Assembly (NCBI GenBank): GCA_045577965.1
Contig: JAZNJI010000002.1
Coordinates: 4,323 to 68,322, forward strand
DNA length: 64,000 bases
Source: Paludibacteraceae bacterium
Lineage (GTDB): Bacteria; Bacteroidota; Bacteroidia; Bacteroidales; Paludibacteraceae
Direction of reading: 5' to 3'
Part shown: positions 1 to 64,000 of the stretch, one piece after another
Layout of the letters: each line of letters starts with the position of its first letter
Numbering within the stretch: the first letter of the stretch is position 1
The notes under the pieces: generated by a model
What the model was told of the DNA's origin: nothing
The model's database searches: none
Seen by the model: only the letters and a program-made list of their open reading frames with translations
Position numbers and translations under genes: made by a program

Positions 1-421
1 TTAAGACTTCAGGGTGTTCTCCACTTACAAAATTCAACTCTGAAATTTCATCTATAAAGTCATTGGGTTCTTCACCATTTAGTGTTCTTTCCAATAGCCA
101 CAATAGCTTCTTGCATTCTTGGGGATTTTCATTCAACTTCTGAATAATATCTTCCAAAATTTGCTTGTGTGATATTTGCCATAACGTATTGTTGACCGGA
201 TTTTGTATAAAGACCAAAATATCTTCTCTTTTCAATGCTCCATAAACAGTTTTTCCGCCAGGCTTTGTGACTACTATTTTCAGACCATTCCCACACTGTT
301 CTACTTCATACCCTCTGTATGGCAAATCCACAATATGCTGTGCAAACAAATTCCGTTCCATATTGGATATGGAAATATCTTGTAAATCTATTGAATGTGT
401 GTAAATATTTTTACGAGCCAT
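1..421 (-). CDS. hypothetical protein (3' end outside window); third ORF of the methylase-endonuclease operon
   Basis: Manual minus-strand translation from ATG at 419-421 gives MARKNIYTHSIDLQDISISNMERNLFAQHIVDLPYRGYEVEQCGNGLKIVVTKPGGK... and stays open to base 1. It is absent from the ORF track because no stop lies in the window. It begins 4 nt after the REase stop. No family recognised. Confidence 0.45.
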   Translation of the reverse strand, partial: MARKNIYTHSIDLQDISISNMERNLFAQHIVDLPYRGYEVEQCGNGLKIVVTKPGGKTVYGALKREDILVFIQNPVNNTLWQISHKQILEDIIQKLNENPQECKKLLWLLERTLNGEEPNDFIDEISELNFVSGEHPEVL

Positions 422-425
422 TATG

Positions 426-1262
426 CTATATATTTTTTACAAAATCTTCTATTGAAGTCAAATTGTAAATATTGGGAATAATATTGAATGCCTCTTGCAG
501 TTTATTTTTTGCAGATTTCCAGCCGATGCCATCAGTAATCCAAACAAATTCAAATCCGTCAACAGCATTGATTTTAGGTGCAATCTCAGAGTATGCACGA
601 GCTACCTCATTAAGTTTTGAGCCACCGCCAGAATAGAAGTTCACCTCAATCAAATATGTTTTCTGAGATGTTTCGACAACAAAGTCAAAACGCTTTTCAT
701 CTTCACCCAATGCTTGTGCCAGTGCCGGCCATTCGCTGGAATACACTTCGGTACGATAACTGACTTCATTTTCCGCGAACAAATTTGCTATTACATTCTC
801 CATCACATGACCACTACGATTTTTCCGGGCATTAGAATCAAGACCTGTTTCAACACCAAATACATAATCAACCAAATTAGTAATTTTCCGAGTCTGGAAG
901 ACATCGGCTAATCCCGTATCCGTCAAAAATTCCATTACTCCATCTACAGAATGAAACAATGTATCAAGTACGATGCTTTCACCCAATGCATTCAACACTT
1001 TCTTTTTGCCCTCACTGCGAACAGCAATCAAAATATCCATTACATTAAATGCTGTTCTATCCCGATTCCAAATCGTTTCGACAGAAGCACGCAAGTTTGT
1101 AGAACCTATCAAACAATTTAGCATACAAAGACTAAGTTTAATATTTTCAACATTGTCGTTTATCTTGCCGAAGTCGCAAAAGAAATCCAATGTTTGATTC
1201 GTTTCTTTAAGTTGTGACATGAATGTCATAAACTCTTGTGGTGTGTGTGCTGCCATCATCAT
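426..1262 (-). CDS. type II restriction endonuclease, DpnII/MboI family (GATC)
   Basis: 278 aa. The blocks NLVDYVFGVETGLDSNARKNRSG, KRFDFV, YLIEVNFYSGGGSKLNEVARAY and FVWITDGIGW match my recollection of R.DpnII. There is a 4-nt overlap with the upstream Dam-type methylase. Confidence 0.85.
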   Translation of the reverse strand: MMMAAHTPQEFMTFMSQLKETNQTLDFFCDFGKINDNVENIKLSLCMLNCLIGSTNLRASVETIWNRDRTAFNVMDILIAVRSEGKKKVLNALGESIVLDTLFHSVDGVMEFLTDTGLADVFQTRKITNLVDYVFGVETGLDSNARKNRSGHVMENVIANLFAENEVSYRTEVYSSEWPALAQALGEDEKRFDFVVETSQKTYLIEVNFYSGGGSKLNEVARAYSEIAPKINAVDGFEFVWITDGIGWKSAKNKLQEAFNIIPNIYNLTSIEDFVKNI

Positions 1263-2131
1263 GCATAATTTCTAATTAATAATTCGGTTAGTTTTCCTCG
1301 TTTTTTAGGATTGGCATTGACACTTCTTGATGCCCAAACACGAATAATTTGATATTGCATATATAGGTCATCAAAAAAGCCATCCTTACAATCGGAATTA
1401 CTCAGCATAAACCGATGCCCAGCCGCTTGTACTTGGTCACAAAAGGCCTTCAACCGTTGTTGTGCCATATCATTGAATGATTCTTTTGTGTAATCATTAA
1501 AACTACTTGTATCATTCAAAGGTCTGTAGGGAGGGTCAAAATAAAAAAATGTATTGCCTGCTGCTTGTTCCAATGTTTGGGTATAGTCTCCTGTCAGGAT
1601 TTCAACCCTTTGCAACAATTCGCTATCTGCATAAATGGTATTTGCATCGCAAATGGTTGGTGTTTCATAACGCCCAAAAGGGACATTGAAAAGACCCGAC
1701 TTGTTCACTCGGTACAATCCGTTGAAGCATGTGCGGTTCAAGAAAAAGAACAAAGTTGTATTGCGTATCGGGTCAAGTGCTTTTGTATTAAATTCAGCAC
1801 GCATCAGCATAAAGAACTCTTTCCGACTATCTTCCGAACGAAGGGAATAATATTCTTTCTGAATCTGGCTAAGAGATTCAACCAAAAGTTGTGGAAACTG
1901 CTTTACCACTTTATAACAAGTAGTCAAATCTGCGTTGATATCATTAATGACTGCCGACCGGATGTTAGAGTGCCTTTGTAACATGTGGAAGAGCATTGCT
2001 CCTCCGCCCACGAAGGGTTCAATGTAAGTGACATTCTCCCATTGGTCAAAGTCAGCTGGAAGCTTCGCTTCGAGTTGGTCAATGAGTTGCGTCTTTCCGC
2101 CTACCCACTTGACAAATGGTTTCGCTTTCAT
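1259..2131 (-). CDS. DNA adenine methyltransferase, Dam/DpnM family
   Basis: 290 aa. N-terminal VKWVGGK, AdoMet motif EPFVGGGAM and catalytic FDPPYRPL (DPPY) are present. It is translationally coupled to the REase. Confidence 0.9.
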   Translation of the reverse strand: MKAKPFVKWVGGKTQLIDQLEAKLPADFDQWENVTYIEPFVGGGAMLFHMLQRHSNIRSAVINDINADLTTCYKVVKQFPQLLVESLSQIQKEYYSLRSEDSRKEFFMLMRAEFNTKALDPIRNTTLFFFLNRTCFNGLYRVNKSGLFNVPFGRYETPTICDANTIYADSELLQRVEILTGDYTQTLEQAAGNTFFYFDPPYRPLNDTSSFNDYTKESFNDMAQQRLKAFCDQVQAAGHRFMLSNSDCKDGFFDDLYMQYQIIRVWASRSVNANPKKRGKLTELLIRNYA

Positions 2132-2155
2132 TGTTGGTATTTTTTATTACGACTG

Positions 2156-2163
2156 CAAAGGTA
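2156..2163 (-). promoter_or_regulatory. -7 box TACCTTTG for the methylase-REase operon
   Basis: Matches the Bacteroidetes TAnnTTTG consensus, 25 nt before the ATG. A TTTGCA-like -33 element lies upstream. Confidence 0.7.
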
Positions 2164-2193
2164 GTGAATTATTTTGGATTGAGCAAGAATGGT

Positions 2194-2236
2194 GCAAATA
2201 AAAATGCCATTTATGCGGATTTTGCATAAATGGCAT
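2194..2236 (-). terminator. rho-independent terminator after the fic gene
   Basis: 13-bp stem atgccatttatgc/gcataaatggcat, followed on the minus strand by TTTTTATTT. Confidence 0.75.
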
Positions 2237-2307
2237 AGGAGTTTGGCTTATAACGCTATATTAAATCTATCCTTCTGTTTTTACGTCGGGGAGCGACGGT
2301 ATGTTAG

Positions 2308-3186
2308 TTAATCTTCTTGCTCGTAGTAATACGAGTAGTCTATACCTTTCATAAAGATCTCGCGGTCGTAAATCTGGTCAGTCATCGCACCGCGGAGTAA
2401 TTCGCGGATAGCAGAACTATCAGTCGTGCTCAGGCGCATGGCTTGCAGATAAGCCTTCTTGTCTATCTGGCTCCAATCCACACATTGTTTGATAGACGAC
2501 TTGAAAATCAAATCTAACCACAAACGGGTGCTTCTGCCATTACCCTCCATAAACGGATGAGCAATATTCATCTCAACATACTTGTCCACAATCTCATCAA
2601 AAGTAGTTTGAGGCATCTGCTCAATCTGTTCCAGATTATAACGCAAGTACTCTGCACGGCAAAAGAGCGTGCCGTCTTTCCAAATGGTTTTGGTGCGAAT
2701 CTGCCCCGCGAAATCATATAATCCACCAAAGAGATAAGCGTGTACCTGTTGCAACGATAGGATAGTGCCCGCTTGCATATCATCCAATATACCGCTCTCG
2801 AACAATGTATATGCCTTCTTGCGGCTCTGTCCGTCGATAGAGTTATCGGAGTATGTGAACCAATCAAGAAAGGCGGTTATGTTCTTGCTTGACAAAGTCT
2901 TAACAACCGCTGCAATATCCTCCTGCGCGAAGCAATCCGTTGCATAGCGCTTGCCGTCAGCTGACTTTAATTTCAGTTGTATACATTTTGAATACAACTC
3001 AGCATGCGTGTCTTTTTGGCGATTCTTGACAGTTCCCCAATAGACACGTGGACGAGGGCTATTGGTGATAACTGCTACAATATCCACGATAGAGAAGTAC
3101 CACTTGTTTTGCTCTTCGTTCCAAATGGCACGCACCTCTCGGTCGTTATAGAATCGTATGGATTGTTTCATGCTCATATGTCTCAT
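2308..3186 (-). CDS. Fic/DOC family protein with N-terminal Bro-N-like domain
   Basis: Canonical Fic motif HPFMEGNGRSTRLW is present. The N terminus IRFYNDREVRAIWNEEQNKWYFSIVDIVAVI resembles Bro-N/DinD-type DNA-binding domains. The true start may be M4 or M6 (3177 or 3171). Confidence 0.85.
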   Translation of the reverse strand: MRHMSMKQSIRFYNDREVRAIWNEEQNKWYFSIVDIVAVITNSPRPRVYWGTVKNRQKDTHAELYSKCIQLKLKSADGKRYATDCFAQEDIAAVVKTLSSKNITAFLDWFTYSDNSIDGQSRKKAYTLFESGILDDMQAGTILSLQQVHAYLFGGLYDFAGQIRTKTIWKDGTLFCRAEYLRYNLEQIEQMPQTTFDEIVDKYVEMNIAHPFMEGNGRSTRLWLDLIFKSSIKQCVDWSQIDKKAYLQAMRLSTTDSSAIRELLRGAMTDQIYDREIFMKGIDYSYYYEQED

Positions 3187-3200
3187 AGACCTTTGCGGTG

Positions 3201-3208
3201 CAAAGGTA
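3201..3208 (-). promoter_or_regulatory. -7 box TACCTTTG for fic
   Basis: The context ttcactacctttgca is identical to that of the methylase promoter. Confidence 0.65.
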
Positions 3209-3395
3209 GTGAATTTTTACGAGAAAAGCAAGAAAATGGCGAAAAAATCGCCATTTTCTGTTTAGAGGGGGCAGCAGAGCTGCTGTGTAAGGTGTAGAGA
3301 AGGATTTTAAGCGGAAGCGGGAAGTGGTATGCGAACTGACAAGAAAGATAAAAGAAATTCGCCACTCATGCTCGTTGTGAACACAAATGGCGAAG

Positions 3396-3423
3396 AAAAA
3401 GGCGGGATTATGACCCGCCTTTC
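3396..3423 (-). terminator. terminator hairpin overlapping the stop of the 109-aa ORF
   Basis: aaaggcggg-attatga-cccgccttt with flanking A and T runs. Confidence 0.65.
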
Positions 3424-3737
3424 ATGTGTTTGGAGATGAAGTAACCACGGATGGTTTTCTTGGCATCGGGCTGCGAGCGTTGAGCTAAGTACTCCTGCTC
3501 TAGGACGAGCCACTCGGGCGAGCCTTTGATCAGTTCGTTGTAGGCCGTTGTTGCGGCCGTAAGGCGCAAAGTGCCTGCCTTTTCTGCTTCAGACTGGGGT
3601 TTGAGACTATAGTCACGAGGATGATTTCTGTGACCGGTGAACTGAGTGCCATGGCGTTCCATGAGCCATGTATCGCTTTGGCTGTGGAGCTTGCCATGCA
3701 TAGATTTGATAGGATCAATGTAAGTTACTTTAGACAT
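3408..3737 (-). CDS. hypothetical protein
   Basis: 109-aa ORF whose stop lies in the loop of a terminator hairpin. No family recognised. Confidence 0.45.
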   Translation of the reverse strand: MSKVTYIDPIKSMHGKLHSQSDTWLMERHGTQFTGHRNHPRDYSLKPQSEAEKAGTLRLTAATTAYNELIKGSPEWLVLEQEYLAQRSQPDAKKTIRGYFISKHMKGGS

Positions 3738-3845
3738 ATTAATTTTAGGTTAAATGTTCATAATATGGGAGACGGGACACGCGAGGCAAGACACCGTAAT
3801 GTCTGCTACTATGTAGATATGGAAATCATTCGGAAATATATGCTT

Positions 3846-3958
3846 ATGAACCCGTCATGAACCCGTAATTGATAGTTTAGGGTTTAATGGACGCCCTTTG
3901 GGATATAGGTTATAGGTGATAGGTGAGGATTACTCGGCATGTACGCCGAGGGTAGGAC
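3846..3958. repeat. word-array / mini-hairpin repeat
   Basis: atgaacccgtc atgaacccgta..., then gacgccctttggg, ataggttataggtgataggtgagg and the hairpin ctcggcatgtacgccgag. Confidence 0.8.
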
Positions 3959-3993
3959 ATACACAGGAAATTGATGAGAAAATAAAGGTGCAG

Positions 3994-4062
3994 TTTCTGC
4001 GGTTATTGCGGTTTTAGCGGTTTTTGGAAAACCGCAATAACCGCAGAAACCGCTAAAACCGC
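3994..4062. terminator. long hairpin immediately after the DUF3987-like gene
   Basis: tttctgcggttattgcggtttt (3994-4015) pairs with aaaaccgcaataaccgcagaaa (4028-4049). An alternative pairing is gcggttttagcgg/ccgctaaaaccgc. Confidence 0.7.
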
Positions 4063-5343
4063 TTATGCAATTTCATCTATTATTTTGCTATATATTCCAT
4101 GTGCAACATGTTGGATTTCATGGCAATTGATGCTTTTCTGTAGCCAGCGATCAATCGTCTTCTTACCTACTCCAAGGACTTCCGCCTGCTTCACGGCGTC
4201 TTGCTTGGTGAAGTCCGCAGGAAGCATTTCGAAGAATTGTTTTTGGATCAAGGTATGACCGATTTCTCCAGGAGCAGCGTCTTTGTTTTCGGGCAACATC
4301 TGGAACATCATCGCGGCATGCATCAGCAATTTGTGACCAATCAAGAGCATCGTCTCAAAGTCATCCTCCGAACATACTACACGCTCTGGCAGCGGTTTAG
4401 AGATATCCAATCTGAGTCCCGTGAGAATCATCCCTATGCGCTTCATAATCACAGGCATACGCTTGAGGATAGAATCAAACTCATTGCCAAAAGCATGGCG
4501 CTGCGTCTCATACATGGCTCTAAACATGCGAGTGATGGTCTTGCGCTGAGCGTCCGTCAGATAGAAGAAGCAGCTGTGTTTCGCCTTGCGCATCCAACCA
4601 TATCGATGGCTTAGTTCGCGACCCAACTGCTCATATAGGGCGATCTCTTGTGGCACAGCGTCTTCTTCTGCGTCCAACCAAACGCGGTCGTCGAAGTCTT
4701 GCGTCTGCTTGACTACATAGCAGGCGAAGCGGCTCATGAGACCATTCTCTCGGCTCTTAATCAGAGGCTTAAGCTGGTTGTACGTACCTGAGATTAAGAC
4801 GGCAAAGTGGGGGTCAGGGATCTCGATAAGCTCTTCTTGGTTCTTGCGAAGTTTGCTGATGGTCTCGTGCTCAAACATACAGCGAAGCGTGTCGGAGAAA
4901 CCGCCTGTCGTGCTGCCAAGGGCTTTGCTCAGGGTGTCAATCTCCGTGGCCATCATGATACCTCGTCCCTTGAGCATTTTTAGATAACTCATCAGTGCAG
5001 CCGAGGAGGTGTTGGCGGGCAGGAAGATAAAGTCACCATGCTCATTCTCAATGCCTTTCAGCAATTGTTTGGCGTAGTTCATGATACCTTTGCCCGAAGC
5101 TGCAGGGGCGAGCACCATGGTCATGAGTTCGGGACCATAGACATGGTGTGGGAAGCCGTGGTACATACGCATGGCGGGCAGGGCGTAGGCATAATTGGTT
5201 AATAACGAAAGCAATAGCATGTCGCGCATCTCGCCCTCTGGGGCAATGCTGATGGCTTTCTCGACTTGCCAAGGGAGTTGTCCTTGGCGTAAATGGGTGG
5301 TGATGAGGGTGTCTGCACCCTCGGAAGAAATTAAGTTGGACAT
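4063..5343 (-). CDS. DUF3987-like P-loop protein with C-terminal HTH (mobile-element associated in Bacteroidetes)
   Basis: 426 aa. Walker-A-like LAPAASGKGIMNY is present, and the C terminus VLGVGKKTIDRWLQKS looks like an HTH. The overall layout recalls the DUF3987/VirE-associated proteins of Bacteroides integrative elements. Confidence 0.6.
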   Translation of the reverse strand: MSNLISSEGADTLITTHLRQGQLPWQVEKAISIAPEGEMRDMLLLSLLTNYAYALPAMRMYHGFPHHVYGPELMTMVLAPAASGKGIMNYAKQLLKGIENEHGDFIFLPANTSSAALMSYLKMLKGRGIMMATEIDTLSKALGSTTGGFSDTLRCMFEHETISKLRKNQEELIEIPDPHFAVLISGTYNQLKPLIKSRENGLMSRFACYVVKQTQDFDDRVWLDAEEDAVPQEIALYEQLGRELSHRYGWMRKAKHSCFFYLTDAQRKTITRMFRAMYETQRHAFGNEFDSILKRMPVIMKRIGMILTGLRLDISKPLPERVVCSEDDFETMLLIGHKLLMHAAMMFQMLPENKDAAPGEIGHTLIQKQFFEMLPADFTKQDAVKQAEVLGVGKKTIDRWLQKSINCHEIQHVAHGIYSKIIDEIA

Positions 5344-5649
5344 AAATTTAAATGGTTAAGGTTATTATTATATATAAGGTGTACCTCTCAATAGGCAACC
5401 TGAAGATCGCTCTTCACTCCTATATACACAAGAAATCAAAAAAACTGTACTTCTTTCACAATTTTTATATTATTTTTGTTTCAAAAAAAATTTTAGATAA
5501 TTTTAGATAATTTACTACAATTTTGGAAGTAAAAGGAGATTATTCATATCTCTACTTATATTATACCCAAAAAGCTAAAAATGTTTACGTTTTTTTTACT
5601 ATTTTGATAAAAAATTTAATTTTTGTAAAGTCGAAGTAGCAAAATAAGA

Positions 5650-5727
5650 GTATTGAGTGTAGAGTTTAGAAGACAGGAATACCTACAGGACGGCTACGCC
5701 TACGGTTTAGGATGTAAAGGATAGAGG
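5650..5727. repeat. word-array / mini-hairpin repeat
   Basis: gtattgagtgtagagtttag...cctacaggacggctacgcctacggtttaggatgtaaaggatagagg. It shares ctacaggacggc..cgcctac with 9013-9036. Confidence 0.75.
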
Positions 5728-5751
5728 AATGGCAAGTAACATCCCATAAAA

Positions 5752-5787
5752 TATCTACCGACGAGTACACAGACTCGTCGGTAGATA
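5752..5787 (-). terminator. clpB terminator
   Basis: 15-bp perfect stem tatctaccgacgagt/actcgtcggtagata, with a T-run on the minus strand. Confidence 0.85.
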
Positions 5788-5807
5788 CTACATTGTATTT
5801 TCTAACC

Positions 5808-7973
5808 TCAATTCTTAAACTGCAATTCGCCACCTAAGAGCTCCACAATCACAGGCTTTTGGTGATCCACCTTGCCCGCAATGATGGCTTTGCTGAGTTC
5901 GTTGAGCACGAGGCGCTGCAATGCACGCTTCACAGGGCGAGCACCGAACTGTGGATCGTAGCCCTCACGAGCGATATAGTCGATGGCATCGTCGGTAATA
6001 CGCAAGTCTATTCCACTCTGCATCAGCATCTTATGCACACCCTCAATCTGCAAGCCCACGATGTCACGAATCTGGCTCTCGTTGAGCGGAGTGAACATAA
6101 TCGTCTCATCGATACGGTTCAAGAACTCAGGGCGAATCGTCTGCTTCAATAGCTCCATCACCTGCTGACTCGTCTTCTCATGGTCAATGCCCTGCTCCTC
6201 ATTCTCGCGGATGAGTTGGCTACCGAGGTTCGAAGTGAAGATAATCAGGGTGTTCTTGAAGTTCACCGTGCGACCCTTGTTGTCGGTCAAGCGGCCATCG
6301 TCCAGCACTTGCAACAGCACGTTGAACACATCGGGATGCGCTTTCTCAATCTCGTCAAACAGCACCACGCTATAAGGTTTGCGGCGGATGGCTTCGGTGA
6401 GTTGTCCACCCTCGTCATAGCCCACATATCCCGGAGGCGCACCAATGAGACGGGTGGCAGCGAACTTCTCCTGATACTCCGACATATCGATGCGGGTCAT
6501 CATATTCTCGTCGTCAAAAAGATACTCCGCCAAGGCTTTCGCCAACTCCGTCTTACCCACACCCGTTGTGCCCAAGAAAATAAACGAACCGATAGGACGT
6601 TTAGGGTCTTGCAAGCCCGCACGACTGCGACGGATAGCGTCGCTAACTGCCTGAATAGCTTCGTCTTGACCCACAACACGCTTGTGCAGCTCCTCCTCCA
6701 AATGCAGGAGTTTATCTCGTTCGGATTGCATCATCTTCGTTACAGGGATGCCCGTCCAACGAGCCACTACTTCGGCAATATCGTCCTCATCAACCTCCTC
6801 CTTAATCAGACTCTCGCCTTGCATCGCATGCAGTGCCTCTTGCGCAGCTTTGATGTTCGCCTCTGCCTGCTGCAAACGACCATAGCGAATCTCCGCTACC
6901 TTGCCGTAGTTGCCCTCGCGCTCAGCGACCTCTGCTTCGTGTTTCATCTGCTCAATATGCGCTTTCTCGTTTTGGATAGTCGCCACATAGCCCTTCTCCT
7001 GCTCCCAACGCGCGTTCATCTCTTTCGCCTCGGCTTGCAGTTTGCTCAGTTGTTCCTCAATAGTAGCCAATTTAGCTTTGTCGTGCTCTTTCTTTATCGC
7101 CTCACGCTCGATTTGCAACTGCATGATTTGGCGGTTGAGGTTATCCAATTCTTCGGGCTTAGAGTCCACTTCTAGGCGTAGTTTAGCCGCCGCTTCGTCC
7201 ACCAAGTCAATGGCTTTATCAGGAAGAAAACGGTCTGATATATAGCGAGTTGAGAGTGTCACCGCAGCAATCAGTGCATCGTCTTTGATACGTACCTTGT
7301 GGTGAGTCTCGTAGCGCTCTTTCAATCCACGCAGAATAGAGATAGTAGCCGCCTCATCGGGCTCGTCCACCATCACCATCTGGAAGCGACGTTCGAGAGC
7401 TTTGTCGGTCTCAAAGTACTTCTGATACTCATCCAAAGTAGTCGCACCCACGGCACGCAGTTCGCCACGCGCCAAAGCAGGTTTGAGGATATTTGCCGCG
7501 TCCATCGCACCAGAGGTCTTGCCCGCGCCCACGAGCGTGTGTATCTCATCTATAAAAAGGATAATCTCGCCCGCTGCACTAGTCACCTCCGTGATGACAC
7601 CCTTGAGACGCTCCTCAAACTCACCTTGGTACTTCGCACCTGCGATCAGCGCACCCATGTCAAGGGAGTAGATTTGTTTCTTTTTGAGGTTCTCGGGCAC
7701 ATCACCACGGATGATACGATGTGCCAGCCCCTCCACAATAGCGGTCTTACCCACACCGGGTTCACCGATGAGGATAGGGTTGTTTTTTGTACGACGTGAG
7801 AGGATCTGCAAGACGCGACGAATCTCGTCGTCACGGCCAATCACAGGATCCAGTTTGCCCTGTTGGGCGCGTTCGCAAAGGTTAATAGCGAACTTCTGTA
7901 GGTTTTCGGTTTTGTTGTTCATTGTATTCATAGTTGTATGTTTTTTAGTCATTAAGCTCCTTAAGGTCGTCAA
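5808..7973 (-). CDS. clpB: ClpB disaggregase lacking the N-terminal Clp_N domain
   Basis: Two AAA+ modules (GEPGVGKT and GTTGVGKT) and a coiled-coil middle domain are present. [27 protein letters not shown] occurs at about residue 40 instead of about 160. The start may be M15 (7931). Confidence 0.93.
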
Positions 7974-8099
7974 AGACTTTAAGATTGTTACTAGGTTTTA
8001 GACAAAACCTGTACCAACATAGATATACTGACAAAATGGCAGTCATAGGATTTTTCATAAAAAAACGTAGAATTATTTGCAAATATGCAAAAAAAAAAG

Positions 8100-8107
8100 T
8101 AATTTTG
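8100..8107 (+). promoter_or_regulatory. -7 box TAATTTTG for ddl
   Basis: 27 nt before ATG 8134, preceded by an A-run and TTTGCA. Confidence 0.7.
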
Positions 8108-8133
8108 CAAGCAAAATTGATTTGACACATAAA

Positions 8134-9195
8134 ATGAAACGAAATATAGCCATTATAGCAGGAGGAGATAGCTCCGAATACGAGGTATCGCTGCGTAGCG
8201 CAGCGGGCATAGAGTCTTTTCTTGCTGACCAACAACAATACACCACTACCATCGTTCTCCTACAAGGTAACGATTGGAAAGCAAAAGTAAGCGAAAACGA
8301 GTGGGCTGAGATAGATAAGAATGATTTTTCGTACACCTACAACGGAGTTAAGCACAGCTTTGACTTCGCCTATATCACCATCCACGGCACACCCGGCGAG
8401 AATGGCGTACTGCAGGGCTACCTGGACATGATTGGTCTCCCCTACTCTTGCTGCGGTGTTTTGGCAGCTGCCATGACCTTCAATAAATACACTTGTAATC
8501 ACTATTTGAAGGGCTTTGGTATAAAAGTGGCGGAGAGTGTTTTGCTGCGCAAAGAGGCGATGAGGCGATTAGGCGATAAGGCGATAGGCGAAGATATTAT
8601 TGAGCAAGTGGGATTACCATGCTTCATTAAGACCAATGTGGGTGGTTCGTCCTTCGGTGTGACCAAAGTGAAGACCTTGGAGGAAGTGAAGCCTGCTATT
8701 GAGAAAGCATTTGCAGAAGGCGATGAGGTGATTTGCGAGGCATTTATGAAGGGTATTGAAATCACTTGCGGCGCATATAAGACCAAAGACAAAGCGGTTG
8801 CCTTTCCTATTACTGAAGTAGTGACTAGCAACGAGTTCTTTGATTACGATGCCAAATACAATGGTCAGGTGGACGAAATCACCCCTGCACGCATACCTGA
8901 TGAAGTACGCGATGCGGTGCAAGCCATGACATTGAAGATCTACGATATCCTCGGCTGCAAAGGCATTATTCGTGTGGATTATATATTAACTAGTTTAGAG
9001 GACGGCACTAAGTGCCTACAGGACGGCTGCGCCTACAGTTTAGAGGCGAAAGGCATGGAGATTAACCTCCTAGAGGTGAATACCACACCAGGTATGACCG
9101 CTACCTCCTTCATCCCACAGCAAGTGCGCGCAGCAGGATTGAATATTGGCCAGGTACTGAGTGAAATTATAGAGGACGCCGCAGAGCGGCTATAG
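8134..9195 (+). CDS. ddl: D-alanine--D-alanine ligase
   Basis: MKRNIAIIAGGDSSEYEVSLRSA, ATP-grasp blocks and LLEVNTTPGMTATSFIPQQ are present. The start was chosen 27 nt after a TAATTTTG box; the track start at 8077 lies in the promoter. Confidence 0.9.
   Translation: MKRNIAIIAGGDSSEYEVSLRSAAGIESFLADQQQYTTTIVLLQGNDWKAKVSENEWAEIDKNDFSYTYNGVKHSFDFAYITIHGTPGENGVLQGYLDMIGLPYSCCGVLAAAMTFNKYTCNHYLKGFGIKVAESVLLRKEAMRRLGDKAIGEDIIEQVGLPCFIKTNVGGSSFGVTKVKTLEEVKPAIEKAFAEGDEVICEAFMKGIEITCGAYKTKDKAVAFPITEVVTSNEFFDYDAKYNGQVDEITPARIPDEVRDAVQAMTLKIYDILGCKGIIRVDYILTSLEDGTKCLQDGCAYSLEAKGMEINLLEVNTTPGMTATSFIPQQVRAAGLNIGQVLSEIIEDAAERL
8554..8593 (+). repeat. possible in-frame word array inside ddl
   Basis: gaggcgat gaggcgat taggcgat aaggcgat aggcgaag encodes ..EAMRRLGDKAIGE.. 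in a linker that is shorter in the Ddl sequences I remember. Confidence 0.55.
8991..9056 (+). repeat. in-frame word-array/mini-hairpin insertion inside ddl
   Basis: 66 nt: agtttagaggacggcactaagtgcctacaggacggctgcgcctacagtttagaggcgaaaggcatg. It encodes SLEDGTKCLQDGCAYSLEAKGM just before the conserved LLEVNTTPG, and near-identical units occur in intergenic DNA at 9196-9221 and 5692-5717. Confidence 0.8.
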
Positions 9196-9296
9196 GACGG
9201 CACAAAATGCCTACAGGACGCTTGCGAGCGAGCTATAGGACGCGCTGATGGCGCTATAGGTTAAAGGTTAAAGGTTAGAGGCAAAAGGCGAGAGGC
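9172..9296. repeat. word-array / mini-hairpin repeat (includes the last codons of ddl)
   Basis: gaggacgccgcagagcggctatag gacggcacaaaatgcc tacag gacgcttgcgagcgagc tatag gacgcgctgatggcgc tatagg ttaaaggttaaaggttagaggcaaaaggcgagagg. Confidence 0.85.
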
Positions 9297-9297
9297 T

Positions 9298-10233
9298 ATG
9301 GATATAAATAAAGAGATACTTAATCTGGATTGGAAGCGTGAGCCATATGGCTTGTACGAACCTATCGAATATACCTTGGCGGCAGGCGGCAAGCGCGTGC
9401 GCCCACAGTTGGCGATGATTGCTAGTCAGATGTTTGGAGGCAAAGATGAAGAAGTGCTGCCTGCGGCATTGGCCTTGGAGGTATTCCATAACTTCACTCT
9501 CCTGCACGACGATGTGATGGACAAAGCGGATGTGCGTCGTAGTCGTCCAACCGTACATGTCAAGTGGAACGAGAACACCGCCATCCTGTCGGGTGATCAA
9601 ATGGTGATTGAAGCATACAAGTTGCTATCGGGTGTTCCCACCGACAAACTGCCAAAAGTATTGCAACTCTTCAACAAAATGGCGACAGAGATATGCGAGG
9701 GGCAGCAATACGATGTGGATTTTGAGAGTCAGGAGCACGTAACCATAGAAGAGTATCTCAAAATGATTCGTCTGAAAACCTCCGTACTACTAGCCAATGC
9801 ACTGCAAACAGGAGCATATATTGCTGGTGCAGATGATCAAGCACAAGAAACTCTGTATCAATTTGGTATCAACATCGGACTAGCCTTTCAAATACAAGAT
9901 GATATCCTAGATGTATGGGGCGACCCTAAAACATTCGGAAAAGCCGTTGGAGGTGATATCAGTTGCAATAAGAAGACGTTTGTATATCTAGAGGCGAAAA
10001 GGCGAGGAGGCGAGAGGCTAGAAGAATGGTACAGTCAAGTGCTAGAAGACAATACGGAGAAGATTGCAGCTGTAAAAGAGATATTTGAGCAACTAGAAGT
10101 GCGTGCGGTGTGCGAAAAGGTGGTTGAAGATTATACTCAAAAAGCACTTGCATTACTGGACCAACTACCTCAAAACGAAGCTACTGAGCAATTGCGTCAG
10201 CTTGCCAATAAACTCACCACCCGAAAGGATTAA
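9298..10233 (+). CDS. polyprenyl diphosphate synthase (short/medium chain, FPP/GGPP-type)
   Basis: First Asp-rich motif LLHDDVMDKADVRR and second motif QIQDDILDV are present. Confidence 0.85.
   Translation: MDINKEILNLDWKREPYGLYEPIEYTLAAGGKRVRPQLAMIASQMFGGKDEEVLPAALALEVFHNFTLLHDDVMDKADVRRSRPTVHVKWNENTAILSGDQMVIEAYKLLSGVPTDKLPKVLQLFNKMATEICEGQQYDVDFESQEHVTIEEYLKMIRLKTSVLLANALQTGAYIAGADDQAQETLYQFGINIGLAFQIQDDILDVWGDPKTFGKAVGGDISCNKKTFVYLEAKRRGGERLEEWYSQVLEDNTEKIAAVKEIFEQLEVRAVCEKVVEDYTQKALALLDQLPQNEATEQLRQLANKLTTRKD
9989..10021 (+). repeat. array-like segment inside the polyprenyl synthase gene
   Basis: tagaggcgaaaaggcgaggaggcgagaggctag resembles the aggcgaaaggcga words at 9280-9296 and 33904-33939. 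It is unclear whether this is an insertion or a replacement. Confidence 0.4.
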
Positions 10234-10273
10234 CATAATTTAAACACTTGAAACATTTTTAACCCCAAAACAT

Positions 10274-11029
10274 ATGCCTTACCGTCGATTACCCAAAACC
10301 GATCAAGCACGTTTGCATGCGCTGCAGAGAGCAGTACAACAAGCAGCTAATGCGCCTTACAACGAACAAGCCATCAATTATCGTACCTTGAGCGAGGCAC
10401 AGCGATTCTTGATGCAATTTGAAAATCAAGTTGCGCAATATCATGCGAATTTTGATAGCAAAGTGTCAGCCAACAGACAGTACCGACACCGTGTTCGCAA
10501 TGCCCGCATGTATATATCACACTTTATTCAAGTGCTCAACTTGGCTGTGGTTCGGGGTGAGATCAAACGCAACCAAAAAGAGTTGTACAAGCTCAACCCA
10601 AAGAGCAATGCACTACCCGACTTAACAACGGAAGAAGGTTTGTTGGAATGGGGACAGAATATTATTGATGGTGAAAATCAACGTATTGCAGCGGGAGGAT
10701 TTGCAATTTATAATCCAACCATCAATAAGGTAAAAGTGCACTACGAGATGTTTAAAGAGGATTATACCAATCATCAGTTACACAAGAAAACACATAGTCG
10801 CGTTTTTGAAGATACAGAAACATTACGCAAGCAAGCTGACACCATCATCTTGAGCATATGGGACCAAGTGGAAGCATTCTACAAAGACGAGTTACCCTAT
10901 GCTAAACTACAGAAATGTCAAGCCTATGGTATGATCTACTACTATCGAACTGGAGAAGCGAAACTCACACCACACACTGATGAGCAAATCATTGCTCAAC
11001 GCGCACAACAAACGAAACTAGATCTTTAA
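10274..11029 (+). CDS. hypothetical protein
   Basis: 251-aa ORF with good coding appearance. It is followed by a bidirectional terminator. No family recognised. Confidence 0.55.
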   Translation: MPYRRLPKTDQARLHALQRAVQQAANAPYNEQAINYRTLSEAQRFLMQFENQVAQYHANFDSKVSANRQYRHRVRNARMYISHFIQVLNLAVVRGEIKRNQKELYKLNPKSNALPDLTTEEGLLEWGQNIIDGENQRIAAGGFAIYNPTINKVKVHYEMFKEDYTNHQLHKKTHSRVFEDTETLRKQADTIILSIWDQVEAFYKDELPYAKLQKCQAYGMIYYYRTGEAKLTPHTDEQIIAQRAQQTKLDL

Positions 11030-11040
11030 GATGGGTACAT

Positions 11041-11072
11041 AAAAAGGGATTGATCGTGGTCAATCCCTTTTT
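11041..11072. terminator. bidirectional terminator between convergent genes
   Basis: aaaaagggattga-tcgtgg-tcaatcccttttt. Confidence 0.85.
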
Positions 11073-11677
11073 ATTGCAATCACCCCCGCTGTAGGAGTAA
11101 CTATATAATCCATTATTTTGTCTCTACGATTGGCTGGCACTTCTTCTATCAGCTGGAAATCATATCCAACTCCTATTAACGTTGTCTTTTTATTAACAGA
11201 TGCGATAAACTTATCGTAGTATCCTCCGCCACGGCCAAGGCGGTGCCCATCCTTGTCGAACCCAACTCCAGGTACAATAATCAAATCAATCTGACCTTTG
11301 AATGGAGCAGTAGTTGGCTCCGGTATTTTGTATCTTCCACGATGCATTTTCGCATTGCCTTCATACGGACAAGCATCCATGGAAGAGCGGTGGGTAACGG
11401 GGAAGAGAAAAGTCTTAGTCTTTTTGTATTTTTTTATCAACGACAGAACATCTACCTCGTTGTGGGTAGGATAATATATTAGAATAGTCTTAGCAGATTG
11501 GAATATAGGCATTTGCTCAAGCGTATCAACAATTAATGTGGATTGCTTCGCTATCTCTTCTTTGGTCAGCAATCTACGTTTCTGCGCCAATAGTTCTCGT
11601 ACCTGTTTCTTCTCTGCAAGCAGTTTATTACCCGGCAAAAGCCGTAAAAAATCTACAATTACTGATTCAAAAAGCAT
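11060..11677 (-). CDS. 5-formyltetrahydrofolate cyclo-ligase
   Basis: IIVPGVGFDKDGHRLGRGGGYYDKF is the characteristic MTHFS C-terminal block. Confidence 0.8.
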   Translation of the reverse strand: MLFESVIVDFLRLLPGNKLLAEKKQVRELLAQKRRLLTKEEIAKQSTLIVDTLEQMPIFQSAKTILIYYPTHNEVDVLSLIKKYKKTKTFLFPVTHRSSMDACPYEGNAKMHRGRYKIPEPTTAPFKGQIDLIIVPGVGFDKDGHRLGRGGGYYDKFIASVNKKTTLIGVGYDFQLIEEVPANRRDKIMDYIVTPTAGVIAIKRD

Positions 11678-11697
11678 AATTATTCAAAAAAACTATG

Positions 11698-11705
11698 CAA
11701 AATTA
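11698..11705 (-). promoter_or_regulatory. -7 box TAATTTTG for the 5-FCL gene
   Basis: 21 nt before the ATG. Confidence 0.6.
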
Positions 11706-11737
11706 CAACTTTATTTGCAGATTTGCAAATAAAGCAG

Positions 11738-11745
11738 TAACTTTG
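11738..11745 (+). promoter_or_regulatory. -7 box TAACTTTG for the lipoprotein / polyprenyl synthase unit
   Basis: 18 nt before ATG 11763. Confidence 0.65.
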
Positions 11746-11762
11746 TGCAAAATTTTGAAATT

Positions 11763-13127
11763 ATGCGTTATATTTTACCTATATTATTATCATTTTTGTG
11801 TTTGATTGGATGTGCATCCAAGAATAGCGAGACAATGGTGTCGTCCGAAGCAAGAGTATCTACCTTTACATTTCAATCAGACACAGCCAACCCTGGCCTG
11901 ACCGCTGCAATGTATACCATAGAGCATCGTGAAGATACAGGACTTATATATAGTAAGGATTCGCTGCGTTTTGGTACACAGTTGGATTCCGTAGTACCAT
12001 TGGTAACCTATAAGGCGACACCTGGTATAGTTCGATTCATATTACCTGATACCACAATCATTAGTACAGGTGCGGATACAATCAATTTCAACCAAAAGCC
12101 GATTTATCTGCATATCACAGCATCTGATATGCAAACCAACAAATGGTACTTGATTGATATTGCAGCCCACCAAGCAGATCCAGATTTGTACGTATGGACC
12201 TGCATGACAGAAAACATGTTTGCCCCACAACCTGTACAAAACTGCGAAACAAAAGCATTTCGTATTCACGATAATTTGGTAGTGTATGTCAACAACGGAT
12301 TATCGACAAGCATTTACCAATCTACCAATGGTGAGATATGGGCGCAACTAGCAGACAAGATCAACGATTTGCCAGTCCCATGTCATGTGCGCGATATTGT
12401 ACAGCATAATGATACTTTGTATTATATAGACGGCACGAGCCTATACAAATCGGCAGATTTGCTTACATGGTCAAAGACTGATTATGCTGCAGCTAGTTTC
12501 ACACCTATTAATATGCTGCTTGCATATAACAATCTACCATGGTGTATTGTGCAAGATAAAGAGAGCCAGCAGCTTATGCTAGCCACTATCATCGAAGACA
12601 GCATTCAAGTGGCAACTAATATTGCAGAGCTAAAGGATGGATTTTTACCAGCAGAATTCCCTATTAGCGATTTTTCTGCACTAGCGTTTAGCGGCAGTAG
12701 CGAGCGTCCACGTGCAATGATTGTAGGAGGTAGAACCATCAATGGTGATATTGTCAACTCTCGCTGGAACCTAGAATACGCATCTCAAACTGGTTATCGA
12801 CTGAAAGATTTCTCGATCTCTCAACCATCGTTTGAGTCATTGATAGGTGTCTCTATCATCCATTATGATAATCATTTCATTATGTTTGGCGGTACAGACA
12901 ACGACCTTACCCTACGTAGCGATATTCTCTACTCGGACGACGAAGGTATGAATTGGTATGTCCCTGATACTGCTAGTAACAAATTGCCAGCTACCTATCT
13001 ATCAAGAAGCAATCAAACAGTGCTTGTAGACGATCAAGACAATATCTACATAATCGGAGGACAATCTAAAACGCGAGCTTTTAGTGATGTATATCGCGGC
13101 TTCCGCAACGCAACAAAATGGGAATAA
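11763..13127 (+). CDS. lipoprotein, possible beta-propeller; function unknown
   Basis: Lipobox in MRYILPILLSFLCLIGCASK. Repeated W/Y-rich strands are present. The start was chosen 18 nt after a TAACTTTG box. Confidence 0.6.
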   Translation: MRYILPILLSFLCLIGCASKNSETMVSSEARVSTFTFQSDTANPGLTAAMYTIEHREDTGLIYSKDSLRFGTQLDSVVPLVTYKATPGIVRFILPDTTIISTGADTINFNQKPIYLHITASDMQTNKWYLIDIAAHQADPDLYVWTCMTENMFAPQPVQNCETKAFRIHDNLVVYVNNGLSTSIYQSTNGEIWAQLADKINDLPVPCHVRDIVQHNDTLYYIDGTSLYKSADLLTWSKTDYAAASFTPINMLLAYNNLPWCIVQDKESQQLMLATIIEDSIQVATNIAELKDGFLPAEFPISDFSALAFSGSSERPRAMIVGGRTINGDIVNSRWNLEYASQTGYRLKDFSISQPSFESLIGVSIIHYDNHFIMFGGTDNDLTLRSDILYSDDEGMNWYVPDTASNKLPATYLSRSNQTVLVDDQDNIYIIGGQSKTRAFSDVYRGFRNATKWE

Positions 13128-14110
13128 TGGATCGTATTCGTGCTGTCATACAAACGGAGTTTCGACAATTTGATCTAGAAATTGCGAAAGCACTCCACTC
13201 CGACAATCAACTACTCAATGACGCCTTAGATTATGTCCGCACTCAACGTGGCAAGCAACTGCGTCCTATCTTGGTGTTATTATCTGCAGGTATCTGCCGC
13301 GGTATCACCAATAAGACCATCAAGACAGCAGCATCACTGGAACTAATGCATACAGCATCACTCATTCATGATGACGTAGTGGATTGTTCTCCTATGCGCA
13401 GAGGTCAAAAGGCATTGCACGAACAGTGGAACAACAAGATTGCCGTCCTAGTAGGTGATTATATGTTGGCCAAATCAATCGAATTGCTAGCATCTACTCA
13501 TAGCAATACGATTCTGAATATTGCAGCCAATATGACAGCAGAACTAACTTCGGGCGAAATATTGCAATTGCATGCGAATCAATCCATGTGGATTAACGAG
13601 GAACAATACCTTCGCATCATTGAGAAAAAGACGGCATGTCTATTTGCTGCGTGTTGCGAATCTGGTGCTGCAAGTTCGGGAGCTACCACACGCCAACAAG
13701 CAGCGCTACAACAATTCGGTATGTACCTAGGTATGTGTTTTCAATTGAAAGATGATATTTTTGATTTCTCTGATATTGAAGATCTTGGCAAGCCAACCAT
13801 GAATGATATCCGAGACAGCAAGGCTACATTGCCAATCATCAAATCATTACAACGTGCTAGTAAAGAAGAAGTAACACATATCAAAGAGATTGCAGAGGCA
13901 TTAGCCAGCAAATCATCACATATTGATGTGTTTGAAGCGGAGCAAGAGATTCGATCATTTGTACTCCGATATGACGGCATACGTTATGCTACCCAATTGA
14001 TGGATAAATACCGCGCAAAAGCTATTGAAGCGCTTAAGATATTCCCTGAGAACGTGTACAAGAATAGCCTAATCTCCTTGCTAGATTATGCTATCAATCG
14101 CATGCATTGA
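13127..14110 (+). CDS. polyprenyl diphosphate synthase (long chain, octaprenyl-type)
   Basis: LIHDDVVDCSPMRRG and QLKDDIFDF motifs are present. TAATG start/stop overlap with the upstream gene. Confidence 0.85.
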   Translation: MDRIRAVIQTEFRQFDLEIAKALHSDNQLLNDALDYVRTQRGKQLRPILVLLSAGICRGITNKTIKTAASLELMHTASLIHDDVVDCSPMRRGQKALHEQWNNKIAVLVGDYMLAKSIELLASTHSNTILNIAANMTAELTSGEILQLHANQSMWINEEQYLRIIEKKTACLFAACCESGAASSGATTRQQAALQQFGMYLGMCFQLKDDIFDFSDIEDLGKPTMNDIRDSKATLPIIKSLQRASKEEVTHIKEIAEALASKSSHIDVFEAEQEIRSFVLRYDGIRYATQLMDKYRAKAIEALKIFPENVYKNSLISLLDYAINRMH

Positions 14111-14764
14111 TTGCTCGATCAATTGCTCCTTCTGATTTTCATCTGTGATAGTACGGAGTACATCATCAAAAAACGCACACAATAGGAGGCGATATGCTGT
14201 ATCGCGACCTATACCGCGCTGTTGCATATAGAAAATTGCAGACTCATCCAGTTGGCCCGTAGTAGCACCATGACTAGCTTTTACGTCATCTGCATAGATT
14301 TCCAATTGAGGTTCAGTAATCATCTCCGCATGACGAGAAAGTAATATATTGCGGTTAGTCTGATAAGCTTCCACATGCTGCGCATCAGGCATTATCTTCA
14401 ATTCTCCCTTGAACGATGCTTTAGAAGTACCCCCTAAGACCATTTTGATAAGTTGTGAAGAATATCCACCACCTACAGTATGCAACACCTTCGTTGTAAT
14501 ATCACAACGTTGCTCCCCGCCTAATAATCCCATTCCAAAAATCTCTGTTCGGCAGTCCTTTGCAACATGTTCTACTGTAATATTTACCACTTGTGCATTA
14601 GCAGTATCTTTCAAGTCTGGTAATGCAATTATATGCAACAACAACGATGAACCAGCTTCTTGTACGATATGCCAATCCACAGAAGGATCATTGATTAGAA
14701 TCCACTCACGTCTTTCTCCCGCAGGAATTATAATTTGCTTAGCACTGTTCATTGAGGAAAGCAT
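14081..14764 (-). CDS. sufD: Fe-S cluster assembly protein SufD (short form)
   Basis: [40 protein letters not shown] is the SufB/D C-terminal signature. At 227 aa it is shorter than the roughly 440-aa forms I remember. Confidence 0.8.
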
Positions 14765-15485
14765 AACCTTGTTCTTCTAGTTCTAGGGCAAGTTCTTTTC
14801 CAGCAGTACGCACAATCTTACCATCTGCTAGTACGTGCACAAAATCGGGTACAATATAGTCAAGCAAACGTTGATAGTGCGTAATCACAATAGAAGCTGT
14901 ATGAGGTGTCTTGAGAGCATTAACACCTTCAGCCACTACACGTAAAGCATCTATATCCAATCCAGAATCCGTCTCATCTAAGATAGAGAGGCATGGTTCG
15001 AGCATCGCCATTTGGAAAATCTCGTTACGTTTTTTCTCACCACCTGAAAATCCCTCATTCACAGAGCGTTTCGTAAGTTTATTATCCATGCCAACGAGTG
15101 CCTTTTTCTCGCGCATTAGTTTGAGAAAATCAGTAGCAGATAGCATAGGTTTGCCTTCATGTTTGCGTTTTTCGTTCACTGCGGTACGCATGAAATTTAC
15201 CATGGAAACACCAGGAATCTCCACTGGATATTGGAAGGAAAGAAACATGCCCTCGCGCGCACGTTCCTCTGGAGACATTTCTAACAGGTTCTTACCTCGA
15301 AAAATCACTTCACCAGCAGTGACTGTATAAGCGGGGTGTCCTGTCAGGACATTAGAGAGAGTAGATTTACCAGCTCCATTAGGGCCCATAATAGCATGCA
15401 CCTCGCCCTCTTTGACGGTGAGATTAAGCCCCTTGAGTATTTCTTTGCCTGCAATTGAGGCATGTAGATTCTTTATTTCGAGCAT
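14739..15485 (-). CDS. sufC: Fe-S cluster assembly ATPase SufC
   Basis: Walker [11 protein letters not shown], the ABC signature FSGGEKKR and LDETDSGLD are present. Confidence 0.92.
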
Positions 15486-16462
15486 ATCGTAGTTAATACA
15501 GTCTCTCCGACTGCATGCAATGTTTGTTTGTTAATATTTCGCATATCATCTTGCTGAGTATGCCACCACTCAGCAAATCCAGTTTCAGTATTTGGTTTGT
15601 AATCTATAATATCCACACAGGGAACACCCGCTATCGTGCTCACATAGTAATGATCATCCGTAATGGGGTAGAATGTAGGAGATTGCACAAAGTAACGTCC
15701 ATATCCTAGAGTATTTGCAGTACGCCATAATTGCTCCACGTAACTGTTCGCATACTGGATAGAAAAATATTCACGTGGGAAAGTAGCAGAAGGATCACCT
15801 ACCATATCCAGCAAAATACCATATTGGAGTTTTATGAGCGACTCTTGTGCATATTGCTTAGCCCAATACTGACTACCAAGACACCATGTATGCTCACGTT
15901 GCACTCCTGTATAATGGTTGGGAGTACCCATATCTTCACAATCAAAGAAAACCACCTGTATGGAAGTAACAGGCTCTCCTTGAGCCTTTCGGATGGATAG
16001 TTGGCGAATAATCTCAAGTATTACCCCTACCCCACTCGCACCATCATTGGCACCCAACACAGGATGAAAGCGGTCGTTATAATCAACTTCCTCATCACTC
16101 CATGGACGAGAGTCCCAATGCGCACAGAGCAGAATAGCATGTGGCGTATTTCCTTCGAAGAAGGCTACAATATTACGAAGTTCTTGCTTCTTGCCCGCAT
16201 AGTTGATCATACTGCCATATTGACTCTTGACCTGTGCTCCATGACGAGCCAACTCCCTTATCAACCAATCGCCACATTGCTCATGCGCCAAACTACCTGG
16301 CACGCGTGCGCCGAAAGCCACTTGCTGTGCGATATACGCATATGCAGAGTCCGCCGAGAAAGTCGACTGTTTACGATTGGTAGTTGAAGACTGTTGCTGT
16401 TTTACGCAGGACGCGCATAACAGCAACAGCACTAGTATACTATATTGAATTATTCGGAACAC
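15473..16462 (-). CDS. M28-family zinc peptidase-like protein, probable glutaminyl-peptide cyclotransferase
   Basis: A signal peptide is present, with [11 protein letters not shown] and [14 protein letters not shown] metal-ligand blocks typical of the type II glutaminyl cyclases reported in Porphyromonas and Prevotella. Confidence 0.7.
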
Positions 16463-16498
16463 CTACCCCCTAATCACTATACCCTGATCACTAAACCC
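16460..16498. repeat. word array (G-poor)
   Basis: cacctaccccctaatcactataccctgatcactaaaccc. Confidence 0.6.
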
Positions 16499-17461
16499 TT
16501 AGTGTATATTCAATTCGCTAACTGAACGATGATTTTGGATAGCAAGGATCGTCTCAGCAATTGGTTTAGCCATAGAAACGACACTCACCTTCGAGCAACG
16601 CTCCTTATTGAATGGAATAGAGTCTGTGTAAACTAGCTCCTCAAGGGCCGAGTTAGCAACGCGCTCACAAGCAGGACCTGACATCAAACCATGGCTTACC
16701 AGCGCACGAACAGACTTAGCACCAGCGGCCTTCATCACTTCAGCAGCTTTGCAGAGAGTACCTGCTGTATCTGCAATATCATCAATAATAACCACATTCT
16801 TATCTTTCACATCACCCAAAACGCGCATTTCGCCAATTTGGTTCGCATTTGGACGATGCTTGTAGCAAATCACCATTGGTACATCCTGCTTTGTAAGCGC
16901 AGTAAGCTTCTTTGCAAAAACAGAAGCACGCTTGGTGCCACCTACATCGGGAGATGCCACAATCAAGTTGTCAAGTTTAAGGCTTTGCACATAATCAGCC
17001 AATACGTTAGCACCGTAGAGGTGATCAACAGGGACATCAAAGAATCCCTGAATCTGGTCTGCGTGAAGATCCACTGTGATAACACGATCAACGCCAACGC
17101 CTTGTAACAAATTCGCACACACCTTAGCACCGATTGATACACGTGGTTTGTCCTTGCGGTCTTGACGTGCCCAACCAAAATATGGAATTACAGCAATCAC
17201 CTTGTATGCACTTGCACGCTTAGCAGCATCGATAGCCAGCAAGAGCTCCATAATATTGTCGCTATTAGGACATGTAGATTGCACGATGTAAACAGACTGA
17301 CCACGAACAGACTCTTCGAAACTTACGGCGAACTCACCGTCAGAGAAACGAGCAACTTGGATATTACCCAATGAACATCCTAAATACTCACAAATACGCT
17401 TAGCGAGCTCACCTCCTTGAGAAAGAGCAAAAACCTTGTACGGACTGGTTTCAACAATCAT
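16499..17461 (-). CDS. prs: ribose-phosphate pyrophosphokinase
   Basis: DLHADQIQGFFDVPVDHLY and the PRPP loop IIDDIADTAGT are present. Confidence 0.92.
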   Translation of the reverse strand: MIVETSPYKVFALSQGGELAKRICEYLGCSLGNIQVARFSDGEFAVSFEESVRGQSVYIVQSTCPNSDNIMELLLAIDAAKRASAYKVIAVIPYFGWARQDRKDKPRVSIGAKVCANLLQGVGVDRVITVDLHADQIQGFFDVPVDHLYGANVLADYVQSLKLDNLIVASPDVGGTKRASVFAKKLTALTKQDVPMVICYKHRPNANQIGEMRVLGDVKDKNVVIIDDIADTAGTLCKAAEVMKAAGAKSVRALVSHGLMSGPACERVANSALEELVYTDSIPFNKERCSKVSVVSMAKPIAETILAIQNHRSVSELNIH

Positions 17462-17499
17462 GACAAACAGAATTTATTGGTTATTTTTAAATTAAAGTG

Positions 17500-17507
17500 C
17501 AAAAGTA
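17500..17507 (-). promoter_or_regulatory. -7 box TACTTTTG for prs
   Basis: 39 nt before the ATG. Confidence 0.65.
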
Positions 17508-17560
17508 CTGCTTTTTTTTCAATTTTGCAAGTCTTATTTGCATATTTCAACAAAAAATCG

Positions 17561-17568
17561 TATCTTTG
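17561..17568 (+). promoter_or_regulatory. -7 box TATCTTTG for the FemAB-like / GT4 unit
   Basis: Preceded by ttgcatatttcaacaaaaaa. Confidence 0.7.
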
Positions 17569-17583
17569 CAGTCGATTTGTATA

Positions 17584-18552
17584 ATGGGAAGTATGACCAA
17601 CAAAGAAAGATATCGTGCATTTTGCCAAAATAATCCATCCCTACCTATCTTTATGATGGATTGGTGGATGGATGCCGTATGTGCAGGCAAACAATGGGAT
17701 GTATTGCTCAGTTTGGACCAAGATGGAGAAATTCAAGCCGCATTACCCTATTTGCTACGCAAGCGCGCGCGGATGAAATACATCATCATGCCTCAGCAAA
17801 CGCAAATCGGCGGTATCTGGCTGCGCGACGACATCAAGGTCAACATCGAAGGCACCAAACGTGTATGTCAAGTTTTTACACAAGAGTTGGCAGCTTTGGG
17901 AGTATGTTATTACTACCAGCATTATCCTATTAAAAGTCCGGCTGTATTTGTCATGCAGGCATTGGGATTCAAGACGACTCCACGCATCACCTATCGCATC
18001 GAAAATACAGCTGATCTAGAAAAGATTGTTCAATCATTTTCTAAAAACAAGAAACGCCAACTGCAAAAAGCAGAAAACTTGCATGTAAAACTGGATATGA
18101 ATATAGAAGATTTCTATCGTTTTCATGCATCATGCCTACAAAATCAAGGCAAAAAAATCAGCTATACCAGAGAATTTTTACTAGTTTTAGAGCGCAAGAC
18201 TCATCGCTTAGACCAATCTCAAATCCTATCGATTTGTAATGCGGATAATCAAATACTAGCCGCAGCATTTCTAGTATGGGACAAGCAGAGCATGTACTAC
18301 CTTATCCCTTGTTACGATCCCACATATAGAGCATCGGGAGCCAGCGCACGCCTCGTACTAGAATCAATCAAATTAGCACAACAGAAGGGGCTTGCCTTTG
18401 ACTTTGAAGGTAGCATGATCACAGGAGTTGCTGAGCATTACAAGCAATTTGGCAGTACTGCTACGTGCTACTACAGTGTTGAAAAGTATTACAAGTGGTA
18501 TTTTTGGTTTGCAAATGCCTACAACAAACTTAGAGAAAGGATCTTGTCATGA
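17584..18552 (+). CDS. FemAB/GNAT-like acyltransferase-fold protein (cell-envelope glycan locus)
   Basis: About 320 aa. The call rests on recall of the Acetyltransf_6/FemAB-like fold and its position upstream of a GT4 gene. The start was chosen 16 nt after a TATCTTTG box. Confidence 0.5.
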   Translation: MGSMTNKERYRAFCQNNPSLPIFMMDWWMDAVCAGKQWDVLLSLDQDGEIQAALPYLLRKRARMKYIIMPQQTQIGGIWLRDDIKVNIEGTKRVCQVFTQELAALGVCYYYQHYPIKSPAVFVMQALGFKTTPRITYRIENTADLEKIVQSFSKNKKRQLQKAENLHVKLDMNIEDFYRFHASCLQNQGKKISYTREFLLVLERKTHRLDQSQILSICNADNQILAAAFLVWDKQSMYYLIPCYDPTYRASGASARLVLESIKLAQQKGLAFDFEGSMITGVAEHYKQFGSTATCYYSVEKYYKWYFWFANAYNKLRERILS

Positions 18553-19613
18553 AAGTGCTGTTCCTAAGTGCATGGTATCCCACCGAGCGCGATGCAATGG
18601 CAGGACTATTTGTCAAGAAACACGCAGAGGCAGTCGCACAACAGGGGCATGATGTGCGTGTCTTGTTTTCCGAAAAAACGGGATTGAGTTGGGCAAGGGA
18701 TATGTATAAATCGTGGAAACGACTCAAAAAGGATTGGGGCAAGCCCGACATTGTACAAATGAATGTGCTGGACAAAAATGGCCTGATAGCACTATGGTTA
18801 AAACAACGCTACCACATTCCTTACACAATAATAGAACACTGGTCAGGATATCTACCAGCCAACTTCGCTTTTCGTGGCGGATGGCATGGATGGATTATGC
18901 GCAAGATAGCACAAGAAGCTTCATGTATTTTACCCGTCAGCCAGATGCTAGAAGATGCCATGAAAAATTGTGGCATTACCAATACGCATTGGCAACGCAT
19001 CCACAATGTGGTGGACGACTTTTTCTACCAACCGATCACCCCTATAACTATTACACCTAAGGGAAATAAGTTTCGCTTTCTACACGTAAGTTGCTTTGAT
19101 GAAAAAGCCAAAAACATACAAGGCATGCTGCGAGCAGTGCGTATAGTAGCCAAACAAAGACAAGATTTCGAGTTAATTTGCGTGGGGACAGGGATAGACT
19201 ATGCAGAAGATGTTGCATACGCTCAAACACTTGATTTTCCCAAGGGACTACTGACCTTCACGGGCGAACAGACACCTCATGAAGTGGCACAATGGATGCA
19301 GCAAAGCGATTGCTTCTTATTTTTTTCTAGATACGAAAATGCACCTGTTGTGCTCTCGGAATGCCTCGCTATTGGCTTGCCAATCATTAGTAGCAACGCA
19401 GGAGGAATACCTGAAATGATCGACCATGAATGCGGTATATTGGTACCATCAGAAGACGAAATAGCACTTGCGAATGCAATGCTAGAAATGATTGATAATC
19501 ATAGTACTTACACAGCAAACACAATCCGAAAAAGGGGCGCAAAATACACCTATCAAAACATTGGGAAGCAGTTATCCGACACGTACCAAAGATTGGTCAT
19601 ATCTGCGAACTAA
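18549..19613 (+). CDS. glycosyltransferase family 4
   Basis: C-terminal GT-B block FFSRYENAPVVLSECLAIGLPIISSNAGGIPEMI (EX7E-like). 4-nt overlap with the upstream gene. Confidence 0.75.
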   Translation: MKVLFLSAWYPTERDAMAGLFVKKHAEAVAQQGHDVRVLFSEKTGLSWARDMYKSWKRLKKDWGKPDIVQMNVLDKNGLIALWLKQRYHIPYTIIEHWSGYLPANFAFRGGWHGWIMRKIAQEASCILPVSQMLEDAMKNCGITNTHWQRIHNVVDDFFYQPITPITITPKGNKFRFLHVSCFDEKAKNIQGMLRAVRIVAKQRQDFELICVGTGIDYAEDVAYAQTLDFPKGLLTFTGEQTPHEVAQWMQQSDCFLFFSRYENAPVVLSECLAIGLPIISSNAGGIPEMIDHECGILVPSEDEIALANAMLEMIDNHSTYTANTIRKRGAKYTYQNIGKQLSDTYQRLVISAN

Positions 19614-20858
19614 CGAGGCCAACCATATCAATTGCGCCAACACAGCAATGGCGCTACCTATGGAGTAGGCTGCAATGGCTATGGTAAAATCATTCACAAC
19701 AATGCCTATACATAGCCCCGCCGCACGACACACAGCCAATAATATCTCAAAAAACAGCCCTTTCTTCTGCTGCATAAATACATCCGATAAAAAGCACACA
19801 CTACCCGTTAGCAACGAGACGTACAACCATGGCAGCATCCAGCGGATATACTTGCCTACTATTCGCCATTCTTCGCCTAACAACCATGCGGTGATAGTTG
19901 GCAGCACCACTCCTAATCCCACAAAAAGTGGCACGATAACTATAGTAGCATATCCTACAAAACGACCAAACACATCACCTATCTTTGTCGCAGCATGCAC
20001 ACGCGAAGTTGTATGCTGATACAATACTTGATAGAATGCACGCGTGATGGTGCCTATCGGAGTATATCCCAGCAATAACGCCATACTCAACAAACCTACA
20101 TACTCCGCCCCAAAAAATGGAGTCAGCAACAAAACAGGCAACTGAGTTGCTAGAACATTGATAAAACTACGAGGTAGCACATACAACGGGAAATTGCGAT
20201 ATTGCTTAGCAGTCGCAATTACATGGGAATAGTCAAACCGATCAAAACACCTAAATTTAGCCGACTTCACACCACGCCACAGTGATATCATCAATGATAT
20301 AAACGGCGCTATCACCATGGAATAGATCATTCCTCCATGTAATATACCTGCATACCCAAATCCAATCTTACTGCCTGCAGAGAGCACACTCTGAGAAATC
20401 TGATAGCCACTAATTCCGCCAAACGCCTTTTGACGAATATACCAATAATTCAATATATTCCAAGCACCCATCACAAACACATACAATGGCATCATCCAAT
20501 AATATTTAGCCAAATCAGGCGACTTAAATAATATGCTTATTGGCTGCGAGAATATGATTGTAATGGCAGTCAAAAGAGTGGTTATTATCAATAGTGACAA
20601 CGACACATACGTCAGCGACGTCGCATCCTTTTCCTCCTTAGGCAAAACGATTGCATAGTAGTAATCAGCAATTGATAATACAATGAGCACATTACCAATG
20701 CTCAAAAACAAATTCTGCAGACCAAAATCTTCGGGCGCGTAGATGCGCGTTAGTATAGGATATACCACCAACCCGATGACCTGAGCCACCACATTGGCTG
20801 AGAGCAATTTGGCAAAATTGCGAGCCCCAGATGATTTTATTATACTACGGACATCCAT
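19572..20858 (-). CDS. polysaccharide flippase (Wzx/MOP family)
   Basis: About 428 aa with about 12 hydrophobic segments. It is convergent with the GT4 gene. The start was chosen at MDVRSIIKSS, 29 nt after a TACTTTTG box. Confidence 0.7.
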   Translation of the reverse strand: MDVRSIIKSSGARNFAKLLSANVVAQVIGLVVYPILTRIYAPEDFGLQNLFLSIGNVLIVLSIADYYYAIVLPKEEKDATSLTYVSLSLLIITTLLTAITIIFSQPISILFKSPDLAKYYWMMPLYVFVMGAWNILNYWYIRQKAFGGISGYQISQSVLSAGSKIGFGYAGILHGGMIYSMVIAPFISLMISLWRGVKSAKFRCFDRFDYSHVIATAKQYRNFPLYVLPRSFINVLATQLPVLLLTPFFGAEYVGLLSMALLLGYTPIGTITRAFYQVLYQHTTSRVHAATKIGDVFGRFVGYATIVIVPLFVGLGVVLPTITAWLLGEEWRIVGKYIRWMLPWLYVSLLTGSVCFLSDVFMQQKKGLFFEILLAVCRAAGLCIGIVVNDFTIAIAAYSIGSAIAVLAQLIWLASLVRRYDQSLVRVG

Positions 20859-20886
20859 TTCGTGTGCAAAAGTACTACTTTTATCC

Positions 20887-20894
20887 CAAAAGTA
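20887..20894 (-). promoter_or_regulatory. -7 box TACTTTTG for the flippase gene
   Basis: 29 nt before ATG 20858. Confidence 0.6.
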
Positions 20895-20957
20895 CAACTA
20901 TTTTCTAAAAAAATCGTAAAAAACATGGAATATATTTGCTCATTTCAAAAAAAAGCA

Positions 20958-20965
20958 GTAAATTT
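20958..20965 (+). promoter_or_regulatory. -7 box TAAATTTG for tonB
   Basis: Preceded by atttgctcatttcaaaaaaaa. Confidence 0.7.
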
Positions 20966-21028
20966 GCACGCTGAAAGAGAAGGTATATCTCAATTGTAAA
21001 ATTGACTGAATTTTAAATTTAATAGTAT

Positions 21029-21709
21029 ATGCAACTGAAAAAATCTCCTAAAGCGAGCTTGGAAGACAAAAAGTTTACCTATGTCCTCATGGGGCTCGTG
21101 CTCGTATTGAGCATTTGCTACGTCGCTTTCGAATGGACTGAGAAAGAAGTGACCAAGTACGAAGTTTCGGACACAGATTTCTTCTTTGAAGAGGAAATTG
21201 ACATCCAGCAAACCACTCAAGAAACTCCTCCACCACCTCCACCACCAGCAGTACAAGAAGTTGAAGTGCTCAACGTGGTAGAAGATGACGTAGAAGTAGA
21301 GGAAATCGAGATCAACACCGAGGATGACAAGGATGTTGAGGTAGTGATTGCTCCTCCAGTAGAAGCTCCTGTAGAGGAAGAGGAGGAAGAGGTTATCTTT
21401 ATGGTTGTAGAGACTATGCCTGAATTCCCAGGTGGTCAACAGGCGCTCTTCAAGTACCTCGGCGATAACGTTAAGTACCCAGTTATCGCACAAGAGAATG
21501 GTATCCAAGGTCGTGTTATCTGCCAATTTGTGGTAAATAAAGATGGTAGTATCGTAGACGTGGTAGTTGTTCGTTCTTCTGGCGAACCATCTTTGGACAA
21601 AGAGGCGCTCCGCGTGATCAACTCAATGCCTAAATGGAAACCAGGTAAACAACGTGGTAAACCAGTACGCGTGAAGTACACCGTACCTGTAAACTTCCGT
21701 TTGCAATAA
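21029..21709 (+). CDS. tonB: energy transducer TonB
   Basis: N-terminal TM segment, a PPPPPPP/acidic linker, and the C-terminal TonB domain YPVIAQENGIQGRVICQFVVNKDGSI...VNFRL. Confidence 0.85.
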   Translation: MQLKKSPKASLEDKKFTYVLMGLVLVLSICYVAFEWTEKEVTKYEVSDTDFFFEEEIDIQQTTQETPPPPPPPAVQEVEVLNVVEDDVEVEEIEINTEDDKDVEVVIAPPVEAPVEEEEEEVIFMVVETMPEFPGGQQALFKYLGDNVKYPVIAQENGIQGRVICQFVVNKDGSIVDVVVVRSSGEPSLDKEALRVINSMPKWKPGKQRGKPVRVKYTVPVNFRLQ

Positions 21710-21713
21710 TATT

Positions 21714-21756
21714 CTCGCCTTTAGCCTAATCGCCTATAGCCTTTAGCCTAATTGCG
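21714..21756. repeat. word array
   Basis: ctcgcctttagcctaatcgcctatagcctttagcctaattgcg, between tonB and recG. Confidence 0.7.
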
Positions 21757-21763
21757 ATACGAA

Positions 21764-23863
21764 ATGGATTTATCCATTCAAAACATAGAATTTTGTAAGG
21801 GTGTCGGCGCAAAACGTGCCGACATTCTTCGTAAAGAGCTCGGGGTAAAGTCCGCGCTCGATATGCTATACCAGTTTCCGTACAAGTATATCGACCGCAG
21901 CCGATTCTATTTCATACATGAGATAGATGACGAAGACACCTACGTACAAATCATTGGCCATATCACGGAATGGCATACTATTGGCACGGGAGCTGCCGCA
22001 CGATTATCTGCCACTTTTACCGATGGACGTCATACCATTGAATTAGTATGGTTCAAAGGAATCAAATACCTCAAATTAGAGCGCAACATACAATACCTGC
22101 TATTTGGCAAACCCTCGCGCTTCAATCATCAGTATAATTTCGTCCATCCCGAACTAACCCCCATGTCGAAGGTCAAGCCCGAGATGACACAAGGGCTTGA
22201 ACCATACTACAATACCACGGAAGGTATGAAACGAGCAGGGCTAAACTCCAAGGCCATACGCAATATCACTTCCGAACTCATGCCACTGCTACGTCAAAAT
22301 GGTGTACGAGAGACTTTGGGCATTGACCTCATTGAGCAGCAACATCTAATGCCACTCAGCGAGGCACTAGCAAACATTCATTTCCCTAAGGATCATATTG
22401 CTATACAAAAAGCACGCGAACGACTCAAGTTTGAAGAGCTATTCTATATCCAATTGCAGATCCTTCGTCAGATGAAGCGCCGCGAGCAAAACGAAGGCTT
22501 CCGCATGCCGATTGTCGGCAAAGCATTTCACGCACAATATAACGATCTCCCCTTCCCACTCACCAATGCACAAAAACGTGTACTGCGCGAGATACAAACC
22601 GACCTGAAATCTGGTAGACAGATGAATCGCTTGCTGCAAGGTGATGTAGGTAGTGGAAAAACAATTGTGGCGCTGCTCACAACTTTACTAGCAGTGGATA
22701 ATGGGTATCAAGCCTGTATCATGGCACCTACCGAGATCCTCGCCAACCAGCATTACGAGACTATCACTCAGCTTTTGGGACTATCTGCCAAAGGGACCTC
22801 CGTCAATTGTAAGTTATTAACAGGTTCTACCACCACCAAACAACGCCAGCCACTGCACGAGCAACTCCGTAACGGCGAAATCAATATTCTTATCGGCACA
22901 CACGCGCTCATTGAGAAGGATGTCCAATTTGCCAACCTCGGACTATGTATCATCGACGAACAACATCGTTTTGGCGTGGCACAACGTGCTAAATTGTGGG
23001 AAAAGAACATCCGCCCCCCTCATGTCCTCGTGATGACTGCAACCCCTATCCCACGTACTTTGGCTATGACTGTGTATGGTGATCTGCATGTGAGTATCAT
23101 CGACGAACTTCCACCTGGTCGCAAACCAGTGCAAACTCTTCATTACAATATTGAGAGACGCACAACTATCAATCAATTTATCACCCAGCAAATTGACCTT
23201 GGGCGACAAGTATATGTGGTGTATCCACTTATACAAGAAAACGAGAAGCTGGACCTACAAGACCTCCAAAACGGCTACAACACCTTATGCCAAACGTTCC
23301 CGCAGTACCGCATCTCCATGGTACACGGACAGATGCGTGCCAAAGACAAAGACGAGCAGATGCAGCGTTTTGCTAGTGGTCAAACACAAATACTCGTAGC
23401 AACTACGGTCATTGAGGTAGGTGTAAACGTGCCCAACGCCAGTGTGATGATCATTGAGAACGCCGAGCGCTTTGGTCTGAGCCAATTACACCAGTTGCGC
23501 GGACGGGTGGGTCGTGGTGCGGATCAAAGTTATTGCCTACTCCTTACAAAACTAGAGATTAGCAAAGACACACGCAAACGCATGGATATCATGGTGGCCA
23601 CCAACGATGGCTTTCGCATTGCCGAAGCCGACCTACAACTGCGCGGACCTGGTGATCTAGAGGGTACACAACAATCCGGGTTGCCATTCGATTTGCGAAT
23701 AGCGTCTCTCACTCAAGATGGGCAAATTCTTGATCTTGCACGCCAAGTAGCACTATCTATCCTAGATGCCGACCCTCTGCTCGAAAATACACACAATCGT
23801 ATATACAAGCAACGGCTTGACTTTCTTCGTCAAACCGTCGTCAATTGGGGAGAAATATCTTAG
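21764..23863 (+). CDS. recG: ATP-dependent DNA helicase RecG
   Basis: GDVGSGKT, DEQHRFG, the TATPIPRT motif and QLRGRVGRG are present. Confidence 0.92.
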   Translation: MDLSIQNIEFCKGVGAKRADILRKELGVKSALDMLYQFPYKYIDRSRFYFIHEIDDEDTYVQIIGHITEWHTIGTGAAARLSATFTDGRHTIELVWFKGIKYLKLERNIQYLLFGKPSRFNHQYNFVHPELTPMSKVKPEMTQGLEPYYNTTEGMKRAGLNSKAIRNITSELMPLLRQNGVRETLGIDLIEQQHLMPLSEALANIHFPKDHIAIQKARERLKFEELFYIQLQILRQMKRREQNEGFRMPIVGKAFHAQYNDLPFPLTNAQKRVLREIQTDLKSGRQMNRLLQGDVGSGKTIVALLTTLLAVDNGYQACIMAPTEILANQHYETITQLLGLSAKGTSVNCKLLTGSTTTKQRQPLHEQLRNGEINILIGTHALIEKDVQFANLGLCIIDEQHRFGVAQRAKLWEKNIRPPHVLVMTATPIPRTLAMTVYGDLHVSIIDELPPGRKPVQTLHYNIERRTTINQFITQQIDLGRQVYVVYPLIQENEKLDLQDLQNGYNTLCQTFPQYRISMVHGQMRAKDKDEQMQRFASGQTQILVATTVIEVGVNVPNASVMIIENAERFGLSQLHQLRGRVGRGADQSYCLLLTKLEISKDTRKRMDIMVATNDGFRIAEADLQLRGPGDLEGTQQSGLPFDLRIASLTQDGQILDLARQVALSILDADPLLENTHNRIYKQRLDFLRQTVVNWGEIS

Positions 23864-23897
23864 CCTTTGAATCGGGAGTCGGGAATCACGACACCAA

Positions 23898-26801
23898 TCA
23901 TCTTGGAGGTCCCATTGGCGGACGACCACCGCTCTCAATCATCTGTTGTTGCCATGCAGCAGCACCTTTGGCCCTTAAATCACCCATACGATTAAGCTTG
24001 TAGGTGTAGGTTAACATACAATAGGTGGGTAAGGTGTTGAATTTTTGGTAACTCACACTTGTCTCATTCACCATCTGTACAATATTTTTCTTGTCATTCA
24101 ACAGGTCATACACCTTTAATGTCAAAGTAGAATTTTTCCAGGTTTTATCTACCGAGAAGTTCCAAATCAACTCATTCACATCATTCAATCCCTCATAGCC
24201 AGAACGCGAAGTATAACTTAGGTCCGTAGCTATATTCCATGACCCAGGCAAGTGGAAAGTGATATCCCCAGAAATAATCCAATCGCCGACATGGCTAATA
24301 TTCTTCTTATTTAGCGAGTTATGCGTCAAGGAATAGATATTGGTATTCTTCACACCCACATCCACCAACTTGTGTGTAAAACGCAAGGCCAAATCACTAC
24401 TCATACGGAAGGTACCCGTTTTAGATGCATCACCCAATGGCAATTGATTAACTGCTATCATCTGCGCTATAGCATCTGCATCTTGCTCACGCAATACGTA
24501 CGCCACTCGTTGATTGTAGCTCACTGCGGTGCGAGAGTGGAATTGGAACATCTTCTTATAAAATGGGGTATTCGACATCAAGTCTGCACCAATATCCCAT
24601 GGCAGCATGTCAGCATTCACTGTTTGCATATATCGTTTGCCTGTTTGATCATAGATCGTATTATTTACCAATGCATCCTGGGTAATACTAGCGCGCAAAC
24701 CTGTCATCAAACTCGAGAATTTCTCTTGATTAAATCGCGAGTACATCGCAAATATATTGTGATTAAACGCTGGGTTTAAGGCTAGATTTCCCACAGTCTC
24801 ATTCATCGCATCGGAATTATTACGTACAGGTTCTAGTTGTTGAATAGATGGTTGGTTCACATTACCGCGATACACTATACGTGCAAATTCTTTTCTACCA
24901 AACTTATATCGGAAACGCAGATTCGGAGACCAATTCCATCTATTATATAAGGTATCGCGCGCGAGCAAACCGCCATAATACGTTTTCGAATGGTTTTGTA
25001 TTGCCAACACACGTGCACCTGCTGTCAAATCAATTTTCTCAGTTACCCAACGATAATTTAGCTCCAACTGCTCGGTATACATATTATTGCTCAATTCATT
25101 AGAGAACACACTATCATATTGATAGTCATCTGTTAATGAATTCATCGAATATTGATCCTTCACTGAATTACGGTTGCTACCCGAAAGCAAAAGTGCCGTT
25201 TCCAAGAAATGATTCTTGCCATAAATTGGTTCTACATATGAAGTACGCAACGAATAATTCAATGCATTATTCCCAGATAATGTATATTGATCCACCAACG
25301 CTCTATTCGTCATTCTATCCCACGCATATGTATCGGTTTCTCCTTTCGTATTCTTGAAACTAACATTTCCTTGCATCGTCAGTGCACGACCTGCTTTGGC
25401 AAATTTATGGTTATATATAGCTCGTATCGAAGCATTTATCTCCTCTTGTAAACTATTCTTATTTTGATAACCATCATTGATTCGCACCGAATCACGATCA
25501 TAAGTATAGTCATTCATTTGAGCAGAGTTTGTGTGCGTATAACCAATTTGCGGACGAAGAATAATCTTGTTCATCGAGTCTATCTGATATTCCATCTCCA
25601 AACGCATTTGTGCATCCCAGGATTGAGTCAGTTTATTGGTAGAGTCCTTGTCTATATAGGTAGCCTCTTCGCTATAACTATCTCTTTGTGAGATGGTTCT
25701 GGTGTCATTATTAGAATGATTTATCGTAGCATCGCCTCCTAGCAGCAAACTCGTCTTTTCATCTTTTTTATCCAATTTACTTGTGAAATCGAGGTTGGTA
25801 TTCACACCCAGATTTTCCGAAGCAGTTACACCCGCATTCTGTCCGCCAAACCAGCCACGTCCTCGTCCCGAACGTATCTCGTTTGTATTATTTGCACCAC
25901 CTACAATAGTGGTTTGACTCTCTCCTAATAGTATATTGGTAAACACATTCGCATTATAGCGAAAATCATTCTCAAAGAAATGTTTAGCTTGATCGGCCGA
26001 TGTTGCGCCATAAGCAGGATTAGCATAGTCAAACCATCCACCATTATCAGTCACCATATCCGTACCCAAAGCACCTGAGTAGTTTCCAAACACACCTTTC
26101 TTGCGGTTTTTCTTGAGGCTCAGGTTGATGATACGCTCGCTATCGTCATCTTCAAAGCCAGTGAGCTTCGCCATATCGCTCTTCTCATCAATCACCTGAA
26201 TCTTCTCCACCATCTCCGCAGGGATATTCTTGGTCGCTGTTTGTACGTCATTACCAAAGAATTTCTTGCCATCTATGCGTACAGCCTTGATCTCTTCTCC
26301 GTTGATTGTGACCTTACCCTCTTTGTCCACCTCCACACCATTCATCTTTTTGAGAAGTTCCTCTACTGTAGCTGTCTCAGACACTTGATAAGCAGCAGTA
26401 TTATACTCTATTGTATCTCCCTTCACAGTCATCTCGGCAGCCTTTCCCTGCACACTCACTTCTGCAAGATGTTGTACTTGCTCAGACAGTCGAATAGATG
26501 GCAAATCCATATCGGCATTATTCATCTCTACCCATTGAGCATGCTCATTGTATCCAACCGACGATACTATCAAGCGGTATTTTCCCCCTTTGATATTGTT
26601 CAAAATAAATAAACCATCGTGATAGGTCTGCGCACCTTGCACCAAAGTAGAATCACCATCTTGATACGCGAACAAACGCACGGTGGCCATCTCTATAGGA
26701 CGACCATCTGTCTTCGAAAGTATTGTTCCAGATAATGTTTTTTGTGCCATTGCCACCATAGCAAATACACACAATATCAATATAAGACTAAACCGTTTCA
26801 T
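23898..26801 (-). CDS. outer-membrane beta-barrel protein with N-terminal carboxypeptidase-regulatory-like domain (TonB-dependent-receptor-like)
   Basis: 967 aa. A signal peptide is followed by a GTILSKTDGRPIEMATVRL CarbopepD_reg-like domain, a plug-like region and a long beta-strand-rich C terminus. Confidence 0.75.
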   Translation of the reverse strand: MKRFSLILILCVFAMVAMAQKTLSGTILSKTDGRPIEMATVRLFAYQDGDSTLVQGAQTYHDGLFILNNIKGGKYRLIVSSVGYNEHAQWVEMNNADMDLPSIRLSEQVQHLAEVSVQGKAAEMTVKGDTIEYNTAAYQVSETATVEELLKKMNGVEVDKEGKVTINGEEIKAVRIDGKKFFGNDVQTATKNIPAEMVEKIQVIDEKSDMAKLTGFEDDDSERIINLSLKKNRKKGVFGNYSGALGTDMVTDNGGWFDYANPAYGATSADQAKHFFENDFRYNANVFTNILLGESQTTIVGGANNTNEIRSGRGRGWFGGQNAGVTASENLGVNTNLDFTSKLDKKDEKTSLLLGGDATINHSNNDTRTISQRDSYSEEATYIDKDSTNKLTQSWDAQMRLEMEYQIDSMNKIILRPQIGYTHTNSAQMNDYTYDRDSVRINDGYQNKNSLQEEINASIRAIYNHKFAKAGRALTMQGNVSFKNTKGETDTYAWDRMTNRALVDQYTLSGNNALNYSLRTSYVEPIYGKNHFLETALLLSGSNRNSVKDQYSMNSLTDDYQYDSVFSNELSNNMYTEQLELNYRWVTEKIDLTAGARVLAIQNHSKTYYGGLLARDTLYNRWNWSPNLRFRYKFGRKEFARIVYRGNVNQPSIQQLEPVRNNSDAMNETVGNLALNPAFNHNIFAMYSRFNQEKFSSLMTGLRASITQDALVNNTIYDQTGKRYMQTVNADMLPWDIGADLMSNTPFYKKMFQFHSRTAVSYNQRVAYVLREQDADAIAQMIAVNQLPLGDASKTGTFRMSSDLALRFTHKLVDVGVKNTNIYSLTHNSLNKKNISHVGDWIISGDITFHLPGSWNIATDLSYTSRSGYEGLNDVNELIWNFSVDKTWKNSTLTLKVYDLLNDKKNIVQMVNETSVSYQKFNTLPTYCMLTYTYKLNRMGDLRAKGAAAWQQQMIESGGRPPMGPPR

Positions 26802-26845
26802 GCATATAAATTATAAACAACGTTTATACTACAAAAATTATGCCA

Positions 26846-26853
26846 CAAAAATA
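26846..26853 (-). promoter_or_regulatory. -7 box TATTTTTG for the OM barrel gene
   Basis: 45 nt before the ATG. Confidence 0.55.
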
Positions 26854-26901
26854 GTATCGCATATTTTTTGCATATTTATTGCATATATGCCTTTTTTTTT
26901 G

Positions 26902-26909
26902 TACCTTTG
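26902..26909 (+). promoter_or_regulatory. -7 box TACCTTTG for the DUF1599-DoxX-tpiA unit
   Basis: Preceded by ttgcatatatgccttttttttt. Confidence 0.7.
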
Positions 26910-26965
26910 CAGGCTAATTCTTTTTTAGCAAAAAATGCATATAAGATTTATACTATCACACAATA

Positions 26966-27511
26966 ATGAATACACCAGAGCAATTTGATATTGTGGCAGG
27001 TAAATGCCGCCGCATATATGGCCTCAAGATGAAGGACTACGGACCTAGTTGGCGCATTATGCGTCCACAAACGGTCAACGATCAACTATTTATCAAAGCC
27101 AAACGTGTTCGCGAGATTGAGCTAACAGGCGTCAACATGGTAGGCGAAAGCATCGAAGGAGAAATGATGGCTATCGTCAATTATAGCATCATCGGACTCA
27201 TCCAATTGCACGAGGGATTTGCCGATTCTGTAGATATGACCGCTGAGCGAGCTATTGAGCTATACGATCACTATATGGCAGAGGCTAAGGCGCTGATGCT
27301 CAAGAAGAATCACGACTACGGAGAAGCATGGCGTGATATGTTTGCATCCAGCCTAACGGATATCATCCTCACCAAGATTAATCGCAATAAGTCCATTACT
27401 GCCAACGATAATCAGACGCTGATTTCCGAAGGGGCAGATGGCAATTATTTCGACATGCTCAACTATGCAGTATTTTACCTCATAAAAGTAATGGAAAATG
27501 AAACGCGCTAA
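26966..27511 (+). CDS. DUF1599-like protein
   Basis: 181 aa. The call rests on the recalled Bacteroidales arrangement DUF1599 - DoxX-like membrane protein - tpiA. Confidence 0.55.
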   Translation: MNTPEQFDIVAGKCRRIYGLKMKDYGPSWRIMRPQTVNDQLFIKAKRVREIELTGVNMVGESIEGEMMAIVNYSIIGLIQLHEGFADSVDMTAERAIELYDHYMAEAKALMLKKNHDYGEAWRDMFASSLTDIILTKINRNKSITANDNQTLISEGADGNYFDMLNYAVFYLIKVMENETR

Positions 27512-28646
27512 AACTATCATGGCCGCTTTCAGTCGTACGCTGTTGGGCCTAGTATTTATCTTCTCAGGAGCGGTTAAGGCGATTGATCCTCTGGGAACGG
27601 TTTATAAAATTGAGGACTACCTCAAAGCTTTCGGTGGATTCTTCACCGACTTATTACCTGCAGCGGAAGCAGCAGCATGGATCTTAATCATACTGGAACT
27701 GATGCTTGGAGTATGCATGGTATTAAATGTTCGTACAAAATGGACATCATGGATTGCACTACTATTCTACTGCGTAATGACTCCGCTAACGCTATATATC
27801 GCTCTCACCAACCCGGTGAGTGATTGCGGATGCTTTGGTGATGCGATTGTATTAACCAATTGGCAAACATTCTGGAAGAATGTCGTACTAATTATTTTGG
27901 CTATCCTATTAGTAATCTTGCGCAAAAGCACACGTCCACTCTGGCGTGGATGGATGGAACTAGTGATTGCCGCTACTACTATCGCTGCTGCTATCTCCTT
28001 CATGACATGGACAAAACAACATTTGCCAATCGCGGATTTTCGCCCATATAAAGTTGGTAATCACCTGCCTACCATTATGGAGGATTACGAACCAGATCAA
28101 TACGAATATACGTATATTTGTGCGAAAGATAGTATCGAACAGGCATTTACTGCTGAAAATTATCCGGATAGCACATGGACCCTCGTTCGCTACGAGTCCA
28201 AACTGATCAAGAAGGGGTACGATTCGCCTATTCACGATCTAGAGATCATCAACACATACGGGGATGATCTTACATGGGATATCCTAGAGAGCGAAGAGCC
28301 TGTGACGCTGGTCATCATGTACGACCTAACTAAAACAGATAAATCACAAATGGCGAAGGTAGAGGCATTGTATAGCAGCCTAGCACAATCCTATACCACC
28401 CCTGTAGATACTATACAATCCGACACAACACTATACGATACTACACCAGATTATACCACACCTTTCTATATCATCACAGGTTCTAGCGACGAGGTAAGCA
28501 CATTTGCCCAGGAATACCCTACATTGGGCGAATGCATTTGTACGTGCGACCCTGTCACTTTGAAGACTATTGTACGCGCAAACCCAGGTGTGATTGTCCT
28601 ACAAAATGGTACCGTCATTGACAAATATAATATCAGGAATAGATAA
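27498..28646 (+). CDS. DoxX-domain membrane protein with C-terminal extracytoplasmic domain (BT_3928-like)
   Basis: Four N-terminal TM helices are present. 14-nt overlap with the upstream gene. It carries an in-frame word array at 28386-28462. Confidence 0.6.
   Translation: MKRAKTIMAAFSRTLLGLVFIFSGAVKAIDPLGTVYKIEDYLKAFGGFFTDLLPAAEAAAWILIILELMLGVCMVLNVRTKWTSWIALLFYCVMTPLTLYIALTNPVSDCGCFGDAIVLTNWQTFWKNVVLIILAILLVILRKSTRPLWRGWMELVIAATTIAAAISFMTWTKQHLPIADFRPYKVGNHLPTIMEDYEPDQYEYTYICAKDSIEQAFTAENYPDSTWTLVRYESKLIKKGYDSPIHDLEIINTYGDDLTWDILESEEPVTLVIMYDLTKTDKSQMAKVEALYSSLAQSYTTPVDTIQSDTTLYDTTPDYTTPFYIITGSSDEVSTFAQEYPTLGECICTCDPVTLKTIVRANPGVIVLQNGTVIDKYNIRNR
28386..28462 (+). repeat. in-frame G-poor word array inside the DoxX-like gene
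   Basis: caatcctataccacccctgtagatactatacaatccgacacaacactatacgatactacaccagattataccacacc encodes QSYTTPVDTIQSDTTLYDTTPDYTTP. Confidence 0.7.
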
Positions 28647-28700
28647 TTCATTCCATTAAAACTTTTAGAACATTTAAAACTTTTAAAACGATAATAGATT

Positions 28701-29450
28701 ATGAGAACAAAAATGGTTGCAGGCAACTGGAAAATGAACATGACCCTGCAAGAAGGTGTAGCTCTTGCTACCGAGTTGAAAAATCAAGTTGTAAACCCAT
28801 CATGCGCTGTAGTTATCGGCACTCCATTCATCCACTTGGCTACCGTGGCTGAGTTGTTGAAAGACAGCCCAATCGCTGTAGCAGCTGAGAACTGCGCCGA
28901 CAAGGAAAAAGGTGCATACACTGGTGAGGTAAGCGCTGCTATGGTAGCCTCTACTGGTGCTGAGTATTGCATCCTCGGTCACTCTGAGCGTCGTGCATAC
29001 TATGGTGAGACATACGAGATCTTGAAGGACAAAGTAGAGCTCGCACTCGCTAACAACCTCAAACCAATTTTCTGCATCGGTGAGGTAAAAGAGGAGCGCG
29101 AAGCTGGCCAACAAAACGAGGTTGTTAAGGCTCAACTCGAGGGTTCTGTATTCCACCTCAGCGCTGAGGACTTTGGCAAGATCGTATTGGCATATGAGCC
29201 AGTATGGGCTATTGGTACTGGTCTTACCGCTACTCCTGAGCAAGCACAAGAGATCCACGCATACATCCGCAGCCTCGTAGCTGAGAAATATGGTGAGCAA
29301 GTAGCTGACGATTGCACCATCCTTTACGGTGGTAGCTGCAACGCTAAGAACGCTGCTGAGCTCTTCGCTAACCCAGACGTAGATGGTGGTCTTATCGGTG
29401 GCGCATCATTGAAGGCTGCTGACTTCTGCGCTATCATCGCTGCACGATAA
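28701..29450 (+). CDS. tpiA: triosephosphate isomerase
   Basis: [16 protein letters not shown] and [11 protein letters not shown] are present. Confidence 0.95.
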
Positions 29451-29640
29451 GCAAACGAAGTTTGCGTAAATGGTCGCTCATGAGCGATGAATGATGGCTA
29501 AGGCGACAGTGGCAGCAGGGCTGCGAAAATGGCTCAAGCGTGATAACGTGAAACCACTTTCGCGAGCGTAGCGAGCCATAAACGCAAAGCCACTTTCGTG
29601 AGCGCAGCGAACCATGAACGTGAGCAAAGCGAACAAAGAT
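29451..29640. repeat. word-array / hairpin repeat downstream of tpiA
   Basis: The palindrome tcgctcatgagcga is followed by repeated (aaatgg/cacttt/catgaa)+cgtgagcg.agcga units. A 33-nt block is about 90 percent identical to 49355-49387. Confidence 0.85.
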
Positions 29641-29641
29641 T

Positions 29642-30166
29642 ATGGCACTTATTGTTCCTGTACGCGGATTTACCCCGCAAATAGGCAAGGATTGCTTTCT
29701 GGCTGAGAATGCAACTATCGTTGGTGACACCGTCATCGGCGATGGTTGCTCCATTTGGTTCAACGCCGTTTTGCGCGGTGATGTCAATTGGATCAAGATT
29801 GGCAACCACGTGAATATCCAAGACGGCTCCGTCTTGCACACCCTCTACGAGAAAAGCACCATCACTATTGGTGACTATGTGTCGGTAGGACACAACGTCA
29901 CTATCCACGGCGCAGATGTACATGACTACGCACTCATCGGTATGGGCTCAACCCTGCTTGACGGCGTGGTAGTTGGCGAAGGTGCGATCGTAGCAGCAGG
30001 TTCGTTGGTACTGAAAAACACACAAATTGGCCCATACGAAGTATGGGGCGGTGTGCCAGCCAAATTCATCAAGAAGGCGGATCCTGAACAAACCAACGAG
30101 ATCAATCGCAAGATAGCGCACAACTATGCGATGTACGCTTCTTGGTACAAAAACGACGAGGAATAA
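29642..30166 (+). CDS. gamma-carbonic-anhydrase / hexapeptide-repeat family protein
   Basis: Left-handed beta-helix repeats and the N terminus P.IGKDCFLAENATIVGDV.IG..CSIWFNAVLRGD are present. Confidence 0.85.
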   Translation: MALIVPVRGFTPQIGKDCFLAENATIVGDTVIGDGCSIWFNAVLRGDVNWIKIGNHVNIQDGSVLHTLYEKSTITIGDYVSVGHNVTIHGADVHDYALIGMGSTLLDGVVVGEGAIVAAGSLVLKNTQIGPYEVWGGVPAKFIKKADPEQTNEINRKIAHNYAMYASWYKNDEE

Positions 30167-30176
30167 ATACATTGGT

Positions 30177-31055
30177 ATGAAAAAGAATGCATTATTGCTG
30201 ATCCTGATCGCATGCGTATCCCTAGTATATGCGCAGACTCATATACATGTATGGGTCAATGGTGTGGAGACCTCTTTTCCTATTGCCAGCGTAGATAGTA
30301 TCACCTTTAATAGCGCAGAACCAGATTATTCTCATGGCATAGGCACTTTCTCTGTGAGTGATACTAGCCAAGTGACTTTCTCCAAAGGTAACCTACAGTA
30401 TCATCCCAAGAACGATGAATGGCGTTTTGCTGAGCAACAAACAGATTATGTGGGTAATGCCAACACAAACATCTCACCGACCTACGACGGATGGATCGAC
30501 CTGTTTGGCAAGGGCACAGGTGATAATCCCACATGTTGCTCCAATGTTCATGCCGACTATTATACCAGTGTAGAATGGGGTGTCAATGCGATTGGCGAAG
30601 ATGCTCCTAACACATGGCGCACGCTTACTTATGCAGAGTGGCAATACCTGCTCGACTTGCGCAACAACGCTAGCGAGTTGCGCGGTGTGGCACAAGTGAA
30701 TGGCGTGAATGGCATGGTCTTTTTGCCAGATGATTGGGTATGTCCTAGCGACATCACTTTCAAGGCGGGTTACCACGCTAGTTGGGGAAAGGCCAACTAT
30801 GCTGCCTATCAAACCATCACCGCTGATCAGTGGAATAAAATGCAAGAAGCTGGCGCTATCTTTTTACCAGCGGCAGGCTATAGAGGCGAAAAGAAAGTAA
30901 TTGATTTACAAGATATTGGTCGCTATTGGTCAGCCACAAATGATCCATATTCGGATTTCATGGCAGGCTATATCACCATGTATTCGGATGATGCATTCAT
31001 GATGTACAGCATGCGCTACTATGGCATGTCAGTACGTTTGGTGAAAGATTTATAA
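30177..31055 (+). CDS. secreted protein with FISUMP-like (Fibrobacter paralogous) domain
   Basis: Signal peptide MKKNALLLILIACVSLVYAQ. WRTLTYAEWQYLL, LPAAGYRG, YWSAT and the terminal SVRLVKD resemble the TIGR02145-type domain as I recall it. Confidence 0.5.
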   Translation: MKKNALLLILIACVSLVYAQTHIHVWVNGVETSFPIASVDSITFNSAEPDYSHGIGTFSVSDTSQVTFSKGNLQYHPKNDEWRFAEQQTDYVGNANTNISPTYDGWIDLFGKGTGDNPTCCSNVHADYYTSVEWGVNAIGEDAPNTWRTLTYAEWQYLLDLRNNASELRGVAQVNGVNGMVFLPDDWVCPSDITFKAGYHASWGKANYAAYQTITADQWNKMQEAGAIFLPAAGYRGEKKVIDLQDIGRYWSATNDPYSDFMAGYITMYSDDAFMMYSMRYYGMSVRLVKDL

Positions 31056-32188
31056 ATCGTAGCGATCAGTTCATGCCATGCCAGATCGGGAAACAATTTG
31101 CCCATCTGCCAGGCGTCAAACAGCAATCTACATGCAGTATATCCGACCTGCAACACACGATGTCGTTCAGGTCGCTCCCATGGAAATCGCCTCATCAGGG
31201 CGATTTCTTGTATATTTAGTTTAGCTGGTCGCGCGCCATGTCCATCGCGCAGTAGTTGGCGCAATAGTCGCTCGGCACGGCCTTTGTACTTAGTCGTATA
31301 TAGCGGCATAGCCTCAGCCGGCAAATGCAACTGATCCACCATCACATACCCAAAGGTCTGCCAAGCTGTCTTCATATGCAGCGCCTGCAATATGCAGTCT
31401 ATCTCTTGGCACAACGCTTGCCAATCCTCCACCGACAATTGCTCATGCGCCTTGTGGAGAGCTAGTGCCCAATCGGCTAACGGACGAAAGCCCACACCCG
31501 TACTCTCGAAGTGATGCCATGCGTGCATAAACACATACAAGGCGTTGTAGGCTGCACTAGGCACAGGCAATTCCACCCCCTTCCATGCCACACTACTCCT
31601 TCCTACTCTACTGCTACTCCCCAAATACTTATGGGTAAAGGCCTGATAGAGTGCATCGGCTTTCTTATCACGAAACTCCATGGTCACGCGGTGCAGTTCC
31701 ACCACGCGATCTAGATTCTCATCGATCACCAAGATATAATGTATTCCTCCGTAAGTCGCTGAATGCCAATGTGCATCGGGGTAAGCAGCGGTCACAATCT
31801 CTGCCGCGCGCAAGTAGTTCTCTTCGCCCACATAGATATCCACATCGCCGAAGTCGCGCATGTCGGCATCGGGGTAGAGGGCGGATAGACTATATCCTTT
31901 GATCAGGGTCGAGGGTATATCGTGCTTCGCGAGCAATGTGATCACGTCGGCCGCCAAATGATTCAGCCGAGCAGTTCGTCCCATCACCGCGAAGATGGCA
32001 GGTTGCAGTTTCTTGTCGAAAGGAGTAACGATCTTGTGAGATTTAGTCCACATGCTAAAGGCGTGCAGACATTTTTGGCGTGCTGCCAAGTTCAGCACCC
32101 CTCGCCAGTCGGTGTCAGCAGGCACTTCCACCGTCGTGCCCCACATCACCGAGCGTAATATCGAGAAAAATATCTGAGCTTGTTTCAT
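31019..32188 (-). CDS. nucleotidyltransferase family protein (NTP_transf_5-like)
   Basis: The GDVDIYV...VELHRV pattern fits a pol-beta-fold NTase. It is the last gene of the kinase-peptidase-PqqD operon. The track start at 32242 lies inside a word array, so M19 was chosen. Confidence 0.65.
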   Translation of the reverse strand: MKQAQIFFSILRSVMWGTTVEVPADTDWRGVLNLAARQKCLHAFSMWTKSHKIVTPFDKKLQPAIFAVMGRTARLNHLAADVITLLAKHDIPSTLIKGYSLSALYPDADMRDFGDVDIYVGEENYLRAAEIVTAAYPDAHWHSATYGGIHYILVIDENLDRVVELHRVTMEFRDKKADALYQAFTHKYLGSSSRVGRSSVAWKGVELPVPSAAYNALYVFMHAWHHFESTGVGFRPLADWALALHKAHEQLSVEDWQALCQEIDCILQALHMKTAWQTFGYVMVDQLHLPAEAMPLYTTKYKGRAERLLRQLLRDGHGARPAKLNIQEIALMRRFPWERPERHRVLQVGYTACRLLFDAWQMGKLFPDLAWHELIATIYKSFTKRTDMP

Positions 32189-32211
32189 ATCTGTATCCGG
32201 TCTCCCGACTT

Positions 32212-32300
32212 CCCATATTAGGCGAAGCCGTCCAATACCCATTAGGCGGAACGCCGTCCATTACCCATTAGGCGAAGCCGTCCAATAGCGAAGCGTCCAC
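32212..32300. repeat. word-array / mini-hairpin repeat
   Basis: attaggcgaagccgtccaataccc attaggcggaacgccgtccattaccc attaggcgaagccgtccaatagc gaagcgtcc. Confidence 0.85.
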
Positions 32301-32566
32301 TAAACAATAATCCCCACTTCCTTCCAATCCTCGATGGTAGCTTGTGCATCTTTGCGAGCGATCTCTTCGCTCACCTCATACTCTGCTAGTAGGAGTTGGG
32401 TGAGGGTTTCCACATCAAACTCCTTGCCCTCAACCTGCTGCCACAGGTATGCGGCTGCCTCGTTGAAGGTGATGAGATTATTGAAATTCACGAGTTCGGC
32501 GCTCTCGCCAATCAGTATATAATCGCCGCCTAATTCGCGCAGGCGAAATCCCTCCTTAGTCTTCAT
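32300..32566 (-). CDS. PqqD-family protein (RiPP recognition element-like)
   Basis: 88 aa. ITFNEAAAYLWQQVEGKEFDVETLTQLLLAEYEVSEEIARKDAQATIEDWKEVGII fits the PqqD pattern. Confidence 0.75.
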   Translation of the reverse strand: MKTKEGFRLRELGGDYILIGESAELVNFNNLITFNEAAAYLWQQVEGKEFDVETLTQLLLAEYEVSEEIARKDAQATIEDWKEVGIIV

Positions 32567-32996
32567 ATTTCATTGATTGTAAGACAACTACTACACGATG
32601 TATCTTCAGATACAATCGCTTGATAAATGTTGGTAAATGACGCCAGACACATCCGCTAGTTACACGTTTGCGTTTGCCTATCACTTTTATTTGTACCACA
32701 CGTCCGATAATATCGTTGGCCGTACAAGTCTCCGAGCCTTTCAGGTTGCCATCACCACGAAGGATGATCTCCTCACCCTTGATCTTGTAGATACGGTGCA
32801 GTACGAAGGATTTTCCCACTCTGGCGAGTACGATCATTCCCACTTGTGGATCATTACATGTCTTGAGAATCACCTTATCACGACCTCCCTCGATGAAAGG
32901 TCGCATACTCACTCCTCGTGGACTAAACTCCACCATATGGCCCTCTTTGAGCAATCGCTCAAACTCTGGCATCAATATATCATTGCTTTTCTTCAT
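32556..32996 (-). CDS. S24/S26-family peptidase, SipW/ER-type signal-peptidase-like
   Basis: GVSMRPF (Ser box), VLHRIY and LRGDGN boxes are present. 11-nt overlap with the PqqD gene. Confidence 0.65.
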   Translation of the reverse strand: MKKSNDILMPEFERLLKEGHMVEFSPRGVSMRPFIEGGRDKVILKTCNDPQVGMIVLARVGKSFVLHRIYKIKGEEIILRGDGNLKGSETCTANDIIGRVVQIKVIGKRKRVTSGCVWRHLPTFIKRLYLKIHRVVVVLQSMKYED

Positions 32997-33000
32997 AATC

Positions 33001-33168
33001 TTGTTGTAGCGCTGTGTAGCGGTTGTGTAGTAGCGCTGCGCGCTGTGTAGCAGTTGTGTAGGGTTGTGTAGCAGTTGTTATTCTAGGATTCCATCCTATA
33101 CCACTCTATACCACCCTATACCATGCTATACCATCCTACACCATCCTATACCATCCTACACCATCCCC
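33001..33168. repeat. inverted word arrays (gtgtag words, then ctatacc/ctacacc words) with hairpin agcgctgcgcgct
   Basis: A C-poor half (33001-33090) is followed by a G-free half (33095-33168), between the kinase and peptidase genes. Confidence 0.85.
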
Positions 33169-34202
33169 CTCTGGGCGACCTCTGCCGCCTCCACATTCGG
33201 CAGACAGTCCAGATGATAGCATTTCACATGCGTGATCACGTGCTTGATGCTCTCGTACATGCAGTCGGCCATCTGTCGGTCCATTTTCAGTCCCGACGCC
33301 GATGACAGCATATACGCATATGCCTCTGGCAGTGAGAGGATTCGCATCTTATTATGCGGTGCCTGACTCAGTTTGATGATTCCTCCTACGCGTGCGCACG
33401 CATTCTTGTAGCAAGGTGTCTTGCCGCTCCATGGCGAACCATAGACGCGCACTTCACCGTCCTCCATCACGCGCAAGATTGGATTGTCGTCGTTGAGCAG
33501 CCATGCGTCATCGAAGGCCGCCAACCACTGCCGCGCATGCGTGGACTTACCCGTCCCGCTATGCCCCAAAAACAAGTACCCTTTCGCCTCGTCCCTCACC
33601 ACCACCGCAGCGTGCATCTCTAGGGTCATCAGTGGGGCGGTGCGGAAAGCAAATAGCAGCATCAGCGCATTGTCGATGCAGAACCTAACATCCTGACAAT
33701 CAGGCATTATGTATAGCACACCTTCCGTAAAATTCTCACTACATTCCATCTCGCAGCAGATAGGCGCGTTGGCCACCATCGCCACGCGGAACAACCAAGT
33801 GTGTGGTATAGGGTTGTTTAGGGTTGTATAGGATTGTGAAGAGTGGTACACTTCGATCCTAGGCATATCTTCCTCTGCATTATCGGTCAGCACATGGGTC
33901 CACTCCTCGCCTATTTGCCTTTCGCCTTTCGCCTCTTCCATTTCCACGCTGAGCGTGAAGATAGGAGTTGAATGCTTCTCGCATTCCATATCTTTGTCGC
34001 GGCAGGGAGTTCTTATCTCACTTTCGTTCGAACGATCTGCTTCGCCGTACGATTGCCGCGAAATGTTGTCTATATTGTCGTTGTTATTTATCTCCACGGC
34101 AAATGGCAGATAATTCGTCATACATGACAACAGCGCACCGTCGCTGCATTCCACAGCGAACAGATGCTCCGCTACGCGGTAGTATGTACGACTAAACGCC
34201 AT
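33156..34202 (-). CDS. HPr-kinase-like P-loop kinase (HprK-related)
   Basis: YLFLGHSGTGKSTHARQW P-loop within an HprK C-terminal-like fold. The start MAFSRTYYRV lies 21 nt after a TACTTTTG box. It contains two in-frame word arrays. Confidence 0.7.
   Translation of the reverse strand: MAFSRTYYRVAEHLFAVECSDGALLSCMTNYLPFAVEINNNDNIDNISRQSYGEADRSNESEIRTPCRDKDMECEKHSTPIFTLSVEMEEAKGERQIGEEWTHVLTDNAEEDMPRIEVYHSSQSYTTLNNPIPHTWLFRVAMVANAPICCEMECSENFTEGVLYIMPDCQDVRFCIDNALMLLFAFRTAPLMTLEMHAAVVVRDEAKGYLFLGHSGTGKSTHARQWLAAFDDAWLLNDDNPILRVMEDGEVRVYGSPWSGKTPCYKNACARVGGIIKLSQAPHNKMRILSLPEAYAYMLSSASGLKMDRQMADCMYESIKHVITHVKCYHLDCLPNVEAAEVAQRGMV
33801..33850 (-). repeat. in-frame word array inside the HprK-like gene
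   Basis: Plus strand gtgtggtatagggttgtttagggttgtataggattgtgaagagtggtaca encodes ..YHSSQSYTTLNNPIPHT.. on the minus strand. Confidence 0.7.
33904..33939 (-). repeat. in-frame word array inside the HprK-like gene
   Basis: Plus strand tcctcgcctatttgcctttcgcctttcgcctcttcc encodes ..EEAKGERQIGEE.. on the minus strand. Confidence 0.65.
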
Positions 34203-34222
34203 TGTGCAGTTGAAATTTTCTG

Positions 34223-34230
34223 CAAAAGTA
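34223..34230 (-). promoter_or_regulatory. -7 box TACTTTTG for the kinase-peptidase-PqqD-NTase operon
   Basis: 21 nt before ATG 34202. No room for an upstream ORF. Confidence 0.7.
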
Positions 34231-34304
34231 GCAAAAAATACGCACATACGCAAATAAATTCAAAGAAACTCTCATTTTCCTTTGCATATTTGCAAAAAAA
34301 GCCG

Positions 34305-34312
34305 TAACTTTG
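34305..34312 (+). promoter_or_regulatory. -7 box TAACTTTG for the AlbA_2 gene
   Basis: Preceded by tttgcatatttgcaaaaaaa. Confidence 0.7.
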
Positions 34313-34334
34313 CAGGCTATTTCGAAAGAAGACA

Positions 34335-35828
34335 ATGACTGCGAAAGTACTACATACGCTCATCTCTAATGGCGAACGTGCCAATTTAGAGTGCAAGAGA
34401 GCGCAGCGGAGTATCCCTAATTCGATTTGGGAAACCTATTCTGCTTTCGCCAACACGTATGGTGGCACTATTTTATTGGGCATTGAAGAGAACTTACAAG
34501 AGACAGAACTCGCAAAACGCTTTTCGGTCGGTGGTGTGGAAGATGCGCATAAAATTTGCGCTGACTTTTGGAATATTATTAATAGCAAGGAGAAAGTCAA
34601 CTGCAATATCCTCCAAGACAGCGATGTGCAGATTATAGATGTGGCTGACAAGCAGATTGTTAAAATCTCTGTTCCACAAGCCAGTTACTCAGTCCGTCCT
34701 ATATACATTAATAATAACCTCACAAGAGGTACTTTCAAACGCAACCACGAGGGCGACTACCACTGCTCGGAGCAAGAAATCAAACTCATGTTGCGCGATT
34801 CGAACGAGGGAGGAAACGACCGTGCTATCTTGGAGCATTACACGATGAACGATATAGACATCCCTTCATTGGAGCGTTATCGTATGTTGTTTAATATAAA
34901 CAACCCTGAGCATGTCTGGAAAGATTTGAGTCATCAAGAATTTCTCATGCAGTTGGGTGGATATGCTCAAGACCGCGCGACTGGCATAGAGGGATTGACT
35001 ATTGCAGGATTGCTTATGTTTGGCCAAGGACTGCCTATCCGCGATCGTTTTGATAATCTTCGCATGGATTATATTGATAAAACTAATCTCATAGGAGAGC
35101 AGCGATATAGTGACCGATTGACATACGATGGTACTTGGGAGAATAATTTGCTGAATTTTATTCGTATCGTACTACCTCGTTTGACTCGCGACCTGCCCCG
35201 TCCTTTTGCTATGGAGGGCATGGAGCGAAAAGACGACACGCCACAACACAAAGCGGTACGCGAGGCTGTGACCAATGCAATCATTCATGCTGATTTTACG
35301 CTGAATGGCATTTTGAAAATTGAGAAATATGACGACCGTTTCGTCTTGACTAATCCTGGCTTGTTGAAATTGCCATTGGAGCAAATCTACGCTGGTGGTG
35401 AGTCTAAGGCGCGCAATCAACGCATACAATCTATGTTGCGCATGATTGGTTATGGAGAGAACTTAGGTTCGGGCTTCCCGATGATTCTCAATGCTTGGAA
35501 TGAAAAACATTGGCTCAAACCAGTACTTACCGAGCAACCTGAGTTGCTACAAGTCAAGCTGACATTGTTTGTACAAACTGATGATATCCCTCAAGAACCT
35601 ACAGGTAGAAGTACGGTAGAAACTATGGAGAAAAGTTCGGAGAAAAGTTCGGAGAAAATTATAGATATTATAAAACAATCTCCTAAAATTACAGCTAAAG
35701 AAATATCCATAGTTTTAGGTATTTCTAGTAGAGGTGTAGAAAAACAAATTAAAAATCTTCGAGAGCAAGGCATCCTTCGCCGCATAGGCCCTGACAAGGG
35801 TGGACACTGGGAGGTTCAAGAAATCTAA
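34335..35828 (+). CDS. AlbA_2 (Schlafen-like) / HATPase_c_4 protein with C-terminal winged-helix domain
   Basis: N terminus GERANLECKR...FANTYGGTILLGIEE fits the AlbA_2 signature. The C terminus ITAKEISIVLGISSRGVEKQIKNLREQGILRRIG looks like an HTH. Confidence 0.7.
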   Translation: MTAKVLHTLISNGERANLECKRAQRSIPNSIWETYSAFANTYGGTILLGIEENLQETELAKRFSVGGVEDAHKICADFWNIINSKEKVNCNILQDSDVQIIDVADKQIVKISVPQASYSVRPIYINNNLTRGTFKRNHEGDYHCSEQEIKLMLRDSNEGGNDRAILEHYTMNDIDIPSLERYRMLFNINNPEHVWKDLSHQEFLMQLGGYAQDRATGIEGLTIAGLLMFGQGLPIRDRFDNLRMDYIDKTNLIGEQRYSDRLTYDGTWENNLLNFIRIVLPRLTRDLPRPFAMEGMERKDDTPQHKAVREAVTNAIIHADFTLNGILKIEKYDDRFVLTNPGLLKLPLEQIYAGGESKARNQRIQSMLRMIGYGENLGSGFPMILNAWNEKHWLKPVLTEQPELLQVKLTLFVQTDDIPQEPTGRSTVETMEKSSEKSSEKIIDIIKQSPKITAKEISIVLGISSRGVEKQIKNLREQGILRRIGPDKGGHWEVQEI

Positions 35829-36061
35829 TTTTGCCTAATTTTGTCTAATATACTATAATTTTTGTAACATCATGACCTGCGAGCTATACATAAAATCTTT
35901 GATTTTAGCCCTCCAAAATAGGGGGGGGGTATCGCTGCCATGCGGTCATAGATAATCCCTCAGACAGAATATATCATGCATTGTCGTGGCTTTTTGCCGC
36001 GGCATCTGCTTTTGTGCGTACCGCGTATCGGTTCAACTCTCGGCTTTGCCGAGTATTCGCG

Positions 36062-36213
36062 CCTTTACACCTTACACCCTACACTTTACTCCCTACCTGC
36101 CACCACATTCCATTGGAACCTCATTGGAACCTCATTGGAACCTGATTGGAACCTCACCGAAGGGTTACCGAAGGAACACAAGGAGACATATAGGGGATGT
36201 ATAAGGGATATAA
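36062..36213. repeat. word arrays upstream of the surface-protein gene
   Basis: cctttacaccttacaccctacactttactccc, then cattggaacc x4, ccgaagg x2 and ataggggatgtataagggatataaatag. Confidence 0.8.
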
Positions 36214-36341
36214 ATAGAACAAACATCGCGGCTCTGCCGCATACTATAGCGCTGTTATTGCGCCAAAACTCCCTTCCTTTTAGGGAAGGGTTGGGGTTAG
36301 GCTTATTAAACTAAAATATTAACTTATAAATCAAAACATTT

Positions 36342-39300
36342 ATGAAAAAATCAATCTTATTTTTGCTGGCACTATTTAGTGTCACGATGACAACCCAAGC
36401 CGCCGATTATTATTATCGTGGCGAGAAAAATGGTTGGGGGGAAGGTATTAAACTAACCCTATCTACTGATGGAAGTTACTATTATTATGAGGCAACTGCT
36501 GGAACCCATGCTTTTAAGATCATGGAGAATGCTACAGAATGGAGCGCAAAACAATATAGAGGTGAAAATATCAAAAATGGATATAATGGCACAAATGTTA
36601 ATCTAACTGATTTAGGCGGAAGTGATCACAACTGTCAATCTAAAAGTGCATCAAAACATTATATCCTACTTTATTTGGGAAATAATGATAAAACTGCTGT
36701 AGTTTGTGCATCTACCACTCTCCCTACAGGCCTTAACGAAGTTTGGATTAAGCACCCTTGGGGAGGAGGGTCTTGGTCATACAAGCAAGCTACAGATAAT
36801 GGCGATGGTACTTTCTCTCTCTCTGCAAAGTATGGAGAAAGTGGATGTAACCTGAATGCTTATAATGGAGAAAATGCACAATGGTGGTATGGCCTTGCTG
36901 AAATAGAGGTAGAGGCAGGTCTCAATAAAGGTGATGATGCTGTATTTACAGTTGATGCTGTGACTCGTAAAATTTCTGTTACCAAAAAAGTAAGCAAGAA
37001 TCTTGGCGATATCACAATCACTATGAATTGTACTCAACAACCTAAAATATTCTTCTGGGACGTTGAAGGAAAAACTTGTGCAGCATGGCCTGGTGAGGAT
37101 ATGGTTGCAGCAGGTGCAAATACATACACCTATACCTTCGAAGATGTAGATGTTGATCTTGGCGTAAACTACAAGATTAACTTGAAAGAAGTTAACGAAA
37201 ACGAGTGGAATACTGGTGACTTACATACTACAACTGATGTTACCCATGATGTAAGCGATTTGAATATCCCAAAAATCGTGGTATTAGGTGTTAATGGAGA
37301 TTGGGGAAGTACAAATACACTTACAGAACTCTCTAACGACTATTTGACCGTTTCTAAAACTATTTCGGTAGAAGAAGTTAAAACACATGATATTAAAATG
37401 CATGTTGGCAATAATGAATACCAAGGTGGAAATGTGGTTGATATAACACGAGCAAACCCATCTTCGGAAAAGTTTGATCAGAACTATAGTTATGAAAACG
37501 GAAAATTTACCGCTGACATTGCGGGCGACTATGTATTTACGTACACTTATAAAACGCATACTCTCACCGTTACTTATCCAGAGTTACCAACTCCAGAGTA
37601 TAAAGATATTACTGTAACTGTTTACGCAAAAGAGGTTCCAAATATCTGGTGGTGGAATGGTGGCGACCTATGCCCTTCTACTGAAGACATTGTTAATCCT
37701 TCTACGGGAAATAAATATAAATGGGAAGAAGCTCCTGCGATGGAGAAAGTTGCTGGCGAAGACAATTGGTACACCAAGACTTTTGCTCAAGTAGATATTA
37801 CAAAGGGTGGTATTAAGTTCAAATTGCGATCTGCCGACTACAGTACATCTACTACTAACGAGGTTGTTACAACCGAAGATAAGTGCTATGACGCTCGCGT
37901 TATCGCAACCGTAACAGAAACCACATGTGGCGAACTTCCTGATGGTGAGGTTCCAACTGTGACTTACAACGTTACTGTTCCTACTGGAACTCCAGCTTGC
38001 TATATCGCAGGTGCGATGAATGGTTGGTCACACCAAGCAATGACTAAAGTTGATGAGACACACTACACTATCACTATTGAAGGTGCAGAAAAAACACAAG
38101 AATATAAATACTCTGCAAGCAATAATTGGGATTGTGTTGAGCTAAACGAGGATGGTTCTGAGAAATCTAATCGTACCTGGACTGAAAACGACGTAGTAGC
38201 TAAATGGGCTACTCCTGCCGCTCCAGTTCCTACCACCTACACTGTTGCTGGTGATAGCGAAGCTGCTTTTGGCACAACTTGGGATCCTACTAATACTGCT
38301 AATGACATGGCTCTTGACGGTGAACTCTACAAATGGACCAAGACCAATGTAGCTTTATCTGCTAATACTGAAATCAAATTCCAAGTGGTTAAAAATCACG
38401 ATTGGAATCAAGGTCAATGGCCAGGAAATGGCAATGACTGGGTACTGAATACTATTACTGAAGACGGTCTCTACACTATCACTATCACTTTTAAAGAAGA
38501 TGATAAGACAATCAATGCTACAGCCACCAAGACTGGTGATGTCGTTACAAAAGACTTCTCTAACCAACCAGCTACTCTCTACTTCCACCCAAGCTTCCAC
38601 TGGACATCTGATCATGCACAATTTGCTGCATATTTCTATAACAATGGTCCTGGTGCAGATGCTGAGCCAACATGGGCTAATATGACCGATAGTGATGGTG
38701 ATGGCGTTTACGAAGTAGCCAACGCTAAGCAACACGAGTATGTTATCATCTGTCGTATGAACCCAGACCGTACAGAAAACAAGTGGGATGATGATGTAAT
38801 GTGGAACCAAATCGAACATGGTATCACAATTCCTAATACCGCAGGTGATCTCAATACTTGCTTGGCATTCTGGACAAACTGCCAAGGTGATGTTCCTACT
38901 AGCGAGTGCACATGGGTAGCTCCAACTCCTCTCACTGACAAGAACTGGGGTGATTTCATTGCTGCTTACAATGGCAAAACTATTAATGCTGTAGTAGAGC
39001 GCTCATTCAAATCAAGTCAATTGCACACTCTATGCTTGCCATTTGATTTACAAACAAGTTGGCTTGGCGATGGAGCAAAAGCATACCAAATAACAAGTGT
39101 AGTTAGTAGAACAGCAGAAGAGTTAGAACTCAAAACTACTCAATGCAACTCACTACTTGCTGGCCAACCATACATAATCCAGCCTATCAAGGGCGGAGAA
39201 TACGAGCATATCATCGTTTCTGATGTAACAGTAGAAAATGTAACTGCTCAAGATTATACTGTTTCAGGAGGTGATTGCCAAGTAACAATGCAAGCTGTTG

Positions 39301-39593
39301 CAGCTACAGATGGAACAAAAACCGATGGTACTACCGAATATTATATCGGTGCAGAAGATGGTAAATTATACAAAGGAGTTGTTGATAAACTTGGCCTACG
39401 TGCACTCGTTATAATGACTGACACCGAGGGACAACCACTATCTGTTCGCGCTCGCGTAGTAGTTGGTGAGAACGAAGCTACTGGTATTGAAGATCTCTTC
39501 ACTACCGACGCTCCTGTTAAAGTTATTGAGAACGGTCAACTCATCATCATCCGTGGTGGCGAGAAGTTTAACGCACAAGGCGTGCGCCTTTGA
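36342..39593 (+). CDS. large secreted/cell-surface protein with multiple CBM/Ig-like beta-sandwich repeats
   Basis: 1083 aa. Signal peptide MKKSILFLLALFSVTMTTQA. Repeated aromatic-rich modules (e.g. AGAMNGWSHQAMTKVDETHYTITIEG..YKYSASNNWD) resemble starch/glycan-binding modules. Function not assignable. Confidence 0.7.
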   Translation: MKKSILFLLALFSVTMTTQAADYYYRGEKNGWGEGIKLTLSTDGSYYYYEATAGTHAFKIMENATEWSAKQYRGENIKNGYNGTNVNLTDLGGSDHNCQSKSASKHYILLYLGNNDKTAVVCASTTLPTGLNEVWIKHPWGGGSWSYKQATDNGDGTFSLSAKYGESGCNLNAYNGENAQWWYGLAEIEVEAGLNKGDDAVFTVDAVTRKISVTKKVSKNLGDITITMNCTQQPKIFFWDVEGKTCAAWPGEDMVAAGANTYTYTFEDVDVDLGVNYKINLKEVNENEWNTGDLHTTTDVTHDVSDLNIPKIVVLGVNGDWGSTNTLTELSNDYLTVSKTISVEEVKTHDIKMHVGNNEYQGGNVVDITRANPSSEKFDQNYSYENGKFTADIAGDYVFTYTYKTHTLTVTYPELPTPEYKDITVTVYAKEVPNIWWWNGGDLCPSTEDIVNPSTGNKYKWEEAPAMEKVAGEDNWYTKTFAQVDITKGGIKFKLRSADYSTSTTNEVVTTEDKCYDARVIATVTETTCGELPDGEVPTVTYNVTVPTGTPACYIAGAMNGWSHQAMTKVDETHYTITIEGAEKTQEYKYSASNNWDCVELNEDGSEKSNRTWTENDVVAKWATPAAPVPTTYTVAGDSEAAFGTTWDPTNTANDMALDGELYKWTKTNVALSANTEIKFQVVKNHDWNQGQWPGNGNDWVLNTITEDGLYTITITFKEDDKTINATATKTGDVVTKDFSNQPATLYFHPSFHWTSDHAQFAAYFYNNGPGADAEPTWANMTDSDGDGVYEVANAKQHEYVIICRMNPDRTENKWDDDVMWNQIEHGITIPNTAGDLNTCLAFWTNCQGDVPTSECTWVAPTPLTDKNWGDFIAAYNGKTINAVVERSFKSSQLHTLCLPFDLQTSWLGDGAKAYQITSVVSRTAEELELKTTQCNSLLAGQPYIIQPIKGGEYEHIIVSDVTVENVTAQDYTVSGGDCQVTMQAVAATDGTKTDGTTEYYIGAEDGKLYKGVVDKLGLRALVIMTDTEGQPLSVRARVVVGENEATGIEDLFTTDAPVKVIENGQLIIIRGGEKFNAQGVRL

Positions 39594-39696
39594 TAGTTAT
39601 AAACTATGAGTGATAAGTGATGAGGCAAGAATTGCGGCGCAAGCCGCATTCTCCCCGCCTTTACACTTTACACCTTACACTTTACACTATACACTA
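39594..39696. repeat. word-array / mini-hairpin repeat
   Basis: gtgataagtgatgagg, the hairpin gaattgcggcgcaagccgcattc, then cctttacactttacaccttacactttacactatacac. Confidence 0.8.
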
Positions 39697-39714
39697 AAAC
39701 AAAAAACAGAATTT

Positions 39715-39837
39715 ATGAAAAAAGTATATATCGCGCCTCAAACAGAGGCAATTGAGCTCCTAGGAGAAAACGCCATCATGGTAGGCAGTTCCCTAATTAT
39801 TGGATCTGGCGAAGGTGATGGTGGCGGCATGGGCTAA
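39715..39837 (+). CDS. possible 40-aa peptide with Gly-rich C terminus
   Basis: MKKVYIAPQTEAIELLGENAIMVGSSLIIGSGEGDGGGMG. It lies between a hairpin after the surface-protein gene and the first conserved cassette hairpin. No TAnnTTTG box lies in front of it. Confidence 0.3.
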   Translation: MKKVYIAPQTEAIELLGENAIMVGSSLIIGSGEGDGGGMG

Positions 39838-39882
39838 TCCCGCCCTCCCAAAATTGATTTATTAGCCTTCGGGCTTATCTTA

Positions 39883-39915
39883 CACCACAACCGCTCACTC
39901 TGGGCGGTTGTGGTG
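39883..39915 (+). repeat. conserved cassette hairpin, copy 1
   Basis: caccacaaccgc-tcactctgg-gcggttgtggtg. The 3' flank ttagtccactctttcagaaaaaa is shared with copy 2. Confidence 0.85.
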
Positions 39916-39976
39916 TTGTTAGTCCACTCTTTCAGAAAAAATAAGCCCAATAGTTGCATATTTCAAAAAAAAACAT

Positions 39977-39984
39977 TACCTTTG
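39977..39984 (+). promoter_or_regulatory. -7 box TACCTTTG, cassette 1
   Basis: Preceded by ttgcatatttcaaaaaaaaa, directly after hairpin copy 1. Confidence 0.7.
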
Positions 39985-40034
39985 CAGCGAAAATCTGTAG
40001 CATGATACAAAAATATTAAATAAAACTATGTTTT

Positions 40035-40166
40035 ATGAGTGCAACCGATTACTTAAATAATGCACAAGAGTGGTTAGCTCAGCAATCTCAAAGAACGATT
40101 GATTACCAATGGGAGATTCAGCATCACAACCAAATGCACAAAGCCTACGAAACCTCACTAGTATAA
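40035..40166 (+). CDS. possible 43-aa protein (cassette 1)
   Basis: Manual translation gives MSATDYLNNAQEWLAQQSQRTIDYQWEIQHHNQMHKAYETSLV. It starts 51 nt after a TACCTTTG box and is followed by conserved hairpin copy 2. Confidence 0.25.
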   Translation: MSATDYLNNAQEWLAQQSQRTIDYQWEIQHHNQMHKAYETSLV

Positions 40167-40202
40167 AGCCATCATTCTACTACACACCATTTGATATTCC
40201 AT

Positions 40203-40234
40203 CTCACAACCGTTCTCTCAGGGCGGTTGTGGTG
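40203..40234 (+). repeat. conserved cassette hairpin, copy 2
   Basis: ctcacaaccg-ttctctcagg-gcggttgtggtg, followed by tttagtccactctttcagaaaaaa. Confidence 0.85.
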
Positions 40235-40326
40235 TGTTTAGTCCACTCTTTCAGAAAAAAACATATCGAATAATACTAAATTGCATAAATTTTGTACAAT
40301 AATTTTCAAATTTCAAAAATTTATTG

Positions 40327-40334
40327 TATCTTTG
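40327..40334 (+). promoter_or_regulatory. -7 box TATCTTTG, cassette 2
   Basis: 28 nt before the DUF4160-like ATG. Confidence 0.7.
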
Positions 40335-40361
40335 CAAGCGAAAACAAGAAAATAACATGCC

Positions 40362-40652
40362 ATGCCTAAAGTTCTACAGTATATTACTGCTTATTTTACT
40401 TGGGTTTTTCTCTTCTACGGAACAGATGTCAACGAGAATCGTGCTCATGTACATGTCGGTAAACGTGGCGTAGATAAATTTTGTAAAATTTGGTTAGAAC
40501 CGTTTATTAGTATCGCGGATGCTGGCGATTTAACTCTATCGCAACAAAAGCAAGTTTTACAAATTGTTGAGGAGCAACAAGATAAACTATTGAAGCAATG
40601 GGCATTATTCAAAGAGGGGAAACCTATTAAAATGTTAACCATTAAACGCTAA
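40362..40652 (+). CDS. DUF4160-like protein
   Basis: 96 aa. The N terminus with the NENRAHVHVGKRG His-rich block resembles DUF4160. It is paired with a DUF2442-like gene 7 nt downstream. Confidence 0.55.
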   Translation: MPKVLQYITAYFTWVFLFYGTDVNENRAHVHVGKRGVDKFCKIWLEPFISIADAGDLTLSQQKQVLQIVEEQQDKLLKQWALFKEGKPIKMLTIKR

Positions 40653-40659
40653 TATAACT

Positions 40660-40923
40660 ATGTGTAAAGTAGAAGGATATTGGAATATTACTCCAAAAAT
40701 CAAATGTGTATCTTTCCCTATCCGTGGAAAGATGTCTGTAAAGTTGGAAGATGGTCGTGTGATTATTGTTCCTCTTTCTTCGTTTCCATCCATAAAAAAG
40801 GTTCCTGTCAAGGACCGCTCTAAATGGTATTTAATGGGCGGTGGAGTGACATGGGATAGTTGTCCTGAAGTTATTCATATTGAGCAGATATTAGGTAATT
40901 ATCAGAATTATCAACACGAGTAA
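40660..40923 (+). CDS. DUF2442-like protein
   Basis: 87 aa. VKLEDGRVIIVPLSSFPSIKKVPVKDRSKWYLMGGGVTWDSCPEVIHIEQIL fits the DUF2442 pattern as I recall it. Confidence 0.6.
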   Translation: MCKVEGYWNITPKIKCVSFPIRGKMSVKLEDGRVIIVPLSSFPSIKKVPVKDRSKWYLMGGGVTWDSCPEVIHIEQILGNYQNYQHE

Positions 40924-40985
40924 AAACTGCGTTTCTCCACGCAATCACAAAAACCTGTGCACACCACAGATCTTATAACCCCATC

Positions 40986-41016
40986 CCACAACCGCTCACT
41001 CTGGGCGGTTGTGGTG
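40986..41016 (+). repeat. conserved cassette hairpin, copy 3
   Basis: ccacaaccgc-tcactctgg-gcggttgtggtg, followed by tttttagga. Confidence 0.85.
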
Positions 41017-41090
41017 TTTTTAGGAGTAGCACTTTGTGAAATAATAGGCACTTATTTTATATAACACTTGCATATTTCATTTTTTTTCTG

Positions 41091-41098
41091 TACTTTTG
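41091..41098 (+). promoter_or_regulatory. -7 box TACTTTTG, cassette 3
   Basis: Preceded by cttgcatatttcatttttttt, 30 nt before ATG 41128. Confidence 0.7.
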
Positions 41099-41127
41099 CA
41101 CGGATTTTGTAGATTAATTATTAGACT

Positions 41128-41343
41128 ATGAATACACAAACATTAAACTTTACCATATTCTGTATTGGTAATGTAGCAGAATATCTCAAGATAAATGCCC
41201 GCGATGTATATCATAAAATGCAACAAGCGGACATGATATCTTCTTATATCGTGCCATGCTACGATGTCCTACATTCATTCTCTAAAGAATATATCGTCGA
41301 GGATCTTGTTAACCACATGAAGCAGAAAGGAGTATTACAATGA
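41128..41343 (+). CDS. DUF3791-like small protein
   Basis: 71 aa. It overlaps the downstream DUF3990-like gene by 4 nt, and a paralogous small ORF follows that gene. Confidence 0.5.
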   Translation: MNTQTLNFTIFCIGNVAEYLKINARDVYHKMQQADMISSYIVPCYDVLHSFSKEYIVEDLVNHMKQKGVLQ

Positions 41344-41813
41344 TTACTCTTTATCACACATCCAATCAAGAAGTGCCACAACCTGATGTTCTGCATTCTA
41401 GACAGCACCTCGACTTCGGACGAGGTTTCTACCTAACACCTATCTACGAACAAGCTAAGAAATATGGCGAACGCTTCTTACGCAAAGGCGAAGAAGCATA
41501 CATCAATGTGTATGAACTCGACGAAGATTTAACTGGCTTTACCAAAAAAGTATTTGAGCAATACGACAATCAATGGTTGGATTTTGTTACTGCTTGCAGA
41601 AAAGGACATGACCATCCTCACTATGACATTATAGAAGGAGGTATTGCAGATGACCAAGTGTTCAACACTATAGATTTGTATTTTGCAGGAATATACACTT
41701 ATGAACAAGCCCTTGATCAACTGCGCTACAAGAAACCCAATCATCAGATGTGTATAACAAATGCTAATCTTCTAAAAGAGAAATTACATTTTATTGAATC
41801 GATCAAACTTTAA
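41340..41813 (+). CDS. DUF3990-like protein with PARP/ART-like H-Y-E signature
   Basis: 157 aa. LYHTS (His), GRGFYLT (Tyr) and DIIEGGIADD (Glu) occur in the order and spacing typical of H-Y-E ADP-ribosyltransferases. Confidence 0.55.
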   Translation: MITLYHTSNQEVPQPDVLHSRQHLDFGRGFYLTPIYEQAKKYGERFLRKGEEAYINVYELDEDLTGFTKKVFEQYDNQWLDFVTACRKGHDHPHYDIIEGGIADDQVFNTIDLYFAGIYTYEQALDQLRYKKPNHQMCITNANLLKEKLHFIESIKL

Positions 41814-41818
41814 CTACT

Positions 41819-42028
41819 ATGGAAGCTAATCCGATTATTCTTCAACAGAAATACGCACGTATTGTACAATTGTTCGCAAATAAAGCCGGTTATTCATATG
41901 AGCAAGCGTTGGGAATGTTCTACGACTCCAAAACTTTTGAATTAATCAGCGAAGGAGTAGCTGATATGCATTGCCTAAGCGATGAATACCTCGCTGACGA
42001 ACTCTGCATTGAATATAATATCCACTAG
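41819..42028 (+). CDS. DUF3791-like small protein (second copy)
   Basis: 69 aa. It begins 5 nt after the DUF3990-like gene and is followed by conserved hairpin copy 4. Confidence 0.5.
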   Translation: MEANPIILQQKYARIVQLFANKAGYSYEQALGMFYDSKTFELISEGVADMHCLSDEYLADELCIEYNIH

Positions 42029-42053
42029 ACATCAAAACTCTTTGAACTTATCT

Positions 42054-42083
42054 CCCAACCGCTCACTCAGGGCGGTTGTGGTG
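42054..42083 (+). repeat. conserved cassette hairpin, copy 4
   Basis: cccaaccgc-tcactcagg-gcggttgtggtg, followed by tgtttagga. The left arm is 2 nt shorter. Confidence 0.8.
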
Positions 42084-42100
42084 TGTTTAGGAATATACTG

Positions 42101-42138
42101 CGTGATTGAGTGATGAGTGATAAACTATGAGTGATGAG
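42101..42138. repeat. word array (C-poor)
   Basis: cgtgattgagtgatgagtgataaactatgagtgatgag. Confidence 0.7.
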
Positions 42139-42240
42139 TTTCTACGGACTTTTTGAAAACCTATCAGAAAATGTCCGTAGGAATTCATTACAAAATCATA
42201 AGTCACTCATTATCAAATAAAACCTTTTGTTAAGTAAGCA

Positions 42241-42310
42241 TAGGATATTTAGGAAATTTAGGAATTTCGGGAATTTAATTTCCTAAAATTCCTAAAATTC
42301 CTAATGTTCC
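42241..42310. repeat. palindromic word array
   Basis: taggatatttaggaaatttaggaatttcgggaattt-aa-tttcctaaaattcctaaaattcctaatgttcc. Confidence 0.85.
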
Positions 42311-42864
42311 TTACTTATATTTAGCCGAAAGGATAAGTATGGTATATGAATCATATAGTTATCATATACTAATCTCATAGTAATGTCATAGTATGAACCC
42401 GTCAAGAACCCGTAATTGGTAGTTAATTCAGTAATTCTCCTTGCCTTCGGCAGAAATCTTATTAAATCCTATTGCGCAGATGCCACCCATTTCAAAGCAC
42501 TCCGTGATAAATTGCAACCGCTAGCACTCGCTTTTAGCTCGTCCGCTTAATCTTACAGAATGTGAAGGAGAAACTACTGACAGTGTCAACAAGTATATAA
42601 ATCCCATTCAAAATATTGTTGTACCTTCGAACATCTGCCTGCCTATCGGCATTCCCTCGTAGCCACGTTCGCACAATGCCGGACATACTTCAAACCACTC
42701 GCATTTTTTTGAATGCGGCTTCGCCTTTTATTGAGTTAAAGCTAATGCGCTCTATTGTGAGTAAACTCTCTCCGAGCGCTTAGATTTAACTCAATTGATA
42801 TATAAAATATATCTCCATTCAAAAAAAAATTGCTCGCTTATTTGCGTATGTGCATTTTTTGTTG

Positions 42865-42872
42865 TACCTTTG
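42865..42872 (+). promoter_or_regulatory. -7 box TACCTTTG for pyrH
   Basis: 62 nt before the ATG. Confidence 0.7.
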
Positions 42873-42933
42873 TAGCGGTAATAGTATATTACGCATACCA
42901 CACCCAAAGTTAGAACCATAAAAAAAGACAGAT

Positions 42934-43638
42934 ATGAACAACCGAATACTACTGAAACTTTCAGGCGAAAGCCTCATGGGCGCACAGCAATACGGTATTG
43001 ATCCTCAACGCCTATCTGACTATGCCAACCAAATTCACAACATCGCTAACACTGGCCTACAAGTAGCTATCGTCATCGGTGGAGGCAATATCTTCCGCGG
43101 ACTCAGCGGCGCACAAAAAGGCTTTGACCGCGTCAAAGGCGACCAAATGGGCATGCTAGCCACCGTGATCAACTCGCTCGCACTCTGCTCCGCATTGGAG
43201 GCTGTAGGACAAAAAGCACGCGTGATGACTAGCGTACGCATGGAGCCAATCGGCGAACTATACACAGCTGACAAAGCACTTCGCCTATTGAGCAAAGGAT
43301 ATGTAGTGATCGTGGCTGGTGGCACTGGCAACCCATACTTCACTACCGACACCGCTTCCGTACTCCGCGCCATCGAACTCAAAGCAGATGTGATGATGAA
43401 GGGCACACGCGTGGACGGCATCTACACCGCTGACCCAGAGAAAGACCCTACGGCTACCAAATACACTCAGATCACCTACGACGAGATCCTGGAGATGAAG
43501 CTCAAGGTCATGGACCTCACAGCCATCACCATGTGCCGTGAGAACAACATGCCAATCTATGTTTTTGACATGGACACCGTAGGCAACCTCGAAAAAGTAA
43601 TCAACGGACAACAAATAGGAACACTGGTCAAGCCATAG
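42934..43638 (+). CDS. pyrH: UMP kinase
   Basis: ILLKLSGESL, VIGGGNIFRG and TTDTASVLRAIE are present. Confidence 0.95.
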   Translation: MNNRILLKLSGESLMGAQQYGIDPQRLSDYANQIHNIANTGLQVAIVIGGGNIFRGLSGAQKGFDRVKGDQMGMLATVINSLALCSALEAVGQKARVMTSVRMEPIGELYTADKALRLLSKGYVVIVAGGTGNPYFTTDTASVLRAIELKADVMMKGTRVDGIYTADPEKDPTATKYTQITYDEILEMKLKVMDLTAITMCRENNMPIYVFDMDTVGNLEKVINGQQIGTLVKP

Positions 43639-43642
43639 GCTT

Positions 43643-43716
43643 GGTGTAGAATGGTATAGGATAGTATAGAAGTGGTATAGGATGGTATAGAATAGTATAG
43701 AAGTGGTATAGGATGG
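43643..43716. repeat. C-free word array upstream of four-helix-bundle gene 1
   Basis: ggtgtagaatggtataggatagtatagaagtggtataggatggtatagaatagtatagaagtggtataggatgg. Confidence 0.9.
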
Positions 43717-44117
43717 TTGGATTTGCTACGAAAATAGAAGATTTGAGGATATGGCAAAATGCTCGTACTATCAGTAAAGCTATATACAGCCTCACTTACC
43801 ATGATAACTTTGAGAAAGATTATCGCTTTGTACAACAAATTCGCGCCGCTGCAGGATCTATAATGGATAATATTGCAGAAGGATTCGGAAGAAGTGGAAG
43901 CAAAGAATTTATACAATTTCTTTATATTGCAAGAGGCTCTTGCCAAGAAGTTATTAGCCAACTATACCGTGCATGGGATATTCAATATATTTCTGAGGAA
44001 GAATTCACAGAAACTAAAAAACAGGTCGAGACAACTTCTGTTATGATTTATAACCTAATAGATAATCTCAAGCAATCAGAAAACAAAGGTCCCAAGTACA
44101 GCCCTACACCCCACTAA
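43713..44117 (+). CDS. four-helix-bundle protein (23S rRNA IVS protein / Avd-like family)
   Basis: IEDLRIWQNA...FVQQIRAAAGSIMDNIAEGFGRSGSKEFIQFLYIARGSCQEV is the family signature. A paralog lies at 62361-62762. Confidence 0.8.
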   Translation: MVGFATKIEDLRIWQNARTISKAIYSLTYHDNFEKDYRFVQQIRAAAGSIMDNIAEGFGRSGSKEFIQFLYIARGSCQEVISQLYRAWDIQYISEEEFTETKKQVETTSVMIYNLIDNLKQSENKGPKYSPTPH

Positions 44118-44251
44118 ACCACCCTATACAACCCTACACAGCGCGAAGCGCTACTAAACAACCCTATACAATACTACACAGCGCAAAGCGCTACTAAACA
44201 ACCCTAAACAACCCTACACAACCCTATACAACCCTATACAACCCTATACAA
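44103..44251. repeat. G-free word array with two GCGAAGC-type mini-hairpins downstream of four-helix-bundle gene 1
   Basis: ccctataca/ccctacaca words plus agcgcgaagcgct and agcgcaaagcgct. It runs up to the frr ATG. Confidence 0.9.
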
Positions 44252-44252
44252 T

Positions 44253-44813
44253 ATGATCGAACCTAAAGTTATTTTGAACGACGCAGAGGAATTGATGGAA
44301 TCTGCTGTCATGTACCTCGACGACGCTTTGGCGCGCATCCGCGCAGGCAAAGCCAGTGCACGAATCTTGGATGTAGTCAAGGTGGAATACTACGGACAAA
44401 TGTCGCCACTATCCAATGTGGCTACTATCACCACCCCTGACGCTCGCACCATCCAAATCCAACCTTGGGAGAAGAAAATGCTCTCCGACATCGAACGCGC
44501 ATTGATCAACTCCAGCATTGGTTTGGCTCCAAACAACAATGGCGAGTGCATCCGACTCATGATACCACCATTGACCGAGGAACGCCGTAAAGAACTCGCT
44601 AAGCAATGCAAAGGCGAAGCCGAGAACGCAAAAGTGAGCGTACGCAACGCACGCCGCGATGCCATCGACACCCTCAAAAAGCAAATCAAAGAAGGTTTGC
44701 CAGAGGACGCTGAGAAAGATGCGGAGAACGATGCACAAAAACTTCACGACAAATATGTGAAGCGCATCGACGAAATCTACGCAGCCAAGGAGAAAGAAAT
44801 CATGACTGTGTAA
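44253..44813 (+). CDS. frr: ribosome recycling factor
   Basis: 186 aa. IRAGKASARILD..V.VEYYG, PPLTEERRKEL and RNARRDA are present. Confidence 0.95.
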   Translation: MIEPKVILNDAEELMESAVMYLDDALARIRAGKASARILDVVKVEYYGQMSPLSNVATITTPDARTIQIQPWEKKMLSDIERALINSSIGLAPNNNGECIRLMIPPLTEERRKELAKQCKGEAENAKVSVRNARRDAIDTLKKQIKEGLPEDAEKDAENDAQKLHDKYVKRIDEIYAAKEKEIMTV

Positions 44814-44934
44814 GTTTAGGTTAAAGGTTAGAGGTTAAAGGTTAGAGGTTAAAGGCTAGAAATACCACCCTATACCACCCTACACAACACTACTCTACTG
44901 CTAAACTACTATCGCAAAGCGATCACTCATACTG
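44814..44934. repeat. word arrays (C-free, then G-free) with mini-hairpin
   Basis: gtttaggttaaaggttagaggttaaaggttagaggttaaagg, then ataccaccctataccaccctacacaacactactctactgctaaactact, then atcgcaaagcgat. Confidence 0.9.
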
Positions 44935-44949
44935 ACAATAGCATGGGCA

Positions 44950-46077
44950 TTGGCTATCCCAATGTCTCATGCTATTTCGCTAGATAGCCTGCTTAACCTG
45001 CCCGCTATGGGCATACCTGTCATCAACTACTCACCCGAATCAACATGGGAGTTTGGCGCCGCAGCGCAAGGCTACTTCCGCCTGCCCAACCAAGAGCGTA
45101 CCTCCATCGTGCAACTCGATGGTACCTACTCGCTCAACCACCAGTGGTATATCAATGCGCAAGGGACGCTGTATTTCGGGAATCGGGAGTCCGAAGTCCG
45201 GAATAAAGGAGTAAGCTCTTGGCAACTGCAATTCCGCGCCGGCTATAGCGACCGACCAGCCACCTACTACGGCATCTACCACGACTCCCACTTTGCCAAC
45301 GAAGGCAACACCGGCATCGGCATGCTGCGTCAGGGAACACCCTACCAACTGCAGCGCGGCTATCTCAATATCCAAACACCGATCTATGTGGGCAAAAACA
45401 TAGCTGTCGGGCCAATGGCAGACATGCTCATCGCACGATTCAGCATCCAGGACACCTACACCACCGTCAATCCGCTAGTGCAACTGGCACTGGGTGCTGT
45501 AGCCCAATACGACTCGCGAGACAATGTCTTCTACCCTACCAAGGGTATCTTTGCCAAAGTCACCGCAGCCGCCGCATATACCAACCAGATAGACATACCC
45601 CAAGGACAACAAGCCACCGTCAATGGCCTACTATCTGCTGATTTGCGACACTATGTACCATTGCCCTGTGACCTCGTCTTTGCTTGGCAATTCAAGGCAC
45701 AACTGATGCTATCACCATACCACATCTCCCACCTCACCCTCTACCCTATGCTTCCACGCCTAGGCGGACAAGACGGTATTAGAGGTATCAATAGCGACAT
45801 GTTTCGCGACGACATCATGCTCGCTCTCCAAGCCGAGCTCCGCATACCCATCTGGAGTATCTTCCGCGCCGCTGTATTCGCAGGCATAGGCGATGTGTAC
45901 GACTACCACAACTGGCACTGGGCTGTGCCCAAAGTGGGCTATGGACTCGGACTAAGAGCCGCCATCAACAAAGCCAAAGTAAACATCCGCTTCGACATAG
46001 CCCGCAGCAACATTGACCCACGATGGAATAATATCAATGCCTACAGTTTCTACCTCACCGCCACCGAAGCATTTTAA
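44950..46077 (+). CDS. Omp85/BamA-family outer-membrane beta-barrel protein; start codon uncertain
   Basis: Beta-barrel strands and the terminal aromatic ...YSFYLTATEAF are present. The frame is open upstream to 44905 and encodes a signal-peptide-like KRSLILTIAWALAIPMSHA, but no ATG, GTG or TTG precedes it. Confidence 0.6.
   Translation: MAIPMSHAISLDSLLNLPAMGIPVINYSPESTWEFGAAAQGYFRLPNQERTSIVQLDGTYSLNHQWYINAQGTLYFGNRESEVRNKGVSSWQLQFRAGYSDRPATYYGIYHDSHFANEGNTGIGMLRQGTPYQLQRGYLNIQTPIYVGKNIAVGPMADMLIARFSIQDTYTTVNPLVQLALGAVAQYDSRDNVFYPTKGIFAKVTAAAAYTNQIDIPQGQQATVNGLLSADLRHYVPLPCDLVFAWQFKAQLMLSPYHISHLTLYPMLPRLGGQDGIRGINSDMFRDDIMLALQAELRIPIWSIFRAAVFAGIGDVYDYHNWHWAVPKVGYGLGLRAAINKAKVNIRFDIARSNIDPRWNNINAYSFYLTATEAF
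45177..45209 (+). repeat. array-like segment inside the Omp85-like gene
   Basis: cgggaatcgggagtccgaagtccggaataaagg shares gaatcgggagtc words with the intergenic segment at 23871-23892. Confidence 0.45.
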
Positions 46078-46122
46078 CCACACTACACAATATTGAACAA
46101 CGTTGAACCATTTTGAACCAAC
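46078..46122. repeat. word array
   Basis: ccacactacacaatattgaacaacgttgaaccattttgaaccaac. The ttgaac words also occur at 62.3-62.8 kb. Confidence 0.75.
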
Positions 46123-46126
46123 TTTT

Positions 46127-47119
46127 ATGCGAGGACTAGTTATAAAATCTACTGGTACGAGTTACGGCGTACACTTCGAGGACGGAACAACCGCCGAATG
46201 TCATGTCAAGGGCAATTTCCGCATTCGTGGTATTCGCTCTACTAACCCTATTGCCATAGGCGACCATGTTGAGGTGACGCAACTAGAGGACGGTACCAAT
46301 TGGATCACCGAACTATACGACCGCAAAAACTACATCATCCGCCGCTCCACCAACCTGAGCTATGCCTCACATATCATAGCAGCCAATGTAGATATGGCGG
46401 CATTGATCGTCACACTCCGTCACCCCGAGACATCAACCACCTTTATTGATCGCTTCCTAGCGACCTGCGAAGCTTATCGCGTGCCCGCGTGCATAATATT
46501 TAATAAGGTGGATCTGCTCACCGAAGATGAACTGGAGCAACTATCTACCCTCCGCCAATTATACGAGTCATTGGGCTATCCTACCTACGCTATCTCTGCA
46601 ATAACCCTCACTTCTTCGCCTGATAGCCCAATCGCCCAATCGCCTAATCACCTCATCTCTGCCATCTTTGATGGCAAAGTTACTCTCCTCTCTGGCAATT
46701 CTGGCGTAGGAAAATCTACCCTTTTGAACGCCATTTTAGGCAAAGATGTTGCTCGAACAGGCGCCATCTCCTCTGCCCACCACAAGGGTATGCACACCAC
46801 CACCTTCTCCGAGATGTACCCGCTACACAACACTACACAACACTACACAACACTACACAACACTACCCCACATTCCTGGCTCATCGACACCCCAGGCATC
46901 AAGGGATTTGGTCTGCTAGACATTGAAAAAGAGGAAGTAGGGCACTATTTCCGAGAGATTTTTGAGGTAGCACGCGAATGCCGCTACTCCAACTGCTTGC
47001 ACACGGGCGAGCCTGGATGTGCGGTATATCAAGCAGTGGTAGATGGCAAGATCGCCCTCTCACGCTACGAGAGTTACCTCAGTATCCTAGACGACACCAA
47101 CGAAGGGAAGTATCGTTGA
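46127..47119 (+). CDS. rsgA: ribosome small-subunit-dependent GTPase A
   Basis: OB-fold N terminus, NKVDL, GNSGVGKSTLLNAI, DTPG and Zn knuckle CRYSNCLHTGEPGCAV are present. It contains two in-frame word arrays. Confidence 0.88.
   Translation: MRGLVIKSTGTSYGVHFEDGTTAECHVKGNFRIRGIRSTNPIAIGDHVEVTQLEDGTNWITELYDRKNYIIRRSTNLSYASHIIAANVDMAALIVTLRHPETSTTFIDRFLATCEAYRVPACIIFNKVDLLTEDELEQLSTLRQLYESLGYPTYAISAITLTSSPDSPIAQSPNHLISAIFDGKVTLLSGNSGVGKSTLLNAILGKDVARTGAISSAHHKGMHTTTFSEMYPLHNTTQHYTTLHNTTPHSWLIDTPGIKGFGLLDIEKEEVGHYFREIFEVARECRYSNCLHTGEPGCAVYQAVVDGKIALSRYESYLSILDDTNEGKYR
46614..46652 (+). repeat. in-frame word array inside rsgA
   Basis: cttcgcctgatagcccaatcgcccaatcgcctaatcacc encodes SSPDSPIAQSPNH. 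Confidence 0.7.
46823..46869 (+). repeat. in-frame 10-nt-period word array inside rsgA
   Basis: The unit ctacacaaca is repeated 4 times, followed by ctacccc. It encodes LHNTTQHYTTLHNTTP between the conserved HTTT..E and IDTPG blocks. Confidence 0.85.
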
Positions 47120-47156
47120 TTTATAGTTTATAATTTAAAGTTTAAAGGCTCAGATC

Positions 47157-47771
47157 ATGAAAAAGATTTTATTATTGCCATTTTTGGCATTTGCAATGCT
47201 GTCATGTACAGCTCCTAAAACACAAGAACCTATGCAAAACGAAGTAATCAACGCCATCATGTCACGCCGCAGCATTCGCCAATACCATGCTACTCCTGTG
47301 GCTCGCGACACCATGATGCAAATCATGACCTGCGGAATTAATGCAGCCAACGGTCAAAACAAACAGTCTTGGGAAGTGCGTATCATTGACAACCCAGACA
47401 AGATGCAACAGATTCAAGACCTGATGGTAGCAGGTAACCCTGCTCTACAACCAGAGATGGTACGCGGTTGCATGCGCGGTGCACCAGTGATGACCTTTAT
47501 TGCTCGTGACCTCGGCTACGATTTCTCAGCGTACGACTGCGGCCTACTCGCTGGTAACATGATGTTGGCTGCTCAATCATTGGGCGTAGGTAGCATCTGC
47601 CTCGGTAGCCCCGTGCGTTTTATCAATGACGCAGAGAATAGCGCTGAGATCCTAGCCCTATTAGGCTTTAGCGAAAACTACGAACTCTGCCTCTGTGTGG
47701 GCTTTGGCTATGCCAACGAATCACCCGAAGCTAAACCACGCGACATCAACAAAGTGCAGTATATCGACTAA
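47157..47771 (+). CDS. nitroreductase-family lipoprotein
   Basis: Lipobox AMLSCTAP, the RRSIRQY motif and a nitroreductase fold are present. A strong terminator follows. Confidence 0.8.
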   Translation: MKKILLLPFLAFAMLSCTAPKTQEPMQNEVINAIMSRRSIRQYHATPVARDTMMQIMTCGINAANGQNKQSWEVRIIDNPDKMQQIQDLMVAGNPALQPEMVRGCMRGAPVMTFIARDLGYDFSAYDCGLLAGNMMLAAQSLGVGSICLGSPVRFINDAENSAEILALLGFSENYELCLCVGFGYANESPEAKPRDINKVQYID

Positions 47772-47792
47772 TCTCCCGTCCCAACAATCCCA

Positions 47793-47825
47793 GCCCTCAC
47801 ATCACAACTGTGAGGGCTTTTTATT
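47793..47825 (+). terminator. terminator after the nitroreductase gene
   Basis: gccctcaca-tcacaac-tgtgagggc, followed by tttttatt. Confidence 0.9.
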
Positions 47826-47827
47826 TC

Positions 47828-47910
47828 CCCATATCTATAACCTATAGCCCAAAGGGCGTCCTATAGGCGCCTCGCGCCGTCCTATAGCGGCTCTGCCGCG
47901 TCCTCTAAAC
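47828..47910. repeat. word-array / mini-hairpin repeat
   Basis: ccatatctataacctatagcccaaagggcgtc ctataggcgcctcgcgccgtc ctatagcggctctgccgcgtcc tctaaac. It is an inverted match to 3890-3916. Confidence 0.85.
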
Positions 47911-47983
47911 TAAAAAATGCACTTTTCCACAAAAAAAGTGCATTTTTTCTTACATACTGACAAGTTTTAGCAGTTTGACGCAG

Positions 47984-47991
47984 TACCTTTG
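47984..47991 (+). promoter_or_regulatory. -7 box TACCTTTG upstream of the 32-aa ORF
   Basis: 50 nt before ATG 48041. Confidence 0.55.
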
Positions 47992-48040
47992 CACCCGATT
48001 TCAAGAAATTGCATGTTTAACTACTAAAAAACTTACTCGT

Positions 48041-48139
48041 ATGAACCTATTACTCACATTACTTATCAGTTTAGCTTCGGCTACAATCATTACCTTTTGT
48101 ATTGACATTATCGCACAATTATGGCATGGCCAAGCATAA
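48041..48139 (+). CDS. possible 32-aa hydrophobic peptide
   Basis: Manual translation gives MNLLLTLLISLASATIITFCIDIIAQLWHGQA. It has its own TACCTTTG box 50 nt upstream and lies immediately upstream of the recA promoter. Confidence 0.3.
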   Translation: MNLLLTLLISLASATIITFCIDIIAQLWHGQA

Positions 48140-48186
48140 AGATGCAAAAAAAATAATGACTATTTGCATAAATGCAAAAAAAATAC

Positions 48187-48194
48187 TACCTTTG
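48187..48194 (+). promoter_or_regulatory. -7 box TACCTTTG for recA
   Basis: Preceded by tttgcataaatgcaaaaaaaa. The leader is a G-poor word array. Confidence 0.75.
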
Positions 48195-48206
48195 CAGTCG
48201 CGTTAG

Positions 48207-48255
48207 TAATACAACGCTACACAACACAACACTAACCATTCTAAACAACACTACT
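48207..48255. repeat. G-poor word array forming the recA leader
   Basis: taatacaacgctacacaacacaacactaaccattctaaacaacactact, followed directly by ATG. Confidence 0.8.
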
Positions 48256-49263
48256 ATGGCTGAAGAAAAGAAAAATCCGTCCGTAGAGAAACTCAAGGCA
48301 TTGCAACTCGCAATGGAAAAAATTGATAAGCAATTTGGTAAAGGCGCCATCATGAAATTGGGTGATGACAAAGTAGAAGATGTACCTGTAATACCATCTG
48401 GTTCAGTAGGTCTCAACGTCGCACTCGGCGTAGGCGGTTACCCTCGCGGACGTATCGTAGAGATTTATGGTCCAGAGTCTTCTGGTAAAACCACCCTCGC
48501 CATCCATGCTATGGCAGAGGTGCAAAAGCAAGGCGGTATCGCTGCTATCATCGATGCCGAGCACGCATTCGACCGCTTCTATGCAGAGAAACTAGGAGTC
48601 AACACCAACGACTTGCTCATCGCCCAACCAGACTGCGGCGAGCAAGCACTCGACATTGCAGACGAACTCATCCGCAGTGCGGCAGTGGACCTTGTAGTCA
48701 TCGACTCTGTAGCTGCCCTCACCCCAAAAGCTGAGATTGAAGGCGATATGGGCGACAACAAAGTGGGTCTGCATGCGCGACTCATGTCGCAAGCGCTCCG
48801 CAAACTGACAGCTACCATCAACAAGACCAACACCACCTGTATCTTTATTAACCAGTTGCGTGAAAAGATTGGCGTGATGTTTGGTAACCCAGAGACCACA
48901 ACGGGTGGTAACGCGCTGAAGTTCTATGCTTCAGTTCGCCTCGACATTCGCAAATCTACCGCTATTAAGGACGGAGACGAGATTCTTGGTAACCAAGTTC
49001 GCGTGAAAGTCATCAAGAATAAGGTGGCTCCTCCATTCAAGAAAGCGGAGTTCGACCTCATGTTCAACGAAGGTATCTCTCGCGTAGGCGAACTCGTGGA
49101 TATGGGTGTAGAGAAAGGTGTCTTGACCAAGTCTGGCTCATGGTATAGCTACGAGGGCAACAAACTTGCTCAAGGTCGCGATGCGGCTAAGAACGTTCTC
49201 CGCGACAACCCAGACCTCGCCGAAGAGATCGAGAACAAGATCATGGAAGCGCTGAAGAAATAG
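48256..49263 (+). CDS. recA: recombinase RecA
   Basis: [29 protein letters not shown] and [28 protein letters not shown] are present. The track start at 48172 runs through the promoter and a word array. Confidence 0.96.
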
Positions 49264-49440
49264 TCGCTGAGCGACGTAAATGGCGGCAAAGCCGCGAAAA
49301 TGGTCTTCGACGAAAATGGCACCTCTGGTACGAAAATGGTCTTCGACGTAAATTACGTGAAACCACTTTCGTGAGCAAAGCGAGCCACTTTCATGAACGA
49401 AGTGAATCACTTTCGTGAGCGATAGCGAACCATTTAACAT
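49264..49440. repeat. word-array / hairpin repeat downstream of recA
   Basis: The palindrome gtcgctgagcgac, (g)aaaatgg words and cactttcgtgagc..agcga units are present. It is related to 29451-29640. Confidence 0.85.
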
Positions 49441-51031
49441 GAACGAAGTGAACCAAACAACTCTCATATTATCCCCTGAGAAAGCTTACGACGCGGAGCA
49501 ACGCTACCGCGTCGTAAAGCGTTCTATTGATGCCCGCCAGCGTGCGCTCAAGGTCCACCTCACCGTACTTACCGACGAGCATGGTGCACCACTGCCCAAG
49601 GATGCACCTATCCCGCTGTACGAGCCACCACATTTCCAAGATGTACACAACGCCGAGCATAGTGTGGCTATCATCGGCGCAGGCCCGGCGGGCCTATTTG
49701 CTGCGCTCACGCTCATTGAACACGGCATCCGTCCAATCATCTACGAGCGTGGTAAAGAGGTTGCTGAGCGCAAGAAGGACATCGCCACGCTCAACCGTAA
49801 TCAGGGGCTGAATGCCGAGTCCAACTACTGCTTTGGCGAAGGCGGTGCAGGTACTTTCTCCGATGGCAAACTCTTCTCACGTAGCAAGAAACGCGGCAAT
49901 ATGCAACGCGTCATGGAGCTCTTCCACCATTTCGGTGGTGACGACCGCCTATTGTATGAAGCCCATGCCCATATCGGTAGCGACCGCCTGCCCACCATCA
50001 TCCGCCGCATGCGCGAGTGCATCCTCGAACATGGTGGCGAGATCCACTTCTCTACCTGCGTAGATGAACAACTCTTCCGTAGCCTTATCGCCAATAGCCA
50101 ATATCCAATAGGCGGAACGCCGTCCAATAGCCCGTTAGGGCGTCCTGCCCTCTTGGGCGTCATCCTCGCCATTGGTCACTCCGCACATGATACCTACCAC
50201 ATGCTGCATGCCAACGGTGTTGCCCTGGCAACAAAAGGTTTCGCTATGGGCGTGCGCGCAGAGCACCCACAGGCGCTGATCAATAAACTGATGTACCACG
50301 ATCCATCGCCCGAACTCATCCGTTTGGTAGGCAATGCTTCGTATTCGTTGGTGACGCAGGTGCAAGGTCGTGGTGTTTATTCCTTCTGTATGTGCCCAGG
50401 CGGACATATCGTCCCAGCAGGCAGTGCGCTGAATAGTTGTGTAGTTAATGGTATGTCTGCCAGCCACCGCAACTCTCCATACGCCAATTCGGGTATGGTC
50501 GTAGAAATTCGTCCCGAAGACTTGCTCGTCAATAACAATACTACACCACACTACACAATTCTACACCATACTACCCCTGCTCTTGCAGGCCTAACATTCC
50601 AGCAAGAGCTCGAACGCCTTGCCTTTGAATACGGTGGCGAACCATCCTTAGCTCCTGCTCAACGCTTACGCGATTTCGTGGAGGGCAAGGCAAGTAAGAC
50701 GCTACCTGCATGTAGCTATCTGCCAGGCACGGTGTCCAGCCGCCTTGACCAATGGTTACCCGAACATATCGGCAAACGCTTGCAACAGGGATTCCGCGAT
50801 TTCGACCGCAAATATCGAGGTTTCTTGACCAACGAAGCCGTTATCCTTGGCGTAGAGAGCCGCAGTAGTAGCGCTGTGCGTATTCCTCGCGATCCCGAGA
50901 CACTGCAATCTATATCCACGCCTCACCTTTATCCTTGTGGTGAAGGAGCAGGCTACGCAGGCGGCATCACCTCCTCCGCACTCGACGGCATCAATGTCGC
51001 CCTCAAAATCGCCGAACGCATTACCCACTAA
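49439..51031 (+). CDS. FAD-dependent oxidoreductase (COG2509-like)
   Basis: VAIIGAGPAGLFAAL dinucleotide fold and CFGEGGAGTFSDGKL are present. It contains two in-frame word arrays. The track start at 49415 lies in an array. Confidence 0.75.
   Translation: MNEVNQTTLILSPEKAYDAEQRYRVVKRSIDARQRALKVHLTVLTDEHGAPLPKDAPIPLYEPPHFQDVHNAEHSVAIIGAGPAGLFAALTLIEHGIRPIIYERGKEVAERKKDIATLNRNQGLNAESNYCFGEGGAGTFSDGKLFSRSKKRGNMQRVMELFHHFGGDDRLLYEAHAHIGSDRLPTIIRRMRECILEHGGEIHFSTCVDEQLFRSLIANSQYPIGGTPSNSPLGRPALLGVILAIGHSAHDTYHMLHANGVALATKGFAMGVRAEHPQALINKLMYHDPSPELIRLVGNASYSLVTQVQGRGVYSFCMCPGGHIVPAGSALNSCVVNGMSASHRNSPYANSGMVVEIRPEDLLVNNNTTPHYTILHHTTPALAGLTFQQELERLAFEYGGEPSLAPAQRLRDFVEGKASKTLPACSYLPGTVSSRLDQWLPEHIGKRLQQGFRDFDRKYRGFLTNEAVILGVESRSSSAVRIPRDPETLQSISTPHLYPCGEGAGYAGGITSSALDGINVALKIAERITH
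50084..50145 (+). repeat. in-frame word-array/mini-hairpin insertion inside the FAD oxidoreductase gene
   Basis: cttatcgccaatagccaatatccaataggcggaacgccgtccaatagcccgttagggcgtcc uses the same words as the intergenic array at 32212-32300. Confidence 0.8.
50530..50577 (+). repeat. in-frame G-free word array inside the FAD oxidoreductase gene
   Basis: caataacaatactacaccacactacacaattctacaccatactacccc encodes NNNTTPHYTILHHTTP. Confidence 0.8.
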
Positions 51032-51112
51032 CCACCCTACGCAACACAACACTACACTATACTACCCTACACTACACTATACTACACCACACTACACAAT
51101 ACTACACAACCC
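51030..51112. repeat. G-free word array forming the tcdA leader
   Basis: accaccctacgcaacacaacactacactatactaccctacactacactatactacaccacactacacaatactacacaaccc. Confidence 0.9.
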
Positions 51113-51114
51113 TT

Positions 51115-51798
51115 ATGTTTACACGAACGATACAACTCATAGGCGAAGACGGCTTTCGCGCGTTGCAGAATGCTCGCGTGATACTCTTCGGCGTGGGCGG
51201 CGTGGGCGGTTGGTGCGCAGAGACACTCCTGCGCACAGGCATCGGACACCTGACCCTGGTGGATTTCGACAAAGTGGACACTACTAACCTCAACCGTCAA
51301 GTGGTAGCTACCCACAATAATATCGGACAAAGCAAAGTCCTCGAGATGCAAAAGCGCCTTCTCAATATCGCTCCTGAAGCAGATATTCAAGCCATTGACC
51401 GACAATACAATGCCGATACAGCAGACTCCTTCGACCTCACGCAATACGACATCGTGATTGATGCCATCGACATGGTGGAGTGCAAAGCACTACTGCTCTA
51501 CCGTGCGACACAAGCGGGTTGCAGAGTGTATTCTAGCATGGGTGCAGGTCGCAAAACCGATCCACAAAAGATTCGCACCGCAGAGTTTTGGAAGGTACAA
51601 GGCTGCCCTCTCGCGCGTGCCTTACGTACCAAAATGAAAAAGGCAGGACTAATGCCTGCCTCTAAGATTCAATGTGCCTATTCCGAAGAGATCAGTGGAG
51701 ACCAAGGTACCCTCGCCCCTGTCGTGGGCGTATTTGGCATGACCCTCGCCAGCTTGGTAATCAATGACCTAAATAATCATTCGAACTGCTCCGCGTAG
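51115..51798 (+). CDS. tcdA: tRNA threonylcarbamoyladenosine dehydratase (ThiF/E1-like)
   Basis: ARVILFGVGGVGGWCAETLLRTGIGHLTLVDFDKVDTTNLNRQ is present. Confidence 0.8.
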   Translation: MFTRTIQLIGEDGFRALQNARVILFGVGGVGGWCAETLLRTGIGHLTLVDFDKVDTTNLNRQVVATHNNIGQSKVLEMQKRLLNIAPEADIQAIDRQYNADTADSFDLTQYDIVIDAIDMVECKALLLYRATQAGCRVYSSMGAGRKTDPQKIRTAEFWKVQGCPLARALRTKMKKAGLMPASKIQCAYSEEISGDQGTLAPVVGVFGMTLASLVINDLNNHSNCSA

Positions 51799-53705
51799 GT
51801 GCATCCCTCGCGCCAGCGCGAGCAACCATAGCGCGTCCGACCGCGAATAATTGTTCCCTTTCCACAGACAGGGCAACGCATACCTGCCTTATCGGCTTTC
51901 ACCTCATACACCACTTCCGTTGTCATTTGCTTGAGTTCGTCTAAGAACTGCTGCGCCGTGAAGCTACCACGCTCTATCTCGCGCAATTTCTTCTCCCAGC
52001 GTCCTGTGAGTTCTGCCGACTTGAGCAAAGGAGAGATAATAGTTTGTATCAGATTAATACCCAACTCCGTAGCATGGATATTCTTCTTTTCGCGCACAAT
52101 ATACTTGCGTTGGAAGAGCTTCTCAATAATCGCTGCACGCGTACTTGGGCGACCAATTCCGTTCTCCTTCATCGCATCGCGCAACTCCTCATCCTCCACC
52201 GTCTTGCCTGCCGTTTCCATTGCACGTAGCAAGGTAGCTTCGGTGTAATACTTGGGAGGAGTCGTCGTTTTCTCTTGCAGCTGTGGCTCGTGAGGTCCCG
52301 ACTCGCCTTTCACAAAAGCAGGTAAGCTCTTTTGCTCCTCTTGTGGCTCATCCTCCTGCTTCTCCTTGGCGAAGATCTCGCGCCAACCCATCTTGAGGAT
52401 TTGGCGACCTGTTACCTTGAAATCCACATCTCCCGCCTTGGCCAGCACGGTCGTATTGGACACCTCACAATCGGGATAGAACGCCGCAATAAAGCGCAAC
52501 GCTACCAGATTATACACCTTGCGCTCCAACTCCGAGAGATTATCTGGTCGTTGTCCTGTAGGGATGATTGCATGGTGGTCAGTCACCTTCTTATTATCGA
52601 AAACCTTCTTTGACTTTGGCAAACTACCTGCACCTTTCTTGCCATCCGCCTTAAGGGGAAGCAATGGGGCTACTTGTGGGAAATAATCCTTTATCCCCTG
52701 CAAGGTCGCAGGTACTTTCGGATAAATATCGTCGCTCAGATAAGTAGTATCTACACGCGGGTAGGTGGTTACATGCTTCTCATACAAGCTTTGTATTACC
52801 TTCAGTGTATCATCTGCCGACAGACTAAACTTCTTGTTACACTCCACCTGCAAGGAGGTCAAATCAAACAATCGAGGTGCAAACTCCGTGCCTTTCTTCT
52901 TCTCCACCGAAGTAATTTCCAATGGCAAATCCTTGATTGAATCCACCAACGCTTGACCTTTTTCGAGCGAAGTGATTGCATAATCATCCTCCTCAACAGG
53001 CAATTGCGCCGAGAAGGTCGTATCTCGGTAAATTGTTTTCAGTTCCCAATAGGTGCGTGGCACAAAATGCTCAATTTCGTGCTGACGCTTGACAATCAAT
53101 GCCAAGGTAGGGGTCTGCACACGACCAATACTCAGCACCTGCCGATCCTTGCCCACACCTTTTGCATAACGCAGCGTGTACGCGCGCGTAGCATTCATGC
53201 CTAGTAGCCAATCGCCAATCGCACGCATCATACCTGCCTCATAGAGGCGTTGGTATTCGCTTTGATCTTTTAGCTTCTGAAATCCCTCTCGTATCGCATC
53301 TTCGGTCAACGAAGAAATCCACAATCGCTTCACGGGCACCTTGCAGCCCGCCTTCTGATACACCCATCGCTGTATCAACTCTCCCTCTTGCCCAGCATCA
53401 CCGCAGTTGATCACCTCATCCGCCTTGGCAATCAGGTTCTTAATCGTATTAAATTGCTTCTGCACACCCTTGTCATCCGTGACCTTGATACCAAATCGCG
53501 TAGGCACCATAGGCAGCGATGACATGTTCCAACCCTTCCATTGCTCGCTGTATTCGTGTGGATCAAGCAAGGCACAGAGGTGGCCAAAGGTCCATGTAAC
53601 ACAATAACCATTGCCCTCCATAAAACCGTCGTGCTGGGTATTAGCCCCCAGCACGCGCGCTATATCTCGTCCTACTGACGGTTTCTCTGCGATGCAAACA
53701 ATCAT
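51777..53705 (-). CDS. topB: DNA topoisomerase III
   Basis: Toprim MIVCIAEKPSVGRDIA, type IA core blocks and a C-terminal Cys4 zinc finger MRCPVCGKG...YGCS are present. Confidence 0.9.
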   Translation of the reverse strand: MIVCIAEKPSVGRDIARVLGANTQHDGFMEGNGYCVTWTFGHLCALLDPHEYSEQWKGWNMSSLPMVPTRFGIKVTDDKGVQKQFNTIKNLIAKADEVINCGDAGQEGELIQRWVYQKAGCKVPVKRLWISSLTEDAIREGFQKLKDQSEYQRLYEAGMMRAIGDWLLGMNATRAYTLRYAKGVGKDRQVLSIGRVQTPTLALIVKRQHEIEHFVPRTYWELKTIYRDTTFSAQLPVEEDDYAITSLEKGQALVDSIKDLPLEITSVEKKKGTEFAPRLFDLTSLQVECNKKFSLSADDTLKVIQSLYEKHVTTYPRVDTTYLSDDIYPKVPATLQGIKDYFPQVAPLLPLKADGKKGAGSLPKSKKVFDNKKVTDHHAIIPTGQRPDNLSELERKVYNLVALRFIAAFYPDCEVSNTTVLAKAGDVDFKVTGRQILKMGWREIFAKEKQEDEPQEEQKSLPAFVKGESGPHEPQLQEKTTTPPKYYTEATLLRAMETAGKTVEDEELRDAMKENGIGRPSTRAAIIEKLFQRKYIVREKKNIHATELGINLIQTIISPLLKSAELTGRWEKKLREIERGSFTAQQFLDELKQMTTEVVYEVKADKAGMRCPVCGKGTIIRGRTRYGCSRWREGCTYAEQFE

Positions 53706-53706
53706 G

Positions 53707-55998
53707 CTATTTCTTATTCACATTCACGCTATTCAGCACTGCCACCATCTTTGGCAAACGTCCTTGTTCAAAGGTTTGATTTAAGAAGTGTACTGAATCA
53801 TACGTGGTGTACTTGGCACGAGCCACAATCAAGGTCAGATCTGCCACTCGATTGAGCAAGAAGGTATCACTCACCTCACCCAATGAAGCAGTATCCACTA
53901 TCACATAATCATAGCGCTGACGCAATTCAGCAAACATCAAATCCAATCGCTCACTTTGCAATAACTCACTTGGATTGGGTGGTACGATACCTGCTGGCAA
54001 CGCTACCAAATTTTGAATGGATGTAGGCACTACCACATCATCCAAAGTATATGTATCATCCGATAAATAAGACGTCAAGCAACCTTCTGATGACAAATGC
54101 ATATAATTGTCTATCATCGGATTACGAAGATCCAAACCTACCAAAGCCACCTTTTTTCCAAGCATAGCCATAGATGCAGCCAAGTTAGTAGCCACATAGG
54201 ATTTACCCTCGTTGTCAACACAGGATGTCACCAACAACACCGAAGATTGCCCCTTCGATGGCAGCATAAAACCTATATTCGTACGCAATGTGCGGAATAA
54301 TTCGGCTGAAGTCGAATTCGCCCCCTCACGTACTACTACACTAGCACCAGAAGTGTCTTTTGCTAAATTTCCCAACAATGGCATCTTGGTGCGAGCCTCC
54401 CAATCCTTGCTAGTTAGCACACGATTATTCAACACATCGAAAATAATTATCACGCCTAGTGGCAATAGCAACCCAAGAATCAAGAACACCAATATCGTCT
54501 TATAGCTTGGACTCACAAGCCGTGGATTGATTTGAGGGGTGGTGATTACTTTGATTGGCATTACATTCGAAGCTAATAGCAATGCATTTTCTTCATACTC
54601 CTCACACATAAACAAATACAAATCCTCCTTCAGATTCTTCTCTCTAACCAGCTTTTCATAATTTCTCACATGATCTGGCAAATTCTTTCGTTGCTCATCA
54701 GCTACCAGAAAATGCTTATCTAAATCTTGTTTCGAAATCAACAAAGCCTTGCGAATATTATTAACTGTAGACAATATATTCGCACGCAATACTACTAGCT
54801 CTGCATCTATTTGATCCACTTGAGGTCCCTCCGTAGCACCAAGACGCATCTTCTTCATTATCAGCGTATTATAGTCCTCAGCAGCAGTAATCAAGGAGAG
54901 ACCTGAGACACCTGAGGAAGATGATTTTGCATCCTCTTGTTTCGACTGATATGTGGTAATCATAAACATGGCTGGCAACAAATCATCCGTATTGGATTTA
55001 TCCTCCATAAACTCACACAAATAATCCATCATCTTGATTTGTGTTTCCACATCCGCCAACTGCTTACGATATTCCACATCCTCCTCCAAGAACAACTGAC
55101 GTTCCGCCGTTGGAGCTACTAAGCCATGCTTTTCTAGATACTGAACAGTGGTTTCCTCGGCTTGCATCAAATCCATTTCCATCACGCGCAAACGCTCTTC
55201 AATAAAGGCTGCAGTATTTTGCGCAATCAGATTTTTATCTGCAACAGCATCCGCATTGTACAAATCGATTATTTTTTGAATGTAATCCTTTGCACGTTGT
55301 GGAACATCCGTAGTCGAAGTAATCGAAATTACCTTCGAATCTTTTCTAAGTGCACTCACACCTACGCGATTCTTATACAATGCTATTGCTGATAGACGAG
55401 AATATATCTTTACTTGGTATTGAGCTCCCGCGATCACTTTTTCAGGATTACGAACATCAAACTGCAAGTCGCCTGCACAAGTCGTAATTGGTTTTGACAA
55501 ATCTGTCACTATGTGTTTACTACTCAAGCGCTTACCTACTTTCACCTTCACCACATAGTCATTCTTACGCACCTTGATATCAATCTTGGTGGTCATTGAT
55601 AGCGTATCCAAATAACTAGGAGAACATACTACCGCAATATCACTCTGAGGGTACTGACCTTTCCAGCGCAAATGATGCTTCTTACTATATTCAACCTGCA
55701 AATTCAAGTCCTGAACCACTTGCCAAATCATGTCACGCGATGTCAGCAAAGCAATCTCATCATCCACCTGCTTCGATCCCTTCATACCCAACATATCCAA
55801 CATATCCGTTTGGATAAAGGCATTACCATCTTTGTCACGAAGCATAATCTCCGACTCTACCGTAAAGGTATTGTTCGTTGACAAATATTTCAGCGTACCT
55901 AGCAGGCCAAATACAGCAGCACTCAGTACAAACCAATACCAATTTTTCAGTATTCGCAGCATCCAAACACGGATATCTAATTCTTTTTTCTCTTGCAT
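53707..55998 (-). CDS. polysaccharide chain-length determinant / tyrosine autokinase (Wzc/GumC-like)
   Basis: N-terminal Wzz domain with TM segments, a coiled coil, and a C-terminal P-loop SCVDNEGKSYVATNLA with VIVDTAS are present. Its stop lies 1 nt before the topB start. Confidence 0.8.
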   Translation of the reverse strand: MQEKKELDIRVWMLRILKNWYWFVLSAAVFGLLGTLKYLSTNNTFTVESEIMLRDKDGNAFIQTDMLDMLGMKGSKQVDDEIALLTSRDMIWQVVQDLNLQVEYSKKHHLRWKGQYPQSDIAVVCSPSYLDTLSMTTKIDIKVRKNDYVVKVKVGKRLSSKHIVTDLSKPITTCAGDLQFDVRNPEKVIAGAQYQVKIYSRLSAIALYKNRVGVSALRKDSKVISITSTTDVPQRAKDYIQKIIDLYNADAVADKNLIAQNTAAFIEERLRVMEMDLMQAEETTVQYLEKHGLVAPTAERQLFLEEDVEYRKQLADVETQIKMMDYLCEFMEDKSNTDDLLPAMFMITTYQSKQEDAKSSSSGVSGLSLITAAEDYNTLIMKKMRLGATEGPQVDQIDAELVVLRANILSTVNNIRKALLISKQDLDKHFLVADEQRKNLPDHVRNYEKLVREKNLKEDLYLFMCEEYEENALLLASNVMPIKVITTPQINPRLVSPSYKTILVFLILGLLLPLGVIIIFDVLNNRVLTSKDWEARTKMPLLGNLAKDTSGASVVVREGANSTSAELFRTLRTNIGFMLPSKGQSSVLLVTSCVDNEGKSYVATNLAASMAMLGKKVALVGLDLRNPMIDNYMHLSSEGCLTSYLSDDTYTLDDVVVPTSIQNLVALPAGIVPPNPSELLQSERLDLMFAELRQRYDYVIVDTASLGEVSDTFLLNRVADLTLIVARAKYTTYDSVHFLNQTFEQGRLPKMVAVLNSVNVNKK

Positions 55999-56053
55999 AT
56001 TAAACTATGTTTTGGGCAAACAAATATTATTCAATTTCATATTTTTAAGCCTG

Positions 56054-56061
56054 CAAAGATA
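56054..56061 (-). promoter_or_regulatory. -7 box TATCTTTG for the Wzc-like / topB unit
   Basis: 56 nt before the ATG. Confidence 0.65.
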
Positions 56062-56118
56062 CTGCTTTTTTTTAATATAACCAAATCTCGTACCTTTTTT
56101 CAACCTTTTATTTCAATT

Positions 56119-56175
56119 CAGTTAGTGATTAGTTAGTGATTAATTAGTGATTAGTTAGATATTAGTTAGTGATTA
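56119..56175. repeat. C-free word array
   Basis: cagttagtgattagttagtgattaattagtgattagttagatattagttagtgatta. Confidence 0.85.
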
Positions 56176-56271
56176 TAAAATAAATAGAGAAAAGAAGAAA
56201 TAAAAAAAACAGCATTATCATTTTTTCTACGAAAATTCCACAAATTATTTTGCCATTTCAAAAAAAAATAG

Positions 56272-56279
56272 TACCTTTG
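56272..56279 (+). promoter_or_regulatory. -7 box TACCTTTG for rplU-rpmA, followed by a leader of about 125 nt
   Basis: Preceded by ttttgccatttcaaaaaaaaa. The leader is unusually long and relatively GC-rich. Confidence 0.7.
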
Positions 56280-56410
56280 CACGCTTTTTCGGCTTTTGGG
56301 CTCCAAAGTAGCGCTGCTGAGGGGACGGATGATACCATTTTCAGGTATGCCAACGTCGAGGACTCCGCATCTCGCCTGACCGATGTAATTAATTAAAAAC
56401 ATTTAAGTAA

Positions 56411-56728
56411 ATGTACGCAATTGTAGAAATGCAAGGCCTCCAATACAAAGTTGAGGCTGGCAAAAAACTCTTTGTTAACCGCATGGCAGCTGAGAAGGGT
56501 GCTGAGGTAACATTCGAGAAGGTGCTCCTCGTAGACAACGACGGAGAGGTAAAAGTAGGTGCTCCTGTTGTAGAGGGTGCTAAGGTGGTATGCGAAGTAC
56601 TCGACAACGAGTGCCGTGGCGAGAAAGTTCTCGTTTTCCACAAAAAACGCCGCAAAGGCTATCGTAAATTGAACGGCCATCGTCAAGATTTGACCAATCT
56701 CATTGTTAAAGAGATCGTTTTGGCTTAA
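56411..56728 (+). CDS. rplU: 50S ribosomal protein L21
   Basis: [24 protein letters not shown] is present. Confidence 0.95.
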
Positions 56729-56763
56729 TTGTTTAACCTTTTTAAAAGCAAAGTTTAAGAGAT

Positions 56764-57027
56764 ATGGCACATAAGAAAGGTGTCGGTAGTTCCAAGAACG
56801 GCCGTGAATCAGAAAGCAAACGACTTGGTGTAAAGATCTTTGGTGGTCAATTCGCTAAAGCTGGTAACATCATCGTACGTCAACGTGGTACTGTACACAA
56901 CCCAGGCGAGAACATCGGTATGGGTTCTGACCACACTCTTTTCGCTCTTACAGATGGTATCGTATGCTTCCAAAAGAAGCGTAACAACAAATCATACGTT
57001 TCCATCCAACCGATTGCAGAGGCGTAA
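56764..57027 (+). CDS. rpmA: 50S ribosomal protein L27
   Basis: [24 protein letters not shown] is present. Confidence 0.95.
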
Positions 57028-57050
57028 TCGGCAAGAGAAAACTAACTATA

Positions 57051-57098
57051 ATTTCTCCTACCGATTGCTTCGGCAGTTGGCAGGAGAAATTTGTTTTT
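57051..57098 (+). terminator. rplU-rpmA terminator
   Basis: atttctcctaccgattgc-ttcg-gcagttggcaggagaaat, followed by ttgttttt. Confidence 0.85.
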
Positions 57099-57100
57099 AA

Positions 57101-57149
57101 TACAATACTACACCACTCTAAACAACACTACACTATCCTACACAACCCC
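57101..57149. repeat. G-free word array forming the serS leader
   Basis: tacaatactacaccactctaaacaacactacactatcctacacaacccc, followed by ATG. Confidence 0.85.
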
Positions 57150-57150
57150 T

Positions 57151-58503
57151 ATGCTTACACTCAAACAAATATACGACAACAAAGCAGCCATTGTCGCTGG
57201 CTTAGAGAAAAAACATTTCGCTAATGCAGCTGAAACTATTGAGCAAGTCATCGCTCTTGACGCTGAACGCAAAGCTGCACAACAAAAGAAGGACGCTGCG
57301 TCTGCCGAGATGAACAAGATCTCCAAGTCGATTGGTGCACTCATGGCGCAAGGCAAAAAAGACGAAGCAGAGGCGGCCAAAGCACAAACAGGTGCACTCA
57401 AGCAAGCCATCCCTGGCTACGAACAAGAGATGGCAAAGGCTGAAGAGGCTTTGACAACACTTCTTCTCACCATCCCTAACGTACCTTATGACCTCGTACC
57501 AGAAGGTGGCAGTGCAGAGGATAACCTCGTCGTGAAAATCGGCAACTGGGCTAACCAACCGATGCTTGACAAACTCGCTGCCGAAGGCACTATCGCAATC
57601 CGCGATTGGGATAACGCCACCGACGAACAACTTGCCAACAACGATAAACTCCCACATTGGGAACTCGCAAAAAAATACAATCTTATTGACTTCGATTTAG
57701 GTGTCAAAATTTCTGGCGCTGGCTTCCCTGTATACATAGGTTTAGGCGCGCGCTTGCAACGCGCGTTGATTAACTTTTTCCTCGCAGAAGCAAACAAAGC
57801 AGGATACACCGAGATTATGCCTCCTACAGTAGTCAACCAAGCCAGCGGTTATGGTACAGGCCAACTACCTGATAAAGAGGGACAAATGTACCACTGCCAA
57901 TTGGACGACCTATACTTGATTCCTACAGCAGAGGTACCTGTAACCAATATCTACCGCGATGTAATTCTCGAAGAGGCACAACTCCCAATCAAGAACTGCG
58001 CTTACACCCAATGTTTCCGCCGCGAAGCGGGTTCATACGGCAAAGATGTACGCGGACTCAACCGCCTGCACGAGTTCAGCAAAGTGGAGATCGTTCGTAT
58101 CGATACCCCTGAACACTCCGACAAGAGCCACAAAGAGATGTTAGAGCACGTAGAAGGCCTTCTCCAAAAACTCGAACTCCCTTATCGTGTACTACGCTTG
58201 AGTGGTGGTGACATGTCATTTACCGCTGCCCTCTGCTACGACTTTGAAGTGTATTCCGAGGCACAACATCGTTGGTTAGAGGTGTCGTCAACTTCGAATT
58301 TTGACACCTATCAAGCCAACCGTTTGCACTGCCGCTATCGTCGTGCAGAAGACAAGAAAGTCACTCTAGCTCACACACTTAACGGCTCTGCACTTGCTCT
58401 CCCTCGTATCGTGGCTGCCCTTTTGGAGAACAACCAAACACCCGAGGGTATCCGCATACCTGCCGCACTCCAACCATACATGGGATGCGACATGATTAAG
58501 TAA
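57151..58503 (+). CDS. serS: seryl-tRNA synthetase
   Basis: Coiled-coil N terminus and class II motifs (FRREAGS, GSALA.PR) are present. The track start at 57091 lies in the terminator and word array. Confidence 0.93.
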   Translation: MLTLKQIYDNKAAIVAGLEKKHFANAAETIEQVIALDAERKAAQQKKDAASAEMNKISKSIGALMAQGKKDEAEAAKAQTGALKQAIPGYEQEMAKAEEALTTLLLTIPNVPYDLVPEGGSAEDNLVVKIGNWANQPMLDKLAAEGTIAIRDWDNATDEQLANNDKLPHWELAKKYNLIDFDLGVKISGAGFPVYIGLGARLQRALINFFLAEANKAGYTEIMPPTVVNQASGYGTGQLPDKEGQMYHCQLDDLYLIPTAEVPVTNIYRDVILEEAQLPIKNCAYTQCFRREAGSYGKDVRGLNRLHEFSKVEIVRIDTPEHSDKSHKEMLEHVEGLLQKLELPYRVLRLSGGDMSFTAALCYDFEVYSEAQHRWLEVSSTSNFDTYQANRLHCRYRRAEDKKVTLAHTLNGSALALPRIVAALLENNQTPEGIRIPAALQPYMGCDMIK

Positions 58504-58525
58504 GAAAAATACTACAATAAAATCA

Positions 58526-58573
58526 AATCGCACATTTTGTAAGGCAAAGCCTTGCATATGTGCGATTTTTTTT
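58526..58573 (+). terminator. serS terminator
   Basis: aatcgcacat...atgtgcgatt with inner hairpin aaggcaaagcctt, followed by tttttt. Confidence 0.85.
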
Positions 58574-58574
58574 G

Positions 58575-58582
58575 TAACTTTG
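58575..58582 (+). promoter_or_regulatory. -7 box TAACTTTG for the 58607-60226 unit
   Basis: 25 nt before ATG 58607. Confidence 0.65.
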
Positions 58583-58606
58583 CACCCAAATTTTATTTGG
58601 GTGATT

Positions 58607-59119
58607 ATGATAGAGATTTTAAAATACTGCATTCCTGCTCTTTGCGTCCTTCTAGCGACGTGGCTCGTCATGCATAAGTTCTATAAAAGCGAGACAGAAA
58701 AGCGCCTTTGGGAGCTCAAACGAATTTCACAAAAAGAGATTTCTCCCCTGCGTATGCGAGCGTACGAGCGCTTGGCATTGCTGCTTGAGCGTACTACGCC
58801 CGAACACATGCTGATTGATCTCAACTTGGCAGAGATGACTCCTCTCCAAGTGCAAGCACAACTTATGCATACTATTCGCCAAGAATTTGACCACAATCTC
58901 AGCCAGCAGATTTATGTCAGCGACGAGGTTTGGGGGATGATAGAAAACGCTAAACAGCAAACTGTGGCTTTCGTGAATAGTATCGCACAACAGATGCCCG
59001 AAGGGAGTAGCGCATTGGACTATGCTAAAACGCTTATTACTGCCTACCGCACCAATGGCGATACTCCAAACGATATTGCACTGCAAGCACTGCGCAACGA
59101 GGCAAAGACATTAATCTGA
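58607..59119 (+). CDS. membrane-anchored hypothetical protein
   Basis: It starts 25 nt after a TAACTTTG box and has an N-terminal TM helix IEILKYCIPALCVLLATWLVM. Confidence 0.5.
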   Translation: MIEILKYCIPALCVLLATWLVMHKFYKSETEKRLWELKRISQKEISPLRMRAYERLALLLERTTPEHMLIDLNLAEMTPLQVQAQLMHTIRQEFDHNLSQQIYVSDEVWGMIENAKQQTVAFVNSIAQQMPEGSSALDYAKTLITAYRTNGDTPNDIALQALRNEAKTLI

Positions 59120-59589
59120 TGCAGAGAAAGTGGTATATATTAATATGTTTGATATTAGGACTTGCAGCTTGTGAGCCTGATACCACATGCCACCAAGAAT
59201 TAGGATCTGCTGTACAAATAACCCTATCCGCAGATTCTATCAATTCGGTAGGCGATACGGTTCACTATGCCCAGTGGGATAGCATAATGGTTGTTGGAAT
59301 CGGTAGCGACATAGGTATACTAAGCAGAGGTATCAAGACCATGGGATTAGAGTTGCGGCCTGATACCAATCAGACTGCCTACTTGATGCTCTACCACAAT
59401 CAGATAGATACACTTTACATTCAACATACCCCTCGCCAGCAGTTCATCAGTCTGGCATGTGGCTGTGCAGTGTACCACACCATCACTGCAGCGTGGTCCA
59501 GTGATCCACGCGTAGATAGCGTAAGTATCATTAATGCCACAGTTGAATCCGTTGCACAAAATAATCTTTGTATCTACCTACATGAATAG
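59119..59589 (+). CDS. hypothetical lipoprotein
   Basis: Lipobox LGLAACEPD is present. TGATG overlap with the upstream gene. Confidence 0.5.
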   Translation: MQRKWYILICLILGLAACEPDTTCHQELGSAVQITLSADSINSVGDTVHYAQWDSIMVVGIGSDIGILSRGIKTMGLELRPDTNQTAYLMLYHNQIDTLYIQHTPRQQFISLACGCAVYHTITAAWSSDPRVDSVSIINATVESVAQNNLCIYLHE

Positions 59590-60226
59590 ACTATTGCTCA
59601 TAGTATCCTTATGCTGTCTCGCGTTATGCGCGAGCGCGCGAGAGTATGCAGATACCGCACTCTATCAAGGTATGAGCATAAAACTAGATATCGGTACACC
59701 TATTCTTGAAATAGCACGTTCCAAGGGAAAGATACAAAATTACGAAGCAGCTATCAATGTACGCCTTGCAAAACGCTTCTACCCAACACTTGAAGCAGGA
59801 TATGCTTTTGCAGAACGCGGGGTCGATGGCGGATTACACAAAGGACATGGTGGTTTTGGTCGCCTAGGAGTGGATATGGCTGTAGTGAAGAAAGGTACAA
59901 CAGAAAATAATATGCTCATTGGTTTGCGCTTTGGTGGAGCATACCAAAACTACGATCTTACAAATGTGAAACTATATAGTGAATATTGGGGAGAAAAACA
60001 ACTGAATTTCTACGACCAACATCGTTTTGATTGTTGGGGTGAAATAGTAGCTGGCTGTCAAGTGCAAATATACAAAGGCTTTCAGATGGGATGGTATATC
60101 CGTATGAAACTACTGTTTACACGTAATGCAAAAGAGGGAGAAGTGATGCCGTACTATGTGCCAGGGTTAGGTTTCCGAAAGGATTTCAACTGGGGATTCA
60201 ATTACTACCTTGCATATAAATTTTAA
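59582..60226 (+). CDS. hypothetical secreted protein, probable small OM beta-barrel
   Basis: Signal peptide MNRLLLIVSLCCLALCASA, alternating beta pattern and terminal YYLAYKF are present. Confidence 0.5.
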   Translation: MNRLLLIVSLCCLALCASAREYADTALYQGMSIKLDIGTPILEIARSKGKIQNYEAAINVRLAKRFYPTLEAGYAFAERGVDGGLHKGHGGFGRLGVDMAVVKKGTTENNMLIGLRFGGAYQNYDLTNVKLYSEYWGEKQLNFYDQHRFDCWGEIVAGCQVQIYKGFQMGWYIRMKLLFTRNAKEGEVMPYYVPGLGFRKDFNWGFNYYLAYKF

Positions 60227-60296
60227 CAACACCAAACAATACTACACAGCCCGCTTGCGGGCACTACACAACGCTAAACAATATAACACGATACAA
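60225..60296. repeat. G-poor word array with mini-hairpin forming the tkt leader
   Basis: aacaacaccaaacaatactacac, then agcccgcttgcgggc, then actacacaacgctaaacaatataacacgatacaatc. Confidence 0.85.
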
Positions 60297-60298
60297 TC

Positions 60299-62311
60299 AT
60301 GAATTCAAAACAACTAATGACAAAAGCGGCAGATAACATCCGTATCCTCGCCGCAGCAATGGTCGAGAAGGCCAAGAGTGGTCACCCAGGTGGCTCTATG
60401 AGTGGAGCTGACTTTGTACAAGTGCTTTACTCTGAGTTCCTTATCCACGACCCAGAGAACCCATGTTGGGAGGCGCGCGACCGTTTCTTCCTTGATCCTG
60501 GTCACATGTCACCAATGCTCTATGCACAACTCTGCATGACAGGCCACTTCACCATGGACGAACTCAAGCAACTCCGTCAATGGGGCAGCGTCACTCCTGG
60601 TCACCCAGAGCGCAATGTAGAGCGTGGCATCGAAAACACCTCTGGTCCTCTTGGTCAAGGTCACACTTTTGCTGTTGGTGCGGCTATTGCGGCTAAGTGG
60701 TTCAACGCTCGTTACGGCGAGATCCACAACCCTACAATCTACGCTTTCATCTCTGATGGTGGTATCCAAGAGGAGATTAGCCAAGGTGCTGGCCGTATGG
60801 CAGGTCACCTCAAACTCAACAACCTCATCATGTACTACGACTCCAACGAGATTCAGCTCTCTACCTCTTGCAACGAGGTAAGTTCCGAGAACGTAGCCAT
60901 GAAGTACGAGGCATGGGGTTGGTATGTTCAAGACATCGATGGTCATGATCCTGACGCTATCCGCCAAGCTATCATCAACGCACAAGCAGAGAAGAATCGC
61001 CCATCGCTCATCATCGGTCATACTTCTATGGGTAAAGGCTGCGTGAATGCCGAAGGCGAGAGTTGGGAAGGTAAGACCTCTACCCATGGTCAACCACTCA
61101 GCAAGTCTGGTGCATCGTTTGAAGCTACTGTCAAGAACCTTGGCGGAGACCCTGAGAACCCATTCCAAATTTTCCCTGACGTACAAGCGCTCTTCGACAA
61201 ACGCGCTGAGGAACTTCGTGAGATAACCAACCAACGCTATGCCGCTTATCACGAATGGAAAGAGGCTAATCCATTGGCTGCCAATGAGTACGAGACCTTT
61301 ATGAGCGGCGAGACACCTTGCCTTGACTGGAGTTTGCTCCAACAGAAAGACAATGTCGCAACCCGTACAGCTTCCGCTTCTGCCCTCTCCTTCCTCTCTG
61401 AGCATGTCGGCAACATGATTGTATCCTCCGCCGACCTTTGCAACTCAGATAAGACCGACGGCTTCCTCAAGCATACCCATGTCATCACAGCCGATGACTT
61501 CACCGGTCGCTTCCTCCAATCAGGTGTGAGCGAGCTCACCATGGCGTGCGTCTGCATTGGTATGGCGCTCCACGGCGGTATCATTCCTGCTTGTGGTACC
61601 TTCTTCGTCTTCTCTGACTACATGAAACCTGCTATCCGTATGGCAGCCCTCATGGAGATTCAGATGATGTTCGTTTGGAGCCACGATGCTTTCCGTGTAG
61701 GTGAGGATGGTCCTACCCACGAGCCAGTGGAGCAAGAGGCACAAATCCGTCTCATGGAGAAACTCCACAACCATTCTGGTCGTCCAAGCGTGATGGTACT
61801 CCGTCCTGCTGACGCAGAGGAGACTACTGCTGCATGGAAGATGGCAATGGAGAATATCTACACCCCAACTGCCCTTATCTTCTCTCGCCAAGATGTTACC
61901 TCTGTGCCTAACACCTCAGAGGCTGGCGTGAAGAAAGGTGCGTATATCGTAAGCAAAGACGAGAGCCCACAAGTGGTGATGATCGCTTCTGGTAGCGAGG
62001 TATCTACCCTTATGGCTGGTGCTGAACTCCTCCGCGCCGAGGGTATCCGCCTTCAAATCGTGAGCGTTCCTTCAGAAGCGATCTTCCGTCAACAAAGCAA
62101 GGAGTACCAAGCAGAGGTGTTGCCACAAGGTGTTACTCGCTTTGGTTTGACCGCAGGCTTGCCATGTAACCTCGAAGGCCTCGTAGGCGAACACGGTACA
62201 GTTTGGGGACTCAATTCCTTCGGTTTCTCCGCACCATACAAAGTGCTCGACGAGAAACTCGGCTTCACCGCAGAGAATGTATATAACCAAGTTAAAGCGT
62301 TGCTTTCGTAG
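60299..62311 (+). CDS. tkt: transketolase
   Basis: SGHPGGSMS, GPLGQGH and the TPP/pyrimidine-binding blocks are present over 670 aa. Confidence 0.95.
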   Translation: MNSKQLMTKAADNIRILAAAMVEKAKSGHPGGSMSGADFVQVLYSEFLIHDPENPCWEARDRFFLDPGHMSPMLYAQLCMTGHFTMDELKQLRQWGSVTPGHPERNVERGIENTSGPLGQGHTFAVGAAIAAKWFNARYGEIHNPTIYAFISDGGIQEEISQGAGRMAGHLKLNNLIMYYDSNEIQLSTSCNEVSSENVAMKYEAWGWYVQDIDGHDPDAIRQAIINAQAEKNRPSLIIGHTSMGKGCVNAEGESWEGKTSTHGQPLSKSGASFEATVKNLGGDPENPFQIFPDVQALFDKRAEELREITNQRYAAYHEWKEANPLAANEYETFMSGETPCLDWSLLQQKDNVATRTASASALSFLSEHVGNMIVSSADLCNSDKTDGFLKHTHVITADDFTGRFLQSGVSELTMACVCIGMALHGGIIPACGTFFVFSDYMKPAIRMAALMEIQMMFVWSHDAFRVGEDGPTHEPVEQEAQIRLMEKLHNHSGRPSVMVLRPADAEETTAAWKMAMENIYTPTALIFSRQDVTSVPNTSEAGVKKGAYIVSKDESPQVVMIASGSEVSTLMAGAELLRAEGIRLQIVSVPSEAIFRQQSKEYQAEVLPQGVTRFGLTAGLPCNLEGLVGEHGTVWGLNSFGFSAPYKVLDEKLGFTAENVYNQVKALLS

Positions 62312-62351
62312 TTCAATATAGTTCAACGTTGTTCAAAATAGTTCAACATTG
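62311..62351. repeat. gttcaa word array upstream of four-helix-bundle gene 2
   Basis: gttcaatatagttcaacgttgttcaaaatagttcaacattg. Confidence 0.85.
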
Positions 62352-62360
62352 TATACTTGA

Positions 62361-62762
62361 ATGGCAGATATTCGTAAGATAGAAGACTTGCGCGTTTGGC
62401 AGAGTGCACGTGTGATTTGCAAAGATGTATATGTGCTGACACGCAAGGAAGAATTTGAAAAAGATTTTCGCTTTGTTCAACAAATCCGTTCTGCAGCAGG
62501 ATCTATTATGGATAATATCGCAGAAGGATTTGGACGAGGTGGAAACAAAGAGTTCTTGCAATTCTTGACTATTGCGCGAGGATCTATTCAAGAGGTATTA
62601 AGCCAGTTATACAGAGCTTTTGATGTTGGCTATATTACAGAAGATGAATTGGAAGTAGTTAAACAGAATGTTAATTCTACAGCTATTATGATTCATAACT
62701 TAATTGAAGCTATCAAAAAATCCGATATGAAAGGTTCTAAATACAACACTGAACCACACTGA
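62361..62762 (+). CDS. four-helix-bundle protein (23S rRNA IVS protein / Avd-like family), paralog 2
   Basis: IEDLRVWQSA...FVQQIRSAAGSIMDNIAEGFGRGGNKEFLQFLTIARGSIQEV is present. By eye it is about 60 percent identical to the 43713-44117 product. Confidence 0.8.
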   Translation: MADIRKIEDLRVWQSARVICKDVYVLTRKEEFEKDFRFVQQIRSAAGSIMDNIAEGFGRGGNKEFLQFLTIARGSIQEVLSQLYRAFDVGYITEDELEVVKQNVNSTAIMIHNLIEAIKKSDMKGSKYNTEPH

Positions 62763-62830
62763 ACAACTCTGAACCACAACATTGAACAGCGCGCAGCGCT
62801 ATTGAACCATATTGAACAATTTTGAACCAA
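62744..62830. repeat. tgaacc/ttgaac word array with mini-hairpin downstream of four-helix-bundle gene 2
   Basis: caacactgaaccacactgaacaactctgaaccacaacattgaac, then agcgcgcagcgct, then attgaaccatattgaacaattttgaacc. Its words are the reverse complement of the upstream gttcaa words. Confidence 0.9.
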
Positions 62831-62841
62831 ATAATAAAATT

Positions 62842-64000
62842 ATGGACTATAATTTTTCCGATATTGAAAAGAAATGGCAAGCCGAATGGGCTAAAGCAGG
62901 TACTTACAAGGTAAGTAACCAAAGCGACAAAAAGCCCTTCTATGTCCTCGACATGTTCCCTTATCCATCGGGCGCGGGCTTGCACGTAGGTCACCCCCTC
63001 GGCTATATCGCCAGTGACATTTACAGCCGCTACAAACGCCTTCAGGGATTCAATGTCCTCCACCCAATGGGCTTCGACTCCTACGGTCTGCCTGCGGAGC
63101 AATATGCTATCCAAACAGGTCAACACCCAGAAAAGACCACTATGGAGAATATCGCTCACTATATCGAGCAACTCCAAAAGATTGGTTTCAACTACGATTG
63201 GGATCGCGAAGTAAAAACTTGCAACCCAGACTTCTACAAGTGGACACAATGGGCATTTATCCAAATGTTCAACTCCTACTTCGATACCTCTTTGCAGAAG
63301 GCACAACCTATCAGCAAACTGATTGAGAAGTTCGAGACTACCGACCCAACATGGGCAACCCTCTCCGAGAAAGAGCAACAAGAGCGCCTCATGAACTACC
63401 GTATCGCGTACCTCGCTGATACCAAAGTGAACTGGTGCCCACAACTCGGTTGTGTGCTCGCCAATGACGAAGTGAGCGAAGGCCTTTCTGTTCGTGGTGG
63501 CTACCCAGTTGAGCAACGCGTCATGCGCCAATGGAACCTCCGTGTAAGTGCCTACGCACCACGCCTGCTCCAAGGACTTGATACTGTGGATTGGACAGAC
63601 TCCCTCAAGGAGACCCAACGCAACTGGATCGGTCGCAGCGAAGGTGCTGAGATGCGCTTTGCTATCAAAGGACAAGACGAACCATTCACTATCTTTACTA
63701 CCCGTGCAGATACAGTGTATGGCGTGACCTTTATGGTATTGGCTCCAGAGAGCGAGTATGTAGCGCGTGTGACTACCGAGGAGCAAAAAGCAGAGGTAGA
63801 GGCGTACCTCCAAATGGTGAAGAACCGTACCGAGCGTGAGCGTATTGCTGACCGCCGTGTGACAGGTGTGTTCACAGGTTCGTATGCTATCAACCCTCTC
63901 ACCAAAGCTGAGATACCTATCTATATAAGTGACTATGTATTGAGCGGTTATGGCACAGGTGCTATCATGGCTGTGCCTGCACACGATAGTCGTGACTATG
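62842..64000 (+). CDS. leuS: leucyl-tRNA synthetase (N-terminal part; continues beyond window)
   Basis: [34 protein letters not shown] (HIGH motif) and the editing-domain entry are present. It is not in the ORF track because no stop lies in the window. Confidence 0.93.

Follow-up and report, generated by a model that had tools for sequence, protein, structure and literature searches.

The window, a stretch of 64,000 nucleotides from the genome of a Paludibacteraceae bacterium, carries three adjacent genes on the same strand, here called A, B and C, with a conserved hairpin on either side (Table 1). A preliminary description had read them as a DUF3791-DUF3990-DUF3791 triad, and all three proteins score above the respective Pfam gathering cut-offs. 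DUF3791 (PF12668) matches A with 71.5 bits against a cut-off of 25 (E 5.9e-20), and DUF3990 (PF13151) matches B with 159.4 bits against 32.2 (E 6.8e-47), with residues 2-151 of the protein covering positions 1-152 of the profile. The match of DUF3791 to C is marginal, at 25.9 bits against 25, but its assignment is confirmed by a PADLOC model and by profile comparison (below). The coordinates also bear out the previously described sizes and spacing of the genes, with a 4-nt overlap between A and B (ATGA) and 5 nt between the stop of B and the start of C.

Table 1. Genes and sequence features of the triad cassette (positions in the window).
Feature	Position	Strand	Description
Promoter-like -7 motif TACTTTTG	41091..41098	+	30 nt 5' of the ATG of A; read from the sequence
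Gene A	41128..41343	+	71 aa, DUF3791, PDC-M13A; presumed partner/neutraliser of B
Gene B	41340..41813	+	157 aa, DUF3990, PDC-M13B; ART-fold effector, presumed toxin
Gene C	41819..42028	+	69 aa, divergent DUF3791 paralog, PDC-M13C; second partner of B
Upstream hairpin	40986..41014	+	conserved, GC-rich, 13-pair stem followed by a T-run; terminator-like
Downstream hairpin	42056..42088	+	conserved, T-rich tail; terminator-like site that aligns with the other hairpin copies

Near-identical copies of the upstream hairpin occur at ~39889, ~40204 and ~42056. The upstream copy has the appearance of a terminator for the preceding cassette and marks the upstream edge of the triad cassette; the downstream copy likewise resembles a terminator, that of the triad operon, and marks the downstream cassette edge. 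In a related strain (triad 94.5% identical in DNA), precisely the segment between two hairpin copies is missing. The triad is one part of an array of hairpin-bounded cassettes that lies 5' of pyrH and includes a DUF4160/DUF2442 pair. Its immediate neighbourhood in the window has no RM or CRISPR genes and is not a classical defence island. A scan for sigma-70 promoters gave no site above chance. The motif upstream of A we take to be of the promoter-like kind of Bacteroidota, with the consensus TAnnTTTG of Bacteroides promoters.

The PADLOC models PDC-M13A, PDC-M13B and PDC-M13C match A (E 5.4e-28), B (E 5.2e-54) and C (E 2.5e-32), respectively, and three adjacent genes on one strand that match these three models are what defines a PDC-M13 system. 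The cassette is almost certainly PDC-M13 with an enzyme of the ADP-ribosyltransferase (ART) fold. It has the same components, size and coupling as PDC-M13, with no essential difference; PDC-M10 and PDC-M42 are related systems. PDC-M13 is a phage-defence candidate of Payne, Hughes, Fineran and Jackson (bioRxiv 10.1101/2024.01.29.577857), in whose catalogue PDC systems are termed untested candidates. It was listed because some of its members sit inside type I RM operons, whereas the cassette in the window lies outside any defence system, in the hairpin-bounded array. Our literature search found no paper testing PDC-M13, PDC-M10 or PDC-M42. The earlier statement that no characterised function was known for this arrangement therefore stands as far as experiments are concerned, although the arrangement had already been catalogued. 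No match to A, B or C was found in PHROGs.

Fold and conserved residues of B

Judged from its structural model, B is a small enzyme with an NAD-binding ART fold of the H-Y-[E/D/Q] clade, and its nearest family is ART-PolyVal. DUF3990 has been placed in the ART clan of Pfam (PMC7955679). The AF2 model of B (pLDDT 95.2) was compared with known and predicted structures by Foldseek, a check that the preliminary description had proposed. In BFVD the model matched ART-PolyVal, PARP and DarT-like proteins, eight of them at E<=1e-3. The ART-PolyVal matches range from E 2e-4 to 8e-3, and ART-PolyVal and PARP matches together from 2e-4 to 1e-2; a DarT-annotated protein is among the weak matches, at rank 34. 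The best matches in the PDB are nearly all ARTs of the H-Y-E clade (exotoxin A, tankyrases and other PARPs), but they are weak, with a best E of 0.039, TM of 0.36-0.45 and none reaching E 1e-3.

Sequence profiles point in the same direction. The ART-PolyVal profile (PF18760) is found below threshold in 30 of 61 DUF3990 members (best E 1e-4) and the PARP profile in 2 of 61; B of the window itself reaches 13.8 bits with ART-PolyVal, below the gathering score of 31.2. Among PDB sequences, neither B by itself nor the 61-sequence profile found anything meaningful. In a sample of 400 genomes of the phylum, no more than 3 genes for PARP and 1 for ART-PolyVal turned up. The relationship of B to ARTs, as first proposed, is upheld by the Pfam clan, the sub-threshold ART-PolyVal matches and the BFVD matches.

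ART-PolyVal and DUF3990 share a His, an aromatic residue, an [FY]D, a second Asp and an NQI motif. However, ART-PolyVal is a domain within giant multi-domain polyvalent proteins of phages and conjugative elements, whereas DUF3990 is a stand-alone protein of 157 aa that has two additional helices (105-129) and comes with DUF3791 partners of its own. With the PARP and diphtheria-toxin/exotoxin A domains, B has in common a similar order of secondary structure and the 'hYHGS' and 'GxGFY' motifs. It differs from them in that the matches fall short of significance (E>=0.039, TM<0.5) and the catalytic Glu is not conserved in DUF3990, and B is much smaller and carries no regulatory or targeting domains.

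The preliminary description had assigned the H-Y-E catalytic triad of PARP/diphtheria-toxin-type enzymes to LYHTS (residues 4-8), GRGFYLT (27-33) and DIIEGG (96-101) of B. All three strings are present, and conservation scored over 61 diverse members of the DUF3990 family supports the first two positions: H6 is kept in 59/61 and Y31 in 61/61, with an aromatic residue 11 positions after Y31 in 55/61. In the H-G-S motif most members have Gly, where the clade of the window has Thr. The third position does not hold. E99, the Glu of DIIEGG, is Glu in only 16/61 members and Ile in 28/61, and the three paralogs in the same genome have Tyr, Ile and Tyr. Because E99 is not conserved, an H-Y-E triad built on DIIEGG appears to be wrong. 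That this Glu is catalytic in B is extremely improbable, even though the motifs occur in the expected order and the top PDB matches come from the H-Y-E clade.

Profile comparisons with hhalign are in keeping with this. When the B family is set against three bacterial PARP catalytic domains, H6 and Y31 align with the PARP His and Tyr, and the YD96II strand faces the 'YDSV' strand rather than the catalytic 'NNE' strand. Against three ART-PolyVal domains, a common H / aromatic / D / D / Q signature emerges. The profiles are shallow and the probabilities low (4% for PARP and 13% for ART-PolyVal), so that these alignments place the His and Tyr and leave the third residue unfixed. Conserved polar residues near DIIEGG are D96 (61/61), D105 (58/61) and Q136 (60/61); W79 and R87 are conserved as well. 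We suspect from this pattern that the catalytic Glu is replaced by one of D96, D105 and Q136, all three of which are candidates.

Partners, fusions and relatives

A and C are small, acidic to neutral proteins. The AF2 model of A (pLDDT 95.7) is a five-helix bundle, with helices at residues 3-20, 24-33, 36-41, 45-48 and 53-67, and Y45 and H49 are invariant. The earlier remark that C resembles a paralog of A is backed by hhalign of C against the A family (85%, E 6e-6), though BLASTP detects no similarity between the two; at the level of profiles, A and C are distant paralogs. A Foldseek search of the PDB with the A model found no relative (best E 3). Neither A nor C has a significant HTH, RHH or AbrB match, the best being MADS1 HTH on A in NCBIfam, at E 0.027 and 14.7 bits (cut-off 80). 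With an HTH match so far below threshold, and with no structural relative of the A model in the PDB, there is no support for DUF3791 as a classical HTH/RHH antitoxin. Whereas classical type II antitoxins autoregulate their operon through a DNA-binding domain, neither a DNA-binding signature nor a known fold is seen in A or C.

Every one of the 4 DUF3990 genes in this genome belongs to such a triad, and so do 14/14 closely related genes in other genomes. Of 41 further DUF3990 genes that were sampled, 39 have an adjacent DUF3791-type partner, and one orphan B is known (L031). This arrangement is far beyond chance. Natural fusions join B to C, with C at the C-terminus of B (P0133, P0143, P0165, P0270 and P0272), A to B (P0235), and C to A (a 149-aa protein of Bacteroides plasmids). 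The same gene content also occurs in the permuted orders C-A-B and B-C-A. Fusions in all three pairings, and a gene order that is permuted, suggest that A, B and C form a three-part complex; the overlapping or closely spaced start and stop codons and the adjacency of partners in 39 of the 41 sampled cases point the same way. A labile antitoxin would not be expected to occur stably fused to the enzyme.

The 2.2-Mb genome contains four diverged triads, whose B proteins are 34-41% identical and whose A and C proteins are only 16-36% identical. Distribution within the genus is patchy, with a match in 23 of 36 other genomes and 1 to 5 matches in each. Relatives are found on 86 plasmids, of which 28 are conjugative, and on 4 phage contigs; some of the plasmid relatives adjoin HipBA and zeta-toxin modules. 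Matches on plasmids include those of Clostridium botulinum and C. tetani. On a Moraxella plasmid, one relative in the order B-C-A is embedded in a type I RM operon, with hsdM on one side and hsdS on the other, and fits the second set of PDC-M13 models. Fusions to HsdS fragments are seen in some gene calls. In one genome both B copies have a premature TAG, by which the last strand is lost, and A and C are intact. Recoding of TAG was considered for the in-frame TAGs in the B genes of two relatives and was rejected, given that the rpoB and translational GTPase genes there are free of such stops. In 6530 rumen genomes, PDC-M13 has been called 3324 times (PMC13356809).

Proposed function and its alternatives

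Several known systems resemble the triad in part. CmdTAC (PD-T4-9) is a three-gene toxin-antitoxin-chaperone system whose mRNA ADP-ribosyltransferase is freed on phage infection (PMC11618068). With an exotoxin A-like H-Y-[E/D/Q] ART in complex with two small partners, it is the best functional analogy for the triad, whose own complex is a proposed one. Its partners, however, are an antitoxin and a SecB-like chaperone, whereas those of B are two paralogous helical DUF3791 proteins. Neither a SecB-like chaperone nor an antitoxin with a chaperone-addiction tail is found in the triad, A and C both being DUF3791 helical bundles, and the PADLOC models of PD-T4-9 have no match to B or the other triad proteins at E<=1. 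DarTG, which pairs an ADP-ribosyltransferase of ssDNA with a macrodomain protein, is like the triad, where the toxin is a presumed one, in having a small ART-fold toxin in a toxin-antitoxin-like, defence-associated operon. There is no macrodomain in the triad operon or its flanks, nor any other enzyme in the operon that removes ADP-ribose, and neutralisation would therefore be by binding rather than reversal.

In Serratia and Enterobacter, T6SS Rhs effectors carry DUF3990 as their variable C-terminal toxin tip, with a presumed immunity gene after it (PMC4524185, PMC10763514). In Rhs5-CT of Serratia marcescens and RhsA of Enterobacter bugandensis, it serves as an exchangeable antibacterial toxin followed by a small downstream immunity gene. 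By comparison, B of the window is an intracellular, stand-alone protein: DUF3990 spans residues 2-151 of its 157 aa, and there is no PAAR, Rhs/YD or delivery domain.

We suspect that the triad is a conflict system because its diverged copies are several to a genome, its spread is patchy, and relatives occur on plasmids, inside RM operons and, in one genome, as truncated B genes with intact partners. The toxin-antitoxin-like or immunity-like role put forward in the preliminary description is reasonable. A growth-arresting toxin neutralised by its partners is suggested indirectly, by the Rhs toxin tips, by the fusions and tight gene coupling, and by the truncated B genes beside intact partners. 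Overall we lean slightly towards a self-contained three-gene PDC-M13 operon in which the ART-fold protein B is held inactive by A and C, as a toxin-antitoxin-like module. In this scenario, A and C would hold B in an inactive state by joining it in a three-part complex. Disturbance of the complex, possibly by a phage product, or by loss of the cassette or plasmid and subsequent decay of the partners, would free B, which would then modify an essential target at the expense of NAD+ and so arrest growth. By analogy with characterised small ARTs of the clade, the most likely target may be a nucleic acid or a part of the translation machinery. If A and C inhibit B and its release has these consequences, the module would therefore act in toxin-antitoxin-like abortive infection or addiction.

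Other ART-fold effectors and the TIR/SIR2 effectors of defence systems act by NAD+ depletion. B could likewise be no transferase but an NAD+ glycohydrolase, whose activation drains the cell of NAD+ and thereby kills or arrests it, with A and C as inhibitors. The retention of the NAD-binding His and Tyr without the canonical Glu that activates the acceptor would suit such an enzyme, and the fold evidence fits transfer and hydrolysis equally. Nevertheless we consider it quite unlikely, given that ART-PolyVal, PARP, exotoxin A and DarT, the families closest to B, either carry transferase annotations or are known to be transferases, and that the conserved W79, R87, D96, D105 and Q136 suggest a defined acceptor site. 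B might instead be a benign NAD-dependent modifier, acting on a small molecule like the rifampin ARTs or on RNA ends like Tpt1, with A and C as specificity or assembly subunits. The stable fusions of B with its partners are reminiscent of enzyme subunits, an orphan B exists, and the acidity of B (pI ~5) is unusual for a nucleic-acid-binding toxin. This alternative is very unlikely, however, in view of the use of DUF3990 as an Rhs toxin tip, the patchy, multi-copy and plasmid-rich distribution, the rapid divergence of the cognate partners, and the truncated B beside intact partners.

It is also conceivable, though we think it rather unlikely, that the triad serves only mobile DNA (plasmids, conjugative elements and hairpin-bounded cassettes), as a module for addiction or stabilisation, with no anti-phage role. 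The frequency of relatives on plasmids, conjugative ones included, and beside other toxin-antitoxin modules is what such a module would lead one to expect, as is the position of the window triad in a cassette array with the DUF4160/DUF2442 pair and away from RM and CRISPR genes. On the other hand, some members are found inside type I RM operons, and many toxin-antitoxin modules do both jobs, so that this explanation and the toxin-antitoxin-like module that we favour are compatible. A more specific version of that module can be imagined, in which the DUF3791 pair forms a pseudo-dimeric clamp with a new fold that serves as inhibitor and infection sensor of an H-Y-D or H-Y-Q ART without the canonical Glu, and the freed enzyme ADP-ribosylates nucleic acid. 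We regard this version as doubtful. If true, three-part ART defence of this kind, fusions included, would be a mechanistic class of its own and new, distinct from DarTG and CmdTAC.

For the window itself, the cassette is one more member of an already catalogued candidate family. That family is of wider interest, as PDC-M13 is among the commonest candidate defence systems of gut and rumen Bacteroidales and is also common on Bacteroides conjugative plasmids. The corrected list of residues for mutagenesis of the DUF3990 family should be useful to those who test it, as should the four diverged triads in one small genome and the natural fusions in all three pairings. If B proves to be a toxin with a new target, and DUF3791 a new inhibitor or sensor, the triad would represent a third type of immunity by ADP-ribosylation, after DarTG and CmdTAC.

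Organization and catalogue identity

Genes A, B and C are encoded on one strand, with B starting inside the end of A (ATGA) and C following after 5 nt. The preliminary description had placed the three ORFs in the same way, and its coordinates, overlap and gap are all borne out. A putative Bacteroidota-type -7 motif precedes the operon, which ends in a terminator-like hairpin.

Coordinates of the triad and of features around it (window positions)
Feature	Position	Strand	Product or description
Small ORF	39610-39837		just downstream of a large surface-protein gene
Array hairpins	about 39889, 40204, 40986, 42056		terminator-like
Array of hairpin-ended cassettes	39889-42090		hairpin CCACAACCGC..GCGGTTGTGG, then T-run
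DUF4160/DUF2442 pair	40362-40923		96 aa and 87 aa; neighbouring cassette
Putative -7 motif	41091-41098		TACTTTTG
Gene A	41128-41343	+	71 aa; Pfam DUF3791, 71.5 bits
Gene B	41340-41813	+	157 aa; Pfam DUF3990, 159.4 bits
Gene C	41819-42028	+	69 aa; Pfam DUF3791, 25.9 bits (marginal; cut-off 25)
Operon-end hairpin	42056-42078		terminator-like
23S-rRNA-IVS-protein gene (PF05635)	43624-44236		between pyrH and frr

In PADLOC-DB, A matches PDC-M13A (E 5.4e-28), B matches PDC-M13B (E 5.2e-54) and additionally the related PDC-M10A and PDC-M42A models, and C matches PDC-M13C (E 2.5e-32). Judged by these profiles, the operon belongs to the phage-defence candidate PDC-M13 (Payne et al. 2024) and to the Pfam families DUF3990 and DUF3791. 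The system is already in the catalogue, as one of a set of candidates that their own authors describe as untested (bioRxiv 10.1101/2024.01.29.577857), and the window adds one more member. PDC-M13 was tallied 3324 times across 6530 genomes in a rumen survey (PMC13356809); full-text literature searches found no experimental work on DUF3990, DUF3791, PDC-M13, PDC-M10 or PDC-M42.

An ADP-ribosyltransferase fold in B

Profile and structural evidence agree in supporting an ADP-ribosyltransferase (ART) fold for B, and the family closest to it is ART-PolyVal. DUF3990 is placed in the ART clan of Pfam (PMC7955679), and 30 of 61 diverse members give sub-threshold ART-PolyVal matches (best E 1e-4), compared with two that match PARP. 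A confident AlphaFold2 model of B built from the 61-member alignment (pLDDT 95.2) has seven strands and five helices. Against predicted viral structures it gives eight matches at E<=1e-3, led by an unnamed entry (E 1e-12, TM 0.77), with ART-PolyVal proteins among the next matches and PARP-domain and DarT-annotated proteins further down. No PDB entry matches at E 1e-3, but the top 25 are almost all ARTs of the H-Y-E clade (TM 0.36-0.45), including exotoxin A domain III (E 0.039), tankyrases, PARP10/14/15 and cholix toxin. The kinship to PARP and diphtheria-toxin-type enzymes, which had been proposed from motif order and spacing, is remote.

B belongs to the ART superfamily by its fold and by two of the three signature residues. 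The proposed catalytic His and Tyr hold up well across the 61 members (H6 in 59, Y31 in all), and an aromatic residue lies 11 positions past Y31 in 55 of them; in diphtheria toxin and PARP1 the second NAD-stacking Tyr has this spacing. The residue after the His is Thr in the clade of the window protein and Gly in 49/61. The Glu of DIIEGG (E99), proposed as the third catalytic residue, does not survive comparison: the position is Glu in 16/61 and Ile in 28/61, and the other three copies of the same genome have Tyr, Ile and Tyr there.

Candidates for the third residue are D96 (61/61), which directly precedes strand 97-100, D105 (58/61), which opens the next helix, and Q136 (60/61), the first residue of strand 136-139; strand order suggests Q136 as a possible counterpart of the PARP Glu. 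When the family was aligned by hhalign with three bacterial PARP catalytic domains, H6 fell on WHGS and Y31 on LYFA, and YD96II lay opposite the 'YDSV' strand rather than the 'NNE' catalytic strand (E 0.01, probability only 4%). Three ART-PolyVal domains aligned at E 0.002 (probability 13%), and they share with the B family the His, the aromatic residue, [FY]D, a second Asp 8-9 residues on, and NQI.

Partner proteins and gene coupling

BLASTP finds no similarity between A and C. However, alignments of their two families with relatives match by hhalign (85%, E 6e-6, 53 columns), so the earlier term "small paralogs" is correct, though the relation is distant. A confident model of A shows five helices (pLDDT 95.7), and a PDB search with it found no structural relative (best E 3); nor does A have a significant DNA-binding match. 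In each of the genome's four triads, A and C range from acidic to neutral, and they do not resemble classical DNA-binding antitoxins.

A and C are very strongly linked to B: the A-B-C order occurs at all four DUF3990 genes of this genome and at 14/14 close relatives elsewhere. A further sample of 41 B genes, taken from the genus and order, comprises 32 arranged A-B-C, five that follow a fused C-A gene, and one each that is C-A-B, A-B, an orphan and a divergent long form. The order is B-C-A on a Moraxella plasmid, where the triad lies inserted between hsdM and hsdS; HsdS fragments are fused to some family gene calls. B-C fusions (P0133, P0143, P0165, P0270 and P0272), an A-B fusion (P0235) and a C-A fusion were found, so that all three pairings are represented; the C-A fusion is a 149-aa protein of Bacteroides plasmids that matches PDC-M13C in its N-terminal and PDC-M13A in its C-terminal half. 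This interchangeable order, together with the fusions, argues for a single three-part complex of A, B and C.

The orphan B gene (L031, G021:C17:112855-114916) has no DUF3791 partner and is flanked by genes for 150-aa and 88-aa proteins, the latter putatively winged-helix by its sequence. The contig carries a second DUF3990 gene at a distance of 29 kb (L034), this one next to a fused C-A partner, and its B appears closely similar to the orphan, judging from a near-identical upstream partner and the hit score; neutralization in trans is possible. Another locus (L053, G013:C62:897-4044) is a tandem pair of paralogous cassettes: within 2 kb, one complete A-B-C triad follows another, diverged from it, in head-to-tail orientation.

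A possibly mobile cassette and its proposed action

The family is accessory and multi-copy, with matches in 23/36 other genomes of the genus (one to five per genome) and four triads in this 2.2-Mb genome. Among these four, the B enzymes are 34-41% identical and the partners only 16-36%, the pattern expected of cognate pairs avoiding cross-talk. Relatives occur on 86 plasmids but on only four phage contigs. Among the plasmids are the ~98-kb pMMCAT and the 35-kb conjugative types, which are spread over many Bacteroidales species and on which the cassette adjoins HipBA and zeta-toxin modules. One Bacteroides pMMCAT plasmid (L019 573-1755) groups a phosphoribosyltransferase and SLOG-family gene pair with an IS4 transposase, the DUF3791/DUF3990 pair in its fused-partner form and a HipBA module; this 8.6-kb block recurs in Parabacteroides, there as a small circular plasmid with a record of its own (L020).

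The window triad is one unit of a small array in which each cassette ends in the same hairpin. In a related strain (L005) the triad is at the same place (94.5% DNA identity; B 99% identical), and window 39923-40985, exactly one hairpin-to-hairpin interval, is missing. That interval holds the DUF4160/DUF2442 pair, another toxin-antitoxin-like module; the DUF4160 protein resembles the type II toxin DhiT weakly, at a score below threshold. Behind another large surface-protein gene (G000 contig C28:31266-36954) there is a second array, in which five related hairpins occur. Such modular organization is consistent with a mobile conflict cassette. The IVS-protein gene is also missing from the related strain, where pyrH directly adjoins frr, and is therefore an insertion/deletion polymorphism. 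The small ORF at 39610-39837, whose C-terminal part (MKKVYIAPQTEAIELLG..., then a Gly-rich tail) is conserved in that strain, looks like a precursor peptide.

On contig C10 of genome G002 (L018 4001-4471, L036, L062), both B copies have a premature in-frame TAG, 8-16 codons ahead of the normal stop, that removes the last strand, and A and C are intact. Recoding of TAG was rejected: rpoB and GTPase genes of this genome contain no in-frame stops, and the TAGs are therefore truncations. They are consistent, circumstantially, with selection against active B. In its public record the contig bears the label 'Mycobacteriaceae bacterium', apparently in error for a Bacteroidales bin.

T6SS Rhs effectors also use DUF3990 as an exchangeable toxin at their C-terminus, in each case with a presumed immunity gene downstream (PMC4524185, PMC10763514, PMC12165300). 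The preliminary reading of an ART-like toxin module was broadly right. B retains the NAD-binding His and Tyr, and is tightly coupled, and at times fused, to two paralogous helical partners. We suspect that a complex with A and C keeps B inactive, and that disturbance of this complex would free B to modify an essential target with NAD+. It is rather improbable that B is an NADase, and a benign enzyme with A and C as its subunits seems very unlikely.

The closest worked example is CmdTAC, in which an exotoxin-A-like H-Y-[E/D/Q] ART is kept by an antitoxin and a chaperone until a phage capsid protein sets it free, whereupon it ADP-ribosylates mRNA (PMC11618068). Unlike CmdTAC, the triad has no SecB-like chaperone and no PD-T4-9 match; it differs from DarTG in having no macrodomain, and B differs from Rhs toxins in having no delivery region. 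Release of B would lead to abortive infection or post-segregational killing, and a pure addiction role is unlikely. The stable partner-enzyme fusions recall fused toxin-antitoxin sensors such as CapRel and, by this analogy, favour a role of A and C as lids or sensors under regulation over one as simple labile antidotes.

Follow-up and report, generated by a model that had tools for sequence, protein, structure and literature searches.

Across the PF05635 family, most of the small four-helix-bundle genes sampled are bracketed by two arms that are complementary to each other, locus by locus. Two cassettes of this kind lie in the 64,000-nt stretch of DNA analysed here (the window), one between pyrH and frr and the other between tkt and leuS. 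By analogy with the intervening sequences (IVS) of 23S rRNA, we favour, with a confidence somewhat above even, the explanation that they are IVS-type S23p cassettes, the arms of which form a long-range RNA stem that is probably processed by RNase III.

Anatomy of the two cassettes

The 614-bp spacer between pyrH (UMP kinase; 42934-43638, plus strand; Pfam AA_kinase, E 2.5e-40) and frr (ribosome recycling factor; 44253-44813, plus strand; Pfam RRF, E 6e-64) consists of two arms and an ORF, and of nothing else. The 5' arm starts 2 nt after the pyrH stop codon and is a tandem array of about seven TGGTATAGRA-type decamers (C-free run at 43641-43725, plus strand), in which TRF delimited 43642-43717 with a period of either 10 (7.4 copies) or 31 (93% matches). 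It reaches the ATG of the 134-aa ORF (43713-44117, plus strand), so that the start codon is overlapped. The 3' arm (44098-44251, plus strand) consists of arrays in which the words are the reverse complements CCCTATACAA and CCCTACAC, with periods of 10 and 40 (TRF calls at 44098-44140, 44113-44220 and 44194-44251); it begins within the last codons of the ORF, overlapping the stop codon, and stops 1 nt short of the frr ATG. Two mini-hairpins, AGCGC-GAA-GCGCT (AGCGCGAAGCGCT, 44140-44152, plus strand) and AGCGC-AAA-GCGCT (AGCGCAAAGCGCT, 44180-44192, plus strand), were located within it by motif search. No terminator-like site was found between pyrH and frr. Since the cassette fills the space from the pyrH stop to the frr start, it is most likely transcribed within the pyrH/frr host transcript.

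A preliminary description of this DNA had already pointed to the ORF, to its flanking arrays and to two GCGAAGC-type hairpins, and each of these, the upstream C-free array included, was located exactly where it had been placed or a few bases away. The downstream array, which it called G-free, does consist of the word arrays at 44098-44251, but its strictly G-free part is restricted to 44191-44254, because both hairpins contain G. The hairpins themselves are lineage-specific; the orthologous, 94% identical cassettes of four other contigs (L101-L104) lack them. The final codons of the ORF, YSPTPH-stop, are indeed array sequence, and residues 124-134 are predicted to be disordered in the AlphaFold model.

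The second cassette has the same anatomy, built on a different word (GTTCAA/TTGAAC). Its 5' arm, four copies of a TAGTTCAA-type word (62309-62354, plus strand; TRF 62307-62352; inverted-repeat pairs I12, I13 and I22), includes the tkt stop codon, the TAG of which belongs to the first word. A 133-aa ORF follows (62361-62762, plus strand; tblastn E 5e-57), the product of which is 63% identical to that of the first cassette, and then a 3' arm of CTGAACCA and TTGAACA words (62741-62832, plus strand; TRF 62746-62778 and 62800-62829) with a hairpin, AGCGC-GCA-GCGCT, at its centre (62788-62800, plus strand; motif search). Within the window, the GTTCAA/TTGAAC word occurs at this cassette only, and the AGCGC-N3-GCGCT motif occurs four times, each time adjoining arrays.

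The family assignment in the preliminary description (four-helix bundle, IVS protein, Avd-like) was borne out. The 134-aa protein matches PF05635 (23S_rRNA_IVP; E 5.6e-35) with 120.2 bits, against a cut-off of 33.8, over profile positions 1-105 of 106, and its close homologs carry the database name 'four helix bundle protein'; a sequence look-up returned no exact-sequence record for it. With this protein as single query, the family comprises 1,933 sequence clusters at E <= 1e-20. The solved structure closest by sequence is that of Xcc0516 (2gsc, E 3e-11). An AF2 monomer model (pLDDT 87) has predicted helices at 12-28, 37-58, 63-89 and 95-121, and a Foldseek search with it gave 2gsc (TM 0.9, rmsd 1.3-1.7), 2rld (BT_0352, TM 0.77-0.88) and the Avd structures 4dwl and 8ub7 (TM 0.8-0.87, normalised to target). 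Both 2gsc and Avd are known to form pentamers (PMC4990558; bioRxiv 10.1101/2023.10.23.563531). The S-x3-N-x2-E core is present, with S49, N53 and E56 invariant in family alignments; compared with the family motif GxxRxxxSxxxNxxE, as quoted in PMC3936711, the arginine (R44) stands one position farther from the serine. Among three orthologs of the tkt-leuS cassette (L006, L007 and L012), dN/dS was 0.09-0.24: the cassette ORF is under purifying selection.

The resemblance to Avd raised the question of whether the gene could be the Avd component, or a remnant, of a diversity-generating retroelement (DGR), PF05635 being, according to PMC10053308, the commonest Pfam family at DGR loci. This reading is close to refuted. 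The reverse transcriptase that the Avd hint led one to look for was not encoded by any of the about 50 window ORFs scanned with Pfam, and inverted- and tandem-repeat scans of the window gave word arrays only, with no TR/VR pair; it is on these two grounds that we reject it. In addition, the direct neighbours are housekeeping genes (pyrH/frr and tkt/leuS), and the protein is only 8-9% identical to Avd against 31% to the non-DGR Xcc0516.

Word arrays are not confined to the cassettes: TRF found dozens of them elsewhere in the window. Most of the solitary ones that were inspected are G-free on the sense strand and lie just 5' of start codons, namely those of thiF, recA, serS, frr and a minus-strand gene at 55998. 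One is a CTACAC-type array between the gene of an FAD-dependent protein and thiF (G-free run at 51042-51116, plus strand). Directly 3' of frr stands an ORF-less block (44814-44923, plus strand; TRF) composed, in this order, of a G/T-rich AGGTTAAAGGTTAGAGG array, a C/A-rich CCACCCTATACC array and the hairpin ATCGCAAAGCGAT. Word arrays also occur in frame in rsgA and in the gene of the FAD-dependent protein, as peptide insertions in housekeeping proteins. An Rfam search of the window returned no known RNA family, rRNA included.

Distribution and arm complementarity across the family

The preliminary description took the module for an insertion into the tight pyrH-frr pair. In close relatives compared at this junction (Frr 89-93% identical), six contigs (L092-L094 and L098-L100) have a spacer of 5 nt and no module, and three (L095-L097) have a spacer of 60-78 nt occupied by an unrelated CTAGA-type word array, with no gene. 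The cassette is present in the window, L001 and L101-L104, and absent from L092-L100, which amounts to a sporadic distribution. This absence from close relatives agrees with the preliminary claim and makes an insertion the simplest interpretation; synteny of the module does not extend to all relatives, and its arms co-vary. No target-site duplication is visible when the filled and empty sites are compared. The site following frr is polymorphic as well, with nothing in L098 and with other word pairs and a central hairpin in L095-L097 and L100.

Four contigs with the gene order recA, FAD-dependent protein, PF05635, thiF, topA (L105-L108) carry a full cassette exactly where the window has the solitary array 51042-51116, and both share the AACCCTTATG junction to thiF. 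As that array occupies the position of the cassette 3' arm in these relatives, some solitary arrays are more likely to be remnants of cassettes than the reverse. With the 5' arm constant, the four contigs have 3' arms of between 4 and 17 units, and in this comparison the repeat copy number goes from 2 to 17 with the protein unchanged. Most contigs that carry close relatives are shorter than 2 kb, and the array length varies at one site between contigs encoding an identical protein; the arrays may therefore break metagenome assemblies.

The bracket was surveyed at 82 related loci in genomes and metagenomes (Bacteroidota, one CPR genome, and metagenome contigs from many samples). Cognate flanks shared on the average 11.9 reverse-complement 7-mers, versus 1.8 for non-cognate pairs and 1.4 for position-shifted controls, and at least five were shared at 60 of the 82 loci versus 10% of the non-cognate pairs. 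The mean energy of the arm duplex was -37.7 kcal/mol for cognate and -25.1 kcal/mol for non-cognate arms (p = 5e-12). Energies computed with longer flanks (about 120 nt and 230 nt, including neighbouring coding sequence) did not discriminate, since about -50 kcal/mol was attained by non-cognate pairs too, and were discarded in favour of 7-mer sharing and of the shorter arms. The preliminary description had proposed to look at whether paralogs are array-flanked: the second window copy and most of the 82 relatives are, each with its own word (GGTATAG, GTTCAA, GGAGTAG, ACGGACA, CAGATTAC, TTGGTGGATT, GTTTCGGG, GATTAAAG, CTGAGTG and others). In the literature we found no description of complementary arrays around family members outside rRNA, nor of a family-wide bracket.

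The arrays of the family flanks have most commonly a period of 7, with a median of 4.4 copies and about 34 nt per side; these periods were called by TRF, and not by autocorrelation at a threshold of 0.7. The pyrH-frr copy, with its 10-nt period, departs from these dominant heptamers. The G-rich arm is the 5' one at nearly all loci, and the lengths of the two arms are weakly correlated (rho 0.22, p 0.065). The arms match imperfectly, with 84% identity over 32 nt on the average, and give helices of 4-12 bp with internal loops in between. None of 80 related metagenomic loci is in rRNA. At one locus (L049) the cassette has a transcribed setting, preceded by a SAM riboswitch and followed by an ORF that we identify as metH by its initial residues alone.

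Arm words follow the ORF. The nearest paralog in another genomic context (L002/L109) shows 80-81% identity, its arm words are similar, and GT(A/G)TAG words are common to the pyrH-frr copy, L002/L109 and L005, at three different loci. Between loci in different contexts, cross-complementarity is 4.2 when the proteins share 65-80% identity and drops to about 1.5 when they share less than 55%; cognate complementarity stays high at every level of protein divergence.

These data bear on the view that the arrays are generic intergenic furniture (G-free leaders, terminator-like hairpins and slippage products) unrelated to the gene. The many cassette-free arrays of the window and their usual place before start codons speak for it, as do the gene-less arrays at pyrH-frr in L095-L097; according to PMC6847099, moreover, Bacteroidia do without Shine-Dalgarno pairing and tune initiation by mRNA structure. 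We nevertheless hold it to be very improbable. The bracket follows the gene family into unrelated phyla and environments, with locus-specific words and with cognate complementarity far above that of non-cognate pairs and shifted controls; the words co-diverge with the protein across contexts; GTTCAA/TTGAAC is found nowhere else in the window; and the solitary array before thiF sits where relatives have a cassette 3' arm.

Predicted pairing of the arms and its possible uses

That the flanks could pair into a stem around the ORF, as the preliminary description had suggested, is supported by predicted folds. For the pyrH-frr copy the MFE structure (-138.5 kcal/mol; z = -3.2, 20 shuffles) has the arrays paired around the ORF, and duplexfold gave -50.5 kcal/mol for the arms. 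The values for the tkt-leuS copy were -147.9 kcal/mol (z = -5.2) and -43.0 kcal/mol, with the arms predicted to pair in both the MFE and centroid structures. The arms differ greatly in length in L105-L108, so that much of an arm cannot be paired there. Sense-compatible (G:U) changes at arm mismatches numbered 60 and antisense-compatible ones 97, which is no sense-strand excess, and the sense and antisense arm duplexes were equally stable (-37.7 versus -38.9 kcal/mol, p = 0.55). Complementarity could thus be maintained at the DNA level, and for both reasons we make no claim of RNA-specific covariation. A candidate compensatory change in L007 (GTTCAGC upstream, CTGAGCC downstream) was rejected since the two were not aligned as a base pair.

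The arms could be terminal inverted repeats acting in DNA, on a mobile or recombining cassette: a cruciform or single-stranded hairpin would serve for insertion, excision or repair, with template switching or gene conversion, and not selection on RNA, keeping the arms complementary. The symmetry between strands agrees with this, and so do the presence or absence of the cassette at the same site in close relatives and the fact that arm words accompany the ORF across contexts (GT(A/G)TAG). GNA-loop mini-hairpins of the d(GCGAAGC) type, moreover, are unusually stable as DNA hairpins. IVSs have also been proposed earlier to be remnants of mobile elements, as cited in PMC4990558. We consider such a DNA-level role unlikely all the same, for in none of the cassettes examined, nor next to them, is there a transposase, recombinase or reverse transcriptase, and at pyrH-frr there is no visible target-site duplication in a spacer made of arms and ORF. 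The arm sequences being locus-specific, no sequence-specific enzyme could recognise them all. As to near-identical copies in one genome, the two of the window are 63% identical and the nearest paralog in another context 80-81%; with same-genome paralogs at 63-80% identity and orthologous positions conserved across species, movement is probably rare.

The IVS-type reading, which we prefer, would run as follows. The cassette would combine a small, selectively maintained four-helix-bundle gene with two arms of its own, a G/T-rich tandem word 5' and an array of the reverse-complement word 3'. Arms written in a three-letter alphabet would be unable to fold on themselves and would find each other in the RNA over about 400 nt, giving a long, periodically interrupted duplex around the ORF. 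On the analogy of the family members carried in rRNA, RNase III would cut this duplex; no gene for the enzyme was found among the annotated ORFs of the window. The cut would free the cassette RNA and disconnect the host message on its 5' side from that on its 3' side. Such a release could make the insertion tolerable in tight operons, 5' leaders and rRNA helices, and frr would be left with the remainder of the 3' arm as a leader that is unstructured and free of G. The arms would change copy number rapidly by slippage, and travel and diverge along with the ORF. We infer here the co-transcription with pyrH and frr, the RNA-level pairing in vivo, the RNase III cleavage and any role of the protein.

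A role for the protein is central to another proposal, in which the arrays would be the platform for the product of the cassette itself: as a pentameric barrel, it would bind either the interrupted duplex or the repeated words, with one word per protomer, for autoregulation or protection of its own RNA, and arm pairing would merely serve this binding. The fold is shared with the pentameric Xcc0516, BT_0352 and Avd, and the protein is under purifying selection; the median of 4.4 units per arm is close to five, and the start and stop codons are overlapped by the 5' and 3' arms, respectively. In the ribonucleoprotein of DGRs an 11-bp stem-loop is touched by each of the five Avd protomers, and next to the template lies a long-range avd:Sp duplex that flanks it (bioRxiv 10.1101/2023.10.23.563531), so that the model would be Avd bound to a stem-loop with flipped-out bases. 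We find this rather improbable. The words are wholly different between loci and the invariant residues (S49, N53, E56 and others) are constant, which means that recognition would have to be of shape and not of sequence; the protein stays the same while copy number varies between 2 and 17; and nucleic-acid binding has never been shown, in the literature searchable to us, for a member of the family outside DGRs.

More speculative still, and in our opinion distinctly improbable, is the idea that PF05635 cassettes are widespread, unrecognised self-bracketing elements, of which the rRNA IVSs would be the special case noticed first. The arms would then not be recognition sequences, and would be kept complementary by templated repeat addition or fold-back copying. 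What supports such addition is that the G/T-rich strand runs 5' to 3' towards the centre on both strands, as would repeats added at the 3' ends of a break. The process would have left its footprints in the solitary and ORF-less arrays, among them those that lie in frame in rsgA and in the gene of the FAD-dependent protein; an Avd-like pentamer would attach to the arm duplex and bring in, in trans, a nuclease or polymerase.

To our knowledge, where bacterial rRNA IVSs with their conserved ORF come from, how they spread and what they are for have been open questions since the early 1990s, and we know of no function for the non-DGR members of a family that includes an essential DGR accessory protein. 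If the bracket is general, it offers a sequence signature for cassettes, their ORF-less derivatives and their remnants. The idea of excision by RNase III could then be tested beyond rRNA, on ordinary mRNAs such as those of the essential pyrH-frr pair or of a riboswitch-controlled gene. The cassettes would also make up a natural set of mutually orthogonal long-range RNA clamps, with one word per locus.

Comparison with known systems

Inverted termini, presence/absence polymorphism and short ORF-less derivatives are features shared with MITEs and IS elements. However, the termini are here tandem arrays that differ at every locus instead of a family-wide recognition sequence, and there is neither a transposase nor a visible target-site duplication, so that an IS or MITE reading is not supported. 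Cyanobacterial STRR arrays are also tandem heptamers scattered in non-coding regions, and are found inside a structured RNA gene too; in contrast with the present arrays, no link to PF05635 genes or to complementary pairs was found for them in the literature, and we regard the likeness as a lead and not as a result.

In rRNA operons, long-range pairing across 16S or 23S within the transcript forms the RNase III substrate that releases the unit (summarised in PMC6582327). The present arms would resemble these flanking stems in that pairing across a functional unit would make the cleavage substrate; the rRNA stems differ in being unique, conserved sequence and not tandem arrays, with no insertion polymorphism and no protein-coding cassette. 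With Avd, the cassette proteins have in common a homologous four-helix-bundle fold. The DGR RNA also has a long-range duplex, around a functional segment beside the gene, and a stem-loop to which the pentamer binds. Here, however, the duplex would enclose the gene itself, the arms are locus-specific tandem arrays, identity is about 9%, and reverse transcriptase, template repeat and variable repeat are all lacking.

There remain the 23S rRNA IVSs, whose topology the preliminary description had ascribed to the module. The predicted stem enclosing the ORF upholds this as far as topology goes; the analogy is topological only, because the cassettes lie between protein genes, and not in helices 9, 25 or 45 of 23S rRNA or in 16S rRNA, and because RNase III cutting is here assumed by analogy. 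It was demonstrated experimentally for Coxiella burnetii, where RNase III excises the IVS from the primary transcript without religation, cutting a 28-bp terminal stem at the first repeat (PMC4990558). The arms are here longer arrays, present on both sides and, in the pyrH-frr copy, with a period of 10 nt. The analogy is also incomplete in that the Coxiella ORF is decaying and apparently untranslated (PMC4990558), whereas the present one is under purifying selection. On the side of resemblance, the Coxiella IVS carries an S23p ORF, of the same protein family, in its loop, and Leptospira, Brucella and Xanthomonas have 23S IVSs with such an ORF as well (cited in PMC4990558). Two or three tandem GACAGAT heptamers precede the Coxiella ATG and vary in number between strains (PMC4990558), which recalls the hypervariable arrays described here, and the IVSs share with the cassettes a sporadic, insertion-like distribution.

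The cassette between pyrH and frr

The 614-bp spacer between pyrH (42934-43638, + strand) and frr (44253-44813, + strand) is fully taken up by a 5' array, an ORF and 3' arrays. The 5' arm (43641-43725, +) is a tandem array without C, made of about seven copies of TGGTATAGRA-type decamers, and the ATG of the 134-aa ORF (43713-44117, +) lies within its last unit. The 3' arm (44098-44251, +) is almost without G and is built of CCCTATACAA and CCCTACAC, words that are reverse complements of those in the 5' arm; it starts within the final codons of the ORF, ends 1 base before the frr ATG and is interrupted by two mini-hairpins, AGCGC-GAA-GCGCT (44140-44152, +) and AGCGC-AAA-GCGCT (44180-44192, +). 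The preliminary description (a C-free array upstream, reverse-complement words with two hairpins downstream, final codons made of array sequence) was thus right in all checkable details. It also placed the gene in the four-helix-bundle family of IVS proteins and Avd. The protein indeed matches Pfam PF05635 (23S rRNA intervening-sequence protein, E 5.6e-35), its sole PDB sequence match is Xcc0516, and its AlphaFold model (pLDDT 87) is a four-helix bundle with Xcc0516 (2gsc), BT_0352 ('S23 ribosomal protein family', 2rld) and Avd (4dwl, 8ub7) as top structural matches. Residues 124-134, the tail encoded by the array, are predicted to be disordered. A diversity-generating retroelement is excluded locally: a Pfam scan of about 50 window ORFs gave no reverse-transcriptase match, and tandem- and inverted-repeat scans of the window revealed no template/variable repeat pair.

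Frr homologs form a dense Paludibacteraceae cloud, the best 120 matches listed being all at least 89% identical. In six contigs with an Frr about 92-93% identical, the pyrH-frr gap is 5 nt (CAACC); three other contigs have 60-78 nt there, taken up by an unrelated array of CTAGA type, without the gene. This supports the proposal that the module is an insertion into a usually tight gene pair. The cassette is found at the same junction in contigs encoding a 94-99% identical protein (L001, L101-L104), with varying array lengths, and the AGCGC hairpins are absent from L101-L104 (94% identical). Cassettes 75-81% identical occupy other housekeeping junctions, among them lysS-gpsA and FAD-dependent protein-thiF. 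At the latter site, four contigs (L105-L108) encode an identical protein, with a 3' arm of 4-17 units. The window has the same recA-FAD-dependent protein-thiF-topA synteny; where these contigs carry a complete PF05635 cassette, it displays just one array, solitary and G-free (51042-51116), which joins thiF in the same way and from its position is probably a 3' arm left over after loss of the ORF.

The region upstream of pyrH varies as well. In two relatives (L095, L096) the triose-phosphate isomerase and hexapeptide-transferase genes immediately precede pyrH; in the window they lie at 28701-30166, about 12.8 kb away. The stretch 30126-42933, encoding a nucleotidyltransferase, a Schlafen/AlbA_2-HATPase protein, a 1083-aa CBM26 protein and a DUF3990 protein, is, judging from gene order, a variable island. 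At the left window end (426-2131), genes for a DpnII-type restriction endonuclease and a D12-class adenine methyltransferase lie side by side as a restriction-modification pair. Contigs bearing close cassette relatives are mostly shorter than 2 kb (e.g. 38 of 63 blocks for query P0143), which suggests that metagenome assemblies may break at these word arrays.

A second copy and complementary arms across the family

A tblastn search of the window revealed a paralog, 63% identical to the first, at 62361-62762 between tkt and leuS. Its anatomy is the same, with another word: the 5' arm has four TAGTTCAA units, the first containing the tkt stop codon, and the 3' arm has CTGAACCA and TTGAACA units flanking the hairpin AGCGC-GCA-GCGCT. 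The suggestion that the flanks can pair into a stem enclosing the ORF is borne out by the predicted RNA folds of both copies, in which the 5' array pairs with the 3' array (z = -3.2 for pyrH-frr and -5.2 for tkt-leuS); for tkt-leuS the pairing is present in the centroid structure too. Orthologs of this second cassette, at tkt-leuS as in the window, are carried by two species-representative genomes (L006, L007) and one metagenome contig (L012). Since dN/dS among these orthologs is 0.09-0.24, the protein is kept by selection.

A scan of species-representative genomes gave 11 loci and a metagenome scan 80 more, the latter from many different samples and encoding proteins that share 38-65% identity with the query. 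By eye, nearly all loci have a G/T-rich array 5' of the ATG and a complementary C/A-rich array 3' of the stop. The word differs at most loci: GGTGTAG, GGAGTAG, ACGGACA (Bacteroidaceae), CAGATTAC (a Candidatus Uhrbacteria genome), TTGGTGGATT, GTTCAAGAG, GTTTCGGG, GATTAAAG, CTGAGTG and GCAGAAAG are examples. Among the 82 loci with complete flanks, cognate flanks had on the average 11.9 reverse-complement 7-mers in common, versus 1.8 for non-cognate flanks and 1.4 for position-shifted controls; 60 of the 82 scored at least 5, against 10% of non-cognate pairs. The arm duplex energy was -37.7 kcal/mol for cognate and -25.1 kcal/mol for non-cognate arms (p = 5e-12). TRF detected an array upstream at 67 loci and downstream at 78; the commonest period was 7 nt, with a median of 4.4 copies per arm and a median span of about 34 nt per side. 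The 5' arm was G-rich and the 3' arm C-rich at 49 loci, with the reverse at three.

Between loci in different contexts, cross-complementarity was about 1.5 below 55% protein identity and 4.2 at 65-80%. Since it climbs with protein identity, the arms travel and diverge with the ORF, each locus still being self-complementary; in this co-divergence it is whole words that covary. It is very improbable that the arrays are generic intergenic repeats without relation to the four-helix-bundle gene, a view contradicted by a locus-specific association of array and gene that crosses phyla. In the literature searched, complementary tandem-word arms are not described as a general trait of non-rRNA family members, and a family-wide bracket of co-varying arms appears to be undescribed.

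RNA-level selection on pairing was not demonstrated by either of two tests: arm mismatches showed no sense-strand G:U excess (60 sense-compatible versus 97 antisense-compatible), and sense and antisense arm duplexes were equally stable. A DNA-level explanation therefore stays in play: the arms would be inverted termini that owe their continued likeness to template switching or conversion. Both the presence/absence polymorphism and the GNA loops, which resemble DNA hairpins, agree with it; there is however no transposase, no conserved terminus and, between filled and empty pyrH-frr sites, no target-site duplication, and we give it a small but real chance.

Arrays without a cassette

Word arrays also occur on their own. 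Two C/A-rich CTACAC-type arrays are in frame within housekeeping genes: one in rsgA (46103-47119), at 46823-46877, encodes HNTTQHYTTLHNTTPH in a GTPase-domain loop, and the other, in the FAD-dependent protein gene (49415-51031), at 50529-50578, encodes NNNTTPHYTILHHTTP. The same RsgA loop is of unrelated sequence and different length in two relatives (L092, L093). Four modules without ORF (3989-4062, 33030-33166, 42241-42304 and 44814-44923) have a G/T-rich array directly followed by a complementary C/A-rich one, with the polarity of cassette arms, e.g. four TGCGGTTTT then four AAAACCGCA, or TAGGAAATT and TTCCTAAAA; in some, a short GC hairpin separates or adjoins the arrays. The site 3' of frr is empty in one relative (L098) and has other word pairs in L095-97 and L100.

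Five solitary arrays, at 39658-39708, 44860-44899 (before an Omp85-family gene), 48217-48257 (before recA), 56120-56209 (before a minus-strand gene ending at 55998) and 57094-57152 (before serS), lack G on the sense strand of the gene that follows and lie just 5' of its start codon; they could be unstructured translation leaders in a Shine-Dalgarno-independent lineage. Four copies of the 13-nt hairpin AGCGC-N3-GCGCT are present in the 64 kb (33032, 44140, 44180 and 62788), each directly adjoining a word array, and a fifth, related one, ATCGCAAAGCGAT, lies at 44911, 3' of the frr arrays. A hairpin-forming repeat of about 30 nt, CCACAACCGCTCACTCTGGGCGGTTGTGG, is found at 39882-39912, 40205-40235, 40986-41013 and about 42060-42090, in the gene-poor stretch 39.8-42.1 kb.

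Putative processing and known relatives

We infer that the cassette is transcribed within the pyrH/frr host message; no terminator-like site was found between the two genes. Given their alphabets, neither arm would fold stably on itself, and together they would form a long, periodically interrupted duplex enclosing the ORF. Homology with the Coxiella and Leptospira elements suggests that RNase III would cut this duplex; pyrH and frr would then be uncoupled from the cassette, and frr would retain a leader free of G. A leader of this kind would fit Bacteroidia, where initiation does without Shine-Dalgarno pairing and is tuned by mRNA structure (PMC6847099). In one metagenome contig (L049), a SAM riboswitch aptamer (Rfam, 75 bits; 1296-1404) is followed by a PF05635 cassette (1486-1878) with arms GTTTAAAG and CTTTAAAC, and by an ORF starting at about 1948, judged to be metH by its first residues alone; lying between riboswitch and ORF, this cassette is inside a transcribed, regulated 5' leader. 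Overall, the preliminary interpretation is supported and the finding is real.

In a cryo-EM study of Avd, a distant homolog, a pentamer grips an 11-bp RNA stem-loop, and a long-range duplex brackets the template beside the avd gene (bioRxiv 10.1101/2023.10.23.563531). The arm duplex could likewise be a binding platform for the putative pentamer of the cassette's own protein, a rather doubtful idea, compatible with the other readings. Genes of the PF05635 family are also known wedged between cas genes, e.g. cmr3 and cmr2 (PMC3936711), and in 16S and 23S insertions of CPR bacteria, their function being termed unknown in both cases. None of the 80 metagenomic loci was in rRNA, and the bracket makes the old IVS puzzle testable on ordinary operons. 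The closest anatomy is that of the Coxiella burnetii 23S rRNA IVS, where an S23p ORF of the same family lies in the loop, the inverted-repeat termini form a 28-bp stem, and two to three tandem GACAGAT heptamers, in strain-dependent number, directly precede the ATG; in Coxiella the processing step was demonstrated, RNase III cutting the stem at the first repeat (PMC4990558). The window element shares this anatomy; it is an S23p IVS-type cassette in a new setting, an mRNA spacer.

Follow-up and report, generated by a model that had tools for sequence, protein, structure and literature searches.

Three-letter word arrays and PF05635 cassettes at operon junctions of a Paludibacteraceae bacterium

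The word array in front of frr is the downstream arm of a 614-bp cassette (43639-44252) that is inserted between pyrH and frr and encloses an ORF of the PF05635 family. A second cassette was found between tkt and leuS in the same 64-kb stretch of DNA (64,000 nucleotides, hereafter the window). With slightly better than even confidence, we consider the arrays to be selfish cassettes resembling the intervening sequences (IVSs) of rRNA, along with the solo arms and the stems without an ORF that belong to them, and to have been reshaped by replication slippage. The function of S23p/PF05635 and the mobility of rRNA IVSs have been questions since the 1990s, and the same gene-in-stem design is now seen in ordinary operons, at many junctions.

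Cassettes at the pyrH-frr and tkt-leuS junctions

A first-pass annotation had described the region 44103-44251 as three-letter words punctuated by GC hairpins. It reads as claimed, with ccctaYacaa-type 10-mers and the mini-hairpins agcgcGAAgcgct (44140-44152) and agcgcAAAgcgct (44180-44192). The start at 44103, however, lies 15 nt inside a PF05635 ORF, the C-terminal tail of which (SPTPH) is encoded by array words; this ORF and that of the second cassette had been overlooked. Likewise, C-free and G-free forms had been noted, but their pairing as reverse-complementary arms around the ORFs had not. In cassette 1, the words of the 3' arm are the reverse complement of those of the 5' arm, and the minimum-energy fold pairs 43639-43712 with 44102-44252 and encloses the ORF (-146.7 vs -129 +/- 6 kcal/mol, z = -3.0). 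The complementarity of these arms is imperfect, with a z of only -2 to -3, and is about 0 for the L094 cassette. In the whole-cassette fold of cassette 2, a stem also closes the ORF (z = -6.7). The G-free arm of cassette 1 contains no start-codon triplets. When the cassette was scanned for promoters and terminators, nothing exceeded chance, and the TAnnTTTG motif was absent from the arms.

The comparison of orthologous spacers that had been proposed revealed both presence/absence and copy-number polymorphism between strains. Among the assemblies with an identical Frr, cassette 1 was present in 4 and absent in 6, in which the pyrH-frr spacer was 5 nt (taacc); L001 was also without the cassette. 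The 5' arm was 53 nt in L081, L083, and L084 and 74 nt here, and the 3' arm was 75 nt with one hairpin in those three and 135 nt with two here. The PF05635 ORF of cassette 2 occupied the identical tkt-leuS position in 10 other assemblies, where its 3' arm was 79, 89, 99, or 109 nt. The arms of other cassettes spanned 49-170 nt and 65-110 nt, and arm lengths changed by whole units between assemblies. When empty and filled sites were compared, neither a target-site duplication nor common ends were found, and no recombinase explaining the mobility of the cassettes was identified. Such polymorphism in near-identical strains provides natural mutants for comparison.

The arrays had been called unrecognised, which is only partly the case, because two described kinds are close: ORF-bearing 23S rRNA IVSs (PMC4990558) and long simple-sequence or heptamer repeats (PMC4679880). 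The IVS of Coxiella is a selfish element in which the S23p ORF is bordered by complementary termini cut by RNase III (PMC4990558). IVSs of Coxiella and Leptospira likewise encode S23p/PF05635 in the loop (E = 5.6e-35 and 2.7e-33 for the ORFs here), their complementary borders enclose the ORF in a stem as in both cassettes, and they are sporadic among strains and selfish (PMC4990558), as cassette 1 is sporadic. In contrast, they sit in a 23S helix (25, 45, or 9) and have a fixed stem of approximately 28 bp, whereas the cassettes lie between protein-coding genes of operons and have hypervariable arms made of tandem 7-10 nt words, the two arms being written in complementary three-letter alphabets. 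In the literature searched, the coverage of which was incomplete, no account was found of non-rRNA PF05635 genes flanked by arms of word arrays, and the gene-in-stem design appeared to be known previously only from the IVSs of rRNA.

By analogy with ORF-bearing rRNA IVSs, the arms of the cassettes would zip together and place the ORF in the loop; each arm has only three letters and thus no stable fold of its own. Transcription through the arms and formation of the stem are predicted from the sequence. The cassettes may live selfishly in transcribed operon junctions and be tolerated there for two reasons. First, the stem would fold away and would probably be cut by RNase III, as in the rRNA elements. 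Second, the G-free arm would provide the next gene with a leader free of structure and of AUG. Such a leader would suit translation in Bacteroidota because Shine-Dalgarno sequences are unused; in Bacteroidetes, initiation is tuned by mRNA structure and needs an unstructured initiation region (PMC6847099). The arms would lengthen and shorten in whole words by replication slippage, and the stems without an ORF, the solo arms, and the in-frame word arrays elsewhere in the window probably derive from such cassettes or are related to them.

Word arrays across the window

The window contains approximately 40 short tandem arrays with units of 7-20 nt, nearly all of which are non-genic (Table 1). Among TRF arrays of at least 25 nt (n = 40), 16 were without G or C, whereas 4.5 were expected from tandemised random genomic words (an excess of approximately 3.5-fold), and none was without A or T. 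On the + strand, runs of at least 30 nt were G-free in 34 cases, C-free in 21, A-free in 2, and T-free in 3. CTAHAC-N4-CTAHAC matched 39 times at 13 loci, the expectation being 0.07. The grammar with locus-specific words is therefore real and non-random, and the three-letter alphabet describes approximately 40% of the arrays but is not a rule for all. A G-depleted coding strand was rejected (sense-strand G 0.238, C 0.221).

Arrays covered 16.5% of co-directional spacers, 13% of divergent spacers, and 1.0% of coding DNA; convergent spacers also hold arrays. To say that most spacers are filled was generous, as an array was present in 18 of the 29 co-directional spacers. The spacers had been described as other than ordinary AT-rich DNA, but this does not apply to those with promoters, which are ordinary and AT-rich. 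Scans for Rfam families and for tRNAs gave no matches in the window, and no rRNA was found. A G-quadruplex or i-motif was set aside because CCC runs are confined to some arrays, and mimicry of the 16S rRNA segment GCUACACACGUGCUACAAUGG was set aside as probably a low-complexity coincidence. GCGCNNNGCGC had only 5 sites in the window, in varied contexts.

More than 40 assemblies obtained independently contained the same arrays. That the arrays are artefacts of assembling short metagenomic reads is thus extremely improbable: most PF05635-bearing contigs are shorter than 2 kb, and exact copy numbers may be misjudged from short reads, but the same arrays, junctions, and frame-preserving genic arrays recur in dozens of independent assemblies from different assemblers. 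In MAGs of rumen and gut Bacteroidales, the arrays themselves cause breaks in short-read assemblies and mislead ORF calling.

Table 1 Cassettes, arrays, and hairpins in the window.
Feature	Position	Strand	Content
Near-perfect hairpin	3985..4062	-	tgcggtttt x4 + aaaaccgca x4 (TRF); fold z = -9.5
ddl to polyprenyl-synthetase spacer	9196..9297	+	mini-hairpin words and aggttaa words; families D11, D12
ORF-less word stem after tpiA	29451..29641	+	families D8/D14; fold z = -3.8
PqqD to NTP_transf_5 array spacer	32243..32299	-	GC mini-hairpin words
ORF-less arm pair between two minus-strand genes	32997..33155	-	ggtatagg 10-mers, then ctacacaac words, agcgcTGCgcgct hairpin
ORF-less stem	39594..39714	+	C-free atgagtgataagtgatgagg, gcggcGCAAgccgc core, G-free ctttaca x5; fold z = -5.0
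Hairpin	42241..42304	+	taggaaatt words + ttcctaaaa words; fold z = -8.2
5' arm, cassette 1	43639..43712	+	C-free ggtatagRRt 10/21-mers; begins directly after the pyrH stop codon
PF05635 ORF, cassette 1	43713..44117	+	134 aa; Pfam E = 5.6e-35
3' arm, cassette 1	44102..44252	+	G-free ccctaYacaa 10-mers, two mini-hairpins; ends at frr ATG (44253)
frr to Omp85-like spacer	44814..44961	+	C-free aggttaa/aggttag words, G-free ccaccctaYac words, then atcgcAAAgcgat hairpin (44911-44923)
Omp85-like to rsgA spacer	46078..46126	+	solo array, family D15
In-frame rsgA array	46823..46877	+	ctacacaaca x4.4; peptide LHNTTQHYTTLHNTTPH
recA leader array	48211..48255	+	G-free, family D4; ends at recA ATG (48256)
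recA to FAD-dependent gene, ORF-less stem	49264..49438	+	cgaaaatgg words, ccactttcgtgagc words, mini-hairpins; families D8, D14
In-frame array, FAD-dependent protein gene	50529..50578	+	G-free 10-mers; NNNTTPHYTILHHTTP
FAD-dependent gene to tcdA/ThiF spacer	51032..51114	+	83-nt G-free array fills the spacer
serS leader array	57094..57150	+	G-free 10-mers up to serS ATG
tkt leader	60227..60298	+	G-poor, gcccgCTTGcgggc hairpin (60249-60262)
5' arm, cassette 2	62312..62360	+	agttcaa words, between tkt and the second PF05635 ORF
PF05635 ORF, cassette 2	62361..62762	+	133 aa; Pfam E = 2.7e-33
3' arm, cassette 2	62763..62847	+	ttgaac words + agcgcGCAgcgct hairpin (62788-62800); ends at leuS ATG

A PF05635 ORF accompanies the arrays in only 2 of the window's roughly 25 array-bearing spacers. 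Between the Omp85-like gene and rsgA, the solo array at 46091-46121 (31 nt) shares 87% identity with the 3' arm of cassette 2. The array in front of tcdA looks like a solo 3' arm, and in a sister species the junction of the FAD-dependent gene and ThiF holds a PF05635 cassette with a 3' arm that ends alike (caacccc ATGTTTACA). At the PqqD-NTP_transf_5 junction, a PF05635 cassette was found in GCA_045578815.1. The ORF-less stem after recA folded with z = -3.4 in the sense and -5.6 in the antisense orientation, and the arm pair at 32997-33155 with z = -6.8 as + strand RNA and -1.5 in the sense orientation; the C-free and G-free halves of 44814-44961 showed no pairing (z = +0.8). Words are also shared between spacers: aggttaa words are common to 9196-9297 and 44817-44858, and the ctttacac words of 39594-39714 recur at 36062-36098 (family D18).

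These spacers also differ between strains. Between frr and the Omp85-like gene, a 14-mer is present three times here and twice in L001, and the G-free part is replaced in L087-L090 by a different hairpin and cctctcg words. The Omp85-like to rsgA junction is 1 nt in L001, L087, and L089 and is occupied by another array, of 39 nt, in L081-L084. The counterpart of the recA leader is atactataca x3 in L081 and x4 in L083, and the spacer between recA and the FAD-dependent gene has different content in other strains.

We also considered that the arrays might be host-beneficial cis-acting RNA signals, namely ribosome landing pads free of structure and of AUG, C-rich and G-poor Rho-loading (rut) sites through the length of which the downstream gene would be tuned, or sites at which S1, cold-shock, or KH-type proteins bind in series. 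A suitable substrate for Rho is RNA of 70-80 nt that is poor in G and rich in C. Consistent with such a role, there is no G in the 50 nt upstream of the frr, tcdA, and serS starts, the serS leader has no start-codon triplets, the array at 51032-51114 has neither start nor stop triplets, and the minimum free energy of 51025-51120 (96 nt) is 0.0 kcal/mol. The need of Bacteroidetes for an unstructured initiation region, cited above, points the same way, the 49-170 nt length polymorphism before one gene would grade effects, and TAACTGA repeats just 5' of start codons have been proposed as regulator-binding sites (PMC4679880). Nevertheless, the same genes work with spacers of 1-5 nt in sister strains, and words and even array types are exchanged between strains and thus show no sequence-specific conservation. 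Furthermore, in-frame genic arrays cannot serve as leaders, and arrays abutting start codons in other genomes were G-poor in 17 cases and C-poor in 18, a balance that also weakens the leader argument made above for the cassettes. A host-beneficial signal is accordingly rather improbable.

The CTAYAC family lies in the sense orientation at 11 loci of the window and antisense at 2. A general rule of G-free sense strands was rejected, as 80 related loci gave 37 G-poor and 45 C-poor arrays. The order of a C-free followed by a G-free array is identical on both strands and is therefore uninformative about the strand.

PF05635 loci beyond the window

PF05635 is the 23S rRNA intervening-sequence protein, a four-helix bundle resembling Avd (PMC10053308). 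We obtained 1933 homologues at E < 1e-20. A conserved core ends with KGPKY and is followed by array-encoded tails. In 65 non-redundant metagenomic PF05635 loci used as a distant test set, complementary flanks (at least 3 7-mers of the upstream flank recurring in the reverse-complemented downstream flank) were detected in 44, compared with 19% of cross-locus controls. The inter-arm duplex had an energy of -34.4 kcal/mol, vs -20.9 for shuffled arms. Single arms had only weak folds, at -9.7 and -7.8 kcal/mol for each 80 nt, compared with -16 for coding DNA. G exceeded C in the upstream flank of 23 loci, and the reverse was seen in none; in the downstream flank, C exceeded G in 24 loci and fell below it in 2. 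These results suggest a rule in which complementary alphabets, one without C and one without G, keep the arms unfolded alone and let them pair only with each other; by symmetry, a G-free, AUG-free leader would always face the next gene. The duplex was slightly stabler on the antisense strand (44 vs 21 loci, p = 0.04), which is unexpected if the stem is selected purely in sense RNA.

Cassettes with related ORFs were found at four other junctions, FAD-ThiF, aaRS-gpsA, PqqD-NTP_transf_5, and WbqC-aminotransferase. The ORFs there are 75-81% identical and accompanied by the same GGTRTAG/CTAYAC words, and two of these junctions carry ORF-less arrays in the window (51032-51114 and 32243-32299). The neighbours of PF05635 cassettes are housekeeping genes. 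PF05635 genes were absent from the 80 related frr loci L001-L080 (1.3 Mb), though many of these are array-rich. Together with the 2 ORFs in roughly 25 array spacers of the window, this indicates that arrays can exist without cassettes.

An account without cassettes would regard the arrays as functionless, lineage-specific minisatellites of 5-11 nt units generated by slippage, with PF05635 genes merely sitting in or recruiting such DNA. Copy number does change by whole units between near-identical contigs, and arrays occur in every spacer class and in 1% of coding DNA. In many related Bacteroidales MAGs, arrays amount to 150-550 bp per 10 kb and the surroundings lack a PF05635 gene, the words in front of frr (aaccctaaac) resemble the native pyrH end of relatives (aaaccctaa), and heptamer-dominated long simple-sequence repeats have been described in other bacteria (PMC4679880). 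Slippage alone, however, leaves unexplained the excess of G-free and C-free arrays with the deficit of A-free and T-free ones, the constant G-rich-then-C-rich polarity, and the arm complementarity at 44 of 65 PF05635 loci. It also does not explain a single 10-mer family at 13 loci or the movement of the same words with related ORFs to different junctions. We regard this account as possible though unlikely.

Comparison with other repeat systems

Long simple-sequence or heptamer repeats (TAACTGA) and cyanobacterial STRRs share with the arrays here tandem units of 5-11 nt, a largely intergenic location that is often just before a start codon, unit-step indels between strains, and occasional copies in ORFs. 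A few Bacteroidetes, Paludibacter among them, have been reported to carry such repeats (PMC4679880). The TAACTGA unit (MacGregor 2015) had 0 matches in the window with up to 2 mismatches allowed. Unlike TAACTGA-type repeats, the arrays here have many words per genome, a G-free/C-free bias, paired complementary arms with fixed polarity, PF05635 ORFs, and GC mini-hairpins.

The mini-hairpins, counted as a 5-bp GC-rich stem with a 3-4 nt loop, numbered 12 in 9.0 kb of spacer DNA, whereas 0.54 were expected. This enrichment in spacers of the window (approximately 20-fold) is not general in cassette arms elsewhere: a mini-hairpin was present in 12 of the 65 downstream arms of the distant set and in 7 of 65 control pieces, so that mini-hairpins as a defining feature of the arms are unsupported outside the present lineage. 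As for the stable GNA-loop type that had been invoked, a GAA loop occurs in only one hairpin.

A reading at the level of DNA would place the arrays with REP/BIME, REPIN, or MITE elements, as hairpins in single-stranded DNA moved by a RAYT or IS200/IS605-type transposase encoded elsewhere. The enrichment of mini-hairpins in spacers, among which an AGCGC stem recurs, agrees with this, as does the slightly stabler antisense duplex, and CTAC in the array words is complementary to GTAG, a REP motif. In addition, a composite D8/D14 element of approximately 180 nt occurs in two spacers 20 kb apart (29451-29641 and 49264-49438). REP/BIME elements are likewise intergenic, located after stop codons in operons, and dispersed in many copies with small GC hairpins. 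On the other hand, the arrays are mostly tandem words with varying hairpin loops and stems, and a conserved 20-40 nt palindrome, a leader/tail, and a target duplication are all missing, as are a transposase and a RAYT gene within the 64-kb window; the mini-hairpins, moreover, are not general in cassette arms, as noted above. This reading is thus very improbable. The earlier view that the arrays match neither REP/BIME, ERIC, nor CRISPR was correct. The units here are contiguous and 7-20 nt long, CRISPRs being 23-47 nt repeats with unique spacers of similar length.

BrickBuilt, a minisatellite MITE of Porphyromonas gingivalis, is also an intergenic Bacteroidales element made of a tandem short unit (PMC4596501). 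It has one 23-nt unit, leader and tail subunits, inverted-repeat ends, and promoters, and is always intergenic (PMC4596501), whereas the arrays here have many words, no leader or tail, and no promoter motif in the arms.

The resemblance of PF05635 to Avd recalls diversity-generating retroelements (PMC10053308). Such a retroelement was rejected, as no reverse transcriptase or template/variable repeat pair is nearby and the neighbours are housekeeping genes. A more far-reaching version of the cassette reading, which as a whole we judge to be quite improbable, would take the PF05635 loci as "zipper cassettes", a distinct class of mobile element without a recombinase that seeds three-letter arrays genome-wide. 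The protein, Avd-like and pentameric, would attach to its own word arrays, whether in RNA or in single-stranded DNA, and would promote templated array extension or transfer to new stop-start junctions; the seeded arrays would include those in essential genes, and rRNA IVSs would be the special case that landed in rRNA.

The arrays had been placed in spacers, which is correct for nearly all, but in-frame copies in rsgA and the gene of the FAD-dependent protein had been overlooked. In-frame word arrays were found in RsgA, an Omp85-like protein, and an FAD-dependent protein, and they are swapped between strains. The rsgA of L001 is shorter by 30 nt (three units, 10 codons), and in that of L082 the array at this position consists of other words. 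Rickettsia palindromic elements are in-frame repeat insertions in conserved protein genes that are tolerated as an extra surface peptide. In-frame insertion is common to both, although those elements are palindromic units of approximately 100-150 bp and the arrays here are tandem 10-mers. The same 10-mers were observed in spacers and in frame inside rsgA and the FAD-dependent gene.

Cassettes around PF05635 genes

We examined the array at 44103-44251, which the first-pass annotation had taken as the exemplar of an intergenic repeat grammar. Its text was as given there: G-less 10-mers of the ccctaYacaa type, broken by agcgcGAAgcgct and agcgcAAAgcgct. That account captured the array and missed its companions, as the exemplar sits downstream of a 134-aa PF05635 ORF that has a C-free array upstream. 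The word ggtatagg is the reverse complement of cctatacc, and in the minimum-energy fold of 43625-44265 both arrays pair with the ORF enclosed (-146.7 vs -129 +/- 6 kcal/mol for shuffled sequence, z = -3.0). We regard the exemplar with high confidence as the 3' arm of a PF05635 cassette resembling a 23S rRNA intervening sequence (IVS), hereafter cassette 1 (43639-44252). In the C-free arm, minimal start-stop ORFs (AUG GUA UAG) recur at 43641-43712, and a word (ggATGGTt) also supplies the PF05635 ORF with its start codon.

Cassette 2, between tkt and leuS, has agttcaa words upstream of its ORF and ttgaac words with agcgcGCAgcgct downstream. In its fold a long stem closes the ORF and the mini-hairpin forms a side branch (z = -6.7). 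In ten further assemblies the 5' arm was constant at 49 nt, the 3' arm measured 79, 89, 99 or 109 nt, differing just past the stop codon, and the hairpin retained its stem with the loop changed from GCA to GGA.

Features of the window discussed in this section and below
Feature	Position	Remark
ORF-less stem	3985-4070	z = -9.5
ORF-less stem	29445-29645	copy of one ~180-nt composite element, 20 kb from 49255-49445; repeat families D8/D14
ORF-less stem	32990-33165	
ORF-less stem	39590-39720	z = -5.0
ORF-less stem	42230-42315	z = -8.2
pyrH	42934-43638	upstream neighbour of cassette 1
5' arm of cassette 1	43639-43712	C-free ggtatagRRt words
PF05635 ORF, cassette 1	43713-44117	134 aa; 23S rRNA intervening-sequence protein; Pfam E = 5.6e-35
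frr	44253-44813	downstream neighbour of cassette 1
rsgA in-frame array	46823-46877	ctacacaaca words; loop preceding HSWLIDTPG
ORF-less stem	49255-49445	copy of the composite element at 29445-29645; D8/D14
FAD-dependent gene, in-gene array	50529-50578	
Second PF05635 ORF	62361-62762	between tkt and leuS; Pfam E = 2.7e-33

Close homologues of these proteins were very common (1933 with E < 1e-20). Five homologue cassettes had GGTRTAG/GGAGTAG-type words upstream and CTAYAC/CTACTC words downstream. Their ORFs were 75% identical at FAD-dependent gene/ThiF in a sister species (constant C-free 5' arm of 37 nt, 3' arm of G-free actactcMaY 10-mers), 70% at WbqC/aminotransferase (C-free 5' arm of 65-110 nt, 3' arm of 13 nt), 94% at pyrH/frr (93-113 and 61 nt), 81% at aaRS/gpsA (67 and 33 or 53 nt) and 79% at PqqD/NTP_transf_5 (41 and 91 nt). 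Since the same word types occur at differing junctions, the arms move along with their ORF clade. At FAD-dependent gene/ThiF, the 3' arm was 49, 49, 69, 89, 109 or 170 nt long in six assemblies that shared an identical ORF.

Scanning metagenomes with an alignment built from these proteins yielded 65 non-redundant loci with ORFs 45-81% identical. Nearly all had tandem words upstream and reverse-complement words downstream (gtttaag/cttaaac, agttcaat/attgaact, gatttcag/ctgaaatc, gttctaac/ttagaac, ggaaat/atttcc). In 44 of the 65 loci the upstream flank had at least three 7-mers in common with the reverse-complemented downstream flank, compared with 19% of mismatched pairs. The mean inter-arm duplex was -34.4 kcal/mol vs -20.9 for shuffled arms, and single arms folded weakly (-9.7 and -7.8 kcal/mol per 80 nt vs -16 for coding DNA). 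The upstream arm was rich in G and poor in C in 23 loci, with no locus showing the opposite; the downstream arm was rich in C and poor in G in 24, with 2 showing the opposite. This polarity belongs to the inverted repeat as such, because it is identical read on either strand. The antisense inter-arm duplex was slightly but consistently more stable than the sense RNA (44 vs 21 of the metagenomic loci, p = 0.04), and the antisense strand was likewise more stable in the window stems at 32990-33165 and 49255-49445. The PF05635 core was strongly conserved as far as KGPKY; the tails beyond it (SPTPH, NTEPH, TTPHYPILPNTTQY) are the array read through up to the first TAA.

Array composition and polymorphism

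Tandem Repeats Finder returned 88 rows for the window, which amount to about 40 arrays without overlap (unit length 7-20 nt). Runs 30 nt or longer were G-free in 34 cases, C-free in 21, A-free in 2 and T-free in 3. CTAHAC-N4-CTAHAC occurred 39 times at 13 loci (0.07 expected), and the 9 kb of spacers held 12 GC mini-hairpins vs 0.54 expected (5-bp stem, 3-4 nt loop). The repeat pattern pointed out in the first-pass annotation is therefore real and far from chance. Its generalisations were overstated. About 40% of the arrays obey the three-letter rule and the remainder do not: 16 of 40 lacked G or C, vs 4.5 expected from random genomic words of the same period when tandemised, and none lacked A or T. 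The same bias appeared in 80 related loci (G- or C-less 84/332 vs 29 expected; A- or T-less 7/332 vs 30). Arrays, said to fill most spacers, were found in 18 of 29 co-directional ones; they covered 16.5% of co-directional spacer, 13% of divergent spacer and 1% of coding DNA. Spacers with promoters were AT-rich in the ordinary way and contained the Bacteroidetes TTTG...TAnnTTTG motif (including repeat family D6). Overall, the observation was confirmed and its interpretation supported in part.

The source organism is an uncultured Bacteroidales of the Paludibacteraceae type, from gut or rumen. Its closest species representative, L001, has a Frr 96% identical and gene DNA about 86-88% identical. 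L001 lacks cassette 1 entirely: a spacer of about 10 nt (taataatc) is all that separates pyrH from the frr ATG. It also has two copies of the 14-mer after frr vs three in the window, no Omp85-like/rsgA spacer vs 49 nt, and an rsgA array shorter by 30 nt (three units, 10 codons). Among ten assemblies encoding an identical Frr protein, cassette 1 was present in four, with arms of 53 + 75 nt vs 74 + 135 nt in the window; the other six had a 5-nt spacer (taacc). The Omp85-like/rsgA junction occurred in three states: 1 nt, a 39-nt ctttacaccataca array, and the window's 49-nt array. In place of the G-free part of the frr spacer, four loci (L087-L090) had a ggcagcAGAGctgcc hairpin and three to four cctctcg copies, and the recA leader had three or four atactataca units in two otherwise near-identical contigs. 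The presence/absence and copy-number polymorphism that the first-pass annotation proposed to look for was thus found across independent assemblies. Because the polymorphic arrays recur there, an assembly artefact is excluded, with the proviso that short-read copy numbers may be inexact.

Two further differences were seen. The nitroreductase gene (47157-47771) and its flanks (window 47133-47860) are missing from L001, with word arrays on either side. Upstream of pyrH, L081-L090 showed three neighbourhoods despite their identical Frr (with a hexapeptide transferase, SufBD or Peptidase_C10), which places pyrH at a rearrangement breakpoint.

Proposed mechanism and known elements

The mechanism we propose builds on what the loci display: cassette anatomy, arm complementarity and polarity, weak single-arm folding, polymorphism, and related cassettes moving between junctions. 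The cassettes are probably co-transcribed with the host operon, because all six annotated cassette junctions were co-directional and a scan of the arms found no promoter or terminator signals. The arms would then zip into a stem with the ORF in the loop, matching the 23S IVS of Coxiella and Leptospira, whose stem is cut by RNase III (PMC4990558). Three-letter alphabets would leave each arm internally unstructured until its partner is made. The G-rich-then-C-rich order may place stop-rich sequence behind the upstream gene (the 5' arm of cassette 1 has 9 stop triplets in 74 nt). The same polarity would put G-free, AUG-free, unstructured RNA ahead of the downstream start, which would suit Bacteroidota, where Shine-Dalgarno pairing is not used and initiation is tuned by structure (PMC6847099). 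Slippage would alter the arms in whole-word steps, and tandem words would tolerate register shifts. No recombinase or target duplication that could explain cassette movement was found. Taken together, we lean slightly towards IVS-like PF05635 cassettes as what lies behind the arrays.

We rated the cassettes and arrays as a variant of described kinds. They share with ORF-bearing rRNA IVSs the protein family, the ORF-in-stem design and the sporadic distribution, but differ in location and in having tandem arrays as arms. Long simple-sequence or heptamer repeats (TAACTGA; PMC4679880) are likewise tandem, near start codons and subject to unit-step indels, whereas paired arms, polarity and ORF association are undescribed for them; TAACTGA was absent from the window. 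REP/BIME, CRISPR and the BrickBuilt-type MITE (PMC4596501) did not match these arrays. PF05635 resembles the DGR protein Avd (PMC10053308), but a reverse transcriptase was not found nearby. In the literature, as far as our incomplete coverage extends, no description was found of PF05635 genes with word-array arms outside rRNA.

Arrays without ORFs and within genes

Some window arrays are ORF-less stems made of a word array and, after it, its complement. Solo G-free arrays end exactly at the start codons of tcdA, serS, recA and tkt; these start-abutting arrays contain no start triplets and fold with a minimum free energy near 0. Three links tie solo arrays to cassettes. The junction with the array at 51032-51114 bears a cassette in the sister species, with the shared ending caacccYY ATGTTTACA; that with 32243-32299 (PqqD/NTP_transf_5) bears one in GCA_045578815.1; and 46091-46121 is 87% identical to the cassette 2 arm (family D15). 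The tie does not always hold: a PF05635 gene was found in none of the 80 related frr loci, though 25 were array-rich, and the two halves of 44814-44961 did not pair in the fold. It is plausible that the majority of the window arrays derive from PF05635 cassettes and that RNA processing acts on the stems.

Within genes, the rsgA array had variants in four strains, and L082 carried a different ttgaaactN array of similar length. In the Omp85-like gene, the window allele consists of gggagtcc/gaagtcc words; L001 and L083 have a G-free 10-mer allele, 18 nt longer, encoding ...YTTLHHTTPHSW, close to ...YTTLHNTTPHSW of rsgA. The FAD-dependent gene contains at 50098-50132 an 89% copy of the spacer words at 32232-32266, with the GC mini-hairpin ccaataNccattaggcggaacgccgtcc, as a second in-gene array (family D13). 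Because the reverse orientation contains TAG, all three frames are open only in the G-free one; the orientation seen within genes therefore probably reflects selection. The end of the FAD-dependent gene, ...acccacTAAccaccctac (51020-51045), nearly matches the PF05635 ORF end ...ccccacTAAaccaccctat (44105-44130), which hints that a deletion may have joined this gene to what was left of a lost cassette, its tail and 3' arm. A minus-strand 363-aa ORF (33156-34247, no Pfam match) carries a sense-G-free 10-mer array at 33797-33848 and could be a single gene containing the array in frame or a pair of genes with the array as their spacer.

Two copies of a 33-nt direct repeat, tatgaacccgtcatgaacccgtaattgatagtt, lie 38.5 kb apart at 3845-3877 and 42392-42424 and are 94% identical. 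Both are about 100 nt from a perfect word hairpin, and the first adjoins DUF3987 and Fic genes; the copies could mark the ends of an integrated element or be what is left of its attachment sites. The small-ORF cluster at 39715-42933 (families D6/D7) looks like a repeated small-peptide gene module: every unit has its own Bacteroidetes-type promoter and carries one hairpin from a set of four that are nearly identical, cacaaccgctcactctgggcggttgtggtg. A GATC restriction-modification pair, consisting of a DpnII-type restriction endonuclease with a D12-class adenine methyltransferase, lies at the window edge (426-2131).
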